Below are positions 1-64,000 of a DNA stretch of 64,000 nt, one piece after another. Position 1 is the stretch's first letter, and each line of letters opens with the position of its first letter. Source of the DNA: Rebecca billardiae RCC1528 (Eukaryota; Protista; Haptophyta). Made by a program: the position numbers and the translations under genes. Location: positions 3,596,001 to 3,660,000 of the forward strand of contig OZ251223.1 of NCBI GenBank assembly GCA_965240325.2, read 5' to 3'. The notes beneath the pieces were generated by a model, which ran no database searches, had not been told where the DNA came from, and worked only from the letters and a program-made list of their open reading frames with translations.

Positions 1-970
1 CGCGCGACGGCCCCGCAGCGGCCGGGGCGACCGGGCTGGCCAGGGCAGCGCCCGCGCGGGCGAGCGCGGCACGCGCCTCCGTGCCGAGCTCGGCTGCAGC
101 GGGATCCGCCACGTCACGCCCGTGCGCACTGCGCACCCCGCCGCAGCGTGCCGAAGCCGCCGCTGAAGCCGCCGCGCGCGCGGCTGCCGCAGCAGCCTCG
201 GGCGCGGGCTCCCGTGCAGACACAGTTGCCCCGGGTGGAGCAGCCGTGCGGCAGCTGGCCGCAGCGCAGTGGCATCGGCAGCAGGAGACGCGGTCAGCTC
301 GTAGAGGGGACGGTGAGCGCCCGCCATCGTCACGACGACTGGCGTCAGACTCCTCAGCGGCGCCTCCACCGCCGCCACACACGCGCCCATCCCCAGCAGC
401 CCAGCCGCCGCCAGCCCGCGTGGGCGTGAGTCGGAAGGTAAGCAGCCGCAGCGCGCTGTCGCGCACGCGCACGCTGGCGTGCTGGGCGGTGGTGAGGAGG
501 CGGCTGACGCGGGCAGCATCCGGCGGTAGTAGCGCGAGTAGCGGCGCGGAGAGCGCGCCGTGCTCGGCCAGCCTCGCCAGGGCACACAGCGAGCTGTGCC
601 GCAGCACCAGCGGCTGCCCGCCGGCCGCGCACGCGGACCAGCGCGCCGCGAGCTCGGCGTGCTCGGAGAGGAGGCGCGCCTGGGCGGCGGGGTTGGCGGC
701 TAGAACGCCGCACACCTCCACGCCGGTCGCAGCCACGCGCGGATTCGCGTGCTCCAGCGCCTGGCAGAGGCTGGCGGCGACCGGGATGGACAGCAGCTCG
801 CGAGCGAGCGCTGGCGCTCTGCGCACAGCCTCGCCGAGCCACTCGACGAAGGCGGCGCACGCGGTGTCAGAGACCGCGGCGCATGTGTCGCGTACAGCCG
901 CGTCAGCGCCTGCGCGCCCGCCTGCCGAGCGCACGAGCCACGCCAAGTTGGCCTCCGTGCAATTTTGCAT
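1..970 (-). CDS. ARM/HEAT-repeat-like protein, 5' part (runs off window; weak BRAT1-like N-terminus)
   Basis: Read by hand and absent from the ORF track because there is no stop in the window. ATG at 970 has an in-frame TGA just upstream. Open frame MQNCTEANLAWLVRS...SDTACAAFVEWLGEAV...LCQALEHANPRVAATGVEVCGVL...HASVRVRDSALRLL shows HEAT-like amphipathic helices. Confidence 0.55.
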   Translation of the reverse strand, partial: MQNCTEANLAWLVRSAGGRAGADAAVRDTCAAVSDTACAAFVEWLGEAVRRAPALARELLSIPVAASLCQALEHANPRVAATGVEVCGVLAANPAAQARLLSEHAELAARWSACAAGGQPLVLRHSSLCALARLAEHGALSAPLLALLPPDAARVSRLLTTAQHASVRVRDSALRLLTFRLTPTRAGGGWAAGDGRVCGGGGGAAEESDASRRDDGGRSPSPLRADRVSCCRCHCAAASCRTAAPPGATVSAREPAPEAAAAAARAAASAAASARCGGVRSAHGRDVADPAAAELGTEARAALARAGAALASPVAPAAAGPSR

Positions 971-1427
971 GATGCGCACGCGCCGCGGCAGCCATCGTTG
1001 TCAGGCCGGCCTGCAGCGAACGCCTCTTCCTGGCACTTTGCATGTACATCATCGATCAATGATTGTACAGTTGTACACAGTACTACAGTATTGTTCCCTG
1101 CACAGTGCACACTGACATTGACATTAGCTCATGAGCCACCGCTCTCTGCTGACAACGACGATGCCATTGCCAGACGAGCCTGGACAGGAACAATGCGCTT
1201 AGATCGCCGCTCGCGTTGCTGCTGACTTGCTGCGCAAACTCGGCGTCGGACTCCGTCGGCGGAAGCGGTGACACTGACCGTGAGCACCGAGTGACCTGAC
1301 TGTAGAGTGTAGTTAGTGACCGCGTGCTGCCGCCGGCTGCCCGCGCTGCACTGAGCCATTTCTGGCCAGCCGATTACGCCGCCAGGTCACGCACTGACGA
1401 GCTCAATCAACCAGATCCCTCACATGA

Positions 1428-3292
1428 TCAGCGCCGACGCCGGCCGGCGCCAGCACGCCCACCGGCGCCAGCACGCCCACCGGCGCCAGCACCGGCGACC
1501 GCGCGCCCACCCCTGTCGGTGCGCACCGCGACGAAGCGCGCCGAGCCGCGGGAGCCGCGCCTCGGCATGTCCGCCTCTTTCGCAGCCGCGCCCGCGCCCG
1601 CCTGCGCGGCATCGGGCGCGGCTTGCCGCCGCCGCCGCGGTGGCGCGCCCTTGGCTCCCGGCGGGCCGGCCGCGGCCACGGGCTGCCTGGGCTGCTCGCT
1701 CGCGCGGCGCGGCGGCGGCGCGGCGCGCGGGCCGGGCTTGCGCGCGCCGGCCCGCGGCGTGCGCGCGGACGAGACGTGCGTCGCGCCGCCCGGCCGCTGC
1801 AGCTCTCGCGCCAGCTCGGCGTCGTACTTGGTCACGAGGCTGGTCACGATCCCCTTGGCGCCCGCGCGCGCCGTGCGGCCCGCCCTGTGCAGGTAGTCGA
1901 CGGACGAGCGCGCAAAGTCGAACTGCACGACGTGCGCCACGTTGAGGCCGTCCAGCCCGCGCGCGGCGAGGTCGGAGCAGACGAGCAGGTCCGTCCGACC
2001 CGCCTTGAACTCTGCGAACGACTGTGCGCGCGCCGCGGGCAGGATGCCTCCGTGGTAGTTGGATGGCGCGTAGCTGCGCGCGTGCCGCGCGCGGAGGGGC
2101 GTGGGGGCGGCGAGGGGCGAGGGGAGCGCTCAGCCAGGCGCGCGCGCTGCACGCGCGCACGCGCAGCGGCGCACACGCCCACCCCAACGCAGCCCCCGCC
2201 CGAGCCGCAGAAGGCCCACCGCGCCTCGCGCGCTCGCAGCGAGCGCGTGCGCACACGCACACACACACACACGCACACGCACGCACACACACACACGCAC
2301 ACACACGCACACACACGCACACACCGGTTCTCGCGCAGGAAGTGGTCGACAAAACGCGCACTGTCAATCGTGTTGCAGAAGATGAGCGTGCGGCGGCCGC
2401 CGAGGGAGCCGTCGTCGCGCGGCGGGCCGAGCACCTCGAGCAGCTTCTCGCACTTGTCCGTCGCCTGGCTCCCCACGCGCACGAACTCCTGCGCCAGGCT
2501 CGCCGGCGTCGAGTGCACCGTCGCCACCATCAGCTCGCGCGCCGCGGGGAAGGCTGTCTTGTACAGCGCGCGCGCGGCGGGCGGGTGGGTCGCGCCGACG
2601 GCGATGTACTGCACGGGCTGCGCGCTGCGGTGGGTGCGCACCAGACCGAGCAGCTCGCGCAGCTCCGCGCCGAACCCGGCCTCGAAGATCGTGTCCACCT
2701 CGTCCACGACGAGGGCGCGCACGTCTGCAAAGCCCAGACTGCCGCGGCGCGCGTGCTCGAGCAGGCGGCCAGGCGTCGCGACGAGCACGTCGAGCGGGCC
2801 TGCGAGGAGCTTGGACTGCTTACCGACGGGCACGCCTCCCGACACGCACCCCGAGCGCAGCTTGAGGTAGTGGCACACCGACTTGACCACGCCCTTCACC
2901 TGCTCGGCCAGCTCGCGAGTCGGCACGAGCACGATCGCGCGCGGCCGAGCCGCGCGCGGCGAAAAGTCGGTGCAGTCCTCCTCGTCCTTGAGGCGCTGGA
3001 GCAGCGGGATAAGGTATGCAAGCGTCTTCCCCGAGCCCGTCTGCGCGCCGACCACCACGTCGCCGCCACCCGCGAGCGCGGGCATCGCCTGCACCTGCAG
3101 CTCGTTGGGCCGCTCGATGCCCTGCGCGCTCAGCGCGTCGACAATCTCGGCGCGGACGCCGAGCTCGGCGAACGTGGTCGCCGCCATTCGCACGCGAGCC
3201 ACGCTCGGCCGCGCCCCGCCGCCGACGCGCACGGCCACCCGGCCGGGCGCGACGGCGGCGGCCAGCGCACCCACGAGGACGGCCACGTTCAT
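1428..3292 (-). CDS. DEAD-box RNA helicase, probably plastid-targeted (RH39/RH50-like); exons 3292-2325, 2073-1428
   Basis: Q motif (TFAELG...PNELQ), AQTGSGKT, PTRELAEQ, TPGRL, DEVD, SDLAARGLD, YLHRAGRTARAG. Removing a 251-nt GT-AG intron (2324-2074) joins the frames. The N-terminus is hydrophobic followed by an Arg-rich stretch. Confidence 0.93.
1446..1497. repeat. 18-bp tandem repeat (ggcgccagcacgcccacc, ~3 copies) encoding AGAGGR in the helicase tail
   Basis: Seen directly in sequence. Confidence 0.8.
2250..2324. repeat. Interrupted (CA)n microsatellite at the 5' end of the helicase intron
   Basis: cacacgcacacacacacac... array whose reverse complement supplies the GTGTGT donor. Confidence 0.9.
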
Positions 3293-3390
3293 GTCGGACG
3301 GCCCTGGGCTCCGCGAACGCGTGCGGCCCGCGCGGCCGCGCTTCCGCGTGGATCGATGACGAAATCGGACGTGAGTGAGTGGCCGCCATC

Positions 3391-3642
3391 ATGTCGAAGC
3401 GTACCCGAGCGATCGCGAGGAAGCGGACGGAGATCAGCCAGGCGTTGCAGGAGGAGAAGCAGCGCGCGATCAAGAAGGCGCACAAGATGCACAAGAAGAA
3501 GGAAGCGGCGGCCGCGACGGAGGGCGACGTCGAGATGAAGAAGACCAAGGTGAAGCACAAGAAGATTCGAGTGCGCAAACACCACATCAAGATCAAAAAG
3601 GTGATCGACAGGCGGCAAGGTAAGGCGAGCATGTCCGAATAA
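3391..3642 (+). CDS. Small Lys/Arg-rich basic protein (83 aa), function unknown
   Basis: GCCATCATG start context and strong AAG codon use in a GC-rich background: MSKRTRAIARKRTEISQALQEEKQRAIKKAHKMHKKK... Confidence 0.75.
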   Translation: MSKRTRAIARKRTEISQALQEEKQRAIKKAHKMHKKKEAAAATEGDVEMKKTKVKHKKIRVRKHHIKIKKVIDRRQGKASMSE

Positions 3643-4353
3643 CACGAGCGCGGAGCAGCACAGGAGTCGGCTACACTACATAGCGGCTGTCGGCAGCTCT
3701 CTCTCATCCGACAGCCCCATCAACGGCGCGTGCCTGCAATTCAGCCGAGGCGTTCACGACCGACGGCTAGCCTACTGCGGGGGCCACTATTGCAGCGGTG
3801 CTCAGGCAGTTAGTTCTCGGCGTAAAAAGTAGTACCGTGCGCTTCCGCGAGCCCGGAATGCCCACCAGCACCGGTCATCGCGGACTGCCGAGTGCCAAGT
3901 GTCACGGTCACGGCGTCGTACTCGCGTCGGGCCTGACTCTCCTGTCCCGCTCGCGCCGCTCGCGCGGACCAGTACTACGGTCGTAGAGACAGTCAGTCCG
4001 CGAGTCCGCGGACGACAGCAGACGGAGCCGAGTGGCGTCTGTGGCGTGAGCAGAGTGACGGGCCACCCAGTGAGGGCGCCGTAGCGGGCGCAATCAGTCA
4101 ATGCGACAATGCCCGAGGCCCGGACTGCCGCCCGGACTACGACCGACGCGGCCCACGCGCGTCAGCTGGCGGCTCGTCACGGACACGGTGCGCGGCCGCC
4201 GATCATCCGGACGTAGCCGACCGTAGCGCCGCCGCCACGGGCGCCAGTACTAGGCAGTAGCGGCGCGGCCTCAAATATATGATGCAGCTAGCATCATCTG
4301 TGACGGCGGCGGTGCGCTATAGCCTCTACGACTACTGCCACAAGCACTCAGGC

Positions 4354-6204
4354 TCAGCTGCGCCGCCGCTTAGCCGGCGGGTCACTGGAGGCGCCGCTCC
4401 CACCCAGCTTGGCAGCACCGGGCGCGGGCTCGGGGTCAGCGACGTCGAGCCGCTCGAGCGCACGCCTCACGCGCCTGTCGACCTCCTCGAAGTACACTTT
4501 GACCGTCACGCGCGGGCGCTTGGCGCCCTGCGTGTGACGCAGGCGCGGGGAGCGCTGCCGCTCGTCGGGGCTGTCGCCGTTCCCCGTCGCGGCCTGCATC
4601 TGCTTGCGCCGCGCAGCCGACTTGCGCCCACCCCCGCCGCTGGTGCCGCCCCGGCCCCGGCCGCCGGACAGCTCGTCAAGCTCAAGCTGCCGGCGCGCCT
4701 TCTCGCGCGCCTTGCTCTCCGGCGTGCCCGTGTTGCCCACCGGGTTGGCCGGCCGCTCGACAAAGCACTTGTTGTCGCTCGGCCACGCGCGCACGAGCGC
4801 CTCCTCGCCCTTGGCCAGCTTCCACGCGTCGTACACCGTCTGCGCGCCCAGGATGGCGCCATGCGCCGTGCCCGCCATCTCGGGGCACTGGATCTCGCCC
4901 GCCCAGTGCACGGTGCCACCGCCGAGCGGCGCGCGCACGGCGTCGAGGTACGCGGTGGCACCGAGCCGCAGCCTGAGCGACGCGCCGCGGAACCACTCGT
5001 CCTCCAGCCAGCGCGTGACCCGCACGCTGGTCGGCTCCAGCGCCTCCTTGCCAAACACGGCGCGGAGGTCCTCGCCCAGCGCCTCCGTCACGCGCGCGTC
5101 GGACATGGCCTCGAAGCGCTCGGCGGCGGCGCCGTGGATGGTGGCGTAGATCACACGCGAGCCGGGGAACGCGTCCTTGTGGTCGAGGCTGTGCCACAGC
5201 ACGCCCGTCAGCCCCGAGCGGCTCATGATGTTGAAGAACTGCGCGCCGCTCCAGAACTTCTTCGGGAAGCGGAAGAAGACGCGCATCTCGAGCGGGAAGT
5301 GCAGCGAGAGGAGGCCGCGCAGCCGGTCGCCCGAGACGGGCGGCGAGTAGGCGGAGCCGCCCTCGCGCACGGCGTTCCACCGCAGCACGGCGAGCGAGCG
5401 CGTGTCGAAGAGCGTGTCGAACGAGTACACCGTCCCGTTCGCCAGCGTGAGCCGCCGCAGCGCCGTGTTCACGTTCACCACCGGGCTGGCGTAGTTGAGC
5501 CGCGCCGAGATGCGGCCGCGCGTGCTCTCGGTGCTCAGGTGGTAGTCGAGCCAGCAGCCAACGAGCTCCTCGAAGCCGCGCTCGTCCAGGATGTACCGGT
5601 CGTTGTCCTCGTGCGGCGCCGTGTACGTCGCCTGTGGCACGCTGCCCAGCCGGCCGAGCGCGGTCGGCTCAGCGAGCGCGCCATCCATCGACCCGGCCTC
5701 GGCGAGGAAGTGCTCCTGCTTGCGCGGCAGCCAGCCGCACAGCTTGAGCGCAACGTCGAGTGGCAGCTCGGCCCGCCCCGCCTCGCGCTCGTGCCGCGCG
5801 ATCACCGCCGCGCAGTCCCATGCCGCCTCCCAAGCGTCCCACGGCACATCTGCCTCCACGCCGTTCGAGCGGTAATCCATCCACGAGTCCCAGTCCTGCT
5901 CACGGCTGCGCATCTCGCACAGCCGGAGGCGCTCAGTGAGCGGGTGCGCCTCGCCAACACCCCGCTGCCAGCTCGCGCCAGCGCCCACGCGGATGTCCCC
6001 AACCTGCACCGCCTGCGCTCGGCCGCCGTACGTCTCGCGAGCCTCGAACGCCACAAACTGCTTACCGTCGCGCGCGAGCATGGTCGCCAGCTCGGCGCCG
6101 GCGAAGCCGAGTCCGATGACGATGTGCTCGATGTGCGCGCTGGGCGCGGTGGTCAACGCGGCGAAGCCATGCACGCACACGACAAGGGCCGTGAGCACGT
6201 TCAT
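4354..6204 (-). CDS. Flavin-containing amine oxidase (polyamine-oxidase-like) with signal peptide
   Basis: MNVLTALVVCVHGFAAL signal peptide; Rossmann IVIGLGFAGA...FEARETYGGR; GAGASW; RVFFRFPKKFW; VTRWLEDEWFRG; HWAGE...GTAHGAILGA. Confidence 0.88.
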   Translation of the reverse strand: MNVLTALVVCVHGFAALTTAPSAHIEHIVIGLGFAGAELATMLARDGKQFVAFEARETYGGRAQAVQVGDIRVGAGASWQRGVGEAHPLTERLRLCEMRSREQDWDSWMDYRSNGVEADVPWDAWEAAWDCAAVIARHEREAGRAELPLDVALKLCGWLPRKQEHFLAEAGSMDGALAEPTALGRLGSVPQATYTAPHEDNDRYILDERGFEELVGCWLDYHLSTESTRGRISARLNYASPVVNVNTALRRLTLANGTVYSFDTLFDTRSLAVLRWNAVREGGSAYSPPVSGDRLRGLLSLHFPLEMRVFFRFPKKFWSGAQFFNIMSRSGLTGVLWHSLDHKDAFPGSRVIYATIHGAAAERFEAMSDARVTEALGEDLRAVFGKEALEPTSVRVTRWLEDEWFRGASLRLRLGATAYLDAVRAPLGGGTVHWAGEIQCPEMAGTAHGAILGAQTVYDAWKLAKGEEALVRAWPSDNKCFVERPANPVGNTGTPESKAREKARRQLELDELSGGRGRGGTSGGGGRKSAARRKQMQAATGNGDSPDERQRSPRLRHTQGAKRPRVTVKVYFEEVDRRVRRALERLDVADPEPAPGAAKLGGSGASSDPPAKRRRS

Positions 6205-6413
6205 GGAGCGCGGACACGCGCGCCCCCAAGTCCGCGCTCGGCCGACGACACGGAGCAGCGCCCAAAAAGATGACGAGATACATACTGAGATTCTTACCCG
6301 CATTCGATCGATCGAGTGTTATCATACAGTATCTACTATCTAGTAGTACCAGTCATCAGTCATCATCAGACCCGCTAGCATACGACTCTTACTAGTACAG
6401 TAGTCTCAGCATA

Positions 6414-7963
6414 TCACGTGGCAGGGAGTCCGCGTGCGCGCCGCGCCTCGTACACCATCGCGCCGAGCGACCAGTTCATCGAGAACCCGTTCACCGCCTG
6501 CACGAGCTTGAGCGTGCCCACGCTCGAGTCGCCGTCCGGCGCGTGCCCGCGCGGGAAGCCGTACACGCCCTCGAGCAGCTGCGCCATGAACGCGCCCAGG
6601 AAGCACGGCTTGCGCTCCTGCGCGGTGGGGTGCGGCCGGAGGAAGGCGAGCTGCGACGCCGGCACGGCGCACACGTGCTGCCCGAGGGCCTCGAGGTCCA
6701 TCAGCGTGAACGTCGCCTCGAGAGGCACGGCCGTCGCATTCACGAGAATCGCCGCGCCCTGCGAGGGCCGCGCAGCGGGCGGCGGCGCGCGTGCACGGCG
6801 GGTGAGCGCGGCCGCGCGAGGCGTGCGCGCGGGGGGCGAGTGCTGATGCGTGGACGCGCGCGCACCTTTGCAAAGTTATCCAGCAGATACACCGGCCACT
6901 GCCCGCGCGCGGGCAGCGTCGGCGCCGCCCCCTCCTCCGCCCGGCGCGCAGTCTCGTACTCGTGAAGGTAAGCGCCGATCGCGGCACGGCACGCGCGGTA
7001 GTCGCCGCTGCCTTCGAGAGGGAGGCCGTCCGCGGTGGTGGCGCGCTCGCCGGGCGCGAGGCACGCGCCCATCTCCGCGCGCGACGGCCCGCCGAGCATG
7101 TTGCTCAGCGCCTCGTTCATCCCCAGGCCGAGGCGCGAGACGCCGAGCACGCGCGCGCGGCCGATCGACACGAGCTGGTCTGCGCGCGGCACGGCGTCGG
7201 CCGTCGTCGCAAACGCGAGCTGGGTCGAGGCGCCGCCGAGGTCGGCGACGGCGGCGGTGCGCTCGGGCGGGCCGCCGACGCGCCTGAGGGCCGTATTGAC
7301 CGCGAGCCAGTCGAACAGCGCCTCCTCCTCGCCATCAATCACGCGCGCCACCTCCGCCGAGCCGTCCTGGGGCGAGAGGAAGGCCGACTGTGCGATCAGC
7401 GCGCGCACTGCGTCCAGCACCTCGCGCTGCTGGGTGGGCTCGAGGAGGCGCAGGCCCGCCGTCGCCATGAAGTACACCGGCGTCTCGGACGGCTCGATCC
7501 CGCGCGCGAGCACGAACTCGAGCAGCGGGCGAAGCGACTCGGCGGCCGCGTGTGCGCCCGCGCTGCGTGCGACTTCGGAGACGCCGGGCTGGATGCGCAG
7601 CCCTGCGAGCTCGACGATCGTGCCCTCTGGGTCACCGCTGTCCCAGCGGTACACGTACACGCGCGAGCCACTCGAGCCCGCGTCGATCACCACGCCCGTC
7701 GACGACCCGTTGAGCGCGCCCGGCTCGCCCTCGCCGCCGCGCAAGCGACCATCGCCGACCAGCGGCACGGAGCGGCGGCTCAGCGTGCTGGAGGCGGTGC
7801 GCGTGGGCGCGAAGGTGCGCGCCGCCGGCGCCACGGTCGGGCGCATCGCAGGTGATGCGCCCGCACCCGCCAGAGCTGCGGCGCCGAGGAGGAGCGAGGC
7901 CGCGATCATCGACGCGACGGCGCAGCCCACGCGCGACGCCGACAACGACGCCATCCGCGTCAT
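6414..7963 (-). CDS. GDA1/CD39-family apyrase (NTPDase); exons 7963-6866, 6758-6414
   Basis: All five apyrase conserved regions are present: IDAGSSGSRVYVY, MATAGLRLL, DGEEEALFDW, DLGGASTQ, WSLG. N-terminal hydrophobic anchor; 107-nt GT-AG intron at 6865-6759. Confidence 0.93.
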
Positions 7964-8247
7964 AGGAGACGTGTCTGCTCGCGAGTCGCGACCAGTGCGA
8001 GTTGGGCTCGCTGTTGCCTTTGTTTAGAAACCGTCTAGTAGTACGCAAGGCAGATTCCAATCTCGCGCAGCTGGACAATAGTCATCCAACGGTTGCGTCG
8101 GTTCGCGGGTAGCGTAAGAAGAAGCGTTGCTTGCCGCGGTTTCGGATCGGTTCCAGACAGAGCGGGGTGGGCGGGTCGTCGCGCGTGTCAACCCGAAATG
8201 GTGATGGGCCAGTAGTCACATCGTCTGAGGCCACGAGCTTGGACGAC

Positions 8248-10793
8248 ATGGCCACCGACACGCCCGGGATCGCCGAGGCGCTCGCGGCGTGGCTGCGCGA
8301 GGACCCATGGGCGACGCAGGCCACCGAGGCGCTGCAGGCGCTCGCCGACGACCTCTCCGCCATGGAGGAGAACAGCGAGGGCGTGGCGCCGCTGATCGTG
8401 GTCGCGGAGCGCGTGTTCCTCGTGCCGCTGCTCGTGCAGTACGTGGAGGCGCTGCAGCAGTTCGGCGAGCAGGGCCTCTCGTACGCGTACGTCGCGCTCT
8501 CGATCATCACCAACCTCGCCGACGTCGGCGGCATCGCGCTCGTCCGCCAGCACGGCGGGCTCGCGCTGCTGCTCGCGCTGCTCGACGCGCCCGACCGCGG
8601 CCTGCAGTACTACGCGGTCGTGGGCGTGCAGAACATGGTGGACGACGAGGAGTGCGCGCGCGAGGTGCTCGCGTCGGGCGCCGTGCGCACGCTCGCCGCG
8701 CTCATGGACGTCGAGCGCGACGCCGACCAGGCCGACGACCGCTCGATGCTTTCGGAGATTGCCGAGGCGGCGACCGGCGCGCTCACCAACCTCGACGCGC
8801 GCGTGACGGCGGGCGACGAGGTGGACGAGGACGTGGAGCAGGTGCTGGAGGAGGCGGTGGCGCGGCGGAACGAGCTCGACGAGGACCGCTTCAACGCGCA
8901 GTGGTACGCCGCCTCCATGCTGCAGGCCGTCGTGCGCGGCTGGCTCGCGCGCTCGTCACTGCTCGACGGCGCGACGCTGGCGCGGCGCAACATGGAGCGC
9001 ATCGGGTGGCAGCTCGACCCGCAGCGCGCGGCGCGCACGCGCGAGCTCGGGATCGAGCGGCTCGACTCGGTCCTCGAGTCGCTCGCCGCGGACGACGAGG
9101 AGGAGGCCGCGATCGACGCGGCGCGCGCGCACCTCGTCGCGACCAACCTGGTCGCGCACGCGGTCGGCGCGCTGCGCGCCAACGACACGGCGCTCGTGTA
9201 CCGCACGGTCGGGCTGCTCACCGCGCTGGCGGGGCTGCGGCCGGGCGGCGGCGCGCTGGTCGTCGACGCGGAGGCCGTCTCGCTCTGCCTCTGGCTCGCG
9301 CACTCCGCCGTGCCCGAGCTGCGCGTGCTCGGGCTCACGTGCATGGTCGGCGCGCTCTCCGACGCCGAGGCGTTCAGCGACGACTCCCTCGGCGCGCACC
9401 TTGACAACCTCGCGCTGGAGCACCGGCTGTACGCGATGACGGGCGCGCCGGTGGCGGAGGGGCGCGCCGAGGAGCACGCGCACGCCGACTCCGCCGCCGC
9501 CGCGCAGGTCGCCGAGCTCGCCGTGCAGGCGATGGACATGCTGGCCGAGACGAGCGCGTACACGCGACGGCTGGCGGCCACGATTGTCGGCCGGCACTAC
9601 CGCGGCTTCGAGGCTCGGCGCGCGGCGGAGCAGTGGAAGATCACGCGGCGCAAGGTGGGCAAGGCGATCGACGTGATCCAGCACTTCTGGCGCGCGCACC
9701 ACGACCACGCCGCGCTGCTCCGCGCCGCGGAGAAGGCGGCCGCGGCGGAGGTGGCCGCCGCCGCCGCCGCCGCGGACGCGGACGCCGCCGCGGCCGCCGC
9801 CGCCGCAGAGGCCGAGGCGGCGGCGCAGCGCGAGGCCGAAGCGGCGGCCAGGCGCGAGGCCGAGGCGGCGGCGCAGCGCGAGGCCCAGGAGGCCGCCAGG
9901 CGCGAGGCCGAGGCGGCGGCGCAGCGCGAGGCCGAGGAGGCCGCCAGGCGGCAGGCGGAGGCGGAGGCGGCGGAGGCGGAGGCGGAGTGGGCGCGCGAGC
10001 AGGCGGAGGAGGCGGAGGCGGAGGCGGAGGCGGAGCGCGCGCGGGCGCTCGCCGAGGCCGAGGCGGCCGCGCGCGCCGAGGCCGAGGCGCGGCGTGTCGC
10101 CGAGGAGGAGGCGACGGCGGCGGCGGCGGCGGCGGCGGCGGCCGAGGCGGATGCGGCGGCGGCCGAGGCGGATGCGGCGGCGGCCGAGGCGGATGCGGCG
10201 GCGGCCGAGCCGACGGCCGCGGCCGAGGCGGAAGCGGCGGCGGCGGCGGCGGCGGCCGAGGAGACTGCGACTGCCGCCGGTGCTGAGGCGCGCGACGAGC
10301 CCGCGCACGTCGACCCCGCCGAGCTGGCGGCGCAGCAGCAGCAGCAGCACGAGGCGGCCGCCCGTCTGATCAGCGAGCGCGAGCGTGCGCGGCGCGCGGG
10401 CGCGCAGCAGCGGCGCTACTACGTGCGCATGCGCGTCGCGTCGCGCGTGATCGGCCGCGCGTACCTGCGGCACTACAAGCGGCGCATGCCGCCGCGCATC
10501 CGCGCGGCGGTGCGGCTGCAGCACCGCGCGCGCGTCTTCCTCCTCGCCCGGCGCCGGGAGCGGCTGCGCACCGAGACGGCGCACGTGCCGGACGCGGCGG
10601 CGGCGGCGCACGCGGCCGCAGAGGAGTTCGCCCTTGCCGAGCAGCAGCGCAAGCTGACGGTGGCGGAGGCGCTGGGGGTGGAGAGCGCGGCGCGCGCGGC
10701 GGCCGGGCAGAAGGAGTACCGCGCGCCGCAGCCGGACACGGGCGAGGTGCTCGCTCGCACCGCGCTCGCCGCGGCGGGGCACGAGCAGCTCGA

Positions 10794-10824
<31 letters not shown>

Positions 10825-12699
10825 CCGGGTGTGTCGCCGCGCGCGGAGGAGGACTCGACGCCGCTGGCGAAGAAGGACTCGCACCTGGCGATGCTGGCGC
10901 GGGGGCAGACGGAGCGTGACTTCCTGCGCGCGAAGGAGCTCGCCGCCGCCGCGCTCGCCGAGGAGCACGACGCCATCGCCCGCGCTCTCGCCGAGGAGAA
11001 GGCGGCATCTGAGGCAGAGGCGCGCGAGGTGCACGACGCGATCGCCGCGGCCAAGGCGGTCGCGCTCGAGCAGGGGCACCTGGTGAAGCGCACGGCGGCG
11101 GAGGAGGAGACGCGCGCGGAGCGGAGGGAGCGCGCGAGCTCGGCGAAGAACGCGCCGCCGCCGCACTACGCCGCGCCCACCGCCAACGCCAAGCGTCGCG
11201 GCTCGTCCGCGAGCACGCTCCGCGCGTCTGTCAAGGCGGCGGCGCGCAGCTACGCAGACGCGGACGGCGGCGGAGGCGGCTCGGCGCCCGGCTCGGCGGG
11301 CGGGACGGGGGGCGGCTCGCGCGGCGGCACGGCGAGCTCGCACCACGCCTCCGCCCTCCACGCAGCCACCCCGCCGGGCACCGCCGGCGCCGCGGCCATG
11401 GGCGCGGGCGCCGAGGGCGCGGGCGCGGCGTGCGCGCCGGGCTCGCGCGGCGGCATCCTGTCGCAGGGCTCGTCGCGGGAGCGGCGCAGTCGGTCGCAGT
11501 CGCGCGGCGTGTGCTTCTCCGACACCTCCGGCACCGGCGGCTTCTCCACGCCCGCCACCGGCTACGCCGGCAGCTCCATCGGGCTCGGCGGCGGCTCCGT
11601 CTCCGAGGACGGCGGCGGCTTTGGCGGCGGCGCCGACGCGCACGCGGCCGAGCGCGGCGGCGCGCCGCCGGGCAACGGCTTCCTCTCGCCACGCTCGGCG
11701 CAGCTGCAGAGCGCGGGCAGCGCCGGCGGGAGCGACGCGCTTGGCATGGGCGTCGCCTACCCGCCGCACGCGGGCCTGCCGCCGGGCGCGTACGCACCGC
11801 CCGACGTGCTCTCGCCTGTGCGCGCGGCGCACGCCAGGCAAGGGCCGCGCTCGTCGCCGACGCAGCTGCCGCCGCTTGCGGCGAGCGGCGAGCACCCGAC
11901 CGCGCCGCCGCTGCGCACGCTCGCGCCGCCGCCGGTCTCCGGCGCGTGGCAGCCGCCGCCCCGCGCGCCGCGGCCGCTGCTCGCGCCGCGGCCCGAGCCG
12001 ACGGGCGCCATGCGCCCGACAGAGGCCTCGCGGCACGCGGCGCGTCTGCTGCCAAGCGTGCGCGCCACGCGCGACGCGCGCTCGCGCCAGGAGGCGGCAG
12101 GGCCGTCGGCGCCGCCGGCCGGCGCCGAGCCCGTCTTGCTGGGCGCGTACGCGCCGGGGCCGCAGGAGCGGGCGGTGCTGCGCGGCGCGCTCCCGCCGCC
12201 GCCGCGGCGCGGCCGCGTGCGCGCGCAGCCTCCGGGCCGGCCCGCGCCCACCACCCGGCCCGCGGCCGCCACCGCCTCCACAACCTACTCGCAGCCCGAG
12301 CGACACGCGCTCGCGCGCGCGCACCCGTTCCAGGTGCGCAGCCGCCGCCGCGCGCGCGACCGCGTGCCCCACGGCCCGCCCGCGCGCGAGCCAGAGACCG
12401 ACGCATCTCGCGCGCGCGCGCTCGGCTCACGCCCCGCCGCCGCCCGGCCGCGCGCCGCCCCCGCCCGGCCCTGCCCGCGCGCGCTGCAGCTGCCGGATGA
12501 CCTGGAGCAAGCCCTCGCGTACAACAGGGAGAGGCACCGGCTGCTGGGCGACATGGGGCTGCTGCCCGCCGCGAGCACGAGGCTCAAGCGCGGGGGCCCG
12601 CTCCCGGGCGCGCTGCCGCCGAGCGGGCCGATGTCGCTGCAGGCCATGCCCCCGCTGATGCGCTCGGACGGGCTGCCGTTCGACATGGGGGCGCGCTGA
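8248..12699 (+). CDS. Armadillo-repeat plus multi-IQ-motif protein with Ala/Glu-rich helical repeats; probable in-frame intron 12334-12489
   Basis: ARM-like units (ALSIITNLA...LVRQHGGLALLLALL; AATGALTNL). IQ-like motifs AASMLQAVVRGWLAR, ATIVGRHYRGFEARR, IDVIQHFWR, AAVRLQHRAR. High GC3. Confidence 0.75.
9810..10262 (+). repeat. Coding tandem repeats: 24-bp (EAEAAAQR/EAEAAARR) and 21-bp (AEADAAA) arrays
   Basis: Seen directly in the sequence and its translation. Confidence 0.85.
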
Positions 12700-13014
12700 C
12701 GATCAATCATGGCGGCTCGTGCCTCTACAGTATATATATATATGACTACTAAGCGAAGCTACTGTATATACCGGATCAGATGACAGACGAACTAGCTAGC
12801 GCAGCGCCGTACTGAGGCAAGACGAAGCCGATACGGCCCCGCCAACGTGAACGGCGCGTCCGGACAGCTGTGCCATCCGCCGCCGTATATCCAGCTATAT
12901 CCTTTTCGGCCAAACCCGCGCGTCGTCGTCACACTCGACCACTCGTCACTACTGTGTCTACTGTCTACTCTCTGTCAGCATCGCCCAGCAGCCTGCCGCC
13001 CAGGCAGCGTCTGA

Positions 13015-16000
13015 TCAAATGTCGATTGTCCTCGGCTGCGCCGACTGTGCGCCTGACGTCGCTGACAGCTGGCCTGACGATGCGTCATCATCGGCATCAC
13101 CACCCTCTGTCTCCTCGTCGGGCAAGTCAAAGTTGGCCTCCATGAGCGCCTCCAGCGGCCGCGCCACCGCGGCCTGCAGCTGCAGCAGCGCATTCACCTG
13201 CACGCACGCGCGCGGGGTGTGCGCGCGTCAGCATCCCGGCGCGCGCGCTCAGCAAGGCGCCGCCAGTGCAGTGATGGCGCGGGGCGTAGCGCGTGCGCGC
13301 ACTCGCTGCTGCAGGTCGTGCGTCTGGTGGAAGGCAAAGTCGCGGAACTGCTCGTGCCACTGCTGCACGGTCGGCTGCACCGTGTTGATCAGGTGCCAGC
13401 GGCGCGGCTGGTGGCCCTGCGCAAACTCGCGGATGGCCGCCCAGAAGTCCGGCTTCTGCTCGGAGATGACCTCGCCCTTCTCGCGCTCGAGGGAGATGGC
13501 GGCGTCGACGAGCTTGCGCGCATGGCGCGTGTCCTGCACCTGCCCGAGCACCCACCGCTTGAGCTCCCGCACCGTGGGCAGGTACTTCTTCTGCTCCTCG
13601 ACCTCGAGCACGTCCTTCATGAAGCGCACCTCCTCCGCGTCGTCCGAGCTCACGCCCCCGTCCGGGACCTGGTGCGAGCCGAGCTTGGCGCCGCGCGTCG
13701 TGAGCAGCGTGCGCACGATCGGCTGCTCCTCGCCCTGCTCGCGCATCGCGTCGTCGAGCGGCGTGTTCCCGTACCTGCGCGCCCGCCGCGCGCAGCGCGC
13801 GCGCGTGAGCGCGAGCGCGCGGCCGCGGGAGGGGAGGGAGGGACTCACCGGAGGGCGGGCGCGCGCGCGCGCACCGGTCCTCGACGTTCGGGTTGATGTT
13901 GGGCAGCTCGAGCAGGAAGTGCGTGGCGTGCACGCGCGCGTTGGACGTCGCGAGGTGCAGCGCGGTGCGCGCGTCGTAGTCCCCCGCGTTCACGTCGCAG
14001 TGGTGGTCGATCAGCCGCTGCAGCGTGGCCACGTCGTTGCGCGCGGCCGCGGCGCAGAACTGCACCGCCGCGTCGAACTCGCCCATGTTGGCGCTGTGCC
14101 GCAGCAGCAGCTCGGAGATCTCGGCGTGCCGGCCGTGGAAGGCCTCCTGCAGCGGCGTCGAGCCGCGCCGGTCCTGCGCGTTCACGTCCGCCGCGTGCTG
14201 GATCAGCAGCCGCGCCGCCTCGACGTTGCCCTCGGCGGCGGCGAGGTGGAGGGCCGTGCGCTTGCCGTGGTTGGCTGTGTTCACGTCGGTCGGGTCGAAC
14301 GCGACGAGGTAGCGCAGCTCCTCGAGCGAGCCGCGGCGCGCCGCGACGGCGCAGAGCAGGTCGGCGATGTGCGGGTACATGCGCTGCGCGCCGTGCGCGA
14401 GCAGCACGCGCGCCGCCGCGTCCTGCCGGTGCGTGAGCGCGTCATGCAGCGGCGTGGTGCCGTTGCGGTCGACCACGCTCACGTCCGCGCCCGAGAAGAT
14501 GAGCACCTCCATCACCTCGACGTGCCCCGCGCACGCGGCGACGTGGAGCGGGCGGCGGCGGTCGTAGTCGCCGGCGTTCACGTCGATGTCGCGCGTGCTC
14601 AGCAGGTGGCGCACCTTGTCCAGCTCGCCCTTCGCGCACGCGCCGCACAGCTGCACGGTTGCGAGGTCGGAGCGCTTCTTCTTGGCGTTGGCGATGATCT
14701 GCGCCGTGAGGCGCGGCGCGCGGTCGTGAGCGCGGCGTGGCGGAGGCGGGCGGCGCGGCGTGAGCGCATCACACGGCGGGGCATGCACGTTGCCGCGGGC
14801 CGCGCCGCTCGCGCGCAGCGCCAGCGCCACGCCGCCCGGCGCAGGCGCGCGCCACCGTCGTCCGCCGACCGCGGAGGCCGGCCGGCCGCGCGGAGCGCCT
14901 GCTGCCGCGCGGAGCGCCTGCTGCCGCGCGGAGCGCCGCACCTTCTGGATCGTGCCGAGCTCCTCGAGGTGCGCGGTCTTGGCGGACTTGGCGGACCTGC
15001 CCGCGACGGAGTGGAGGTCGTCAAAGTCGATCATCGACTGGCCCGCCGAGCTGCGCCGCGCGAGCGAGCGGCGGGAGGAGGCCTTCGACTTGGCCGAGCG
15101 CGCGCTCATGAAGCCTGCGCACGCGCGCGCGGGCGCGCGGCGCCGGGCGCGCGCGAGAAGAGGGGTGCGGAGCGAGCGGAGGTGGCGGGTGAGGCGCGCC
15201 GGGCGCACGCGCGGCGCGGCGGCGGGCGTCGGCGCAGCAGCCCCCGGTGCACCGTGCGTCGGGCGCGGCTGCCCGCCGAGCGCTGCGCACGCGCCCTCCC
15301 CGCTTGCGCTTGCGCTCGCACGCGCGCGATGCGTGTACGCGCGCGCACCTCCGCCTCCGCCGCCCGAGTGTATTTGCATCGCGTTGTCCATCAGCACGTC
15401 CTCCTGCTGCGGGAACGACTTGAGCAGCACCTTGTACCGCTCGGCGGTGAGCGCGAACAGCTTCGTCTCCTGCGCGTGCGTCGAGCGCGCGTTGCTCACG
15501 TGGCGCATCCCAAAGACGAACGGCAGCTCGCCGAGCGTCTCGCCCGCGGACACGGTCTCGGCGCCGTCCGCCTCCTCCTCCTCGCCCTCGTCGTACACCT
15601 CGACCATGCCGGACTCGAGGATGAAGAGCTCCTTGCACACCTCGGTCACGCGGAAGAGGATCGTCTCGGGCTCGACCGTGCGCTCGCGCAGCAGCGACGA
15701 GAGCCGGTCGACGAAGCCGTCGGAGCAGTTCTTGAAGAGAGGGCAGTCGCCCACGAGCGCGCGGTTGGTGACGCGCGAGACCTCGATCTGCAGCGCGATC
15801 GGCATCTGCGCGTAGATCTGCTCGTCCGCGACGGCGGAGAGCGACGCGTCGCGCAGCCGCGCGTGGAAGAAGGCCTCGATCTGCGCGCGCAGCGAGGACG
15901 GCACCTTCACGTGGTTGAGATAAACCTGCACGAGCTCGAGCTGGGCGCGCTTGGTGACGATCTCGTCGTCCTGCCGCATCACGAGCGCCGAGATCTTGCC

Positions 16001-19000
16001 GACCGCAAACGCGTAGACCGTGAAGTTGAGGAGCATGAGGAAGAGCTGGAAGCCGATCTCGAAGTAGTTGGCGGGCATCTGGCCCGAGCCGAGCGTCGTG
16101 ATCGCCGAGATCACAAAGTACATCGACACTACGTACCGGTGCGCGAGGATCGCCTCGGGCGAGACGACCGACGGGTCGAGGTCGTCCGCGGAGGTGCCGC
16201 CGACCGCGGCGACGTGATCGTTGAACTGCTGCGGCCACGCGTACCCGCCCGCCAGCTCGGGCAGCGCCGAGTAGCCGTGCACGTTGAAGAGGCACGCGCA
16301 CACGTGCGAGGTGAGCAGGATGATCCCGTTGTACTGCACCAGCCCGGTGAGCAGGTTGTCGTCCGCCTTGGTGCGCTCAAAGTGGCGGTACGCGCGCAGC
16401 ACGTACCGCGCGTTCACCAGCTTGAGCAGCCGCAGCGCGACCACCACCAGCCCGCGCACGCCGAGCGCGAGCGCGAGCAGGTCGTTGGGCCACGCGGCCA
16501 GCGCGTCGAGCGTGAAGTCGGTGGCGAGGTAGTTGCGCCGGATCTCGGCGGGCGCGTACACCGTCACCGACTTGGAGTTCTGGAAGGAGGTGGCGAAGCG
16601 CAGCGCGATGCGCGCGATGTAGTACGCGTCGACCGCGTAGTTGATCGGCCACACCCACGCCAGCCGCTCCACCTCCGCGGCGAAGCACAGGTGCACGGGC
16701 ATCTGCAGGAGGTCCCACACCACCAGCGCGATGAAGAAGCGGTCGGCCAGCCGGTACGCGAGCGACGTGTGCGACACCACCCACCACGGGTGCTCCGCGC
16801 CGCCGCCGCCGCCGTCGGCCGAGCGCGGCGACGTGCCGGCCGTGCTGCCGCGGTGCTCGAGCGCGCGCCGCAGCCCGGCGAGCAGCCGGTTCGTCAGCCG
16901 CGCCTCGACGGCCGCGCGCACGCGCGCGTCCACCGCCTGCTTCTGCAGCTGGCGCACCGCGTCGGACAGCGCCTTCGCAAGCGCCTCCCACGTGGTGCCC
17001 GCGGCGGCGGAGGGGTCGGGCTTGGCGGCGGCCGATGGCGCCGACTTGGCGGGCGGCTCGCCCCTCGCGGCGGCCGCGGCCTTGAACGAGTGGCCAGAGG
17101 AGCCCTCCAACGCCTCGCGCGAGTTGCGCGGTCCGCCGTCTGTCTTGGACGTCACCGCAGCTCCATCCTCCGGCGACGCGATCTTGTTCTCACCCGACGC
17201 GTACGACCCCGCGTACGACCCACGACGCGGCTTGGCCGGCGAGCTCGTCTCCTGCGGCGCGCTCGGCTCGGGCGGCGCGCTCTCGCCGCTCAGCCTGATG
17301 CCGCCGCCCAGCCTCTTCTCGTACCAGCCGGCCAGGTCGGACGGGGTGGCCGCGGCGGCGGCGGGCACGGTCGCGGCGACGATGGCGGCGAGCTCGGGCG
17401 GCGTCACGGCCTTCTTGGCCTGCAGCCGCCCGGACTCGATGCGCGAGGTGATCGCGTTCCCCACCATCGCCAGCGCGTCCGCAGTGCCGAGCACGCGCGT
17501 CAGCTGGGCGTCCGCGTCGTCGGCTGCCGCCATGGCCTCCGCCTTGGTCGGGCTGCCGGCTGCGCCCTTGGCGCCGCCGGGTGGCGGCACGGCGCTGCCG
17601 AGCGCGGTGTCCTTCGCGCCGATCTTGAGCAGCGGCACGCCCACCGTCACCGCGCCCGCCGGGCTGCCCGGCACGCCCGGCGCGCCGCCGGCCTCGCCGA
17701 GCTCGGCCATCTCTGCCGCCTCCTCCTCCGCGGTCGAGAGGATCCACGCGGCCGCGCCCACGTAGAACTGCGACGGGCTGAGCTGCTTGGGCCGCGCGGT
17801 GACCTGGGGCATGCGCGACACGGCCTTCTGGTGCGCGCTGTCCTCCTCCGCCGCGCCGCCACCCTCGTCGCCGCCGCCGCCGCCGCCGGCAGCGGCGCCG
17901 CCCTTCTGCTTGTCCGCGGCACCGCTGAGCGCCGCCGCGGCGTCGAGGAGGTGGCCGACGAGCGAGCGAATCTCCGAGCCGCCGAGCTCGCCGAGCGTGC
18001 CCTGCAGCGCGCGCACGTCCCTGAAGCGGATCACGCCGCGCCGCTGCCCGTCGAACACCTCGTACAGCTGCTCGAGCACGTGCACCGACTCGACGAGGGC
18101 GATCGGGTGGTTGAGGGCCTGCCGCGACGCCGCGTCCGTCGCCGAGGTCAACGACTGGTCGCTGGCGCCGCTCTGCCCCCTCGCCACTCCGGGGACCGGC
18201 ACGCGGAGGGTGTCGGTGCTCCGCTCGGCGCACGACGGCTCGTTCTCGGGCACGATCCGCACGCCGTTTGCCGGCCCTCCGCGCCGGCTGCGGTCCAGAA
18301 TCATCGTGGCCTCGCCGGTGAGTGTGGGCGGCGTGCAAGCGCGCGGGCCGGCGCCGGTGCCGTCGGGCGCGGCGAGCATCGCCGCCACCGCCTCGCCGCC
18401 CGCCGAGGAGTGCGGGCTCGTCCCCGTCACGCGCGATGGGCCACGGATGTGGCTGATACGGCTCAGGCGGCTCAGGCGGCTGGTGCGCAGCATGCTGCCC
18501 AGGTTGTCCACGGCGAGCCGGTTGCGTGCGTACCGCCCGCGCCGAGCGGCGTCGATCGCAGCGTCCTCGTCCTCGCCGTCTGCAGGGCCGCCGCCGACGG
18601 CCGGTTGACTCGCCGCCGCGTCCAGCTCATTCGCATCCATCGTGCGGCGCATGCGGATCGGAGAGCGCAGCGCGCCCGCCCACATCGAGCCGCCGTCTCC
18701 GCGCTGGCTCTTGTGGGAGGCGGCCGTGCGCGTACCCTGGTTGGCGCGCGCCTCACGCCCCGTGGCCGCGGTCACGAGCGAGCGCACAAAGGTGGACGAG
18801 AAGAAGAGCGTGCCATACCCGATCTCCGAGATGAAGAGCGGCGTGACGGCCGGCTCAGAAGGCGCGGCAGCTGCGCCTTCAGCCGCGTCGCCGCCGTGCG
18901 AGCTGCCGCGCGCGTGCCCCGCTCGCCGCGGCGGGTCGCGCCCGCCCGATCTGGGCGAGGTTGTGCTCCGGCGCTGCGAGCGGATCATGTGGCTGTCGCC

Positions 19001-22000
19001 GCTGCCGCGGCGCGCGCCCGAGGGGCGTTGGCCCGGGCTATCGCCGTGGCCGCGCTGCGCGACGATCGGGTTGCCTGCGCCCGCGACGGTGCTGCCGCGG
19101 TGCACGGACCTCAGCTCGGGCGAGAGCGAGCGCGAGCCTCCTGCCACGGAGGAGCGCTTGCCGCCGCCCAGCTTTGAGCTCGTCCGCGACGAGTCTCTGC
19201 CAGGGGCTCCCAGTGCCTCGTCGCCGGGGTCCCTGCTGCGACGGGCGGCCGAGTTCCTCTTCTGCCCGGCTGCAATCCCGCCCCACTCGAAGTTCCCGCT
19301 GAGCGCGCCCGGCTCGTGGCTCCCGCGGCCGGAGCGGCCGCGCCGGATGCCAGTCTCCGCGCCCCCCTCGTCCGAATCGTCGCTGTCCGACTCGTCCATC
19401 CCACTCCGCGGCGCTGCGGGCCCGAGCAGCGCCTTGAGGTCTCGGTAGATCTCGAGCACCGCCTGCGCCGCGACGGTCTGCTCGAAGCCGCAGTCTGAGA
19501 CGAGCACATTGCGCAACGCCTCCTCCTCCTGCACCCGCCGCAGGTCTGCGCGCAGGTGCGCGCGCGCGGCGGGCGAGAGCTTGCGCTCGAACGCGAGCTT
19601 GAGCATCGTCAGCCCCGCCTCCGCCTTGGGCAGCCGCAGCACCAGCCGCAGGAACGTCGACTTGGCCACCTCGCGGCTCGCGACGCGCCCGTCGCCGCCA
19701 GCTGAGGTGCGGCGATTCTTGGCGCCAGAGCCGATCGGCCCGCCGCTCAACGGCGTCACCAGGCCAGCGACGCTGCTCACGCTCGCCCCCGGGCCGCCGC
19801 CGTCGGACACGGGCGCGTCGCACGCCGCGAGCGCGACGGTCCCGCCACCGCCAAAGCTGCTACCGCCGTCGTTGCCACCCACGTAGCCGTTCTGCCCGTT
19901 GAAGCTGCCGCCTTCGCTGAGGACCTCGTCGAGCGAACGGCAGGCTCCGCCGGGCGCGGCGCGGCCAAAGCTGCTCCCGCCGCCGGGCTCGGCGCGGCCT
20001 AAGCTGCTCCCGTCGACCTGCCGCTTGCTGTACGACTTGTCCTGCTCGTCGTCGAAGAAGGAGGCGTCGCCCTCGCCGTCCTTCGAGTCGTCCCCGTCGT
20101 CCTCGAGGTCGAGCGAGTCCTGCGACGAGCCGTCGTCGTCGGAGTCGTCCAGCGCGTACGCGTGGATCCAGCCGTCGATCGAGCGCTCGAGCTGGCCAAA
20201 CAGCCGCGTCTGCAAGTTGAGCAGCTCGGTCACGCCGCGCACGAGCCCCTTGAGCTCGAGCTCGAGCTGCCGCCGCGCGCCCTGCTTGGCGGTAATCACC
20301 TGCATCCGCCGCTCCGTGCGCACGTGCAGCTTCTCCAGCGAACTGCGCATCGAGATGTTGCCGGACGCCACATAGAGCGCGTGCGTCACCTTGTCGTCCT
20401 TGAAGCGCTCGGGCAGCTCTGCCGACGCCTGCTGCACGAGCAGCCCCGCCACCTCGATGTTGTGCTGCAGCGCGTCGATGAGCGCGGAGCAGCCCCAGCG
20501 GTCCTCCGACGAGACGTCCGCCATCGCACTCACCAGGCAGTGCGTCGTCGAGATCGAGCCCGCGCACACAGCCAGGTGGAGAGGCGTGCGCGCGTCGTAG
20601 TCGCCCGCGTGGAAGGGCGCGCCCGCGTCGATCAGGAAGCGCGTGAGCTCGACGTCGCCCTCGGAGGCGGCGATGCACAGCCGGTCGAAGACGGTCTCGG
20701 GGTTGGCGCGCGCGCCGCGCTGCACGAGCAGCTGCGAGACCAGCTTGTGCCCGTTGCTCAGCGCGTCGTCGATCGGCTTGTTGCCCCAGCGGTCTCGCAG
20801 GTTGACGTCTGCCAGCGAGGAGACCAGGTACTCGACCAGCCGCATGTTGCCGTCGGCCGAGGCGAGGTGCAGCGCGGAGCGGCCGTCGTAGTCGGCGGTA
20901 TTGATCTCGATGCCGTGCGCGAGCAGCGCCTGCACGTGCTTCACCGAGCCGTCCGCCACCGCCTCGAGCAGCAGCGCGGCGGGGCGCTCGAGCTGCAGCT
21001 CGGCGCCGTGCCGCTTGAGCGCGTCCGCGACCTCGTCGTGGTGCGAGACGACCGCCTCGCGGATCGGCGCGTGGCCCCAGCGGTCCTCGAGGTTGGGGTT
21101 GGCGCCGAGCTCGCACAGCAGCTCGACGACCTTGGCGTTGCCCTCCGCCGCGGCGAGGTGCAGCGTCGTGCGCTTGTCGTAGTTCCCCGCGTTCACGTCG
21201 AGCCCCTTGGCGGCGAGCGCGCGCACCGTCTCAACGTCGCCGATCGAGGCGGCGTAGCTCATCTGCGTGATCGCCTCCTCGTTGCGCACGGTGATCGCCT
21301 GCTGGATGAGCGTGCGGAGCTCGTCGAACTCCTCCTGCTCGTCCTCGGAGAGCGCGCCCGCGCCGCCCGCGCCCGCGCCCGCGCCCGCGTCCAGCGCGTT
21401 CCCCTGCTGGTCGAGCCCAAACTTGCGCAGCAGGTTGAAGGTGATCAGGTCCGCCTGCTCGGGGTAGGATGCGATCGTGTCGTCGTAGTCTGTGCCCGCG
21501 AGCACGAGCAGCGTCACGTCGCCGGCGGCGGTGGCGCTCACGGTGAAGGGCTGCTGGATGCCGAGGAAGAAGCCGAGCTCGCCGACCACCTGCCCGTCGC
21601 CGAGGTCCGAGCGGATCGTCGCGGAGTGCGAGTCGCCCTTCTTGACGTGCAGCGAGCCGTTGGTCAGCCAGAGCAGCTCCCTCGAGCCCTCGCCCTTGTT
21701 GAAGAGCACCTCGAGCGGCATCACGTACCGCTCCTTGAGCACGATCACGATCTGGTTGAGGAACTGCGGGTTGCACCCGTAGAAGACCCACGCGCCCTGC
21801 ACGTGGCGCGAGTGCCGCGCCGACGCCACCTTCACCTTGAGCGAGAGCGGCATCTGGTCGAAGATCGTCTCGGTCGCGCTCGAGCGCTTGGCGTGCTGGA
21901 ACTCAAAGTGCGCGCGGATCTTGCGCGAGATCGACGAGGGCAGGTTGCGCTTCGAGCAGTACTCGTCGACGGCGCGGAGCAGCTCCTTGAAGTACGCCGT

Positions 22001-23068
22001 GTTCTCGTCCACGCGCACGAGGTAGTGGAAGAGCGTGCCGAGCACGAACGCGTAGAAGACGATCTGGATCAGGCAGATCAGGATGGCGAAGGCGATCTCG
22101 TTCGTCTTGGTGAACGTGGCCGTGCCGTACCCGAGCGCGGTCACGCCCGCCCACGCGAGGTACGCGGCCATCAGGTAGCGCTGCGCGTCGGTCGAGTCGT
22201 GCGGGTCGAAGTGCGGGTTGCCCGTCAGCAGCTCGAACTGCGCGCTCCAGCTCGGCAGCTCGAGCTGCGCGCCTGTCGAGTGCTCGGAGATCAGCCACCA
22301 CGCGCACGCCACCCAGTGCGGCACGCTGAAGAGGAAGATCGAGAACTTGTACACGGCGAGGAAGGTGACGTTGGTCGTGAGGTCGCCGTTGAGCTGCTGC
22401 ACGTACAGCACGAGGTCGTGCGCGCGGCCGCAGCGCACGAGCTGGCCCAGGTACCACACCCAGGGCCACCCCGCCGCCATGAAGACCACGCGCCCCAGGT
22501 GCAGCACGAGGATCGTCAGCAGGTCGCGCGCCATCCGGCGGCGCGAGTACACGCCGCCGCCGCCTCCGCCGGCGGCGGAGGCGGCGGCGGCGGAGCCGCC
22601 GGTCTTGCCCGACTTGCCCTGCTCGCGCAGCCGCTGGTCGTGCGCCAGCTCCTGGTACACGCACGCGAGCTCGAAGCAGTCGGCGAAGACGTCGACGACG
22701 ATCACGGCGGGCGACCAGAGGAGCGTGCGCGGGAACGCGGCGCGCATGGGGATGGCAAAGAGCTCGTACGTGAGGAGGGGCAGGCGCATCAGCTTGTACA
22801 GAGCCACCCACTTGGCGCGGAGCTCGTTCTCCGCGTCGCGCTGCCGCTGCTCCACGTCGGCGTCCAATGTCTCCTCGAGCCCGCCGATCAGGCCGGGCAG
22901 CCACGTGACGCGCAGGTGGCGGCGCGCGCCATGGTGGGCACCCCGGTGGGCACGGAGGATGCCGCCCGGCGCGCCGCCGCCCGATGACGCGCCCGGCTTG
23001 CCCCGCCGGTCGCCGCAGCACCGCCAAGGGCACCACGACCACGCGCGCACGTCGCCGTTATCCACCAT
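13015..23068 (-). CDS. Tandem two-module cyclic-nucleotide-binding/ankyrin (Shaker AKT/SKOR-like) cation channel, ~3123 aa; introns 15348-15115, 14941-14699, 13874-13775, 13302-13198
   Basis: Module 1 has TM segments, pore TALGYG, C-linker, cNBD (VVGELGFF) and ankyrins (DYDKRTTLHLAAAEG). A long linker contains an EF-hand-like FDGQRRGVIRFRD. Module 2 has S4 LRLLKLVNAR, pore TTLGSG, cNBD (TLGELPFVFG) and ankyrins. The spliced length (9372 nt) is a multiple of 3. Confidence 0.9.
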
Positions 23069-23495
23069 CCCCCCTTCTCAGCAGAAGGGGCGGCTCATCG
23101 GCGTTGTAAACGCGTGCCTTGTCGACCCACGACGAACCTGATGAGCATTATCATAATTGTGCCGATGAATAACTCGAACGATAATATCATCGTGGTGTTG
23201 AGCAGGAGATAATATGAGTAAAAGCTTCTGATGACCAATGAGGTTGCCTGTCTTGACGAAGCGGTTTCGAATCGTCGCATATGCCGCGAAGGTTCTGAAT
23301 TCCGGGTCGAATAAGGTTCTGTGGATCCCTCTTACGTGAAATGATTGCTGACAGATAGATCGCGCCATTATTCGGATGATGAATACTAATGACGCGCGAA
23401 CAATACGCACGACACTACCTGATGATGAATCCTAACCAATGGCGGGTCGTAAGTATTTTAAAAGTAAAGCTTCATTATGCGGCGAATATTATTTT

Positions 23496-25037
23496 TCAAG
23501 AGGATGCGACGCGATCGGCATGAAGGAGTGTGTCGCCCTCGTCGGGCGCGCACTCCCAGCCGGGCTGGCGGCATGCGCGCGGCAGCTCGTAGCCGAAGCA
23601 GACGTAGTCCTGCACGTAGAGCCTGCACGCGGCGCGCGCGAGGGCATCCTCGCCCTCGACGAGCGCTCGCATCTCGGCCGCCCTTGGGAACGCGCGGCGC
23701 TGATCCTCTTCCTCATCCTCACCCTCAGCCGCCACATCGGCCGCCGAGCCTGGAGTCAGGCCAGCGCCGCGCCCCGCGACGGGTGCACGGGCTACGCCAC
23801 CAGCCGCGGGCGCCATGCCGACTCCGCCGCTTGCATCCCCTGGCGGCGGCTGGCGCGCGCGGTTCGCGTGCGGCAGCAGGCACGCGCGCAGCCGGCCGCT
23901 CGCGTTCACGCGCGTGAGCACGCGGCCAAGGTCGGCGCCAAGGGACTCGGAGCGCAGCACCGCGCGCACGCGCGGCGTCGGCAGCGCGCTCGCGCCGCAG
24001 AGCGCGCTGCGCGCCGCCGGGCCGCTCGCGCCCTCGTCCTCCGCCGACGCGAGCAGGAACGCGGACGCAGACGCGAGGTGCGACCAGAGCGGGTAGCGCG
24101 GCGTGCACTCGGCCGTGCGCACGAACGCCCTGAAGCGCGCCGCCTCGTCCAAGTGGCCGCGGGCGTGCGCCGCCGGCGGCATCGCGCGCAGCGGCACGCC
24201 CGGCGGCCGCGGCGGCGGCGGGAGCAGCAGGCGCTCCACGTCGCCATGGTAGCCAGCGAGCAGCCAGCCGTGCGCAGCCGAGCTCCGGAGGCGCTGGGCC
24301 AGGGCGCGCGCGGTCGCGCGCGCGGCGGCGGGGCTCGGAGGGTCGCGCTCGCGCGCGAGCTGGGCGCGGCGCGCGGCGCCGGCGCCAAGGAGCACCATCT
24401 CCGCCGTCGCGAGGTCAGGCAGCCGCACGCGCGCGCGGAGCGGGTGGAGCACCGCGGTCGCCGTCTGCCAGAGCAGCAGCTCGCCGTACGCTGAGACGAG
24501 CCGAGAGAGCGGCTCGCGCGCCATGCCGACGTGCAGCGGTGCGCGCGCGAACTTGCGCGTCGGCCGCGCCCTCGAGCGGTACGGCAGCCCGCTGCGGTTG
24601 CCATTGAACGCGCACGTCCACCACTGCCGCATCGTCGTCTGGCCCGTCTTCTGCACCATGTACACAATCAGCGCCGGATCGAAGCTCATGAGGTATCGGC
24701 GCGGGATAGCGCACCGGCCCGCGCGCAACCCGGCGCGCGCCGAGGCGGACTCGCACCGCTGCGGCCTCGGCCAGTCGTCAGACTCGCGCACGGGTATCTG
24801 CGGGCCGCGCCACCCGTCCGCGTCGGTGAGGTTGCGCGCCGTCCGCGGCGCGGTGAAGCGCGCACACGCGCGCAACGCGGCGTGGTGCGCGAGCAGCCGC
24901 TGGGCGGCACCGGCGGGAGCGGGCACATTCGGGCAGAACAGCGCGGACGCGAGCCCGACGCTCTTCAGGACGACCGATGCCGGCAAGACCAGCCTGAAGG
25001 CATGCCCAGCCCGGCGCACTCGTCGGCCGGCCGCCAT
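23496..25037 (-). CDS. Carbohydrate sulfotransferase (Sulfotransfer_2-like)
   Basis: 5'-PSB IVYMVQKTGQTTM; 3'-PB MAREPLSRLVSAY; C-terminal RLYVQDYVCFGY; N-terminal hydrophobic stretch. Start codon uncertain. Confidence 0.8.
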   Translation of the reverse strand: MAAGRRVRRAGHAFRLVLPASVVLKSVGLASALFCPNVPAPAGAAQRLLAHHAALRACARFTAPRTARNLTDADGWRGPQIPVRESDDWPRPQRCESASARAGLRAGRCAIPRRYLMSFDPALIVYMVQKTGQTTMRQWWTCAFNGNRSGLPYRSRARPTRKFARAPLHVGMAREPLSRLVSAYGELLLWQTATAVLHPLRARVRLPDLATAEMVLLGAGAARRAQLARERDPPSPAAARATARALAQRLRSSAAHGWLLAGYHGDVERLLLPPPPRPPGVPLRAMPPAAHARGHLDEAARFRAFVRTAECTPRYPLWSHLASASAFLLASAEDEGASGPAARSALCGASALPTPRVRAVLRSESLGADLGRVLTRVNASGRLRACLLPHANRARQPPPGDASGGVGMAPAAGGVARAPVAGRGAGLTPGSAADVAAEGEDEEEDQRRAFPRAAEMRALVEGEDALARAACRLYVQDYVCFGYELPRACRQPGWECAPDEGDTLLHADRVASS

Positions 25038-25181
25038 CGTTGGGCAGCCGTTGGCTCGCCCCGAATCTCGGCCGAGGTGCAGCTGCTGCCCAAGGCGGAA
25101 GGAAGGCGTGAGCGGCGCCCGCGCGGCTGCTGCCCAAGGCGGAAGGCCGCGAGCGGCGCCCGCGCGCCCTCCGCCGCCGCG

Positions 25182-26879
25182 ATGGGCAAAACTGGGCGCG
25201 CGCACCAGCTCATCGAGCTGCAGCAGGCCGCGGAGGAGCAGGACACGTCGGCCGTCGTATCCGCGCCCGGCTCGGCCCCCGCGGTCGAGCACGACCGGGT
25301 GCCCGCACTGCGCGCGCACACGGTGCTCTTCCTGCAGTTCTGGGCGGAGGGCTTTGCGTTCGCGGTCACGAATGGCTGCCTGTACGGATTCCTGCTCGGG
25401 TACCTCGCGACGCCGGGCTACGTATACGCGGCGGCGGACCAGATCGTCAGCTCGCCATGGGCGCTGCAGCTCCCCTTTGGCATGCTCTCAGACGCCGTGC
25501 CCATCTTTGGCCGGCACCGGCGGCCATGGCTCACGGCCGGCTGGTGCGTGTGCGCGACCGCGTCGCTGCTGCTGCTGCTCGTCGAGCTGCCGCCGCCGTA
25601 CTGGTGCCAGGGCCCGGACGGCCGCCTGGTGCGGAGTCGGCTCGGCGCCGACGGCCACATGCACGCCGCGCACCCGTGCAACGCCGACGCGCGCAAGTCG
25701 AGCGGACCGTTCGTGGGGCTGCTGGCGGCGTGCGCCGTCGGCTACGTGATGGTGAGCGCGGCGGCCGTGAGCCGCACGGTGGAGCTGCACAACGAGGACC
25801 CGTCGTCGGGGCTGATGGTCACCACCATCGCGTGCCGCCAGCTCGGCAACGTGAGCGGCTTCATCTTCATCGCCATCGCGATGAGCCGGTACGACCACAA
25901 CGGCCCGTTCGCGTGGGGGCTGGACATGCACGGCGTGGCCGCGGTGCTCGCGGCGGTGTCGGCGTGCATGGCGGCGCTGTCCACGCGGCTGCGCGAGGAG
26001 AAGCGGGCGCGCCAACCCGGCGCGCTGCGCGAGTACGGCCGACGCGCGTGGCGCAGCCTCTGCTCCGCCGCCTTTGCCGGCGTCGCGCTGCAGTCGTTCG
26101 CCGCGGTCACGCTGACGCACTGCACCACCACGGCGGTCGGGCTGGTGCAGGCGTACTGGGCGCGGATGAAGACGGTGCACAAGCACGCCAACTCGATCGG
26201 CGGCAACCTGCTGCTCAGCCTGCTCCTCTGGCTCGTGAGGCACACCCTGCAAAGGCGCAACTGGCGCGTGCTCACCGCGCTCTCCACGACGATGCTGCAG
26301 GTGATCGACCTGTCGGTCGCCGCCGTCACCATCTCCGGGCTGCTGCGCACGCCGTTCACGTTCACGGGCGAGGTGCTGCTCTCGGAGGTGCCCGCAGCGG
26401 TGCGCAAGGTGGTGCACCAGGCGCTGGTCGCCGCGCTCGCCGCCGCCGACCCCGGCCTGGAGGGCTTCTCACAGGGCCTGCTCGGCGCCGCAGCCAATGC
26501 GGGCTGGGTGACGGCGCGCGGCGCCGCCAACTCGCTGTACGGCCACTGGTCGCCCTCGCTCTCCGAGCCGAGCAACTACATCGAGGACAGGCCCGAGTTC
26601 AGGCGCGCGGTCTTCTCGTCGTACCTCGTGCACTGCTCGCTCTCGCTCTCGTCGCTCACGCTGCTCTACCTGCTGCCGCGCGACACCGCCGAGGCACAGC
26701 GGCGGCAGGCGCAGTGGCCGCGCCGCACGGCATTTGCGTGGGTCGCCGTCATCGCGATCGGCGCGCCTTACCTGATGGGCCTCGTGATGACGGTGCTGAG
26801 CACGATCCCCGCGACCATGTGCTCCACGCTCGCCGGCGGGCGCGGCTGCCCAGTCCACGTCGACGGCGACAAGGGCTGA
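25182..26879 (+). CDS. Folate-biopterin transporter (BT1/MFS-like) membrane protein
   Basis: PWALQLPFGMLSDAVPIFGRHRRPWLTAGW matches the BT1 signature; about 12 hydrophobic segments. Confidence 0.8.
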   Translation: MGKTGRAHQLIELQQAAEEQDTSAVVSAPGSAPAVEHDRVPALRAHTVLFLQFWAEGFAFAVTNGCLYGFLLGYLATPGYVYAAADQIVSSPWALQLPFGMLSDAVPIFGRHRRPWLTAGWCVCATASLLLLLVELPPPYWCQGPDGRLVRSRLGADGHMHAAHPCNADARKSSGPFVGLLAACAVGYVMVSAAAVSRTVELHNEDPSSGLMVTTIACRQLGNVSGFIFIAIAMSRYDHNGPFAWGLDMHGVAAVLAAVSACMAALSTRLREEKRARQPGALREYGRRAWRSLCSAAFAGVALQSFAAVTLTHCTTTAVGLVQAYWARMKTVHKHANSIGGNLLLSLLLWLVRHTLQRRNWRVLTALSTTMLQVIDLSVAAVTISGLLRTPFTFTGEVLLSEVPAAVRKVVHQALVAALAAADPGLEGFSQGLLGAAANAGWVTARGAANSLYGHWSPSLSEPSNYIEDRPEFRRAVFSSYLVHCSLSLSSLTLLYLLPRDTAEAQRRQAQWPRRTAFAWVAVIAIGAPYLMGLVMTVLSTIPATMCSTLAGGRGCPVHVDGDKG

Positions 26880-27225
26880 CCGCTGAGCCCCGGCTGATGT
26901 CCCGGGGCGGCTCCCAAGGCTACCCAGTCCCATACGCATTCTATGATTTAACGACACAGGTAGGACGACGCAGGTCTCCTGATTCGTCGGCGGCAGTGCG
27001 CCCGATCGTCGACACGAAGTCGGCGTTGGTGGCAGAGCATAGTAGCCTGCACCGCGATCGAATGGCGAATGCCTGATGAGCGTGATGGCTGAGCCTGATG
27101 GGTCTACGACGATTACGATGACGACGCGATGCTTTTCAGATGATTCAATTAATAAGCGGCGCCCGACCAGCATGGCCGGCGGTCGAGCGGGGGGCCGGCC
27201 AGTCCACCGGGCCATGCCGTCGGTG

Positions 27226-28056
27226 ATGAATGCCGCGACGCTTGTGCTGCTGGGGTGCGCGGCGACTGCCGGTGAGTTTGAGCGGCTACACGGCTTCGTA
27301 CCGCTTACAGAGCCGAGCGCGGCCTCCAACCCAATCACCATGTCCATCGACGACGCGATGAGTTACTGTGGCAGCAACACGCGCTGCATCACGTTCACCT
27401 TCCAAGGGGAGCCTGACCCCTCACGCGCCGTGCCCATCTTCTTCAAGATGAGCTCGCTCGTCGTACCCTCGAGCGAGTGGACAAGCTACCGACGCGTGTT
27501 CAGTGGACGCCTCGGTCCGACCGTGTCGCACCGCGCCCCAGCGCCGTCGATGTCGCATCATCATGCACGCCCTTCCTCGTCGCCATCACACGAGCCATGC
27601 ACGGCAAGTGGGGGCTGTGCCCCTCCTTCACCTGCCCGACGCGACAATTGCACGCGGGCTGCTGCTCCGCTCTCCATCGAGCTGCGCGTGGCCTCGGCTG
27701 CCTCGCCTCCCTCAGCACGCGCCTCTTTTGCCGTGATGGCGTGGGACAGCACCACTGGCATCCGCCGGCCACCCGTCGAGCAGGGCACACTAGCGCCCGG
27801 CGAGGTACGCACAGTTCCCATGTGCGTTGGCTTGGATGCGTGCTACGTTATCTCGCTCGTGAGCGCCGATGGCACAAATGATGCCGGCCTCGAATGGAAA
27901 GTGGGGGCACCGGGCAGCACCGCATCAGCGCCTGCAGCCTCTGGCCATGCCACCTTTGGCAAGCGGCTGTGCGTGCCCGAGATCGTCGGCGATCAGAGTG
28001 TCTCGTCGAGCGCTGGCATCCAGGCGCGCAGGGCCTCCAGCCTGGGCCAGGTATAG
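27226..28056 (+). CDS. Secreted protein with small Cys-containing (PAN/apple-like) domains, function unknown
   Basis: Signal peptide MNAATLVLLGCAATA; DDAMSYCGSNTRCITFTF...IFFK...WTSY; Ser/Pro linker; second Cys domain. Start (27076/27172/27226) and 3' end are uncertain. Confidence 0.55.
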   Translation: MNAATLVLLGCAATAGEFERLHGFVPLTEPSAASNPITMSIDDAMSYCGSNTRCITFTFQGEPDPSRAVPIFFKMSSLVVPSSEWTSYRRVFSGRLGPTVSHRAPAPSMSHHHARPSSSPSHEPCTASGGCAPPSPARRDNCTRAAAPLSIELRVASAASPPSARASFAVMAWDSTTGIRRPPVEQGTLAPGEVRTVPMCVGLDACYVISLVSADGTNDAGLEWKVGAPGSTASAPAASGHATFGKRLCVPEIVGDQSVSSSAGIQARRASSLGQV

Positions 28057-28567
28057 ACCGCAGGGACTCGGTGGCTCTCCGACTACTGGCTGGCATCACC
28101 GTGCTCTAATGGCGCGGCCGCTCACTGACACTCACGGCCCTGGCTGAAGTAACGGTCACCGTTACCGACTGGCACGTGTACTAGCGCCTGGACCCCGGCC
28201 CGGCCCCCGCCGGCGGGCCGCGGCCCCGGCCCGGCGGCGGGCCGCCAGCTGGCCAGCCGGCGTCTGTCGACAGTAGTCGAGTGTCATCGCAGCTAGTCAG
28301 CTGGCTCGGGCCGCCGCATGGCCGTCGCGCCTGCGGCATGCGGCGCTGGCCGACCGGGGCGGGCGCGCCAATCAATAATCATCGTCCGGGCAAGCCTGCT
28401 CACATCGATCTTGATGCTGATTAAATATTCTCGCGTCGTCATCAATGCTGACGACTATCAAGGTCTTTCCGGCTGCCGCCCAGCCCCATTCCGCGACGAC
28501 CGCGTGGCAACTCGGTCTCGTTACTCGTACAGACTACAGTCGTCGTGAACTGTCACTTGTCAGCCAG

Positions 28568-29284
28568 TCAGATCATGCCGCCGTCATCGTCACTGCTTTT
28601 ATCGTCCACCTTGTCCTCGTCGTTGTCGCCTTCGCTCGACGCCTCGCCCAGCTCCTCGACCGTCTCCACGATCTGCGCGCACACAGCCGCGTCCTCCTTG
28701 GCCAGCTGCAGGAGGCACGCCCGCAGAGCCGGTGCGCGCGCATCGTTGAGAGCGCTTTGCACTGCCTTGAGCTCACTTGCCGAGGGCGGCTTGGCACTCG
28801 CTGTGCGCATCTTCTTGCGCGACGGCCCGGGCGCGTCGGCGCGCGGACGTGCCGGCGGAGCATTCTTCGCGCTCTCGTCGTCCGAAGAGGCCAGGTCGTC
28901 AGCCCAGTTGCGCCCGGCCCCGCTCATCGTTGCCTGAAGGCCCTCCACCTCTGCCAGAGCTGCCTTCACCTGCGCGTTGGCGGGCTCGAGGCTGAGAGCG
29001 CGCTGGTATGCGGCCGCCGCTTCGCTGTAGCGCTTGAGCGATTTGAATGCCGCCCCCTTGCGCACGTGCCCCTTGATCCAGTCTGGGGCGAGCACGCACA
29101 CCTGCTGGGCATCGTTCAGCGCTGCGTCGTACTGCCCTGCCATTGCGTGCGCCGCCGCGCGGTTGCTGAACAGGTACTGGTTGCGCGGTTCCAGGTCGAT
29201 GGCCTCGGTGTACAGACGGACTGCGTCGTCGTGCTTGCCCAGCTTCAAGGCCTCGTTTCCCCTCTCCTTGAGCGCGGTTGCCAT
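28568..29284 (-). CDS. TPR-repeat protein (STI1/HOP TPR1-like) with acidic tail
   Basis: ALKERGNEALK...YTEAIDLEPRNQYLFSNRAAA...APDWIKGHVRKGAA...ALSLEPAN, i.e. three TPRs with carboxylate-clamp residues. Confidence 0.9.
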   Translation of the reverse strand: MATALKERGNEALKLGKHDDAVRLYTEAIDLEPRNQYLFSNRAAAHAMAGQYDAALNDAQQVCVLAPDWIKGHVRKGAAFKSLKRYSEAAAAYQRALSLEPANAQVKAALAEVEGLQATMSGAGRNWADDLASSDDESAKNAPPARPRADAPGPSRKKMRTASAKPPSASELKAVQSALNDARAPALRACLLQLAKEDAAVCAQIVETVEELGEASSEGDNDEDKVDDKSSDDDGGMI

Positions 29285-29395
29285 CGCCGACACGGTCAAA
29301 GGGCGGCCGGCTCGGGCGCTGCAGCCGACCCGACGCGTCTGCGCGCTGCGCCCAGCCGGCAGGGCGCTTCGCCGCTTCCGGCCGACGAATTGACG

Positions 29396-30049
29396 ATGGC
29401 GGACGAGCGCAGCGCCTTGGATGCGGAACCTGTCCTCGATTACAGTGACGACTACGTGGACAAAGAGGACCTCTGTCTCGCCGATGGCGACGATGAAGGG
29501 AGCAGTGGCGACTCAGGCGACGAGACCCCTGAGCAGCAGGACGCACAGCCTGCAGCGCTCACGCTGGAGAGCACAGAGGCAATTGCCAACGTCACCAGCC
29601 AGATGGCAGCCCAACTGCGTGAGATACAGCAGGAGATGGAGCGGATCAAGCAGCAGATGCACGGCGGCGACGAGCTGCAGAGCCTCGCCGCCGAGATCGA
29701 ATCGTTGAGGCGCCGGGTATCTGACGAGGCACAAGGTGACACACGTGCGCGCCCCAGGCCGAGCAATCCGCGCGCGCGCACCGAGCATCCGTCCATGGCT
29801 CCGTCTAGACGAACAGCACCAGCACAGCCGAGCCGATTGTGGATACGCATTGGATATTCGGTCCTCACTGCAGCGATTCTGCTCGGTGGGCCGCTGCGGT
29901 CCGTAACGGCGCATCTTGTCGCGGCCCTGGCGGAGCGAGGGGCCACCACGTGGGCTTGGGATCATCGGTGGTCATCGACATCTGCCAGCAGTCGTCCGTG
30001 GTACGACGAGGTCATGGACGACGATGATGATCCGGACAGCGTTTCGTGA
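29396..30049 (+). CDS. Hypothetical protein: acidic N-terminus, coiled coil, one C-terminal TM
   Basis: MADERSALD...; QMAAQLREIQQEMERIKQQM heptads; IGYSVLTAAILLGGPL. Divergent from the TPR gene. Confidence 0.7.
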   Translation: MADERSALDAEPVLDYSDDYVDKEDLCLADGDDEGSSGDSGDETPEQQDAQPAALTLESTEAIANVTSQMAAQLREIQQEMERIKQQMHGGDELQSLAAEIESLRRRVSDEAQGDTRARPRPSNPRARTEHPSMAPSRRTAPAQPSRLWIRIGYSVLTAAILLGGPLRSVTAHLVAALAERGATTWAWDHRWSSTSASSRPWYDEVMDDDDDPDSVS

Positions 30050-30354
30050 GCGTCATTGACTCGGTGAGACGACTTCAGTAGTGCCCGTCACAGTGGGTGC
30101 AGCCATCATCGCGTGGCATCGCCCTGCGAGTAGTAGACAGCACGGCCTGCTGGACTCAGAAGTCAGAATCAGTCTCAACTGACAACTGCATCATCACCGC
30201 ATCACGGACTTAGTACTGGATATTGCTCCGAGCTCGTGCCCGGCCGATCGTCGTAGTCACAGCGGAGGTCGGACCGGCCTCGTTCACATGGAGAGAGCAG
30301 CGCGCGCGTGCGCCCCAAGCAAAGCAAACAGCCACCCAGCCGCGCCCGCGCCGC

Positions 30355-33300
30355 CTATGCGACACAGCTCGCGACGAACTGGCTAATCGCCTTGTCGGCC
30401 GATCGGACCGAGAGCCGCATGCCCACCGACTTGCCTGCCTCGGCGCGCAAGTTGACAATGGCGAGCACCTGCACGCCCGTGAGGAAGACGCCGGTGAGCA
30501 GCACGGTGTGCGTGCGCGCGCCGTCTGCCGGCACGCCTGTGTTCTCGCACACCTGCGCGGCGGCGTGCACCCGAGAGGGCGTGCGCCAGGCGCGCGCTGC
30601 GTCAGCGTCGGACCGTCGGCGCAGCCGCGGCCGCGCACGTCGACGCGCGGCCGCACGCGCGCGCGTGCGCGCTGAGCGTGCGCACACCTCCATGCCGAGG
30701 AAGTCGACGATGGCCTTAATGGCGTCGAGCAGGCCGTTGTACGTGAGCGAGAAGGTCTCGATGACCTCCCCGCTGTTGCCGAGGCCCTGCGCGCGAAGGG
30801 AGGCGCCGGCACCGGCGACGGGCTTCGACGAGGCCCCCCACGCGCAGTGCTGTGCCGCTGCCGCTGCCGCGCCGGCGCTCGACGCGACGCAACGGCGCGG
30901 AGGCGCACGCGGCGGGGCGGCGCGCGCACGCGCACCTCCCAGTTCCCGCGGAAGTCGGCGATCATGATCGGCTTCATGTAGTCGGCGGCGCTGAGCTCGA
31001 GCTCCTCGAGCGCGTACTCGTCCTCGTACCCGGCGCTCGACGCGTCCGCGCCGCCCGTCGACGCGTCGACCTCGCGCACCACAAACTTGAGCGTGCAGCC
31101 GAGCGAGCCGGTCGGCGCGGCCTCGGCGCGCCGCAGGCAGACGTACGCCTGGCTGGGCTGGCCGTACGGCAGCTCGGTGCACGGCACCTCGGCCTCGAGC
31201 TCGACGCCGGCGCAGCCGCTCAGGTCGAGCTGCACGCACACGCTCTGCAGCAGCTGGTCCTCCAGCGTGTTCTTCAGGTCGAACGCGAGGATGGTGTGCT
31301 GCGCGTACACGTGCTTGGTGCAAGACACCGCGTACTCGGTCTCGGGGTCGGTCAGCGCGAGCGGCTTGGACGAGCCGAAGCGCTGGCCGACGTGGACGAA
31401 CTGCGGCATCTTGGAGATCAGGTCGGCCTCGGCCGCGGCCGCGCTCGCGCTGGCGCCCTTGCCCTGCGCCTTGGACGGCGTCGGCGCGCCGTAGTCGTCG
31501 TCGGACTTGTGCCTGCCCGCAGCGGCCACCTGCTCCTGCGCCGCCTTGCGCTCCGCGGCAATCATCTCGGCGGACATGGTCACGTTGAACACGGAGAAGG
31601 GCTGCTCGGAGGGCGCGGCGAGGTACTCCTGCACCGCGTGCTCGAGCGCGATCAGCGGCACGGGCAGCGGCTTGAGCACGAGCTCGATCGGGTTGAGCCC
31701 GAGCACGTTGTCCGGCGACGTGTCCATCTTGGTGAGCAGCTTGCAGTAGAAGGTCGCGCGGTCGCGCACCTCGTCGTCGTTGTCGTGCAGGCAGCGCTGC
31801 AGCAGCGTGACGATCGACTCGCGCAGCGCGGGGAGCTGCACGCCGAACTTGGCGAGCGCCGAGACGGCCGACGCGCGCACCGTCGCGTTCTCCAGCACCA
31901 CGCGGTTGTAGATGAAGCGGATGTACGACGAGGGCTCGGAGGTCTGCGGCCCCTCCTTGCCGAGCAGGTGCAGGATGGACGTCGAGAGCGCGGTGAACTC
32001 GCAGTCCTCGATGAACTCGCAGAGGTGCATGAGCCCGGCCTCCTTCGCGTCGGGGATCTGGCCGATGAGGTGCAGGATCGTGTCCACGATCGCCTTCTTG
32101 TACGCGAACCCGCCCTCCTCGCGCAGCATGTTGGACAGGAAGGTCATCAGCAGCCGGTGCTTCTGCGGAAACTTGATGCACATCGCGCGGATCGCGTCCA
32201 CGACAATCACCTTGAACTCGTCGGCGATCTCGCACATGAAGGAGGTGATCTGCTTCATCAGCCGCTCGACGCCGGACTCCGAGCCCGTCTTGAGCAGCGT
32301 GGTGATCGCGAGCGTCGCGATCGAGCGGTTCGAGTCGTTGATCAGCCCCTCCATGTCCATGTTGCACGGCGTGACCGCGCTCGGGTGGATCATCGCGATG
32401 CGGTTGAGCGTGCGCACGGCGGCGAAGCGCAGCGTGGGCTTGGACGAGCAGAGGAAGAGCTGCAGCACGGTGATCGCCGGCGTGAGCTCGCGCTGCGTCA
32501 CGTTCGGCAGGCCGCACAGCGCGTTCGCCCCCTCGTAGATCACCATGTCCGACTTGTGCCGCAGCGTGCTCTCGAGGTACTCCAGCAGCCCGCGGTCGCG
32601 CTCGTTCGAGCCGCTGCGCGCGGAGGGCGCCCGGGCGCGGGGGGAGCCGCCAGCGCAGGGGCGCGCGTGAGGGCTCTGCGCGCGTGCCGCGCGCGCGCGC
32701 GCGCGCGACGCCGACAGGCGGGCGGACAGGCGGACGGGCAGAGCGGCCGAGGAGCGGCGGGCAGCGAGGCGCGCTGCCGCAGGCGCGCCGCGCTCGGCGC
32801 TCGGGGGAGCGCGGCCACGGCGAGCGCGCGCACCCGTCCTCGTCCATCACCTTCTTGACGAAGCGGATGAGCAGGCACTGCGCGTACGGCGACTTGATCG
32901 GCGAGCGCGTGAGCGAGGTGACGATCTTCGAGACCGCCAGCCGGTCCTGCTTCTTGATCATGTGCAGCAGCGCGAGCGCATGGTACTGCACCGTCATGTT
33001 GTCCGACTGCAGCGCGGTCTGCACCTCGTTGACCCAGCGCTTCACGACCTCGGCGTTCACGCGGATGAGCTGGATGCCCGAGACTAGCGCAGACGCCGCG
33101 ACGAACGCGTTCTTGTCCACGAGCGCCTGCTTGAGGTGGCGCTCGATCTGCGCGAGCATCGTCGGGTCGGTCTGCGAGATGATCTTCGAGAGCACGCGGA
33201 TGGCGTTGGCGCGGTAGAGGTCGTGCTTCGAGTTCATGTCCTTGGTGAGCGTCGCCGTGACGATGATCACCTCCTCCGCCGATGGGTTGAGCTCCTTCAT

Positions 33301-33678
33301 CACCAGGTAGATCATGCGGCGCAGGTGGTCGTCCTTCGCCTGGAAGAGCTTCGTGACGCCAAAGAAGATCTCCGTCGACTCGGAGCGCGAGAGGACCTCG
33401 CCCTGGCCGAGGAGGTAGAGGATCTTGGTGATGAGCTGCGAGCACACCCGCGGGTTGAGCTGCGGGTCGTGGAAGACGCGGCACTCGAGCAGCACCTGGC
33501 TCTTCTGCAGCCCGCTGAAAGGGCTGTACACCTCGTCCTCGTCCTTCTTGCCGCCCGAGGCGAGGGTGCTGAGGGCCGCTTCCCTCACGCCGCTCAGCCA
33601 CTGCTGGCCCTGCGTCTGCCAGTCCGTCGGCCCCGGCTCCATCGGCGGCATCGCCTGCGGGTCGCGCAGATTGCTCAT
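30355..33678 (-). CDS. COPG: Coatomer subunit gamma (~939 aa); introns 32833-32614, 30935-30787, 30687-30553
   Basis: SQVLLECRVFHD, FFGVTKLFQ, LTKDMN, LRFAAVRTLN, DSNRSIATLAITTLLKTG, DEFKVIVVDAIR, LCEFIEDCEF, EVRDRATFY, LTDPETEYAV, GYEDEY. Spliced length is in frame. Confidence 0.97.
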   Translation of the reverse strand: MSNLRDPQAMPPMEPGPTDWQTQGQQWLSGVREAALSTLASGGKKDEDEVYSPFSGLQKSQVLLECRVFHDPQLNPRVCSQLITKILYLLGQGEVLSRSESTEIFFGVTKLFQAKDDHLRRMIYLVMKELNPSAEEVIIVTATLTKDMNSKHDLYRANAIRVLSKIISQTDPTMLAQIERHLKQALVDKNAFVAASALVSGIQLIRVNAEVVKRWVNEVQTALQSDNMTVQYHALALLHMIKKQDRLAVSKIVTSLTRSPIKSPYAQCLLIRFVKKVMDEDGCARSPWPRSPERRARRACGSAPRCPPLLGRSARPPVRPPVGVARARARGTRAEPSRAPLRWRLPPRPGALRAQRLERARPRAAGVPREHAAAQVGHGDLRGGERAVRPAERDAARAHAGDHRAAALPLLVQAHAALRRRAHAQPHRDDPPERGHAVQHGHGGADQRLEPLDRDARDHHAAQDGLGVRRRAADEADHLLHVRDRRRVQGDCRGRDPRDVHQVSAEAPAADDLPVQHAARGGRVRVQEGDRGHDPAPHRPDPRREGGRAHAPLRVHRGLRVHRALDVHPAPARQGGAADLRALVVHPLHLQPRGAGERDGARVGRLGARQVRRAAPRAARVDRHAAAALPARQRRRGARPRDLLLQAAHQDGHVAGQRARAQPDRARAQAAARAADRARARGAGVPRRALRAALLRVQRDHVRRDDCRGAQGGAGAGGRCGQAQVRRRLRRADAVQGAGQGRQRERGRGRGRPDLQDAAVRPRRPALRLVQAARADRPRDRVRGVLHQARVRAAHHPRVRPEEHAGGPAAAERVRAARPERLRRRRARGRGAVHRAAVRPAQPGVRLPAARRGRADRLARLHAQVCGARGRRVDGRRGRVERRVRGRVRARGARAQRRRLHEADHDRRLPRELGGARARAAPPRAPPRRCVASSAGAAAAAAQHCAWGASSKPVAGAGASLRAQGLGNSGEVIETFSLTYNGLLDAIKAIVDFLGMEVCARSARTRARAAARRRARPRLRRRSDADAARAWRTPSRVHAAAQVCENTGVPADGARTHTVLLTGVFLTGVQVLAIVNLRAEAGKSVGMRLSVRSADKAISQFVASCVA

Positions 33679-33795
33679 GGCGCTCCTGTTGACGATGGCG
33701 GCGGCTCGCCGTCGCTCGCCAGCGAGACAAGCGCCGATCTCAGCACAGATCAAGTCCGGACCACGGCTGTCCCCGGACGTCAGACGGTCGGGAAC

Positions 33796-35150
33796 ATGGC
33801 TGGACGCGTGGCGTTCATCACCGCGTGCGCGCTGCTCGCGGCCGGCGCGCCGGCGGCGGTGGCGGAGGACAGGCGCGCCCCGCCACGCGGGCGGCCGGCG
33901 CCTGGGGCTACTCAGCCGAGCGCGCCCACCGCTGCGCCGCTCTGGGCCTCCGTGCCTGTCGGCGTCGGGCTGGGCGCGGCGATGCTGCCGTTCTCGCCCG
34001 TGTACGCAGCGATCGCGGCGGGCGTGGCGCAGGCCCCGCAGTCGCGGCTCATGATGACCCGCGTCGCCACGGCGGTGCGCACCAAGCTCGGCATCTCGCG
34101 CTCGAGCGCGGGCGAGGGCAAGACGGTCACCGTCCGCGACTTTGCGCGCGCGCTCAACGCGCGGCTGCCCAGCATTGTCGACGAGCTGTACGACGTGCCC
34201 GCCTTCCTCGTGGTGGACGCGTCGGGCAAGCCGCTCAAGATCAGCGTGGGCGAGGAGACGCGCTCGAACCTGACATTCGCCTACCTCGAGGCCGCCGACG
34301 CCCTCGCGCTCGCCAATGGGCTGCGAACACCAGCGGGCGAGCAGGTCTCGGACATCAAAGTGGTCGGGTGCGCCGCCGGAAGCGAAGCGCCGGCTGCGCG
34401 CTCCGTGCTCCGCGCCCCTCGCCGCGCGCACCGCGCGAGGAGCGGGTGGCTTGGGCCGGGCCGCCGCGCTCCGCTCACACACCCCGCGCCAACGCGCCCG
34501 CCCGCCACCCCGCCGCTCCCCTCGCAGCACCTCGCTGGGCGAGGTCGTGAAGGGCTACCTCGCCAAGCGCGCCGCCGCCGAGGCGGACGGGACGGCCGAC
34601 GAGGAGGCCGAGATGCTCATCATGCCCGGCTCGCAGGAGACGCGCATCGCCGCCGACCTGATCAGCAAGCTGGGCAGCGAGAACTCGATGGTGCCCAACG
34701 CCGTCCCCATCTACCAGGTGGACGGCCTGACGGAGCTCGAGGGTGGGCAGGGAGAAGGCAAGCCGCAGCCGCTGCTCTGCTTCTTCCGCTTCAACGACAT
34801 GCAGGCGCGCGTCGAGAAGGCGCGGAAGGCGAAGGGGGGCGACGAGAAGAACGCGACGGCGCCAGATGCGAAGCTGCGCGTGCGGCTGATGAGGCTACAC
34901 GAAGTCGCCGCGCTCGCCGGGTCGGAGCGGCTCCCAGGTGCGTGCGCGGCCACCACGCGCGCCGCGCACCCCGCATCGCGCGGCCGACGCGCGCGGAACC
35001 CTGGCACCCTCCTTCCCATCACCTCCAGGCAAGCCCCAGTTCGTGCCGTCGTCGACCGCGGTGGCAGAGCTCGCGCGCATCCACGCAGAGGCGGGCTCAC
35101 GGAACAAGAGCAGTGGGAGCCGCGTGGCCTCGAAAGGCGCCGCCAAGTGA
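33796..35150 (+). CDS. TIC22: Tic22-family plastid protein-import component; introns 34368-34527, 34938-35028
   Basis: Signal peptide plus transit-like region. Two pseudo-repeats LYDVPAFLVVDASGKPL...FAYLEAADA...TSLGEV and AVPIYQVDGL...LCFFRFNDMQ...RLHEV...QFVPS, typical of Tic22. Spliced length 1104 nt. Confidence 0.8.
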
Positions 35151-35362
35151 GGCTCCGGCTCACAGTGCAAGATCACTCAGTCGGGTGCGCGATAGCCCTG
35201 CCCCTGGCATCCCGAGTCACCGTGCCCTCCTGCCTCCTGCCTCCTCTCTCCCTTGCCACTCCTCGCGCCCACTGACCCAGTGAGTCAGTGACGACCGTGT
35301 TTGCCATGCGACTGTGTCTACTGTCACCGTGACCCAGTGATGCCGACCGAGGCGCCCTGCCG

Positions 35363-35475
35363 GCCCGAACAGTGACGGGGGTGACGGACTCGGACGATAC
35401 GGTTGAAATCGGCGCCGCGGTTCCAATGCAGAGTCTTGATGTGCTTGACGCTGTCGCTTGTCGTCACGCTTATTA
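35363..35475 (+). repeat. Dispersed ~113-bp direct repeat, copy 1 (copy 2 at 39621-39733)
   Basis: Shared gtgacggactcggacgatacggttgaaatcggcgccgc..ttccaatgcagagtctt..gtgcttgacgctgt.gcttgtcgtcacgcttatta. Confidence 0.92.
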
Positions 35476-36339
35476 TTGTCATGCACTCGTAACAGGCTGC
35501 ATGCTGAGTCCGCGCCGGCAGTGATGATTGATGACACTTTGCTCTCGACAGCGCACAGGCGGCGTCGGCTGCTGAGTATCGTCGAGTACGCTCGCAGGAC
35601 GGCGGACCGATTAAGTGCGCGCGCTGCCAGTCCCACTAAGCTAGTACCGACACTTACGTATACTGATGAGTACTGACGCGGCGCGGCACGGACAAGGCTA
35701 CTCATGCAAGGTCCCCGCACTACCGACCCTACCGAGAATACTGACCGAGTATTAGCCTACGTCAAATAGAAATAGATCGAGCTAGAGCTTACAGATAACA
35801 GAATCATACAGACTCAGACCGTCAGAGTCCGAGCCCGAGGTCGCGGTAGCTAGTACTCCGCATCAATGTCTTCAATATGACTACTGACATTATTGTGGTT
35901 ATTCATATTTATTCTTTCTCTACAACCAGATTTTCTATTCCTCGACTTTCTTCACTCGGTCCGACTACTTCCGCAACTCGGCAAGACCAAGGCCGCGCAC
36001 ACCCGACACCGGCCAGGGAGACCCCATCCACTAACTGCACCACGGCATCAACTCGAACACGGCCTCGGACCGTCGACGCGTGCAACTACATGATGACCAA
36101 GGCCGGCGACGACTGCAAATAGGCTACAGCGGCATCCCTGGGCGGCACCTACTGCCTCCGTGTGATCAGCATCGGCGACGACTACCTCACCCGCGGCCAA
36201 CGCGCTCACATCCCCCGTCTCCAATCAGTACTTCGTCTTCGACCTTAGACGAATCAGGAGAGCCGCGCCCTCGTGCCTGTGTCTTTTAAAAATCATAGAA
36301 TTGGTCCGCTGATTCAGACCGGACTGACGTGATCAGACC

Positions 36340-36622
36340 AAGGGGCTTACAAAATATTACCAGTTACCACTGGGGGCGAAAGCGCCAGTGAGGAGCCCCG
36401 TCGGATGCGATGTACATGAGACGGAAAGTGTCCGGGAGCTCGTATGAGGAAAACACAGGAATGCCTGGGAAGAATATGATGAGGTCACGACAGATCTACC
36501 CGCTTTCCCGGATTCAAACTTCTCGCACAGTGTTTTCCGCTGACCGGACCGACTTTCCGTCTCATGTACATATCGCATCCGACAGCTGTGTTTCGCCCCC
36601 AGTGGTATTTTGTAAGCCCCTT
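36340..36622. mobile_element. Foldback/MITE-like element with long imperfect terminal inverted repeats
   Basis: Left arm AAGGGGCTTACAAAATA..TACCACTGGGGGCGAAA..GTCGGATGCGATGTACATGAGACGGAAAGT is the reverse complement (with indels) of the right arm 36552-36622. No transposase. Confidence 0.75.
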
Positions 36623-36768
36623 CAGGCTTGCAAACGTCAAGCCCCCCAAAGCGGCAAAGGCCCCTCGCGCCTTGGCGGGCAACACCTCTCAGGAGGTGTT
36701 GCCCGTCCGGGAGCTCTTGAATACGCGTTGCGCGTGCGCGGGCACTCCCGGACAGCCGCCGCTCCGAG

Positions 36769-36967
36769 TCAGGGGCGTTCCCCGCATTGGTCATTCGCCA
36801 AATTGAACCACCTTCCTATTGCCCGAATTCAACGTCACACAACAATATAATAATAACGAGCTTCCTACATTTGAATACGGGATGGAAAAGACAAAGCCCC
36901 CGCAGCGGGGGCTTTGCTTTTCACGCACTGTTTCACGAGCGTGTGGCAGGATCCCGGGCGCCCTTGA
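36769..36967. mobile_element. ~200-bp structured repeat (MITE-like), copy A; inverted copy B at 44151-44342
   Basis: Ends TCAGGGGCGTTCCC / GGGCGCCCTTGA; central palindrome CAAAGCCCCCGC-A-GCGGGGGCTTTG; blocks shared with the reverse complement of 44151-44342. Confidence 0.7.
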
Positions 36968-37082
36968 TCAGACCGGACCGCTGCGCAGTCCAGCCGCAGT
37001 GTGGATCAAGGCTGAGGGGGTTCGTTGGATGGCGTCATTGTGTCGTGCACGTTGAAGCTCCCGCCGCTGCCGAGGCGCCTAC

Positions 37083-38183
37083 ATGACGAACCCGGTTGCA
37101 CTCGCGATCGTGGTGCTTGCCTCGGGTATCGTCGGCATGCACACACACGCTGCTTCTTGCCATGACGTAAACGTAAACGCTCAGTGGAGGAATGGATCTC
37201 CAGAACCACGGATCATCGGGCGCCGGGATCCGGGCGCGGTGAACCGCATCGGTGCGCCGCGCTCTAGACGCAGAAGATCACTGCACCAGCAGGTCTACCG
37301 CCTCGTGCACATCCCTAAGACAGGGGGAAGCTCATTTATGGAGGTAGTGCATCGCCTTATGCCACAGAACGCAACCATTCGCTCCTCGGAGAGGTCGTAT
37401 CGGATGCAGAAAACGGTAAAGCCCAGAGGCGGTCGCTTCGTCACCATCGTGCGCGAGCCACGCGCGCACGTCTACTCCATGTTTCTGGGCAGCAAGTACG
37501 CTCCTGCAATGCGACATCTCCAGAAAAGACCACCCTGGAACGCTGTCAACGGCTCCGAAGTGAACGCAGGGCTTGATGAGTGGCTCGACAGCTTCATCAA
37601 CGATGTCCCTCGCCGAGCAGCCCAGCCACGCACAGGGGAATGCACGCCATTACCGTGGCCAGTGTACAACCCCTGGAACCTCCAGTCGTACTTTTTCGAG
37701 GGGCTTGACGACCATGGCCACGCCTGCAAGCATTGCCATGCTGACGGGCGTTGCCATGCACATCTAGTGCCAAACATCACGATCGCTTCAGCTGCCTTGG
37801 ATGAGGTCTTTTTCGTTGGGCTGCAGTCCCATTTCCATGCAAGCCTTTGCCTCTTCGAGTGGATGGCCCGAGGCGGTGCGGTCTCCGAGCGCTGCGTGAA
37901 CAAGGTGCATGGAACGCAGACGGCCGGGCGTGGCGCCGCCGGTAACGTGCATTCCCCATTGGAAACATTGTCCGTGCCCATGCTGAAGCACTGCGTGCCC
38001 CCTCATTCACTCCACGACCTGAGCGAGCAGACCTTGGCCAAGATGGATGCCCTTACCCGCGTGGATGCGCTTTTCTACGCGCACGCAAGGCGACGCTTCG
38101 CTCATGACCTCCGGGTCATGCAGACATCTAGCGGCGTTACCCTCCTGGACAATTCATCAGAGATCCATCAGCTGCTCCTATGA
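37083..38183 (+). CDS. Golgi-type sulfotransferase (HS-2-O/6-O or Gal-3-O-sulfotransferase-like), intronless
   Basis: N-terminal signal/anchor; 5'-PSB LVHIPKTGGSSF; 3'-PB TIVREPRAHVYSMF; NLQS; FFVGLQSHFHASLCLF; DALFYAHA. Confidence 0.85.
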   Translation: MTNPVALAIVVLASGIVGMHTHAASCHDVNVNAQWRNGSPEPRIIGRRDPGAVNRIGAPRSRRRRSLHQQVYRLVHIPKTGGSSFMEVVHRLMPQNATIRSSERSYRMQKTVKPRGGRFVTIVREPRAHVYSMFLGSKYAPAMRHLQKRPPWNAVNGSEVNAGLDEWLDSFINDVPRRAAQPRTGECTPLPWPVYNPWNLQSYFFEGLDDHGHACKHCHADGRCHAHLVPNITIASAALDEVFFVGLQSHFHASLCLFEWMARGGAVSERCVNKVHGTQTAGRGAAGNVHSPLETLSVPMLKHCVPPHSLHDLSEQTLAKMDALTRVDALFYAHARRRFAHDLRVMQTSSGVTLLDNSSEIHQLLL

Positions 38184-38406
38184 CTCACTTGAGTTATCAC
38201 GGTCACAGACACGGCGTGATCACGTAATAATGACGCGTGTGATCACGTGACGCGTCACGTCGGCAATGGGTCCGTCACGTGACAGCAGTCCGGTAGTCAT
38301 GGTGTGCACCCGGACCGAGCCCCCTGGCCCGAGGCCGGGGCAGTGCGCGCCTGCGCGGGGGCCGCGCCGACTCGCCGCCAGTCCTCGACGGGCTCGAGGC
38401 TCGGCG

Positions 38407-38764
38407 ACGAGCCAAGGCCGGGGTTCGCGGCCGCGCAGTCGGATGAGCGCCGTGGCGGACGCGCCGAGCGCGGAGGCGGGCGCGCCGAGCGCGGAGGCGG
38501 CGCGTGTTGAAGGACCCCCGGAGTGCCTGTGCAGCTGTCTAATCGCGCTAGTTCATGAGTCACTCGTCAGTACTAGTGGCGAGTCCTCGAGACGAGCCAA
38601 GGTGGGTTCGCGGCCGCAGTCGGATGAGCGCCGTGGCGGACGCGCCGAGCGCGGAGGCGGGCGCGCCGAGCGCGGAGGGCGAGGCGGCGCGTGTTGAAGG
38701 ACCCCGGAGTGCCTGTGCAGCTGTCTAATCGCGCTAGTTCATGAGTCACTCGTCAGTACTAGTG
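38407..38764 (+). repeat. Tandem duplication of a ~170-185-bp unit (38407-38578 / 38592-38764)
   Basis: gacgagccaagg...cagtcggatgagcgccgtggcgga...gagtgcctgtgcagctgtctaatcgcgctagttcatgagtcactcgtcagtactagtg occurs twice, nearly identical. Confidence 0.93.
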
Positions 38765-39620
38765 TCTAGTCTGTCGTAGTTAGATTTCGTCATTATTCAC
38801 TCCAAAAAAGGCCCAAAATTTTTCCTCCCCGGGGGGGACCCCCCGGACCCCCCCGTGCGGGGCCGGACTCGTCACGTGATGTCACGTGATCACGCCTGTT
38901 GGGCAGCCGTGACGACACGTGATGGTCACTGTGCGACGAAATCCCAGCCCTGGAATGAACGTCTCTACTGTAGCTATGCGGTCTCAAAAAATCGAAACTC
39001 GGTCTCCCCTCCAGGTTGAAAATCGCGCCCCGGCCCCGGCCTTTTTTCTTTGATCAAAGATCTTTTTACAATAACGTGGTTAGTGCCCGCTGGCGGGCTC
39101 CACGCTGCGCGCTCCGCCCTGCACCACGGGCCATAATGATTAACAGTACTCAGTAGTTAGTTAAATAGACGACTGTCGTGGCAGTTGATCTGACGCGTGA
39201 ATTCATCGTCATTCATGACTCCCGCATGAGCTAGCTACTAGATATAGTTTTGAGTTTACTAAGAAAATAAGAGGCGCACACAGCTTGCAGGCAGGCGAGA
39301 TCTGAGTAGCTAGGAAAACATGAACGCGCCGCAGAGCACGGTCAATACTCAATAGGCAACTCAGGCAGGAAAAGTGGATTATTATTATTTTGGCGCACCC
39401 CCCGCCCCGAAAGGTCCGTGACGGGCGTGAGCTCGTCGTACGTAGTTCTGCTGATGTCGTCATAACATTCAGCATCGTCGTCAAGCAGCTACGTCTAGTA
39501 AGTAACTGCTATGCTCCGCTGCTGTGGAAACGGCCAACGGCCAACGGGCAGCCGCCGGCCTGCTCTGCCGTCTGCGCCTTGACCCCGACGAGTGCCCGGG
39601 CCGTATGACCACTAATGACT

Positions 39621-39733
39621 GCCCGAACGTGACGGCGGTGACGGACTCGGACGATACGGTTGAAATCGGCGCCGCTGTTCCAATGCAGAGTCTTACAAGT
39701 GCTTGACGCTGTAGCTTGTCGTCACGCTTATTA
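39621..39733 (+). repeat. Dispersed ~113-bp direct repeat, copy 2
   Basis: Near-identical to 35363-35475. Confidence 0.92.
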
Positions 39734-40897
39734 CTTCATACTTGTCACACTCACACTCCTGGCGGCACGGCTCTTGCGACAGGTCAGTCCTGAAGAGTTC
39801 AGCGTCGACATGGAGGCAGCTCGCCACGCGGGTCACGTGATACTTGGTCAGTGATCACGACTGCAGTTGACTCAGATTCAGGAATGCACGCAGCTCAGGC
39901 ACCCTACACCTACATGAATGAGCCGTGACGCCAGCACTCAGCAGTCGTCCGTGAGGCGACTGACGAGTGCGTGGCGCGACATGTGTCGGCAGTCGGGGCG
40001 AGACCTCGCGTCCGTGTCCGGAGGCTTGTAGCTTTGGGTGACCTGCATGCGTGTCGCATGCGCGCCTGCAGCCGAGGCAGGCCCTGGTGTGACGGATTTG
40101 AGCCTCGTCCCAGGCGCGCGTGTGTTGCGTGTGTGAGCCGGTCCAAGAGAGAGAGCGCGGATCACAACCGTGCCGGAGGCGTCCGGCCACATCTCGCCTG
40201 CTGCTGGCTGCTGAGCTGTGTGCGACTCCCGGACCCCCATACGGTACGGCCAGATGGTGGCGGGTACTTCGATGGTGGCTGGCCAGGTAGTGCGGCACGT
40301 CCGTGCCTCTGGACGGGCATTGAGCCGTGGCGAGGTCGCCAAATCGCGCGGCGTGGTCCCAGAGAAGGCTGCTGCTATCCCTGACCAGCTTGCTAGCCAT
40401 GCCGGTCGTTGATCACCCCGCCGTTGACAGGCGCGCACACGCCACGCGTAATCGCATGGCAGCCGTGTCGGTCGGCGGTCGCACGACTACCGCGCAGCCA
40501 ACATTGATCGTCAGACTCACGACTTGCGAGGTCAGACAGAACATTGATAGGTCTGCAGCCTCGCCTGGCATTCCCCAGAGGTCAGCACGGCCATCAGAAG
40601 GGTGATCCTGCCCGCTACTTGCCCATCCTTCCCATGCGCAACCTCACGCGCGCCGGACACACGATGACGTGGACGTGGACGTGAGAGTGGCCGAAAAGTC
40701 GGAAGGGAAGATGTCACTCACGCACACGCGCTCGTACGGCGACGCCGACCGGCGAGTGCAACGCCCCCCTGTCCCGGACGTTGCACTCGCGCCTTGGATC
40801 GCGGTGGGACGGCCATTCGCGCTTCCCTTCCGAAGTCCCCAACTTCATTTGGACCCCCCTGTAAGGCTGTAAGAGGTCCGGGAGCTGTTTCACAACG

Positions 40898-42138
40898 ATG
40901 GGGGCGAAGCGAGACCAGCTGCTCGCCGAGTCGCGCTCGGCGCTCATCGCCGAGTTCTTCAGGCTGACGCGAGACGCCGAGGCGGCTCGCGAGGGCGAGA
41001 CAGCAGCGAGCATCCGCCTGCAGGCCGTCTGGAGGGGACACATCGTTCGCCGCCTCGTGCGCGATTGGCACGCGGGCGGCCTGCACATTGAGCGCGTGTA
41101 CCGCGGCCACCTCGGGCGCACAGAAGCGCACCGCGTGCGGAGGCAGAGGCGGATATACTGGCAGCAGGTGTACTTCAGCCAGTGTGCCACGGCCGTGCAG
41201 AAGTGGTGCGTCGCCCGCGCGCGCAGGCCCACGCTGCGCGCGCGCCGGCCGGGGCCATTCCGCGCTCACGCCGCTTGCCCGTGCGCGCGCGCGCCGCAGG
41301 TTCCGAGGCTACCACAGCCGGCGGTACAAACACAACTACTACGCGCGCAAGGCGTACGTGAGTGCCGTACTCGAGCGCTCAGAGGCCGTGCGCGAGGAGC
41401 TCGAGGAGCAGCTGCGCGCGCAGGTGGACGCGACCGTCGCTGCGCAGGAGCAGGATGCGCGCGACAAGGTGCAGCATCTCTCCGCCAAGCTGCACCACCT
41501 CGTCTCGACGAAGACGATGCCGGGGATCTACAACTCGCCGATGCACGACGGCTTCCTGCCGACCGCCTTCTCCATCCCCGTCGAGCAGCACCTGCGCAAC
41601 GCGATCAAACCGCAGCTGCGCGAGGAGGCGGCGCTGCGCGCCAAGGGCAAGCTCAAAAACACGCGCCCCGACATGTCCGCGCTCAAAGAGCGAGGCCGGC
41701 GCGAGCCCGAGCCGTACCGGACGCACGACGAGGCGCGGCGCGCGGAGACGCGCTCGAGCAAGGCCGGCTTCATCGCCGGCCCGTTCCACACCGCCACCTC
41801 GCAGCGGGAGTCCTTCAGCGGGCCGCACGTCTCGCTTCACACCGGCACGCCGTACATTGACGGCGGCATGCACACCATCAGCCGCGAGACCAAGAAGACC
41901 TCGTGGGTCTCGTCCAAGGTGCGCACGGGCGCGCCGAGCGCGCGAGACGCGCACGACACGGCCGTGCGTGTGGGGCGGCGCTTCACAGGCCTGACACGCT
42001 GCGCGCGCCTGCGCCCCTTCCCCCTGGCTGCGCCCGCTGCGCCCGGGGTGTGGTACCCTTGACCTTGTTCGCGCCCGCGCCGCGCAGCCCTTCCACACAA
42101 CGGTGCCATCCAACCGCCTCCTCGAGACCCAGAGATAA
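40898..42138 (+). CDS. SPATA17: SPATA17-like IQ-motif ciliary/flagellar protein; introns 41206-41299, 41919-42087
   Basis: Three IQ motifs (LQAVWRGHIVR, IERVYRGHLGR, VQKWFRGYHSR across the splice), then HNYYARKAY and the diagnostic KLHHLVSTKTMPGIYNSP. Confidence 0.88.
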
Positions 42139-42599
42139 GGCGTGCACGCGCTGATCGGAGCAGAGCGCGCCGGAGCGGTCGAGCTCTCCTCCGCGGTCAC
42201 TCTGGCCAGCCTGCCCGTCCCGCGCCTCATGGCTGGTGAGTGGTGGGCGCCGCACTCGCGCCGCAGACATAGCCGTACATGCACGGTACCACACACAGGG
42301 TCGCGCACTCGCAGTCACGCCCCGCGACTCGCTCTGCGGCTCTGCAGCTGTCCGTGACTCTACGTACAGCTCAGTGGCCCGACCCGCTGCTGCCCGCGGC
42401 CGCGCCGCGGTGCCCGGGCTGGCCGTGCACGCCAGTCCGCAGTCGGCCCGACGCGGCAGGCGGCGCCGGGTCGGCGGGCGGCCGCCGGGCCGCCCCGGGG
42501 CCGGCCCCGGGGCGCCGCGCCCGCGGCCGCAGCAGTGGCATGAGTGACAGGCTGCACTGTCGTCGGACTGAGTAGCTAGTGAGAGTACTGACGAGTAGT

Positions 42600-43070
42600 G
42601 GCTCTGGCTCCGGTTGACCCCTGCCAGTCCGGTCATAGAAACCGGGCGTACCGAAAATGATCTTCGCATTCCTGCGGCCCGGAATGAACGCCCGAAGTGT
42701 AATCCCACAGGGCCCCAAGTAGGGACTAGGGTTGCTATGGATGGCCAATAAGTGCCCAGGGTGTGAAACCCAGTTTGTGACTACTTCAGATTCTATTTTT
42801 CATAGCTATTTACCCAGTCCGGTGACACATTTCCAATAGCTACGGGTGCATCCGGATCGCTCCCGGATCGTGTTCTGACCAGAGTCAGAAATGGGTAAAT
42901 ACATAGTAAAAATAGAGTCTGAACTATAGAGGAAGTGCTTGTTGGCCCAATATCGCTCTGAAGTCATCATCTAGGCATCCATTGAGGTCCTCCTGTGCAG
43001 TTTTCACGAGTGACTTCATGAAGGAGCTCACAGTGCCCGTCTCTGGCAGGGGTCAACCGAAGCCAGAGCC
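42600..43070. mobile_element. 471-bp MITE with 28-bp TIRs, apparent 4-bp TAGT target-site duplication and internal inverted repeat
   Basis: GGCTCTGGCTCCGGTTGACCCCTGCCAG ... CTGGCAGGGGTCAACCGAAGCCAGAGCC (1 mismatch). TAGT on both flanks. AT-rich interior with IR 42786-42815 / 42892-42923. Confidence 0.88.
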
Positions 43071-44150
43071 TAGTTAGTGAGCAGTCTGTAGGCGCGGGTC
43101 ACCCGCACCGTAGAATCGGCCCCGGCGGCGAGTCTCAGTCTGTCCGAACTAGCTCGTAACTAGCTCATGACGTAACGGGCGTAACTGTCTCGACTGCGCG
43201 GAGTGATGAGATGATGACCAGTGACTTATAATTAGCAGTGAGACAGCGGGCTGGGTCCGACTGGCAGCCTGGCTGCTGGCACGGTCTCGGGCGGGCTCTG
43301 TCTGCGCCTCTCGGACCGTCACCGTAGTCACTACGATTTAACTACGATTGGCACACTAGTCACAATATATGTTATCCGGAAATCGGAATTCATGTATCGT
43401 ATCATAAGCAGTATTAACGTTTACGGTAAGTCACCGACACCGTACTGTCCGTAGGCGTACTGTTAGCTGTGCCAGTGTCTGGTCCGTGGCAGAGTCCCGG
43501 AACTCTGGCTGCCGGTACCATTGGTCTCGAGGCTTCACGGGGCCAAGCGGCAATCCTGGTGTACAGAGCAAGCAACAAAAGATACGCGAATAAATAGGCC
43601 ACCGACGCCGCCAGAGTGCCCAGTGAAATGGCTCCGAAGCCTCGCCGAGCGCTGTATCCCTGTGCGTGCGTGTGTGATGTGATCGACGGATGGTTTGGTG
43701 TACGTGCCCTAGTGATGGATCCACCAGCGTTTCACGCCATCGCGCGGGCCAAATGGGTCGTCACGGGAGTGTCCCGAGTGTCCCGCCTCCGACGAGATCC
43801 ACCAGCGCGGCACGCCGTCATACTTGTGCAGCTCCACGGACTCCTCGATCATCCCGTCAGCGGCCGGTGGCCTCAGGAACGCCTCGGCCGCTGACACATC
43901 TGCAGTGAGCTCGCTGGCGTCCAAAGTCGGGAGAAACATTTTCCTAGTGAGGTGCAAGGTTGTGGGCGCAGTGCATGAGCGCAAAGCGCGCGCGAGCGAA
44001 AGTAGACGCCGCGATCAGCCTCACCTGCTGCCGGCGACGACCGCGAGCTGGCTGTGGCAGGACGGCTTTACCCTGGCTTTACGGCCACCGGCCAGGTCCC
44101 AAGCGGGGCCGCACGGTGTGTTCAAACTTCGTCAGCTTTCGGCTGTTTCG

Positions 44151-44342
44151 TCGTTCACAAGGGCGTTCCCGGGATCCTGCCACACGCTCCCGAAAGCAAT
44201 ATGCCCCCCCCTGGGGGGGGCATTGCTACCGGACTGGCGCGGGCCGTAATCAAATGTACCCGCTTTAAATGGAGGAAGCCAATTTCAATAGGAACGCGGT
44301 TCGATTTGAGGTATGACCAGTGCGGGGAACGCCCCTGAACGA
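44151..44342. mobile_element. ~190-bp structured repeat (MITE-like), copy B
   Basis: Terminal IR TCGTTCA(CA)AGGGCGTTCCC / GGGAACGCCCCTGAACGA; central palindrome ATG-C8-T-G8-CAT; homologous (inverted) to 36769-36967. Confidence 0.72.
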
Positions 44343-44480
44343 ACCCGGGCGGGCCGGACTCCGGACTGGCGACCGGCGGCGGCGGCGGCGGGTACGCCCA
44401 CAACCTTCCGTTGGACCTCCTGCGGCGCCGGCAGCGTCGTGGGGTGTGGGCTGGTCAACGCCTCAACGGGGGGGCAGGTC

Positions 44481-46291
44481 ATGGCCCTAGCGCAGATGTT
44501 GGCGGGTATCGCCAGCCGCTGCTTCAGCAGCGCCATCCAGTTCAAATCGGTCCGCCACGGCACCAACGGCGCACGCGGGTGTGCGCGCGCGCATGCTCAC
44601 ACGACACGCCATCCCTGGCTGGCCCCATGCAGGTCAAGTTTGTGGTCATCCGAGACAAACGCGCTGTCGCCGTCAAGTACTTTGTGGTCCTTGCGGTGCT
44701 CGCCTACGCGATCCACCAAATGTTCGGCCCGCGCCGCGCGTACATGGCGAAGGAGGCGCCACTCGGCTACTTCAACACATGGGCGGAGGGCTGGGATCCG
44801 ACACAGGTGCCTGACGGCCTGTGCGACGGCTCCGAGGAGTGGGACTTTCGGTACGACGACTATTGGGTGTACCGCAACAACCGCTGCCGCGTCTTCTCCC
44901 GCGGCGAGGTGCTGCGCAAGCTGGAGAGCGGTGCGGGCGTGTACGTGCAGACGTACGTGCAGCACTCAAGCGTCAACGCGAGCGGCTGCCGCGACGACGG
45001 CTCAAGCTGCGCCGAGACGACGCGCACGACGCGCAACTACTTCGTCCCAGGCGTTGACGACATCACGCTGGGTATCGACCATGGCTTCCGCACCAACTCG
45101 CTGCGCACCGTGCGCAACCCGGAGACGACGCTGCTGGACGCGGACGGCGCCGAGCTGCGCCGCTTCGGCCCCGGGCCGCCGGTGCTCACCTCGCTGGGCG
45201 AGCTGCTGCGTGCGGCCGGCGTGGACTCGCTCGACGCGGAGAATCACGCCGGGCGGGTCAACGCCTCGATCGGCACGCCAAAGTACCGCATGACCGGGCT
45301 GCGGCTCCAGATCATCATCTCGTACTCCAACCTGCATACGCTGGGCGGGGCCGAGGTGGTCGCGACCATGCGCGCACTCGCGGGGAGCACAGGCTGGAAC
45401 GGGATGGGCGGCGAGGTCGACTACGTCTCGAGCGCGGGCGGTCCGCCGGGCGAGAACTACACGGTCGAGCTCCACGATCGGTACAGCTACGGCGTGCTGA
45501 TCAAGCTGAGCGCGCAGGGGCAGATCGGCGAGCCGGACCTCCTCACCTTCTTCATCGCGTTCGCCTCGGTGCTGGTGTACCTGAGCATCGCGCAGGTGTG
45601 CGCCGACATCGTGGCGGAGTTCTTGCTGGGCGATCTGTCCGAGAAGATCAAGAGGACGAAGAATCAACTCATCGCCGAGAGCGGCTCGGCCCGCTCGACT
45701 AGCCGCGTCACGGATGTGCTCTCGGAGCGTCACTCGGTGTGCGCAGTCGCTCATGACCCAGGCGTGGATGAGCCGCGAGCACAGCCTCGACTTCAGGGCA
45801 TTGGGCCCACGCCGCGGACCTCCAAGGCTAGCCGTGCGCAGAGCGATGACCAGCTCTTCAGAAAAGGGAGCGTGGCGGGCGGCTGTGACGATGAGCACGG
45901 CGCCGCGCTCAGAGCCGGTGCTGGGAGCTGGGGCCGCGCGCGGATGCAGGCACCGGACTGTGGCTTGGTGGGAGTGGCACCACCGGCGGCCGCGCTCGAC
46001 GGCGCTGAGCGCGTGAGGACCGGTGGAGGCGCTGCACACGACTTGCAGCATCGTCCGTCACTTGACGACGGCGCATACCGGCACGACAGCGTCATGGACC
46101 TCGAGTCGACAGGTTCTATGCCTGCAGACAGCGACACTGGTGGCGACGAGGCTGACGGCACGAGTCGCACGGCATTGTCAGGAGTGGGCACTGCACACCG
46201 TCAGGAGCGGCATCTCCGGTCAGATCCCCCGGTGGCCCTATGGACTCCACGGAGTGCCGCGGAGTGCGCTCCCACGGGCCTGGATGCATGA
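44481..46291 (+). CDS. P2X-receptor-like trimeric cation channel; exons 44481-44549, 44633-46291
   Basis: Spliced N-terminus FKS|VKFVVIRD (YxTxK-like); TM1; ectodomain NYFVPGVDDITLGIDH, LGELLRAAGVDSLD, YRMTGLRLQIIISYSN; YGVLIKLSAQGQIGEPD; TM2 with ADIVA; disordered tail. Confidence 0.85.
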
Positions 46292-46535
46292 CTGTGTCTG
46301 TGATGACAGGCCAGCGCGGGCTGCTGCCGACCGATGGGCAGTGTCGGGCAAGAACCTCGGGATGCGGTGGCAACGGCCTGTCGCACTTGAGTCGGGCCGT
46401 CTCGGCTGCCCGGCAATCACACTGTCTTGCTGCATGCTACTACGATTGTACGAAGTCGTAGTTAAGCTCTCTACAGTACTGTACAGTACAGTACAGTCCC
46501 GCCAGCCGGTCCAGACTCCAGAGGCACCTCGCACG

Positions 46536-47885
46536 ATGGCGGCACGCCTGGCCGCGCTTGTAGTTCTCGCTGCCCTTGTTGCCCAGAAGGGCAGCGCCGA
46601 GCTCGTGCACGAGGAGCCCGGCGAGCGCTTGCTCGTTGGTGGGCACTCGAGCTCGACGCTCGAATACGACCTTGAGCACGACGCGCCGCGTCTGCCGCCT
46701 GGCTCTGACGAGGCGCTCGAGCACCTGCGGACGCACGGCTACGTTGTGCTCGCGGGTGTGCTCAACGCGAGCGAGGTGGAGGCGGCGCGCGAGCGGCTGT
46801 GGTCCTTCCTCGAGGGCGCGGGTGCCGGCGTGCGCCGTCACGATCCGAGGACATGGGGCCGCGTCGAGCCCAACCAGTACGGCATCGTATGGAACCATGG
46901 CGCGGCGCACTCGGAGCTCATGTGGCGCGTCCGAACTGCGCCCGCGCTGCTGCAGACCTTCGAGCGGCTGTGGGGCACCGATGACCTTCTTGTCAGCTTC
47001 GAGGGCTTCTCCTTCTTCCCGCCCGTTGAGCACGAGGGCGACTTCGGCACCCCGCTCGCAGAGGGCTGGTTCCACACGGACCAGAACGGCGTCTCGCGGC
47101 CCGGCCTGCAGACCATCCAGAGCTTTGTCAGCCTGTACGACCAGGACGCGTCGACGGGCGCGTTCCTCGTCGTGCCGGGCTCGCACGAGCATCACGGCGC
47201 GCTGACGGCACGCGTGCGCGCCGCGCGCCCCGGCACGCCCGACGACCAGCAGTTCCTACTCGTGCCGCCGGACGACCCACTGCTCACCGCGGCGCCGCCC
47301 ACGCTGGTACGCTGCCGCGCCGGCGACGCGGTGCTGTGGGACTCGCGGGCGGTGCACTGCAACACGCCGTCGCTCGCACGCACGACGGCGTGGCGCCGCA
47401 CGGCGCGCGCCGAGCCGCCGGCGCACACGGTGGCGTCGCCGCCGCAGCCCGCGCGCGTCGTCGCATACGCGTCATTTGCGCCGCGCGTGCGCGCGCCGCA
47501 CGCGGTGCTTGGAGCGCGCAAGCGCGCGTTCTTCATGTCGCAGGCGTGCACGCACTGGCCCTTCGACGCGAAGTGCGTGCCGATGCGCGGCGCTGGGCGC
47601 GCGAAGCTGCCCACCGACCTCGAGGACGACCGACAGCTTCTCCTCGTCGGATTCCCCAACTCTACCGACGAGCTCGCCAAGTTCCGGCGCATACTGACTG
47701 TGGGCCACGCGCAGGCGAGAGCGGACGAGCAAGCTGCGCGCGGCCGGCAGCCAAGGCCCCGTGAGCAAGCTAAGCGAGCGGATGCGGGGGCACCTGCGGG
47801 CCCGGACCTGAAAGAGAAGGTCCTCGAGGCTCGGGCCGCGGAGCTTCGCGACCTGCGGGGATTGCACCTGCACGACGAGCTGTGA
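46536..47885 (+). CDS. PhyH-family Fe(II)/2-oxoglutarate dioxygenase with signal peptide and C-terminal HDEL
   Basis: HLRTHGYVVLAGVL; WFHTDQ (HxD); TGAFLVVPGSHE; AGDAVLWDSRAVHCN; ends ...LHDEL-stop. Confidence 0.88.
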   Translation: MAARLAALVVLAALVAQKGSAELVHEEPGERLLVGGHSSSTLEYDLEHDAPRLPPGSDEALEHLRTHGYVVLAGVLNASEVEAARERLWSFLEGAGAGVRRHDPRTWGRVEPNQYGIVWNHGAAHSELMWRVRTAPALLQTFERLWGTDDLLVSFEGFSFFPPVEHEGDFGTPLAEGWFHTDQNGVSRPGLQTIQSFVSLYDQDASTGAFLVVPGSHEHHGALTARVRAARPGTPDDQQFLLVPPDDPLLTAAPPTLVRCRAGDAVLWDSRAVHCNTPSLARTTAWRRTARAEPPAHTVASPPQPARVVAYASFAPRVRAPHAVLGARKRAFFMSQACTHWPFDAKCVPMRGAGRAKLPTDLEDDRQLLLVGFPNSTDELAKFRRILTVGHAQARADEQAARGRQPRPREQAKRADAGAPAGPDLKEKVLEARAAELRDLRGLHLHDEL

Positions 47886-48702
47886 TGAGTGCGCGAAGTC
47901 GAACGGCGCGCGTGATGCCAACATAAAACTAGCGCACGCATCCGCATCGTCACGATCGTCACCCTTGACCCTAATCAATATATATCGTCAATATGCCGCT
48001 CACCCGCTGGGTCAAACTCAAAGTAGTGTCTGATCGCGATGATCGCGCGAAGCGAAAGTGTCCGGGATGACGAACAGAGATCGACTACTCGATTAATAAT
48101 TAATTAACATGATCTGACACAAGTGCGCATGACGATCGGACACTTTATTACTACGACCGCCGTTTACGTAAGGTTCCGGCCGTGCCGTAGGTCTACGTAG
48201 TGACGATCCGTACGTATATGAATCATGCAAATATTCATCAATATGTCAATATATGTCATTCGGTCATGCACGCAGAGTCTCAGACTCGTCGCGTCCGAGT
48301 CGTCATTTAAGGTTTTAAGACGATCTGACGACGTATAGTTCGCTGGTGGCAACGACTAAAGTAGACTACTCAGTGAGTAACGAGGGCTGATTGATTGATG
48401 ACGATCGGTCATCGCGGGCCGAATCGCGCGGGATCGGAGCGGACGTCACGGACCGGCAGAGTGTCAGGTCAGCTGGCAGGCAGGCTGTCTGTCACTGTCT
48501 CAATCAACGGCGACTGACGGCCAGCGGTGTCACTCATCGGCAGCCCTGTCACCGCTCCGCATCCGAGCGGCAGGCTTCATATCGCGGCCGACGCGTATCG
48601 TCAGGTCTTCGGAGTGAGTCAGGATTCGTCAGGGAGGCCGCCATCACTCATCAAGCCGCGATCAGGCTCCGCGACAGCAGTCGCAACTGCAAGCTCACTC
48701 GC

Positions 48703-50265
48703 TCAGCGCAGCGGCTCACTCTGCGCCACCTGCTCGCCCTGCGCCCAACGCCCGCCGGCGGGCCCGCCATCCCCGTCGGCGAAGGCGCGCCTGCCATCAG
48801 CGCCCAGCCACTCCGCCTTGGGCGGGAGCACCGCGTACTTCAGGAAGCGCAGGTCGACGCCTCCGCACTCGATGGCCATCTTGCGGCTCGTCTTCATCCG
48901 CAGGTGCTGCGTGAGCCGCGAGTTGCCGCACAGCAGCCAGGCGTCGAGCCCGGCCTCGCCCGAGTTGCGCTTGAGGAAGCGGCCGAGGGCGGACCACGCG
49001 GACTCGCCGTCACCGTCACCGTCACGCCCTGCCGACGCGAGCTCGTCGAGCCAGCTCTCGTCCGCGCCCGTGCGCCGCGCGTCCCCGCCGCGGCCGCGGC
49101 TCTGCGGCCCGGCATCGCGCGTGCGCCGCCCGTCGCCGCTCGCCGAGAGGCGGAGGTCCCACGGCGGGTTGGTGATGACGAGCGTGGGCTGGCGGGAGGG
49201 CCGGTAGTCGAGCACATCCTCGCACGTGAGCGTCGCGAGCGACTCGAGCCCCACGCGGCGCAGCGCCTGCTGCGCCAGCCGGAGCGCGCCCGCGTGGTGG
49301 TCGTTGAGCTGCAGCGAGATTGTGCTCGGGGTCACGGCCGCGGCGGCGCGCTCCACGTGCTCGGCCCACTGGGCGCGGTCGTAGTCGGGCCAGAAGCAGA
49401 GAGGGGGCTCGTCAGGCGGCGCGTCGTCGTCCGCGCTCGCGCCGCGCGCCGCGCCCCAGCGCAGCAGCCCCGGCGCCGTGTGCGTCGCGATCAACGCCGC
49501 CTCGACGCCGAGCGTGCCTGAGCCGCACATCGGGTCGCACAGGACGGTGGTGTCGGGGTCGAGGTCGGTGCCGAGGCCGGCCTCGAGCAGCAGCCCGGCG
49601 GCGAGATTCTCGCGCAGCGCGGCCACATGCATCTGCTCGCGGTACCCGCGGCGGTGCAGCGAGCCGTACGGCGAGAGGTAGCGGAAGAGCCACGCCTCGT
49701 CCTCGTGCACGTGCACCTGCAGCGGGAGGTGCGGCGCGCGCGTGTCGACGGAGGGGCGGCGGCCGCCGTGGGCGTCGCGCAGGACGTCGACGAGCGCGTT
49801 CTTCACCGTGAGCGCGGTGAAGTGCGTGTTCGAGAGCGAGCGGTCGACCGAGCCGATCGTCGCGTCGACAGCGAACGTGCAATCCTCGATCTCGCGCACG
49901 CCGCACGCAGCCGTCGTGAGCTGCCGCTCCCATGGCAGCGTGCGCGCAAAGTCGAAGAGCAGCTCCTTGGTGAACCACGTGGTCTCATCCGCGCGAGGCG
50001 GCGGCGGCGCGCGCTCGGTGGCGAGCAGCTCCATCACCCGGTTCGCCGAGCGCAGCCACAGGACGGCGTCCATGCCGGTCGCGCTGTCGCCATCAAACCA
50101 GCAGCCGGCGCGGGCCTCCTCGACGTTCTGAGCCGAGATCGGCGCGGCGCGCAGCTCGCGCGCGAGCACGACCTCCAGCCCGCGGGGGCACGCCGCGAAG
50201 AAGCTGCGCGCCCGCGCTGCTCCCGCTAACATGGACGCCGCGAGCACGGCGGCCACGAGGCGCAT
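48703..50265 (-). CDS. THUMP-domain RNA m2G methyltransferase (RlmL-like)
   Basis: FFAACPRGLEVVLAREL; LWLRSANRV; VKNALVD; SLHRRGYR; ALRENLAAGLL; DPMCGSGT; ITNPPW. Confidence 0.92.
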   Translation of the reverse strand: MRLVAAVLAASMLAGAARARSFFAACPRGLEVVLARELRAAPISAQNVEEARAGCWFDGDSATGMDAVLWLRSANRVMELLATERAPPPPRADETTWFTKELLFDFARTLPWERQLTTAACGVREIEDCTFAVDATIGSVDRSLSNTHFTALTVKNALVDVLRDAHGGRRPSVDTRAPHLPLQVHVHEDEAWLFRYLSPYGSLHRRGYREQMHVAALRENLAAGLLLEAGLGTDLDPDTTVLCDPMCGSGTLGVEAALIATHTAPGLLRWGAARGASADDDAPPDEPPLCFWPDYDRAQWAEHVERAAAAVTPSTISLQLNDHHAGALRLAQQALRRVGLESLATLTCEDVLDYRPSRQPTLVITNPPWDLRLSASGDGRRTRDAGPQSRGRGGDARRTGADESWLDELASAGRDGDGDGESAWSALGRFLKRNSGEAGLDAWLLCGNSRLTQHLRMKTSRKMAIECGGVDLRFLKYAVLPPKAEWLGADGRRAFADGDGGPAGGRWAQGEQVAQSEPLR

Positions 50266-50466
50266 GGTCCGAAGCCGTCCGCGCGGGCCGGGTTCCCGAG
50301 GCCGGCGACCGTTCTGCGACCGCCCGGCGACGTGCTGAAATACACGAAACCTCGTCGGCAGCCATCGCGCTCGCGTGAAGCGAGTTGCCTTGGCCAGGCC
50401 GGGAGGGGAGAGAGGAAGCGCGTTCCGCGCGTCGCCGGTCGCGACTCGTCGTGCGAAACCATCAGC

Positions 50467-51435
50467 ATGGCCGCCGCCGCGATTTTCGTCATCACCCTCT
50501 CCTCACCATCTTGGCAGGGGGGCATCGCGGGCCGAGCGCGCGCCGGGCGCTCGCTCGCCCGCATGGACGCGCGCGTGACCGAGCGGGCGATCTTCTCCTT
50601 CGGGGGTGCCGAGCGCGCGCGCAGCCTGGAGTATTTTGAGCGCGTGGACGACCAGATCATGGGCGGGATCTCACAATCGAGCATCGTCGCAGCAGCCGGA
50701 GCCGACGGCGCGGCGTTCCGCGGCGTGGTGCGCACGGACGGCGGCGGGTTCTGTGGCACGCGTACCCGCCTCTTCGCCTCGCCGCTCGACCTGCGCGACT
50801 TCTCGGGCATCTACCTCCGCGCGCGCGGCGACGGGCAGAGATACAAGGTGAACGTTCGTACCGCGCCTGAGGTGGGCGAGCTCGTGTACCAGTGCTCCTT
50901 CTTGCCGCCAGCCGGCGAGCGCGCGGCGACCGTGCGGATCCCGTTCAGCGCCTTCCGCTGCGTCCGGCGCTCGACGCCCGTGCCCGACGCGCCTCCGCTC
51001 GATGCGCGCACGATCTACCAGCTCGGCCTGGTGCTCTCGCGGTTTGCGCAAGGCGAGGACGACTACAACGACGCGTTCCGACCGGGCCCTTTCTGCCTGG
51101 AGATCGACGAGATCGGCGCGTACCGCGACGCCGCGCTGTTTGCGTCGAGCGTTGACCCCGCGCCGCCGCCCGCCGAAGCGTCGCTCGCAGCTGCGCCGCT
51201 CTCGCGCGGCCTCGAGCTCATGCCCGAGGGCAAGGTGCGCCGGCCGCGGCCGCGCGGGCCGCGCGCGCTCCTCTTCCGCCTGCTGGGCGGCCGCTTCCGC
51301 AAGAAGCTGCGCGCGCGCGTCGCGGCGCGGCGCAGCGCGCGTGCCGCCCAGCTGCTCGAGCAGCGCAAGGCGGGGAGGACCATCTCCGAGCTGCGGCGCG
51401 CCGAGCTGGAGCCTGGGCCGGAGAAGGCAGATTGA
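50467..51435 (+). CDS. CIA30/NDUFAF1-domain protein, probably plastid-targeted
   Basis: VDDQIMGGISQS; FRGVVRTDGGGFCGTR; IYLRARGDGQRYK; VRIPFSAF; GPFCLEI. Confidence 0.9.
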   Translation: MAAAAIFVITLSSPSWQGGIAGRARAGRSLARMDARVTERAIFSFGGAERARSLEYFERVDDQIMGGISQSSIVAAAGADGAAFRGVVRTDGGGFCGTRTRLFASPLDLRDFSGIYLRARGDGQRYKVNVRTAPEVGELVYQCSFLPPAGERAATVRIPFSAFRCVRRSTPVPDAPPLDARTIYQLGLVLSRFAQGEDDYNDAFRPGPFCLEIDEIGAYRDAALFASSVDPAPPPAEASLAAAPLSRGLELMPEGKVRRPRPRGPRALLFRLLGGRFRKKLRARVAARRSARAAQLLEQRKAGRTISELRRAELEPGPEKAD

Positions 51436-51743
51436 CCACCCACGCCGCATGCGGCGTACATGGCGCGTTCACGGCCGGGATACGTCCCAGCGAGACGGAG
51501 TTATTGAGCGAGTCTGCCGGAGCGTACCGTATGTGTGCAGTTTACTACTTTACTATACTACTTCTAGTAACTACTACTACTACTATCATACAAAAAAGTC
51601 GTCGTTTATTACCCGCTTCCCCATCTGCCACGGGCCGAGGGAAGCGAGCCGACGTAGAATTCTACGTCGGGTCTCAAGGGGTGCCAGCTGTCCATCCGAG
51701 ACCCTTCCGCGAATCCGCGCGGGCGGGTATCGTGCGCGGTGGG

Positions 51744-54700
51744 ATGCTGCGCGGCGTGGCGCTGCTGCTCGCACCGGCGGTGGCGCTTGCGGGCGTGGTG
51801 CGCGTGAACGTGGGCGCCTTCTTCTCCGAGACCACCCCGCTCGCCGCCATCGCCACGTACCGCCTCCTCGACTTCGAGGGCACCAACCACTCGTACCGCT
51901 TCTCGTTCTACAACATGCAGACGGGCGCGCACGCAAACGCGATGCTGCAGGCGGAGGACCTGGACATCTCGGTCGTGGGCAGCCCACCGTGGGTGCTCGG
52001 CACCGCGCGCCGCCTACGCTTCACCGCCGTGTACGTCCTCTCCGAGGCGGGCGGCACATCCGCGCTCGTGGCGCGCGCGGGCTCGGGCATCGTCAACCCG
52101 ACGCACCTGAGCGGCAAGGTGGTCGCGGTGAGCCGGCACTCGACGGTGCACTACCACCTGCTCTTCCTGCTCGACATCCTCTCGATCCCGCCGTCGCGCG
52201 TCGACATCCGCTTCCTCGACCCCGACGCCATCGAGCGCGCGTGGGACGAGGGCGAGATCGACGCGGCGTTCACGTGGGGCACGGCGCTCGAGCACGTGAC
52301 CAGGGCGGGCGGGCACGTGGTGATCACGTCGGGGCAGCTGGGCGCGTGGGGGCGGCGCGCGTTCAACATCGTCGTCGCGCGCGACGCCTTCGCCCGCGAC
52401 CACCCCGAGGCCGTCCAGCGCGTCGTCCGCGTCGCGGACGCGGCGGAGCGCAGCCTGCGCGTCGAGCCGATGGCGTGGGAGCTGCCGGGCGGCGGGGACG
52501 AGGAGGAGGAGGGCGGCGCGCGCGCGGGCTGGACGGTGTTCGAGGGGGCCGCGGCGCTCAACGTGGCCGCGCTCGTCCACGCGCGGCGGCACGCCGACGC
52601 GCTCTCGCAGGGCGGCGGGCGCGCGGGCGTCGACGCGCAGCGCTGGCTGGCGCGCGCGCTCAACGTGAGCGCGCGCACGCTCAACCTCACCGCCGCCGAG
52701 GAGGCGGAGGCGCGCGCGATGGTGCGCGACGAGCCGATCGGGCTGAGGCAGTACACGTTCATCTCCACGCGCGCGCAGCTCTCCGCCGCGTGGTTCGGCG
52801 CCGGCCTCCTCGCCGAGGCGGCCAACGTCCTCGACTTCATCCTCGAGCAGAAGCTGCTTGCGAGGCGCGCGGGGGAGGACGCGGCCGGCTGGTTTGACGC
52901 GCGCTGGGTGCGCGCCGCGCTGGAGGCGCGGCTGGAGGGGCTGCCCGAGGCGGTCGAGCTCGCCGGGCCCGTGCCGTCCGACGAGCTCCTCGAGCGGCTC
53001 AGCCTCTCCGACTCGGAGGGCGCGCCGCTGGAAGCCGGCTCGGCCGACGACGCCGGCTGCAACCGCGCGCACGTGGCCGAGCTCGAGCTGGGCGGCGCGT
53101 CGGCGGGCGGCGCGCACTGGGTGTCGATGCTCGCGAGCAGCGCGTCCAACCGCACCGCGCGCACCTGCGCGGTGCTCGTCCGCGCCCCCGCCGCCGACCT
53201 CGTCCGCGTCGAGCTCTCCCTGCTCGCGCTCGACGTGCTGACGGACACGCTGCGCGTCTTCTCCGGACCGGGCGCGCTCGCGGCCGCGCGCGTGGAGCTC
53301 TCGGCGGAGCAGGCGCGCGACGGCGTGGCGCAGGCGTGGGCGGCGGCGCAGGCGGCGCGCGCGGGCAACGCCACGCTCGTCGCCGACTACACCGGCATGA
53401 TCTCCGCCCGCGCCGCCGAGCGCGGCGAGGACTCGCGCGCGGTGCTCGCGCCTCTCGCCGTGCTCGCGCCGCCGCCGCTGCTGATCGTGCTCGAGCTCGA
53501 CGGCCACGTGTACCAGCCGCTGGGCGGCTGGGTGCAGCAGGGCGTGGCGCTCAACGTGAGCGCGGCCGCGTGCGTCTCGCGCGCCGCCTCGTGCAGCGGC
53601 CACGGCGAGTGCGCGCCCGACGGCCTCGCGTGCGAGTGCGACGGCGGCTTCTACGGCTCGGCGTGCGGCGCGGGCCGGTGCATGGGCACGGTCGAGGCGC
53701 GGCGCGCGCCCGGCGAGGCGGCGTACGGCCTGACGGACGGGTCGTACAGCCTGCCGGGGTACGCGGCGCTGCGCACGGCCGAGTGCCGCTGGGTCCTCTC
53801 CGCGCCGCCCGGCTCGCTCCCCGTCCTCGACTTCGACGCCATCGACGTGCTGCCGTCGGCCGCGCACATCAACGTGTACGCGGGGCGCGCGCCGCTGCTC
53901 GACGCGCTCGTCGTCTCGCTCTCGGGCAACTTCTCGCGGCACGAGCTGCCCACGGCGATCTCGCCGACGCGGCTGCAGCTCGAGATCGCCGCCGCGGCGG
54001 GCGGCGGCAGCCCCGACGGCCGCGTCGAGATGCTCCTCACGCTGCGCGCCTCGGAGGTGTCGGCGCCCTCGCGCTTCGACGCGCGCTTCTGGGCGCGCGA
54101 CGCCGGCGGCGCCGGGTGCGCGCAGGCGGCGGGCGGCGAGGTGTGCAGCGGCGCGGGGACGTGCCACGCGGACGGCACGTGCGAGTGCGACGCGGGCCGG
54201 TACGGCGACAACTGCTGGGCCGCCGCGTGCCTCCCGGGCCTGCCCGTGCTGCACACGGCGCGCGAGGGCGAGCTCTGGTCGTGGCCGCCAGCCGAGCGCG
54301 CCGCGGGCGGCGCCGCCGCGGCCACCAACTGGCACTCGCTCGACTGCCGCTGGGCGATCGCGCCGCCGGCGACGGTCGCGTCGTCGCGCGCGGGCGGCGC
54401 ACCGCGCGCGCTCCGCGGCCTCCGCTTCGGCCTGCTCGACGCCGCGCGCTACCGGCCCGAGCCCTTCCTCGACGCGACGGTCGTCACCGACCTGTCCGCA
54501 TCCGTCACGCACGTCGGGCTGGTGTGGCGAGGCGGCGACTTTTGCTTCGCCGACCAGGAGTGCCGCAACCAGGGCGTGTGCGCGAACGCGATCTACTCGA
54601 CGGGCACGCCGGGGCAGTGCGAGTGCAGGCCCGGCTTCTGGGGCGTCGACTGCGCCAGCCCGACCACCCTCTTCCTCGGAGCGGCCGAGCTGCTCGCGCC

Positions 54701-57698
54701 CGGCGGCGCCGCGGCCGAGGCGGTGCGCTCGCACGCGCTGTTTGGCGCGCTGCCGCCGGCGCAGCAGCGCGGCGTGCTCGTGCACTTCGAGACAGACAAG
54801 AGCCAGTACCCGCCCGAGCGGGAGATGATGCCGCTCGGCTTCTGGTGGTCCGCCGAGTACGACGACGAGTCCGACGTCGCGGCCGCGCCCGCCGACAGCC
54901 GCGGCGGCGGCGACAGCGGCGCCGACGAGGCCGTCGACGCCGCGCCGGGCGGCGTGCGCGTGGTGACCGAGCTGCCGGCGCTCACGCTGATCGCGCTCGC
55001 GCTGGGCGCGTGCGCGTGCGCGTGCGTGTGCGCGCCGCTCCTCGCGCGCGCCGTGCGCGAGCGCACGCGCACCCTCGCCGACGTGCACGCGCGCGAGTCG
55101 CGCGCCACGCCGGCCAACATGCCGCCGTGCATCTTCCTGTCTCACTACAAGGGCGACGAGGGCGACGCGGCGCGGCTGCTCAAGCACCTGCTGCGCCAGC
55201 TCGTGCTGCCGGCGAAGGGGTCGGGCGCGCTGCGCGGGCGCGGCGCGGGCGCGGCCGCGCGCGCCGCCGCGCCGCAGGCCGTGCCCATCTTCCTCGACTC
55301 GGACGACCTCGTCGACCTGAGCGACCTCCTCCGCTCGGTGGTGCGCTCGCGCGTGGTCGTGCTGCTGTGCTCGCCGAGCGTGCTGCACCGGCCGTGGGTG
55401 ATGTGCGAGGTGGTGGCGGCGTGGATGCTGGGGAAGCCGCTCGTGCCGGTGTGGATGTACGACACCGCGTGCCGCCGCGCGCCGCTCCACCTCCCGCCCG
55501 CCCACGCCGACGCCATCTCCGCCACCCTCGCCGCCCTCGGCGCGGAAGGGCTCGGCATCGTGACCGAGCAGACGGGCGCGAGTGAGCCGCAGGTGCGCGA
55601 GGCGCTGGCGTCGCTCTCGGCGCTCGAGCCGAGGCTCGAGTTCGAGCGGAGCGGGCCGGAGGAGCGGCAGTGGGCGCAGGCCGAGCGCATCGCGCGCCGC
55701 GTCATCGAGCTCGGCTCCGCGCAGCCGCGCTCGGCCTCGCTGACGCGGCCGCGGCCGTCGCCAGTCACGCGGCCGCGCCTACGGCCAAAGCGGGCTGCAG
55801 CGAGCGCGCGCGGCGCTGTGCGCGAGCTCGCAGTGGAGAGCGCGGGCGCGGAGGAGGCCGGGCGGCGCGCCGTCGCGCCCGCGGCGGCGCCGCGGGCCGC
55901 AGCGACGGCGCCGCCCCGCATCCAGCGCTCCGCCTACTCCGACTTTGTGCAGCCAAACGCGGCGGCCGCGCTCATGCGATTCCGTGCCGACTTTCTGAGC
56001 GACACGCGCGCGCAGGTGCTCGCGAGCGCGCCGCTGGAGCTCAACACGGCGCCGGTGTGCCGCCGGTGGATCAGGCCGTCGCTCGGGCCGTCCGAGCTGA
56101 GCTCGACGCTCGCGCTGCTCGTCTGCTCGCCCCGGGACCTGTGCAACGCGCACGTGATCAAGCTCATCCTCGCCGTCCACCACCGGTACGGCGCGCGCCG
56201 GCTGATGGCGCCGTACCGCGGCGTGCTCGCGCTCTCGCAGCGCGAGTGGCGGCTGCCGGAGGAGGAGCGGCGGCATGGCGAGGGTGGGGAGGGCGGCGAG
56301 GGCGGCGAGGCCTCGCGCGGCGCGTGCGTGGGGCCCGCGGCTGACGCGGTGGCCGCACCGCCGCCGCCGCTCAAGCCACCGCCACCGCTGTCGCAGCCGC
56401 AGCCCCAGCCGCTGCCGGAGCTTCAGCAGCCGCCGCCGCCGCCGCCGCCGCCGCCGCAGGAGCAGCCGCAGCCTCAGCCGCTGTCGGAGCCTCAGCAGCC
56501 GCCGCCGCTGCCGCAGGAGCAGCCGCAGCCTCAGCAGCAGCCGCAGCGGCTCGCTCCGCTCAAGGCAGCGCAATCGGAGGGGCCGCCGCCGACGCCATCG
56601 CCACCGCGGCCGACTCCGACGGAGCCACTCCCATCCGACGGGCTGGCGCCGCCGCTGCCGCTGCAACCACCGCCGCCGCCCGAGGGCGCGCCCTCGGCCG
56701 AGCGCCGCGGCAGCGGCTTTGCAAGCGGGCTCGCGGCGGTGACGAGCGCTGCGGAGCGCGGCGCGCGCTCCGTGCTCGCGCCGGTCGCGCACCTGGGCGC
56801 AGCGGGCGCGCGCTCCGTGCTCGCGCCGGCTGCGCAGCTGAGCGCGGCCGGCTTCCGCCGCTCCCCGCGCCCCAGCGGCTCGGAGACCGACGACACGGAA
56901 GCGGAGGGCGCGGGAGCAGCAGAGGCCGGCCCGTTCGGCAGCGCGGAGGCTCGGGTCCGCGACCGAGTGACCCGGCTCGCGTCCGCGCCCAACCTGCTCG
57001 TGCTGCTCGGCGCCGGCCTGTTTGAGGACGCGCCGAGCGTGTGCACGATCGCGCTGGCGCACAAGCTGGGCGTGCACACCGTGCCGATCCTCGCGATCGG
57101 CGGCGGCTTCGACTTCAGCGCGTACGGCGCCGCGTGGATGGAGCAGCTGCTGCGCCGCGCCGTCTTCTCCGCCAAGGGCTGGGACTACCTCGAGCGGCAC
57201 GGGATCTCGCCGCCCGAGGTGCAGGCAGCGCTCGAGCACCTGCTCAAGGTGATCGCGCACCCGTTCGCGCCGCACGGCAGCTCCGAGCTGCAGTACGCGC
57301 AGGTGCGGGCCGTGCTGCACAGCCTGCGGCCCATCGGCGGCATGCACAGCACGCTGTGCCGCTGGCTGCCTTGGGAGGAGCGGGCGCCCGCGCCGCGCGG
57401 CGCCGGGGATGCCCGCCGCGCGCTGCCGCCGAGGCTGCGCGTGGAGGCGCGCAACGCGGGCGACGTGGACAAGCGCGTGCGCGTGCAGCGCGCCTCGCCC
57501 GGGCACGCACCGCTCAGGCCGGCCATCCTCAGCCCGTCGCAACGCCGCGCAGGAGCCTCCGCGTGGGCGGCGTTCAGCTCGTCGTCGGGCAGCACGTTAT
57601 TCCGCCTGCGCGGCTGTGGCACGGGCGTGGCGGCGGCAGCGGCGGCGGCGGCGGCGGCATCGACGAGCGAAGAGGGCGACAGTCTGCGGCGCGTGTGA
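51744..57698 (+). CDS. Single-pass receptor: signal peptide - TauA-like solute-binding domain - CUB-like/EGF repeats - TM - TIR - degenerate TIR (~1984 aa)
   Basis: Solute-binding part: LSGKVVAVSRHSTVHYHL, DPDAIERAWDEGEIDAAFTW, FARDHPEAV. EGF: CSGHGEC..CECDGGFYGSAC (x3). TM: LTLIALALGACACACVCAPLL. TIR: IFLSHYK...IFLDSDDL...VVLLCSPSVLHRPWVMCEV. Confidence 0.85.
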   Translation: MLRGVALLLAPAVALAGVVRVNVGAFFSETTPLAAIATYRLLDFEGTNHSYRFSFYNMQTGAHANAMLQAEDLDISVVGSPPWVLGTARRLRFTAVYVLSEAGGTSALVARAGSGIVNPTHLSGKVVAVSRHSTVHYHLLFLLDILSIPPSRVDIRFLDPDAIERAWDEGEIDAAFTWGTALEHVTRAGGHVVITSGQLGAWGRRAFNIVVARDAFARDHPEAVQRVVRVADAAERSLRVEPMAWELPGGGDEEEEGGARAGWTVFEGAAALNVAALVHARRHADALSQGGGRAGVDAQRWLARALNVSARTLNLTAAEEAEARAMVRDEPIGLRQYTFISTRAQLSAAWFGAGLLAEAANVLDFILEQKLLARRAGEDAAGWFDARWVRAALEARLEGLPEAVELAGPVPSDELLERLSLSDSEGAPLEAGSADDAGCNRAHVAELELGGASAGGAHWVSMLASSASNRTARTCAVLVRAPAADLVRVELSLLALDVLTDTLRVFSGPGALAAARVELSAEQARDGVAQAWAAAQAARAGNATLVADYTGMISARAAERGEDSRAVLAPLAVLAPPPLLIVLELDGHVYQPLGGWVQQGVALNVSAAACVSRAASCSGHGECAPDGLACECDGGFYGSACGAGRCMGTVEARRAPGEAAYGLTDGSYSLPGYAALRTAECRWVLSAPPGSLPVLDFDAIDVLPSAAHINVYAGRAPLLDALVVSLSGNFSRHELPTAISPTRLQLEIAAAAGGGSPDGRVEMLLTLRASEVSAPSRFDARFWARDAGGAGCAQAAGGEVCSGAGTCHADGTCECDAGRYGDNCWAAACLPGLPVLHTAREGELWSWPPAERAAGGAAAATNWHSLDCRWAIAPPATVASSRAGGAPRALRGLRFGLLDAARYRPEPFLDATVVTDLSASVTHVGLVWRGGDFCFADQECRNQGVCANAIYSTGTPGQCECRPGFWGVDCASPTTLFLGAAELLAPGGAAAEAVRSHALFGALPPAQQRGVLVHFETDKSQYPPEREMMPLGFWWSAEYDDESDVAAAPADSRGGGDSGADEAVDAAPGGVRVVTELPALTLIALALGACACACVCAPLLARAVRERTRTLADVHARESRATPANMPPCIFLSHYKGDEGDAARLLKHLLRQLVLPAKGSGALRGRGAGAAARAAAPQAVPIFLDSDDLVDLSDLLRSVVRSRVVVLLCSPSVLHRPWVMCEVVAAWMLGKPLVPVWMYDTACRRAPLHLPPAHADAISATLAALGAEGLGIVTEQTGASEPQVREALASLSALEPRLEFERSGPEERQWAQAERIARRVIELGSAQPRSASLTRPRPSPVTRPRLRPKRAAASARGAVRELAVESAGAEEAGRRAVAPAAAPRAAATAPPRIQRSAYSDFVQPNAAAALMRFRADFLSDTRAQVLASAPLELNTAPVCRRWIRPSLGPSELSSTLALLVCSPRDLCNAHVIKLILAVHHRYGARRLMAPYRGVLALSQREWRLPEEERRHGEGGEGGEGGEASRGACVGPAADAVAAPPPPLKPPPPLSQPQPQPLPELQQPPPPPPPPPQEQPQPQPLSEPQQPPPLPQEQPQPQQQPQRLAPLKAAQSEGPPPTPSPPRPTPTEPLPSDGLAPPLPLQPPPPPEGAPSAERRGSGFASGLAAVTSAAERGARSVLAPVAHLGAAGARSVLAPAAQLSAAGFRRSPRPSGSETDDTEAEGAGAAEAGPFGSAEARVRDRVTRLASAPNLLVLLGAGLFEDAPSVCTIALAHKLGVHTVPILAIGGGFDFSAYGAAWMEQLLRRAVFSAKGWDYLERHGISPPEVQAALEHLLKVIAHPFAPHGSSELQYAQVRAVLHSLRPIGGMHSTLCRWLPWEERAPAPRGAGDARRALPPRLRVEARNAGDVDKRVRVQRASPGHAPLRPAILSPSQRRAGASAWAAFSSSSGSTLFRLRGCGTGVAAAAAAAAAASTSEEGDSLRRV
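56355..56690 (+). repeat. Pro/Gln-rich low-complexity coding repeat (ccg/cag)
   Basis: PPPPLSQPQPQPLPELQQPPPPPPPPPQEQPQPQ... Confidence 0.85.
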
Positions 57699-57986
57699 GG
57701 GCGCCGCGCTGCAGATAGCACAGAGCCGAGGGCCCGTGCCGCGCAGAGTGGGCGTTGCCCCTTGCCGCCTCGCAATTGCAGCTCTCCAGCCAGCCTTCGG
57801 GGCGAGTTGTAGCGACATATTCGGGTGCGCGTGTCGAAAGGTCGCGTTGGCCGTTGGCGCCCATCGTGCACCGGTGTACGTACTTCTACTTCACTTGTGG
57901 AGAAAGCCGCCATGCGCCGCCGCTCCCCCGCGGAGTGGCTCGGGCCGGTCGACATTCGGAAGCACACGCCCATTGGGTACTCGCAG

Positions 57987-59615
57987 ATGTCCGACGAGTT
58001 CATCCGGGCCGACCGCTACACCAGCGTCTTCTGGCCCGGCGGTCGGTCGAAGGAGCCGCCGAGCGTTCTTCTCGCAAAGCGGATGGACGCGCTCTCCGTG
58101 GCGATCCGCCAGAAGGATGGGTGGGCGGAGAAGGTGCGGGACCCCGAGGTCGTGGCGCGATGGCGCGGTGAGGCGGTGTCGCAGGGTCTTGATCCGCTCG
58201 CCGCCGATCGCGTCATCCGCGAGCTCGACCACCTCGCGCGCACGCGCGTGTCGGCAGCGGGCGCGCGCCCCGCACCGGTGAACGGCTGCTTCGAGTCGGA
58301 CACCGCGCTCTCCGCGGAGCTGCTCGGCGCGCTGCAGGCCGGCGCGCGCGAGCTCGAGGGCGAAGGCCCGCCCGACTACCACCCGCTCAGCGACGACCTC
58401 GTCGTCGACCTCCTCCACCCGTCCCTCTGCCCGCTCGTCTCCGACCTGACGCACGTCCGAGCGGACGAGCCGCTGGCGAGCGTGCCGGCCGACGGGCCGC
58501 GGCGGTTCCAGTGGCTGCCGGCGGAGGTGGACGTGGGCGCGGATGGCGCGTGCACGTTCGCCTCGCCGATCAACGGCCTGCACCCCCGGCGCCACTCGGC
58601 GCTCACCCGCTCCATCGAGCGCGCGCTCAGCGCGTGCCTGCCTCTGCTCGAGGAGACGCTGACTGAGCTGCGGCGCGCACGTGCGCGCGCCATGCTCTCG
58701 AGCGCGCCGCCGTGCGGCTTCGACATGTACGCGCTGTGGGAGCCATTCGAGCAGTGGATCGAGCGCGCGTATCCCGAGCAAGCCTCCTGCGCGCCCGAGC
58801 ACATGGACGAGCTCGAGGACGTGTACCTCGACGAGTACCAGGAGACGCGCGAAGGGCAGCTCGGCGGCTGGCCCGCGCCGCTGCCGTTCGCGCCGCCGGA
58901 GCCGCCGCCGCCGGACCGGGTGGCGCGGCTGCGCGGCCGGCGGCTGCAGGTGATCGTCAAGATGTCGGACGTGCGCCTCGACGGCGAGCGCGCCTCGCGC
59001 TACCCGGGCGGCGCGTGGCACTGCGAGGGCGAGCCGCAGGAGTGCATCTGCGCCACCGCCCTCTGCTACTACGAGCTGGCAAACGTGGCGGACTCGCGGC
59101 TGCAGTTCCGGCGCGCGTGCGATGAGTTTGGCGTGGAGTACGAGCAGGACGACGAGCGAGGCGTGCGCGAGGTGTACGGCATCGAGCTCGACGGCGATCG
59201 CACGGCGGTGCTCCTTCCCGAGCCGGCGGGCGAGCTGATCTGCCGCGAGGGCCGCGCCGTCGCCTTCAACAACGTGCTGCAGCACAGGCTCGCGCCGTTC
59301 GAGGCCGCGCGCGCGGGCGCGCCGGCCGTGCGGCGCGTGCTCGCTTTCTTCCTCGTCGACCCCGCGGTGCGGATCCCGTCGACCGCGCACGTCGCCCCGC
59401 AGCAGGAGTCGTACATGCGCGAGCTGCTCGAGCGCAGCCCCCTCTTCGCGCGGCTGCCCGACGCGCTGCTCTCGCGCATCCTCGGCCTGGTGCCCTCTGT
59501 CTTCTCCAAGGAGAAGGCGGACGCGGTGCGGCTCGAGCTGATGGCGCGCAGGCGCCGGGCCGACGAGGTGATCGGCCACTCGTTCGGCGGCGAGTTTAGC
59601 CTGTGCGAGCACTAA
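57987..59615 (+). CDS. DUF4246-family protein (2OG-Fe(II) oxygenase-like)
   Basis: IRQKDGWAEKVRDPEVVARW; DYHPLSDDLVVDLLHPSLCPL; FQWLPAEV; LQVIVKM; YPGGAWHCEG; REGRAVAFNNVLQHRLAPF; FFLVDP; STAHVAPQQ; FSLCEH. Start could be 57912. Confidence 0.88.
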   Translation: MSDEFIRADRYTSVFWPGGRSKEPPSVLLAKRMDALSVAIRQKDGWAEKVRDPEVVARWRGEAVSQGLDPLAADRVIRELDHLARTRVSAAGARPAPVNGCFESDTALSAELLGALQAGARELEGEGPPDYHPLSDDLVVDLLHPSLCPLVSDLTHVRADEPLASVPADGPRRFQWLPAEVDVGADGACTFASPINGLHPRRHSALTRSIERALSACLPLLEETLTELRRARARAMLSSAPPCGFDMYALWEPFEQWIERAYPEQASCAPEHMDELEDVYLDEYQETREGQLGGWPAPLPFAPPEPPPPDRVARLRGRRLQVIVKMSDVRLDGERASRYPGGAWHCEGEPQECICATALCYYELANVADSRLQFRRACDEFGVEYEQDDERGVREVYGIELDGDRTAVLLPEPAGELICREGRAVAFNNVLQHRLAPFEAARAGAPAVRRVLAFFLVDPAVRIPSTAHVAPQQESYMRELLERSPLFARLPDALLSRILGLVPSVFSKEKADAVRLELMARRRRADEVIGHSFGGEFSLCEH

Positions 59616-60073
59616 GCTCGTTATGCTGACGACCTGAACGACGACGGGTCAGCTCAAGCCGTGGGCTGGGGCAGTACGACTATTATTATAATACCGTACT
59701 GCTGCTAGTAATACTCCGTACTCTCCGTCTCTCTCACTCTCAGCTCAGAGACTGCTCAGAGTGCTCACACGCACAGCTCAGAGTGGCATCGACATCGGAC
59801 GACGGCGGCATTGCCATTACGATTTACGTGATACGGCAGCGTATATATAATATCGTCGTCGATCATCATCGTATTCGTATATACTATATTCGTCAATGCT
59901 CGTCAGCAGTCAGACTCAGAGGCGTCACAGTCTGAGCCAGTCACAATTCATCACTCATCACACATGTATGCGCGCGCTCATCATCACATGCTGCTGCGCA
60001 TGACCGCGACTGATGTGATAGTGATGATCGTCAGTCGTTACAATATATCGTCTCATGAAACGTCATCAGGTCG

Positions 60074-62101
60074 TCAGTATTCGTCGACGTCAGCGTCAGC
60101 GCCCCGTCGGTCACCATTCACTCCGCTATTGCCGCCGTTGGCCTCAGGGCCGCCGCCCCGCTTGGCCTCCATCTCCGCGTCCCGCGCTCTCAGGATGCAT
60201 GCCTGTGTCATCGTGTGCCGCGCGCATACGCCGCAGGCGCACCGACGCAGCATGGCAATGATGGGTGCAGGTGGGCCGCCATCGCGCATCAGGGTCAGCA
60301 CGCGCCACTGCATGCCCACATGCGTGGTGCCGCTGCGGGCGGCTCGATGCCGCCGGAGGGGCCAGCAGGTGGCGGAGGCGCTCTCGGGCCAGCGCACGGG
60401 CGCAGGGCACGAGGCGCGCGGGCACGTGGGCGCGCGCACCAGTGTCTCGTCGAGGTCAACCAGCCGCTCGTCCGGCGCCATCTCTGTGAGTGCCCTCCAC
60501 TCACCCGCGCCGCGCGAGCCGGGCGGCACTCCCGCCCACGCGTGCGTCGGGGTTTCGCCGATGCTGGCGCCCAGCCCGCCGCGCGTGCCGCCGTGGCGCC
60601 TGCTCGCCTTCTCCTGCGCGGCGCGATCTTTGCGCAGGCGCCGCACGCTGATCGACGCCTCGTCCAGCGCGTCGAGCAGCGCCGGCAGCGAGGCCGCCTT
60701 CAGCGCCATGTGCTCAGCCAGTGACGTCTCGCCACTCAGCCGGCGCGCCGCGTCGCGCGCGCACCCGAGCGTGAGCAGCGCGCGGCCCCGCGCGAGCAGC
60801 GCGCCGATGGTGCCCTCGGCCATGGGCTCGAGGGTGTGCGTGAGCGCGACGAGGTACATGTCGCACCGCGCAAGCGACGAGGTGAGCAGCAGCTCGCGGA
60901 ACGCGCGCACGCGCCGCCACACCGCGCAGCCCTCGTCCGCATACGCGTCGAGCGCGGGCAGCAGCCGGAAGGCGATGAAGCGCTTGGTGGCGGAGCCCAG
61001 CTGCAGCCGCTCGTGGTAGTGCTCGCCGGCAAACTCGGGGAGCGTGATGCGCTCGAGCGGGAGGTGCGCCTCCTCCGCCCGCGCCGCCGGCTCCGGCGGT
61101 GCGGCCTGCGCGTCGGCGCCCGCCCCGCCCGCCGCGAGCGCAGCCGCTCCGCCCGGGTGCGCCGCCCGCGCCCCTGCGGCAGCGGCGCTCAGGCCGGGGG
61201 CGTGCGGCGGCCGACGGCCGATGCCGGCGGCACGGGCATGCTCGCGGCGCTCGAGCGCGCGCGCGTTGGGCGGCGCAGGCAGCTCGAGATCCGAGCGGAT
61301 CTTCGCCACGAGCAGCGTCGCGATCTCGGCGAGCAGCTCCGCCGCCGTGAGGGGCGGCACCGGGCGCGTCGGCAGGCCGTGCTCGGCCGTGCCGGCGCGC
61401 AGCCACGAGTGCCAGAGGTCCGGACGCCTCTGCCGGTGGCGGTCGGGCTGCCGCGAAGAGCGCGAGCGCGCGGCGGCGCCAAAGTCGCGCGGCGACCGAG
61501 CGCTCCTCGGCGTGGGGCTCGCGGGAAGCGCGTCGAAGCGCGAGCGCGTGCCGGCGCGCTGCACGCTCCCGCCGACGCCGGCGGGCGGTGGCCCGGAGAG
61601 GTGGGCCGTGGCGCTGTGCTGCCCGAGCCCCTCGGCCTGCATCATCAGGAGGGCGACGAGAGGGTTGGCGTCCTCGTCCCACCAGGGCAGGTCGTCCTGC
61701 CACAGCGGCAGCGCCGCCACCCCGCGAGCTGCCTCCGCTGCCTCCGCTGCGGCGCGCTTGCTGGCCAGCTCCTCGCGCGTCGGCCGAGCCGGGACCTTTG
61801 CTCGGGGCCCTCCGTTGCGCGGGGTGGCGAGGGCGAGGCCGGAGAAGTCGCTGTCGAGTTGTGAGGCGCTCGGAAGCGTCCTCACCGACGGCGGGGCGAA
61901 CACCCACGCGTCCTCGCCGTCATCGCGCGTGTGGGCAGCGCAAGTGGGCGGCGGCATCTGTGCCGGCGTGGACTGCAACCGACCACGCGCCGTGAGTGGT
62001 GCGCGCGCCGTCGACGCATCGCGAGGCGAGCGCGCTGCGGACACGCGGCTGTGGGTGCCTGGCGCGCGTCGACCTGCCGATGCCGGTCGCGCACTGCGCA
62101 T
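60074..62101 (-). CDS. Hypothetical protein
   Basis: Long ORF with GC3 bias in this frame; disordered N-half and helical core (LERITLPEFAGEHYHERLQ...). No family recognised; start uncertain. Confidence 0.6.
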   Translation of the reverse strand: MRSARPASAGRRAPGTHSRVSAARSPRDASTARAPLTARGRLQSTPAQMPPPTCAAHTRDDGEDAWVFAPPSVRTLPSASQLDSDFSGLALATPRNGGPRAKVPARPTREELASKRAAAEAAEAARGVAALPLWQDDLPWWDEDANPLVALLMMQAEGLGQHSATAHLSGPPPAGVGGSVQRAGTRSRFDALPASPTPRSARSPRDFGAAARSRSSRQPDRHRQRRPDLWHSWLRAGTAEHGLPTRPVPPLTAAELLAEIATLLVAKIRSDLELPAPPNARALERREHARAAGIGRRPPHAPGLSAAAAGARAAHPGGAAALAAGGAGADAQAAPPEPAARAEEAHLPLERITLPEFAGEHYHERLQLGSATKRFIAFRLLPALDAYADEGCAVWRRVRAFRELLLTSSLARCDMYLVALTHTLEPMAEGTIGALLARGRALLTLGCARDAARRLSGETSLAEHMALKAASLPALLDALDEASISVRRLRKDRAAQEKASRRHGGTRGGLGASIGETPTHAWAGVPPGSRGAGEWRALTEMAPDERLVDLDETLVRAPTCPRASCPAPVRWPESASATCWPLRRHRAARSGTTHVGMQWRVLTLMRDGGPPAPIIAMLRRCACGVCARHTMTQACILRARDAEMEAKRGGGPEANGGNSGVNGDRRGADADVDEY

Positions 62102-62500
62102 CTCTGCTGAGCCGTGGCACGTTGGCGGGTGGTCAGCGGCGGGCAGCGGCAGCCATCCCGGGCGCGAAACGGCAAGGCCAAGCGAGCAGAGCGAACGGCC
62201 GTCACTCTGTACTGCAAGCGCCACGCGCACTCCGTGCATCACTGATCACTGATGGCGCGCGATACATGCAGACAGCACGTCTGTCACGATGGACGAGTGT
62301 GGCTGCCGCCAATGGGGTCCTACTCGCAGTACCGTACGGGCGGCAGCTGACGGCACTCCCGCTGCCACGGCGCGCCCACGCCGACCGACCTCCTCCTCGG
62401 GACCGGCGTCGCGGTCACGGCGGCGTGCAATGGTGCATTGCTACCCCGTAGTATGCTCATTGGTGTGGAAGCACAGATCGCGCCCCGAGCGTCACGCGCG

Positions 62501-63901
62501 TCACTCGGGATTCGAGTCGCGGCAGCGGGCCGGGCCGGCATCCGGGTCGACGGCGGCCGTGGGCACCGGGCGGGTGGCAAAGTCGGTCGGCGTGGCCATG
62601 GTGCGCGCGCGCCTGCGCGCGTCGTGCGCCTCGTTCTGCATCACCGAGCCGTGCAGGATGTCGCAGTACTGCCACAGTGGCAGCGAGTCGAACGGCTGCT
62701 CGATGCGCGAGCCGATGTCCTCGATCCCGAGCATGAAGAAGCTGAGCACGAGCGCGACCGGCGTCGTGCCCGCCGGCCCGACAATCGGGTAAAGGCACGC
62801 GGGCAGCATGGTGCACCAGAGCAGCAGGAAGCGGGAGAGGTGGTGCGTGTACGGCGTGTAGATCGGCGTGCGCACGATCCGCTCGCACCCGCCCAGCACG
62901 TGGCTCAGCGCGAGCAGCCGCTCGTCCAGCGTGGCGCACGTGATCCGGTCGACCACGCCGGAGTCACGCATGCGGCCAACGAGCGAGCCCAGCTCGTGCA
63001 GCACGTGCAGCGGCCGGCCGTTGGGCGGGCACTCGATGAGCTCGCGCACGAACTCCTCGCCCGCGTCCGCCTCGCCCAGCCCGTCCGCCCACAGCAGCCG
63101 CACCTCGTCCCTCAGCGCGCCGTCGATGTCCCTCCGCACCTCTGCGGCCGTGCGGCCCTCGTACACGATGTGCTGATTGCCGCCGTCGGGCGTCACCTGG
63201 TACTTGAGGGTGAGGGCGAAGGAGGAGAGCAGGCGGATGGCGCGCGCGCGCTCGCGGCGCAGCGCCGGCGTGTCTGGCGGGATCGACACGAGGAAGCGGC
63301 TCGACAGGTCGCGGCAGAGGTTGAGCTGCGCGCCCCACAGCTGGCGCGCCTCGACGTACCGGCCGTGGCACGACTGCATGCGGAAGGTGACGAGCAGGCC
63401 GAGCGCGAAGCCGGAGAGCGAGAAGGGCTCGGTGGGCAGCGTGACCATGTCCGGGTGGAGCAGCAGGTCCCAGCCCGGCTGCTCCACGTACTGCGCCTTC
63501 GGGTCCTGCCCGAACTTGACGTTGTGCCAGACGAGCGCCTGCGAGCACGCCGCGATCAGGACGAGGTCGGGCATCAGCAGCCGGCGGAGGGTCTGCGAGA
63601 CGAGCAGCCCGGGGCCCCAGAGGCTGAGGTGCCGCGAGGCGCGCTCGTGCACGGTCCACTCGCCGAAGCTGTAGTTCACGTCAATCGGCACGCCACGCCA
63701 GTAGCGGCCGATGACCCGGCTGAAGAAGGATTCGCCGTCCAGGCCGGCGCGGCCGATGAAGCGCGAGCCGTCCGCGTTCACCTTCGGGCGGCGCGCGAGA
63801 ACCACCTCGCGCGACACCTTCTGCGACAGCCCACGGTGCGCGACACCGCCGAGCGGCCGCCATGCCACCGCGCGCGCCGCCGACGAGCCCAGCAGGCGCA
63901 T
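62501..63901 (-). CDS. Bestrophin-like anion channel (VCCN1/YneE type)
   Basis: GFALGLLVTFRMQSCHGRYVEARQLWG; GGCERIVRTPIYTPYTHHLSRFLLLW; LGIEDIGSRIEQPF. Confidence 0.92.
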   Translation of the reverse strand: MRLLGSSAARAVAWRPLGGVAHRGLSQKVSREVVLARRPKVNADGSRFIGRAGLDGESFFSRVIGRYWRGVPIDVNYSFGEWTVHERASRHLSLWGPGLLVSQTLRRLLMPDLVLIAACSQALVWHNVKFGQDPKAQYVEQPGWDLLLHPDMVTLPTEPFSLSGFALGLLVTFRMQSCHGRYVEARQLWGAQLNLCRDLSSRFLVSIPPDTPALRRERARAIRLLSSFALTLKYQVTPDGGNQHIVYEGRTAAEVRRDIDGALRDEVRLLWADGLGEADAGEEFVRELIECPPNGRPLHVLHELGSLVGRMRDSGVVDRITCATLDERLLALSHVLGGCERIVRTPIYTPYTHHLSRFLLLWCTMLPACLYPIVGPAGTTPVALVLSFFMLGIEDIGSRIEQPFDSLPLWQYCDILHGSVMQNEAHDARRRARTMATPTDFATRPVPTAAVDPDAGPARCRDSNPE

Positions 63902-64000
63902 TCGTGAATGCGCGAGGCGCCGGCTTCTCCTGTCGCGCAATGGCGGCGGTCTAGGTCGCGGGAGGAATCGTCTGCTTGCCGATCAGCATCATCTTATTAG

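Follow-up and report, generated by a model that had tools for sequence, protein, structure and literature searches.

Plant AKT1 and SKOR channels carry one module per subunit and assemble as tetramers. A different solution is found in the two-pore channels TPC1 and TPC2, in which each chain contains two non-identical 6TM units and a dimer forms a pore lined by two kinds of filter loop; plant TPC1 additionally has an EF-hand-type domain in the cytosolic linker between its repeats. Two-repeat tandem CNBD-channels have been reported, from SAR lineages only, with TVGYG-like filters in both repeats, and the word ankyrin is never used in that description (Pozdnyakov 2020; PMC7576140). Another concatenated member of the CNBD family is CNGK, a four-repeat K+-selective sperm channel gated by cyclic nucleotides (PMC4749565).

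We examined a locus in the haptophyte Rebecca billardiae, within a window that comprises the whole 64,000-nucleotide stretch of DNA analysed (contig OZ251223.1). The features that we recognized are listed in Table 1. In the reading that we favor and consider likely, one gene encodes a tandem of two diverged plant-Shaker-type units, and two such chains form a dimer with alternating pore loops and a relaxed or shifted cation selectivity. Tandem CNBD-channels are already known; the ankyrin-bearing, Shaker-like doubled form is a new variant, and our literature search found no description of a doubled ankyrin-channel family.

Table 1. Features of the doubled channel gene, with positions counted from the first letter of the window.
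Feature	Position	Strand	Evidence or remark
Whole gene	13015..23068	-	ATG at 23068, TGA 13017-13015; five exons
Exon 1 (7720 nt)	15349..23068	-	Repeat 1, linker and TM-pore-CNBD of repeat 2; zero stops
Repeat 1 TM part S1-S6, residues ~85-350	22019..22816	-	phmmer, AlphaFold, hydropathy, S4 alignment
Pore filter 1 TALGYG, residues 310-315	22124..22141	-	Next residue Thr, not Asp
Repeat 1 CNBD	21467..21730	-	Pfam PF00027, 36.4 bits (cut-off 27.5); SKOR alignment
Repeat 1 ankyrin repeats	20459..21286	-	Pfam Ank_2/Ank_4/Ank, E 1e-26 to 1e-39
Inter-repeat linker, ~1100 residues	16784..20176	-	Mostly low complexity; four conserved islands
Linker island A (FLRLVLRLPKAEAGL...EIYRDL, ~80 residues)	19424..19657	-	BLASTP, 9 relatives, E 1e-17 to 0.015
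Linker island B (FISEIGYGTLFFSS)	18779..18841	-	Orthologue alignment
Linker islands C and D	17723..18121	-	Predicted EF-hand-pair-like lobe with disordered insert; alignment, AlphaFold
Repeat 2 TM part S1-S6, residues ~2100-2365	15974..16771	-	Pfam Ion_trans, 26.6 bits; hydropathy
Pore filter 2 TTLGSG, residues 2324-2329	16082..16099	-	Next residue Gln
Repeat 2 CNBD	15422..15682	-	Pfam PF00027, 34.1 bits
Intron 1, 234 nt, in frame, stop-free	15115..15348	-	GTGCGC...GCGCAG; missing in all orthologues; periodicity lost
Intron 2, 243 nt, in frame, stop-free	14699..14941	-	GTGCGG...GCGCAG; orthologue alignment, periodicity
Exon 3, repeat 2 ankyrin repeats	13875..14698	-	Pfam Ank families, E 1e-27 to 1e-36
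Intron 3, 100 nt, frame-shifting	13775..13874	-	tblastn switches frame here
Exons 4 and 5, C-terminal tail	13303-13774 and 13015-13197	-	tblastn with orthologues, junction checks
Intron 4	13198-13302	-	Between exons 4 and 5

A stop-free open reading frame of 3313 codons occupies the minus strand from 13127 to 23068. The sequence-only reading, made before this analysis, had placed two channel-CNBD-ankyrin modules in one frame without a stop, and Pfam matches to CNBD and ankyrin families in both halves of the frame agree with it. As a protein prediction the 3313-codon ORF needs correction: the gene is interrupted by four introns, two of which are in frame and read through, and the true stop lies at 13015, where the interval given in that reading starts. 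The last ~250 codons of the ORF, beyond intron 3, are out of frame, and the true C-terminus uses another frame. We infer the four-intron structure and the single transcript from the sequence and from relatives. The introns are of the GTGCG...GCAG type and all fall in the 3′ part of the gene; removal of intron 3 rebuilds EDR joined to YGNTPLDDA, matching orthologues, to which exon 3 shows 46–53% identity (tblastn). Codon-position GC revealed no clear case of additional in-frame introns within the linker, although it is flat over residues 1371–1410, where intron status is uncertain. The spliced coding model has 9372 nt and encodes 3123 amino acids. Its ends are supported by the N- and C-termini of orthologues, which align with the ATG at 23068 and the stop at 13015. 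An in-frame TGA sits 12 nt upstream of the ATG, and the flanks have low GC (0.40–0.53 upstream and 0.51–0.61 downstream). Within exon 1, every 30-codon window in the ORF frame has a third-position GC of at least 0.77. The spliced model was used locally (frame and junction checks, BLASTP mapping, and hydropathy), and database searches used pieces of the genomic window.

For both TM-CNBD halves, the best PDB matches are the plant channels SKOR and GORK (phmmer, E ~1e-25 to 1e-27). The two repeats share 27% identity (E 2e-28) in an alignment that brings their filters together; the tails behind the two ankyrin domains showed no homology to each other. Repeat 1 has a weakly hydrophobic S1 and just two to three Arg in S4, and its phmmer match to SKOR begins at S3/S4. 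Its voltage-sensor part is divergent, Ion_trans not being detected by Pfam at E ≤ 0.01, and its AlphaFold model (pLDDT 81) aligns to AKT1, GORK and SKOR over ~480 columns. The match of repeat 2 to GORK begins at S1. The phosphate-binding cassette of repeat 1 (GELGFFLGIQQPFTV, ending in QQPFTVSA) is of the plant-Shaker CNBHD type and lacks the canonical Arg of the Arg-Thr/Ser-Ala motif. In the repeat 2 cassette (GELPFVFGMRHV, ending in MRHVSNA), R-H stands in place of the canonical Arg-Thr/Ser, with His at the Arg position, so that Arg-Thr/Ser-Ala is again absent; FGxRH is conserved. Gating would most likely depend on voltage and on cytosolic partners that act on the ankyrin domains and the linker, and gating by cyclic nucleotides seems less likely because both cassettes are without the canonical Arg.

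The linker has no Pfam family match, and its four islands are conserved across up to 11 relatives. TM segments within it, which would alter the topology, were considered and rejected, as hydropathy gave no convincing score; the topology read from hydropathy is 12 TM segments with a cytosolic linker. Islands C and D are modeled by AlphaFold with helices at pLDDT > 90. The top Foldseek matches are all EF-hand proteins at non-significant values (E ≥ 2), and VIA re-alignment to calmodulin and troponin C lobes gives Z scores of 5.5–6.9, moderate values below 8, over 66–76 residues. No Pfam EF-hand match was found in these islands. The predicted fold of this region is a degenerate EF-hand pair, with a modest match. 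The EF-hand-like loop (DGQRRGVIRFRD), which reads D-G-Q-R-R-G-V-I-R-F-R-D, is non-canonical: the set of acidic or polar ligands at positions 1, 3, 5, 9, and 12 is absent and the family keeps Arg at position 5. The lobe probably does not bind Ca2+.

Both pore filters, TALGYG and TTLGSG, lie exactly where the sequence-only reading had located them, and the absence of Asp after either motif was confirmed (GYG-T and GSG-Q). Filter 2 aligns residue for residue with TTVGYGD of AKT1, and in filter 1 the second Thr of TTVGYG is replaced by Ala. A sequencing error behind GSG is unlikely: its Ser codon, TCG, is two changes from every Tyr or Phe codon (TAC, TAT, TTC, TTT), too far for one miscalled base to account for it. 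The difference between the filters that the same reading had pointed out is conserved across the whole family, with G-Y in repeat 1 of 15 of the 18 (complete GYG in 7) and G[YF]G in repeat 2 of none of the 36 sequences examined. The repeat 1 filter of the haptophyte subclade is GYG, with GYA in the Diacronema orthologue, and in distant family members GYG gives way to GNL, GYD, or AFV. Conservation of GSG, which the earlier reading had proposed as a check, was not found: orthologous filters are TTLGME, TRTGQT, SGLGLN, and TNLSTG, so that GME, GQT, GLN, or STG takes its place and only [TS]xxG is kept, along with the next Pro and residues of the pore helix and S6. Since the final Gly of the motif and the position ahead of it vary, selection does not maintain GxG in repeat 2, and K+ selectivity is not established because GSG is not conserved. 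The earlier label "K+-type" is likewise an assumption, given the deviations of filter 1 from that signature, namely its Ala and the GYA of Diacronema, K+ channels having TTVGYG.

We propose that two chains dimerize and that four pore loops, in the order r1-r2-r1-r2 (r1 and r2 denoting repeats 1 and 2), would ring one pore as in two-pore channels; such a 2:2 alternating pore, also put forward in the sequence-only reading, is plausible. Only the r1 loops of this channel would contribute the K+-type G-Y-G, and the r2 loops would keep the TTxG scaffold with the aromatic residue lost and replaced in a species-variable manner. The most likely outcome would be a two-fold-symmetric cation pore with relaxed or shifted selectivity that is not strictly K+-selective.

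The channel might instead be K+-selective despite its odd second filter, if TTLGSG kept the carbonyl geometry and the dimer differed in rectification or conductance. K2P channels, whose second pore loop has GFG or GLG, can be cited as a parallel, and r2 here retains T-T-x-G-x-G at positions that match TTVGYGD of AKT1. Together with the GYG of r1 and nearest solved relatives that are all K+ channels, this gives the idea some footing. We nonetheless consider it unlikely: in r2 the second Gly and the residue before it vary among species, r1 itself has the Ala substitution and the Diacronema GYA, and, as NaK, CNG, and HCN channels show, a filter that loses contiguous sites is no longer K+-selective.

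Less probable still, and in our judgment improbable, is a central pore that does not conduct at all, in a protein that serves as a sensor or scaffold or conducts through its voltage sensors, the r2 loop being free to drift. A precedent is HCNL1, a member of the CNBD family whose pore is dead and which conducts through a voltage-sensor domain (PMC7306766). The pattern of change in r2 fits such drift, with a filter that is highly variable among orthologues yet adjoins a conserved pore helix and S6, and conduction by the pore may be atypical because even repeat 1 loses GYG in distant members. However, the conservation in r2 includes [TS]xxG and the Pro after it as well as S6 residues, the pore modules are under purifying selection, as shown by their conservation and strong codon bias, and the sequence gives no pointer to a permeation path through the voltage sensor.

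For the doubled cation channel that we favor, one gene rather than two is strongly supported by the composition of the locus and by relatives. Third-position GC across the linker is at least 0.86 (100-codon windows) in the frame that the two modules share, and it falls to 0.34 in the 3′ part that is truly out of frame. Over 1059 linker codons there are 0 stops in the ORF frame and 3–19 in each of the other five, and GC, with a minimum of 0.69, shows no dip resembling intergenic DNA. By itself, a long open frame is weak evidence in this DNA, because the antisense strand has an ORF of 2052 codons without any Pfam domain; codon-position periodicity, the stop counts per frame, and conservation place the fusion beyond chance. 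Two MMETSP ORFs (P0005, 2647 aa and labelled complete; P0268, 3020 aa) cover both repeats, as do three Rhodelphis marinus proteins of 2487–2739 aa, which we take to be transcript-derived from the form of their ids, and NCBI models from Diacronema lutheri, Cymbomonas, and Bryopsis. These transcript-derived ORFs, the periodicity, the stop-free linker, and its conserved islands all agree with one chain bearing two modules, as first suggested from the letters. Two adjacent single-subunit genes that share an open frame by chance across an intergenic or untranslated linker are rejected as extremely improbable, in spite of the rarity of stops in 73% GC DNA, the chance antisense frame, and the ease with which introns 1 and 2 are read through, since periodicity continues in frame across the linker, stops and GC depart from those of other frames and of the true intergenic flanks, four islands are kept at the protein level between species, transcript-derived ORFs of relatives cover both repeats, and the r1 and r2 trees mirror one another.

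The doubled-channel family occurs in haptophytes, prasinophyte and ulvophyte green algae, and Rhodelphis. In a tree from a quick search, in which the r1 branch is long, every r1 sequence falls in a single clade (SH-aLRT 99), r2 sequences cluster with single-module ankyrin channels, and the branching inside r1 mirrors that inside r2. The two repeats have co-evolved as separate clades within an old family. The Saprolegnia diclina tandem P0188 and its relatives have both of their repeats in another, supported clade, apart from the r1 and r2 sequences, which indicates an origin separate from the published oomycete tandems; this quick-search tree did not recover shared ancestry with the tandem clades of oomycetes and dinoflagellates. 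Four-repeat relatives are also among the matches (P0131 and others, and Prymnesium P0007), and P0131, the only one placed in the tree, forms its own clade. Public gene models of the family look unreliable, the Diacronema model splicing out whole domains. A broader reading, which we offer tentatively and regard as somewhat doubtful, is that this family is ancient and common to Archaeplastida and haptophytes, and that it independently re-invented the TPC design (two diverged 6TM units and an EF-hand-like domain in the linker) from an AKT/SKOR-type Shaker channel, with an obligate 2+2 pore that would mix K+-type and non-K+ loops and have a novel selectivity.

Concatenation sets subunit order and stoichiometry, and it is usually engineered by electrophysiologists; here it is natural. 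The locus would offer a K+-type loop and a non-K+ pore loop in a 2:2 set kept over a very long time. If the proposal is true, it constitutes a natural experiment on the number of canonical filter strands that K+ selectivity needs, and an expressible channel would permit a direct test. Selectivity absent from homotetrameric Shaker channels could then arise, for example permeability to Na+ or Ca2+, or a selectivity tunable between species via the drifting r2 loop. Ankyrin-bearing plant-type Shaker channels are usually held to belong to the green lineage, and the family adds an unstudied doubled form whose range includes haptophytes and Rhodelphis. The TPC-like layout would be a further case of internal oligomerization, which has arisen repeatedly among voltage-gated-like channels.

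Each repeat has the same order as plant AKT1, SKOR, and GORK (6TM, pore, C-linker, CNBHD, and ankyrin repeats), these are the best structural matches of the repeat 1 model, and the repeat 1 cassette is of their QP[YF]TV type. Identity to plant Shaker channels is just ~20–26%. No KHA domain (PF11834) was detected by Pfam in the ORF pieces, the true C-terminal exons, or the tail after the repeat 1 ankyrin domain. Plant Shaker channels assemble from four separate subunits with TxGYGD filters, whereas here two units are fused per chain, the filters are TALGYG-T and TTLGSG-Q, and a linker of ~1100 residues with its own conserved domains is added. The resemblance to TPCs lies in layout (two 6TM units and a predicted EF-hand-like lobe in the linker) and not in descent: the 60 top-ranking PDB sequence matches of each repeat include no TPC, TPCs have neither a CNBD nor ankyrin repeats, and the EF-hand-like loops here are without Ca2+ ligands. 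With CNGK (PMC4749565) the protein shares concatenation of diverged CNBD-family repeats, but CNGK has four repeats and no ankyrin, compared with two repeats here. The tandem CNBD-channels (PMC7576140) likewise have two 6TM-CNBD repeats per chain that fall in separate co-evolving clades. Unlike them, the Rebecca protein has no G[YF]G in repeat 2, and in place of the short linkers and 1200–1400 aa of ankyrin-free tandems such as P0188 it has a chain of ~3100 aa with ankyrin repeats after each channel unit.

The channel gene is a single gene encoding two diverged Shaker/AKT-like units (r1 and r2), joined by a conserved, structured linker; it is under purifying selection and belongs to an old family. 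The window has a GC content of 59-81% (2-kb bins), and in it we found a stop-free minus-strand ORF of 3313 codons. Pfam assigned a cyclic-nucleotide-binding domain (CNBD) followed by ankyrin repeats both to the first 1000 residues of this ORF and to the last 1157; the 1156 residues between the two modules matched no Pfam family. The sequence-only reading, which had proposed two complete channel-CNBD-ankyrin modules in one frame, is thus borne out, and both filter motifs lie exactly where it had placed them, with the usual Asp missing after each.

Features of the channel gene and its surroundings (window coordinates)
Feature	Position	Strand	Remark
Stop-free ORF	23068-13127	-	3313 codons
Filter 1, TALGYG	22124-22141	-	residues 310-315; then Thr, not Asp
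Linker stretch with even codon-position GC	18869-18988	-	residues 1371-1410
Filter 2, TTLGSG	16082-16099	-	residues 2324-2329; then Gln, not Asp
Intron 1	15348-15115	-	234 nt, in frame, stop-free by chance; missing from all orthologues
Intron 2	14941-14699	-	243 nt, in frame, stop-free by chance; missing from all orthologues
Intron 3	13874-13775	-	100 nt, changes frame
Intron 4	13302-13198	-	just before last exon
Stop codon TGA	13017-13015	-	end of last exon
Low-GC stretch	23069-23450		directly upstream of start codon
Antisense ORF	13019-19177	+	2052 codons; overlaps channel gene
Neighbouring ORF	8131-12699	+	1522 codons; convergent with channel gene
Linker island A			consensus FLRLVLRLPKAEAGL...EIY
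Linker island B			consensus FISEIGYxxLFxS
Linker island C			consensus LFxxFDxxGRGxI..RDVRxLQGxLGE..SEIxSL
Linker island D			consensus QFFVGAAAWILA

Among solved structures, the plant outward rectifiers SKOR and GORK are the top matches to both transmembrane-to-CNBD halves (E 1e-25 to 1e-27), followed by AKT1, KAT1, SthK, HCN, CNG and KCNH. From the pore through the C-linker to the CNBD, the two repeats share 27% identity (E 2e-28), and their filters align together. Pfam Ion_trans matched the second module weakly and r1 not at all; nevertheless, the predicted r1 model (pLDDT 81) aligns to AKT1, GORK and SKOR over ~480 columns, which identifies r1 as a complete unit of 6TM, C-linker and CNBD. 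The number of basic residues in S4 is 2-3 for r1 and ~3-5 for r2. Neither nucleotide-binding cassette is canonical at the position of the phosphate-binding Arg: r1 shows the plant-Shaker form QP[YF]TV and r2 a conserved FGxRH, which makes gating by cyclic nucleotides doubtful. No KHA domain was found with Pfam. Hydropathy revealed no strong hydrophobic segment in the linker, which fits a predicted topology of 12 transmembrane segments with a cytosolic linker.

Residue for residue, filter 2 aligns to AKT1 as TTLGSGQ/TTVGYGD. In this genome, r1 has Ala in place of the second Thr of TTVGYG, and r2 has both Thr and lacks the Tyr; the Ser codon of GSG is TCG, two changes from every Tyr or Phe codon. 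Across relatives, the r1 and r2 filters read TALGYG and TTLGME in the nearest-relative protein P0005, TSTGYG and SGLGLN in contig L004 and its second assembly P0010, TSMGYG and TALGIA in protein P0120, and TSNGYA and TRTGQT in Diacronema lutheri KFE25_001874; protein P0011 has ASMGYG in r1 and does not cover r2. More distant members have GYD, GYQ, GNL or AFV in r1. G-Y is retained in 15 of 18 r1 sequences, with GYG confined to a haptophyte subclade, and G[YF]G occurs in none of 36 r2 sequences, where only [TS]xxG, a Pro after it, and S6 are conserved. What survives of the earlier proposal is therefore a single chain with two modules and unlike filters, the asymmetry being a family trait; GSG itself is peculiar to this genome (orthologues have GME, GLN, GIA or GQT). 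The sequence-only reading had named such a lack of conservation as grounds for refutation, so the claim specific to that motif is weakened.

By analogy with two-pore channels (TPCs), two chains would dimerise into a pseudo-tetramer in which r1 and r2 loops alternate, and the resulting pore would be two-fold symmetric. Two of its four filter strands would be K+-like and the other two would drift between species, so a cation channel of relaxed selectivity is more likely than a strict K+ channel. A channel that remains K+-selective in spite of its odd loop is unlikely. That the protein is non-conducting, or conducts in some other way, appears improbable. The cation channel of relaxed selectivity would probably be gated by voltage and by partners of its ankyrin and linker domains.

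In DNA so rich in GC, the absence of stops says little by itself about whether this is one gene: the antisense ORF, which matches no Pfam family, shows how readily frames of such length open up by chance. Four independent lines (periodicity, stops and composition, conservation, and transcripts of relatives) support a single coding unit. Third-position GC is 0.86-0.98 across the whole linker in 100-codon windows (at least 0.77 in 30-codon windows), in the frame of both modules. The 1059 linker codons contain no stop in the ORF frame, versus 3-19 in the other five, and GC along the linker never falls below 0.69, with no intergenic-like dip. Up to 11 relatives share four linker islands as conserved protein sequence. 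Both repeats are present in the MMETSP ORFs P0005 (2647 aa, marked complete) and P0268 (3020 aa), in three Rhodelphis marinus proteins (2487-2739 aa) whose identifiers look like those of transcript-derived ORFs, and within NCBI gene models of D. lutheri, Cymbomonas tetramitiformis and Bryopsis sp. They are also spanned by the 9.1-kb JGI contig L004, which is transcript-like in having long ORFs without the intron-like inserts of the window and an AT-rich 3' tail after the last ORF. Two separate genes are thus highly improbable. L004 has one frameshift, in the r1 C-linker (1400-1450), which stems from a fault in assembly or from a short intron that was retained; P0010 stays in frame at this point.

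For islands C and D together, structure prediction gives a lobe of four helices (pLDDT >90 in these) and two short strands that pair, along with a disordered insert. All its top structural neighbours are EF-hand lobes (calmodulin, troponin C, centrin), at modest scores (VIA Z 5.5-6.9, Foldseek E at least 2), and the EF-hand-like loop lacks Ca2+ ligands.

Comparison with orthologues by tblastn showed that the protein differs from the plain translation of the ORF. Two stretches with GTGCG...GCAG edges correspond to introns 1 and 2, which ORF finders read through since both are stop-free multiples of three. Intron 3 shifts the frame, so that the ORF is out of frame over its final ~250 codons; there third-position GC drops to 0.34 and first-position GC rises to 0.97. 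The spliced model, which served for the frame check and for local comparisons, gives the channel gene five exons and four introns (9372 nt, 3123 codons, one stop, at the end), and its junctions restore orthologue-like sequence, such as EDR|YGNTPLDDA. All four predicted introns (100-243 nt) share the GTGCG 5' end and GCAG 3' end. Residues 1371-1410, which orthologues lack and in which GC is nearly equal at the three codon positions (0.83/0.83/0.80), may represent another in-frame intron or just a low-complexity insert. GC is lower in the DNA on both sides of the gene (0.40-0.53 upstream, 0.51-0.61 downstream), and 12 nt ahead of the ATG there is a TGA in the same frame. The sharp upstream fall in GC probably corresponds to a region that serves both this gene and the next one as promoter and 5' UTR. 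The neighbouring ORF has a weak Armadillo-repeat match and sits where the window is richest in GC (81% at 10-12 kb).

When repeat 2 was searched exhaustively without a profile, 6477 relatives matched (E up to 0.001). The best 150 include a set of 2000-3000-residue proteins in which a long linker separates an r1-type module from an r2-type one, each module followed by ankyrin repeats. Members come from D. lutheri (paralogues KFE25_001874 and KFE25_008060), R. marinus (three proteins), C. tetramitiformis and Bryopsis sp., along with several MMETSP and metagenome sequences. The D. lutheri model KFE25_001874 (KAG8466118.1, our P0006; 2034 aa) is probably over-spliced: relative to a continuous 2899-codon ORF (DNA L001-L003, protein P0001) it lacks residues 333-826, 2192-2273 and 2453-2693, which take in the r1 CNBD, the r1 ankyrin repeats and some of the r2 ankyrin repeats. 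Four-repeat CNBD-channel proteins of CNGK-like layout are common among the relatives (P0007, P0131 and ~30 other matches), among them a protein labelled as from the haptophyte Prymnesium.

We placed 50 module sequences in a tree built by a quick search. There all r1 sequences form one clade (SH-aLRT 99), r2 sequences cluster with single-module ankyrin channels (e.g., one from Cyanophora), and the branching order within r1 is mirrored within r2. The channel gene falls inside the clade containing D. lutheri, nearest to P0005 and P0011 (55-56% identity), so the source organism is probably a haptophyte allied to Pavlovales, though distinct from D. lutheri. A short ankyrin-free tandem from the oomycete Saprolegnia diclina (P0188), which represents the two-repeat channels described by Pozdnyakov et al. 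(2020), and one four-repeat protein fall in a different supported clade. These positions indicate that the fusion is old and distinct in origin from the tandem CNBD channels already in the literature.

The gene looks ordinary and its family unusual, of interest for channel evolution and biophysics. In our literature searches we met no account of this two-module ankyrin family, which is apparently undescribed; its kind, tandem CNBD channels, is already known. Pozdnyakov et al. (2020; PMC7576140) report such channels only in dinoflagellates, oomycetes and chlorarachniophytes, with TVGYG-like filters in both repeats and no mention of ankyrin. In contrast, this algal family has ankyrin repeats after both modules and no G[YF]G in the 36 r2 sequences compared.

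What the first reader, a model, noticed from the sequence alone, without database searches (positions are those of the whole stretch)
51744..57698. Toll-like receptor architecture with a bacterial taurine-binding (TauA-like) ectodomain and a catalytic TIR domain
Seen: one uninterrupted ORF carrying a signal peptide, a solute-binding fold (~51800-52930), three EGF modules alternating with CUB-like beta domains, one TM helix (~54970-55050) and a TIR domain from 55131 with RPWVMCE (Glu at 55407-55409). Established knowledge: the N-terminal domain follows the motif order of the ABC taurine-binding protein TauA (SsuA/NMT1 class) as I recall it (GSxP; LxGKxxAV..STxHY; AWxxGxIDxAxxW; FAxxHPE; FxxEQ). 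The WxxxE Glu is the catalytic residue of TIR NADases (SARM1, plant TNLs, ThsB). Inference: a surface receptor that couples binding of taurine or another sulfonate to TIR enzymatic signalling, with a probably horizontally acquired ligand-binding module in place of LRRs. This would be a candidate metabolite, microbe or grazer sensing system in an alga. I know of no description of this architecture but could not search.
Basis: partly seen in the sequence, partly recalled or inferred. Interest (0 to 1): 0.9.

Follow-up and report, generated by a model that had tools for sequence, protein, structure and literature searches.

The report
Algal TauA-type binding domain TIR receptor
This GC-rich alga has one real gene for a surface receptor-like protein that joins a bacterial-type small-molecule binding domain (closest to the taurine-binding protein TauA, but with a changed pocket) to an internal TIR immune-type enzyme domain; it belongs to a wider, almost unstudied set of protist receptors built from the same parts.

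Summary
Window 51744-57698 (+) is one uninterrupted 1984-codon ORF, with third-position GC of 0.94-1.00 starting exactly at the ATG.

- **Layout:** signal peptide, TauA-fold binding domain, three CUB-like/EGF pairs, one membrane helix, a TIR domain, a roughly 400-residue low-complexity insert, and a conserved C-terminal TIR-like half domain.
- **Binding domain:** it hits TIGR01729 at 2e-40. Its model matches E. coli TauA at TM 0.91.
- **TIR:** the model matches plant NLR and SARM1 TIRs. E1222 aligns with the SARM1 catalytic residue E642.

The interpretation needs three corrections.

- **Ligand:** the TauA residues that hold taurine (Gln30, Glu106, Asp205) are Phe, Ser and Asn here, so taurine itself is doubtful.
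- **Origin:** the binding domain belongs to a eukaryote-wide clade. There the TauA-like/CUB/EGF cassette is also wired to kinase, guanylate cyclase, WWE-PARP and class C 7TM outputs. This is not a recent transfer into this alga.
- **TIR module:** elsewhere the same module sits mostly behind ANF-receptor-type binding domains. One such Gephyrocapsa receptor was described briefly in 2025.

I found only one other protein that combines TauA-like and TIR, and no paper on TauA-type ectodomain receptors. Transcript, ligand and enzyme activity are untested. An earlier scan note reports an unchecked paralogue in this genome.

The parts
51744..51794 (+). Start codon and signal-peptide-like hydrophobic N-terminus (aa 1-17)
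   Evidence: Hydropathy above 1.8 over aa 1-25. GC3 rises from 0.56 to 0.96 exactly at 51744.
51795..52943 (+). TauA-class (NMT1/SsuA-type, class II) solute-binding domain, aa 18-400, with an insert at about aa 247-335
   Evidence: TIGR01729 at 2e-40. Pfam NMT1 at 26.6 bits, above the 20.5 cut-off. PDB TauA 6ssy at 2.7e-24. AF2 model has pLDDT 84.5, and its Foldseek best hit is TauA at E 1e-23 and TMt 0.91. Pocket columns are F27, G61, G79, S106, T134, W178 and N208.
53061..53570 (+). CUB-like beta domain 1 (about aa 440-609)
   Evidence: A profile built from homologues' Pfam CUB domains hits aa 473-524. The Cys439-Cys475 spacing is CUB-like. There is no Pfam hit on the query itself.
53571..53681 (+). 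EGF module 1 (aa 610-646)
   Evidence: Pfam EGF_Teneurin and EGF_TEN at aa 614-647, with EGF_2 above its cut-off for the protein. Six-Cys pattern.
53682..54116 (+). CUB-like beta domain 2 (aa 647-791)
   Evidence: The homologue-CUB profile hits aa 665-743, including the CRW motif.
54117..54230 (+). EGF module 2 (aa 792-829)
   Evidence: Best Pfam EGF_2 stretch is aa 792-824.
54231..54542 (+). CUB-like beta domain 3 (aa 830-933), the weakest of the three
   Evidence: Only the LDCRW motif at aa 864-874 matches the CUB profile. Homologues P0003 and P0157 have a third CUB at the same place.
54543..54653 (+). EGF module 3 (aa 934-970)
   Evidence: Six-Cys pattern. Weak EGF_laminin hit at aa 942-972.
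54972..55043 (+). Single transmembrane helix (aa 1077-1100)
   Evidence: It is the only long stretch with hydropathy above 1.8 apart from the signal peptide and a Pro-rich segment at aa 565-585. All seven N-x-S/T sequons lie N-terminal to it.
55116..55718 (+). TIR domain 1 (aa 1125-1325), with W1218 and E1222 (55407-55409) in the catalytic-type WxxxE motif and a low-complexity insert between alpha-A and beta-B
   Evidence: Pfam TIR_2 at 26.2 bits, just under the 28 cut-off. AF2 model has pLDDT 74.9 and a beta-alpha TIR topology. Foldseek best hits are L6, RPS4, RPV1 and SARM1 TIRs. The profile hits SARM1 TIR at 7e-6 with E aligned to E642. W and E are invariant in the family alignment A3.
55719..56954 (+). 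Low-complexity Pro/Gln/Ala-rich cytosolic insert (aa 1326-1737), which contains a degenerate TIR-like beta-C/alpha-C motif at about aa 1455-1490
   Evidence: No Pfam hit. It is absent from homologues, where TIR1 and the C-terminal domain are adjacent. GC3 of 0.80-1.00 and an open frame argue that it is coding.
56955..57353 (+). Conserved C-terminal TIR-like half domain (aa 1738-1870) that lacks the Trp and Glu
   Evidence: It matches the C-terminal part of the family cytosolic profile (nodes 225-340, 3e-08). It also matches P0130 540-657 at 1.4e-10. Alignment A1 shows DAPSVCT in place of RPWxxxE.
57696..57698 (+). Stop codon

Best explanation
This is one nuclear gene for a type I (single-pass) membrane protein of 1984 residues, built as a receptor. 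Outside the membrane, a clam-shell binding domain of the TauA/SsuA class sits on a stalk of three CUB-like/EGF pairs. Inside, a TIR domain of the enzymatic type (catalytic-position Glu1222) is followed by a long disordered insert and a degenerate TIR-like half domain. The most likely mechanism has three steps. First, a small, probably anionic (sulfonate-like) extracellular metabolite closes the binding domain. The ligand is unlikely to be taurine bound in TauA's way, because the taurine-amine ligands Glu106 and Asp205 and the sulfonate ligand Gln30 are replaced. Second, this rearranges or clusters the receptors through the stalk. Third, the cytosolic TIR domains self-associate and cleave NAD+, either making a signal nucleotide or depleting NAD+. 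What is shown: the gene structure, the folds, the pocket substitutions, the position of the Glu, and the modular family context. What is inferred: the surface location, ligand class, clustering mechanism and NADase activity. The protein sits at the intersection of two modular protist families. In one, the TauA-like/CUB/EGF ectodomain cassette is attached to kinase, kinase plus guanylate cyclase, WWE-PARP, class C 7TM or TIR outputs. In the other, this tandem TIR module is attached to ANF-receptor/LIVBP-type, OpuAC-type, PA or TauA-like ectodomains.
For: Single coding exon: the frame is open and GC3 is 0.94-1.00 from ATG 51744, at 0.80 or above throughout, with non-coding values on both flanks. 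The neighbours are separate, ordinary nuclear genes (CIA30 ends at 51435; DUF4246 starts at 57825). Binding domain: TIGR01729 at 2e-40, TauA structure at 2.7e-24, and a model with TMt 0.91 to TauA and an E-value eight orders better than SsuA. Pocket: F27/S106/N208 against Q30/E106/D205, with G61, G79, T134 and W178 kept (residue roles from PMC6906117). Receptor topology: signal peptide, one TM, and all Cys-rich modules and N-glycosylation sequons on the N-terminal side. TIR: fold matches to plant NLR and SARM1 TIRs, E1222 aligned to SARM1 E642, and W/E invariant in the family. Homologue P0003 carries the same TauA-like/CUB/EGF ectodomain and the same TIR plus half-TIR module in one uninterrupted 1849-aa ORF on two independent environmental contigs. 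The same ectodomain cassette drives enzymes activated by dimerisation: a receptor kinase in Tetraparma and a kinase plus guanylate cyclase in Chromosphaera. This fits a ligand-induced rearrangement mechanism. Protist TIRs with the conserved Glu were reported to be NADases (preprint 10.64898/2026.04.20.719644). A Gephyrocapsa binding-domain/EGF-TM-TIR gene is induced 0.5 h after virus addition (PMC12489294).
Against: No transcript evidence was available: no RNA run was listed, and the exact protein is absent from the 15-billion-protein collection. Pfam TIR_2 is just under its cut-off (26.2 against 28), and the TIR model has only moderate confidence (pLDDT 74.9, from an 8-sequence alignment). 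The three side chains that define taurine recognition in TauA are changed, so the ligand class is a guess. Related SBPs of this fold bind pyrimidines, PQQ, nitrate or bicarbonate. A conserved Glu two residues after Phe27 ('YFxE') could supply a new amine contact, so amine-bearing ligands are not excluded either. The roughly 400-residue insert between TIR1 and the C-terminal domain is absent from homologues and could affect or abolish coupling. The third CUB is barely detectable.
Confidence: 0.68

Rival explanations
1. The architecture is the same, but the TIR works only as a protein-interaction scaffold, as in the classical adaptor model of Toll-like receptor signalling. It would recruit other TIR proteins rather than cleave NAD+.
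For: Pfam TIR_2 is below its cut-off. The protein carries a second, clearly non-catalytic TIR-like half domain, which suggests TIR-TIR interaction surfaces matter. Earlier scan notes report many other TIR-like genes in this genome that could be partners (unchecked).
Against: Trp1218 and Glu1222 are invariant across distant family members. Glu1222 aligns with the catalytic SARM1 E642. The best structural matches are all enzymatic TIRs. A 2026 preprint reports that protist TIRs, and even animal TLR TIRs, with this Glu are catalytic.
Confidence: 0.17
2. The TauA-like domain no longer binds a small molecule. Together with the CUB and EGF modules it acts as an adhesion or protein/glycan-recognition ectodomain.
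For: Three of the TauA ligand-contact side chains are replaced. CUB and EGF domains are typical of protein-protein recognition. A roughly 90-residue insert with lower model confidence interrupts the second lobe.
Against: The whole two-lobe fold is retained at TM 0.91 to ligand-bound TauA. The replacement residues are themselves conserved as a clade signature (F / Q or S / N, plus the 'YFxE' Glu) across distant eukaryotes. That pattern indicates a maintained, re-tuned pocket rather than decay. Main-chain sulfonate contacts and Trp178 are kept.
Confidence: 0.1
3. The gene model is wrong. The long ORF is either two adjacent genes read together, or an open frame kept by the extreme GC content, with introns or a transcript end inside it (for example in the Pro/Gln-rich stretch).
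For: At 75-77% GC, stop codons are rare, and long ORFs occur in several frames and on the antisense strand. The aa 1326-1737 stretch has no homologue counterpart and a slightly lower GC3 of 0.80-0.92. No RNA data were available.
Against: GC3 stays far above the flanking non-coding level (0.5-0.6) over the whole ORF, in this frame only, and starts at the ATG. Recognisable domains occur in the receptor order from one end to the other, including a conserved domain after the insert (aa 1738-1865). Homologue P0003 has the ectodomain and both TIR parts in one ORF. By my own estimate from base composition (not a tool result), about 240 codons of the insert staying open by chance has a probability near 0.04.
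Confidence: 0.05

Closest known systems
E. coli TauA, the periplasmic taurine-binding protein of the TauABC importer (PDB 6ssy; PMC6906117)
   Same: Same two-lobe class II binding fold over the whole TauA length (TMt 0.91, E 1e-23). About 22% sequence identity in the structural alignment, with clear homology over aa 58-245 (2.7e-24). Conserved Gly61, Gly79, Thr132 and Trp176 equivalents.
   Different: It is not a free periplasmic protein feeding an ABC transporter. It is the N-terminal domain of a eukaryotic membrane protein. Gln30, Glu106 and Asp205 are Phe, Ser and Asn. A roughly 90-residue insert is present. The score is well below the TIGR01729 equivalog cut-off (139 against 304 bits).
Gephyrocapsa huxleyi cogent1101_i1 and the ANF-receptor/Ephrin_rec_like/TM/TIR family of dinoflagellates and other marine protists (PMC12489294; Polarella glacialis CAE8646997.1)
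   Same: A receptor-like layout with a bacterial-type binding domain outside, Cys-rich spacers, a membrane segment and a cytosolic TIR with the conserved Glu. For the Polarella and environmental family, which I tested, the TIR module is homologous to this one, including the C-terminal half domain. For cogent1101_i1 only the layout is known, from the paper; I did not have its sequence.
   Different: Those proteins use a type I (LIVBP/ANF-receptor) binding domain, and the environmental and Polarella proteins mostly have Ephrin_rec_like repeats and several TM helices. This protein uses a type II TauA-class domain, CUB/EGF spacers and a single TM helix, and it has a roughly 400-residue insert in the tail.
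Animal Toll-like receptors
   Same: Type I membrane protein with an extracellular recognition domain, one TM helix and a cytosolic TIR domain.
   Different: There are no leucine-rich repeats. The TIR is closer in structure to plant NLR and SARM1 TIRs. The resemblance is one of layout, not descent.
Venus-flytrap receptors (class C GPCRs, natriuretic-peptide receptor guanylate cyclases, ionotropic glutamate receptors)
   Same: A bacterial periplasmic-binding-protein fold reused as the ligand sensor of a eukaryotic membrane receptor. Relatives of this very ectodomain are fused to 7tm_3 and to kinase plus guanylate cyclase.
   Different: The known receptors use type I (ANF/LIVBP) or the amino-acid-binding type II fold, not the NMT1/SsuA/TauA class. 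The output here is a TIR domain.
SARM1 and plant TNL TIR NADases
   Same: TIR fold and a WxxxE Glu aligned with SARM1 E642.
   Different: No ARM/SAM or NB-LRR regulatory domains. It is membrane-anchored behind an extracellular sensor. Activity is untested.

Membership tests
TauA (taurine ABC transporter substrate-binding protein, TIGR01729 equivalog) | Score above the curated equivalog cut-off (304 bits) | tested here: not met
   139.1 bits, E 2e-40, covering aa 56-246 only.
TauA (taurine ABC transporter substrate-binding protein, TIGR01729 equivalog) | Class II two-lobe SBP fold superimposable on TauA | tested here: met
   AF2 model with pLDDT 84.5. Foldseek best hit is 6ssy at E 1e-23, TMt 0.91 and rmsd 3.1.
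TauA (taurine ABC transporter substrate-binding protein, TIGR01729 equivalog) | Taurine-coordinating side chains Gln30, Glu106, Thr132 and Asp205 (PMC6906117) | tested here: not met
   The alignment columns give F27, S106, T134 and N208, so only the Thr is kept.
TauA (taurine ABC transporter substrate-binding protein, TIGR01729 equivalog) | Works with TauBC permease and ATPase partners | tested here: not met
   The domain is fused into a eukaryotic membrane protein. Pfam on nine neighbouring ORFs found none of the ABC transporter type; the five with hits are CIA30, a THUMP methyltransferase, DUF4246, a bestrophin and PhyH.
NMT1/SsuA/THI5-like SBP superfamily (Pfam PF09084) | Pfam gathering score | tested here: met
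   26.6 bits against a 20.5 cut-off, aa 62-233.
TIR domain (Pfam TIR_2 PF13676 / TIR superfamily) | Pfam gathering score | tested here: not met
   20.6 bits in the full protein and 26.2 bits for the domain alone, against a 28 cut-off.
TIR domain (Pfam TIR_2 PF13676 / TIR superfamily) | Flavodoxin-like beta-alpha TIR fold | tested here: met
   The model shows beta-A to alpha-E in order. The 50 Foldseek matches listed, of 500 counted, are all TIR domains, with TMt 0.58-0.74 for isolated TIR chains. The family profile hits SARM1 TIR at 7e-6.
Enzymatic (NADase) TIRs | Catalytic Glu in the WxxxE position at the start of alpha-C | tested here: met
   E1222 aligns with SARM1 E642. W1218 and E1222 are invariant in alignment A3.
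Enzymatic (NADase) TIRs | NAD+ cleavage activity | not testable with these tools
   This needs a biochemical assay.
Toll-like receptors | Leucine-rich-repeat ectodomain | tested here: not met
   No LRR family appears in the Pfam scan. The ectodomain is SBP plus CUB-like plus EGF.
Toll-like receptors | Single TM helix followed by a cytosolic TIR | tested here: met
   TM at aa 1077-1100 and TIR from aa 1125.
CUB domain (PF00431) | Pfam match | tested here: inconclusive
   No Pfam hit on the query segments. A profile of homologues' Pfam-positive CUBs hits aa 473-524 and 665-743, and only a short motif at aa 864-874.
EGF-like domain (PF07974 EGF_2) | Pfam gathering score and six-Cys pattern | tested here: met
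   27.4 bits against a 22.1 cut-off, in three stretches. Six Cys in each of aa 610-641, 792-824 and 934-970.
Eukaryotic TauA-like/CUB/EGF receptor ectodomain clade (defined here) | Groups with eukaryotic multidomain receptors and shares the F / Q or S / N pocket signature | tested here: met
   A 20-row clade with SH-aLRT 99 holds the query and all the multidomain proteins that carry CUB/EGF after the binding domain; four other multidomain rows (P0033, P0043, P0088, P0142) fall outside it (quick tree).

The most novel reading that the evidence does not exclude
Marine protists have a previously unrecognised family of surface metabolite receptors. Its sensor is a eukaryote-specific, re-tuned clade of the bacterial TauA/SsuA binding domain, probably reading an abundant dissolved organosulfonate or a related small anion. 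The sensor is wired interchangeably to NAD+-consuming outputs (TIR here, WWE-PARP in diatoms), to kinases, to guanylate cyclase and to class C 7TM domains. In this alga, the TIR version would link an extracellular chemical cue from bacteria, grazers or lysed neighbours directly to TIR-type NAD+ signalling or cell death.
Probability: 0.3. Interest if true: 0.85.

Novelty: new variant of a known kind. Interest (0 to 1): 0.68.

Why it matters
TIR-based immunity in microalgae is only beginning to be described, and what the algal TIR receptors recognise is unknown. This gene offers a tractable case. Its sensor domain has a well-understood bacterial relative with solved ligand complexes, so the ligand can be sought by simple binding screens. 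The same sensor cassette recurs on kinase, cyclase, PARP and GPCR outputs in diatoms, bolidophytes, Picozoa and an animal relative. A ligand found for one member would therefore annotate a whole class of protist receptors. If the ligand is a marine organosulfonate, it would connect the plankton sulfonate economy to cell-fate signalling.

Tried and rejected
- **Word-indexed homologue searches:** two searches with the binding domain (as a region of the full-length protein and as an isolated piece) returned nothing. Ala/Gly-rich words probably swamped the candidate list. The exhaustive HMMER search showed that relatives do exist.
- **RNA evidence:** no run was listed for this stretch, so read laying was not used and the single-transcript question stays open.
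- **Metagenome scans:** the scan with the query protein found no relative. A first alignment was too variable to scan with. A tighter TIR alignment gave 20 loci, none with a TauA-like domain upstream.
- **Pfam on the inter-EGF segments and the tail:** nothing was found.
- **Taurine as ligand:** considered and set aside because of the pocket columns.
- **Recent bacterial transfer into this alga:** considered and set aside because of the eukaryote-wide clade. No bacterial donor can be named from this tree, which is a quick, midpoint-rooted tree with several long branches.
- **Literature:** searches for TauA or NMT1-type ectodomain receptors and for TIR plus solute-binding proteins in algae found no description. 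The diatom GPCR survey mentions only PBP1-type domains.
Full report
**The observation**

The window is very GC-rich (0.59-0.81 in 2-kb windows, 0.76-0.78 over the gene). Long open frames therefore occur in many frames, including antisense to the finding.

It is open from 51432 to the stop at 57696-57698. Third-position GC jumps from about 0.56 to 0.96 exactly at the ATG at 51744. It then stays at 0.94-1.00 through most of the ORF, dips to 0.80-0.92 only in a Pro/Gln-rich stretch, and falls to 0.56 after about 57600.

The ATG opens a hydrophobic signal-like peptide. One further strongly hydrophobic helix lies at aa 1077-1100. All seven N-x-S/T sequons, and nearly all the cysteines (arranged as three six-Cys EGF patterns), lie between those two.

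**The binding domain**

- Pfam gives NMT1 above its cut-off.
- NCBIfam gives the taurine-binding equivalog TIGR01729 as best hit (2e-40, 139 bits). That score is far below the equivalog cut-off of 304 bits.
- The only solved structure found by sequence is E. coli TauA (2.7e-24).
- An AlphaFold2 model built on a 75-sequence alignment has pLDDT 84.5 and pTM 0.83.
- The model's best Foldseek match is TauA 6ssy (E 1e-23, TM 0.91 normalised to TauA). SsuA follows at 1e-15, then other members of the NMT1/ThiY/PqqT class.

**The pocket**

The TauA paper (PMC6906117) gives the contacts.

- The sulfonate is held by the Gln30 side chain and by the main-chain NH of Gly61, Gly79 and Thr132.
- The amine is held by Glu106 (essential), Thr132 and Asp205 (the selectivity residue, which is Gly in SsuA).

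In the alignment this protein has Phe27, Gly61, Gly79, Ser106, Thr134, Trp178 and Asn208. The Phe / Gln-or-Ser / Asn pattern, plus a Glu two residues after the Phe ('YFxE'), is shared by most of the eukaryotic relatives. The canonical TauA-like sequences have Gln/Glu/Asp. I read this as a maintained but re-tuned pocket. A sulfonate-like anion remains plausible. Taurine bound in the TauA manner does not.

**Relatives of the ectodomain**

An exhaustive HMMER search with aa 50-1249 against 1.84 billion representatives found 1364 hits. The best scored only 124 bits, so there is no close orthologue in the library. The exact protein is not in the 15-billion-protein collection.

The long hits are the informative ones. 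The same TauA-like domain, followed by CUB and EGF modules and a membrane segment, is joined to different outputs.

| Output | Source | Protein |
|---|---|---|
| Protein kinase | Tetraparma gracilis | P0157 |
| Kinase plus guanylate cyclase | Chromosphaera perkinsii (ichthyosporean) | P0011 |
| WWE-PARP | Thalassiosira sp. and others | P0151, P0065, P0125, P0162 |
| Class C 7TM domain | MMETSP transcript | P0154 |
| Multi-pass membrane block plus TIR | Environmental contigs | P0003 |

Picozoa and Nitzschia also have members.

In a quick maximum-likelihood tree of 75 binding domains, the query and all the multidomain proteins that carry CUB/EGF after the binding domain form one clade. It has SH-aLRT 99 and is separate from the 55 canonical TauA-like rows. 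Four other multidomain rows (P0033, P0043, P0088, P0142) fall among the canonical rows. The tree is midpoint-rooted and has some long branches, so I draw only a limited conclusion. The domain was not recently taken from a bacterium by this alga. It is an old eukaryotic receptor cassette, whatever its ultimate origin.

**CUB-like domains**

The query's own inter-EGF segments get no Pfam hit. I built a profile from eight CUB segments of homologues, placed from Pfam CUB matches, though for several no single stretch passed on its own. It matches aa 473-524 and 665-743, and only the LDCRW motif at aa 864-874.

Homologues P0003 and P0157 have three CUBs in the same positions. The Cys spacing fits the first CUB disulfide. 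'CUB-like' is therefore a fair description, weakest for the third copy.

**The TIR**

- Pfam TIR_2 is just under its cut-off (26.2 against 28 bits for the isolated domain).
- The Atlas feature search places the segment among haptophyte TIR clusters.
- An AlphaFold2 model from a shallow alignment (pLDDT 74.9, pTM 0.75) has the beta-A to alpha-E order of a TIR.
- Its best PDB matches are all TIR domains: flax L6, RPS4, RPV1/RUN1, SNC1, RPP1 and SARM1 (E 1e-4 to 1e-3, TM to target 0.6-0.74).
- A profile of the family hits the SARM1 TIR at 7e-6. The family motif 'rpWvvcE' lies on SARM1 'DWVHKE', so Glu1222 corresponds to the catalytic Glu642.
- In an alignment with six distant relatives, the Trp and Glu are invariant, as are the beta-A FL and the beta-B FLxSD motifs.

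A 2026 preprint reports NADase activity for protist TIRs chosen by this Glu (10.64898/2026.04.20.719644). Activity here is inferred, not shown.

**The tail**

A profile of the cytosolic region of six relatives matches the query at aa 1130-1242 and again at aa 1738-1865. In the relatives these two parts are adjacent. Here they are separated by the rest of TIR1 plus about 400 residues of Pro/Gln/Ala-rich sequence. That sequence also holds a degenerate 'LLVCSP...' beta-C/alpha-C-like motif.

The C-terminal domain looks like the second half of a TIR but lacks the Trp and Glu (DAPSVCT). This agrees in outline with the earlier first-reader note on a second, degenerate TIR interrupted by a Pro/Gln insertion.

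**Relatives of the TIR module**

I searched with the cytosolic part of P0003 and scanned metagenome contigs with the TIR alignment. The same module usually follows an ANF-receptor/Peripla_BP_6 (type I, LIVBP-like) binding domain, Ephrin_rec_like repeats and several membrane helices.

This includes annotated Polarella glacialis proteins. Other versions carry OpuAC, PA or NCD3G domains. None of the 20 metagenome loci has a TauA-like domain. Among all proteins fetched, only P0003 combines it with this TIR module. P0003 is an uninterrupted 1849-aa ORF on two independent environmental contigs, which shows the combination is not peculiar to this assembly.

**Literature**

I found no paper that describes a TauA-, SsuA- or NMT1-type domain as a eukaryotic receptor ectodomain, or such a domain joined to TIR.

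The nearest description is in PMC12489294. Gephyrocapsa huxleyi cogent1101_i1 is described as an extracellular region with structural similarity to leucine-binding and EGF-like domains, a TM helix, and a TIR with the conserved Glu. It is expressed 0.5 h after virus addition. The general idea of a binding-domain/EGF-TM-TIR receptor in haptophytes is therefore already in print, briefly. The TauA-class sensor, and the modular family shown here, are not.

**Surroundings**

The gene lies between ordinary nuclear genes.

- A CIA30 gene ends at 51435, 308 bases of lower-GC DNA before the ATG.
- A THUMP/RlmL-type methyltransferase is on the minus strand.
- A PhyH-domain gene lies further upstream.
- A DUF4246 gene starts at 57825.
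- A bestrophin-like gene is on the minus strand.

Nothing suggests an operon-like functional link or a mobile element around the gene.

**Mechanism**

The most likely working model is a ligand-gated clustering receptor.

1. Closure of the binding domain around a small extracellular anion rearranges the CUB/EGF stalk.
2. That brings the cytosolic TIR domains together.
3. TIR enzymes need self-association to form the active site (established for SARM1, plant TNLs and bacterial TIRs).
4. The protein then cleaves NAD+.

The use of the same cassette on receptor kinases and guanylate cyclases, which are switched by dimer rearrangement, fits this model but does not prove it. Two of the alternative outputs, TIR and PARP, both use NAD+. 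I note this without being able to explain it.

**Earlier scan notes**

These were used as leads only. One first-reader note reports a TauA-like/CUB/EGF-TM-TIR gene on another piece of this genome, a likely paralogue that I could not reach. Several notes call the genome a pavlovophyte or haptophyte-type alga with many TIR-like fusion receptors. I did not verify the organism.

**Verdict**

The 'taurine' and 'horizontal acquisition' parts need softening. The gene is best seen as a new variant within a broader, barely described set of modular protist receptors.

Noticed in passing
P0151 / P0065 (Thalassiosira sp.), P0162, P0125, P0143: The same TauA-like/CUB ectodomain cassette is fused through one TM helix to WWE plus PARP catalytic domains. 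PARP is a second NAD+-using output for the same sensor.
   Followed up: partly
P0011 (Chromosphaera perkinsii), P0157 (Tetraparma gracilis GMI20348.1), P0154 (MMETSP transcript): The TauA-like ectodomain is also found on a kinase plus guanylate cyclase receptor in an ichthyosporean, on a receptor kinase in a bolidophyte, and on a class C 7tm_3 GPCR.
   Followed up: partly
L006, L011, L012, L017, L019 (metagenome contigs); Polarella glacialis CAE8646997.1 (P0167): A widespread marine protist family has an ANF_receptor/Peripla_BP_6 domain, Ephrin_rec_like repeats, a multi-TM block, and the same TIR plus half-TIR module. Variants carry OpuAC (P0165), PA (P0166) or NCD3G (P0169) ectodomains.
   Followed up: partly
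window 55719-56954: A roughly 400-residue Pro/Gln/Ala-rich insert separates TIR1 from the conserved C-terminal domain. Relatives lack it. It includes a degenerate TIR-like motif (LALLVCSPRDLCNAHV, about aa 1455-1490).
   Followed up: partly
window 52014-55505 (-) and other frames: Very long antisense and off-frame ORFs (up to 1163 aa) overlap the gene. They are a by-product of GC3 near 1.0, not evidence of further genes.
   Followed up: partly
window 50332-51435 (+), 48703-50265 (-), 46023-47885 (+): The upstream neighbours are a CIA30 (complex I assembly) gene, a THUMP/RlmL-like methyltransferase gene and a PhyH-domain dioxygenase gene.
   Followed up: partly
window 57825-59615 (+), 62501-63940 (-): The downstream neighbours are a DUF4246 protein gene and a bestrophin-like (Bestrophin_2) channel gene. 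High-GC3 blocks of about 1350 nt at 58203-59552, 60303-61652 and 62553-63902 have similar sizes. The middle one got no Pfam hit.
   Followed up: no
P0100 (704 aa, JGI contig): This is a tandem-TIR protein of this family with a sugar-transporter fragment and an isochorismatase domain at its N-terminus. Isochorismatase-family enzymes include nicotinamidases, so this may be another link to NAD metabolism.
   Followed up: no
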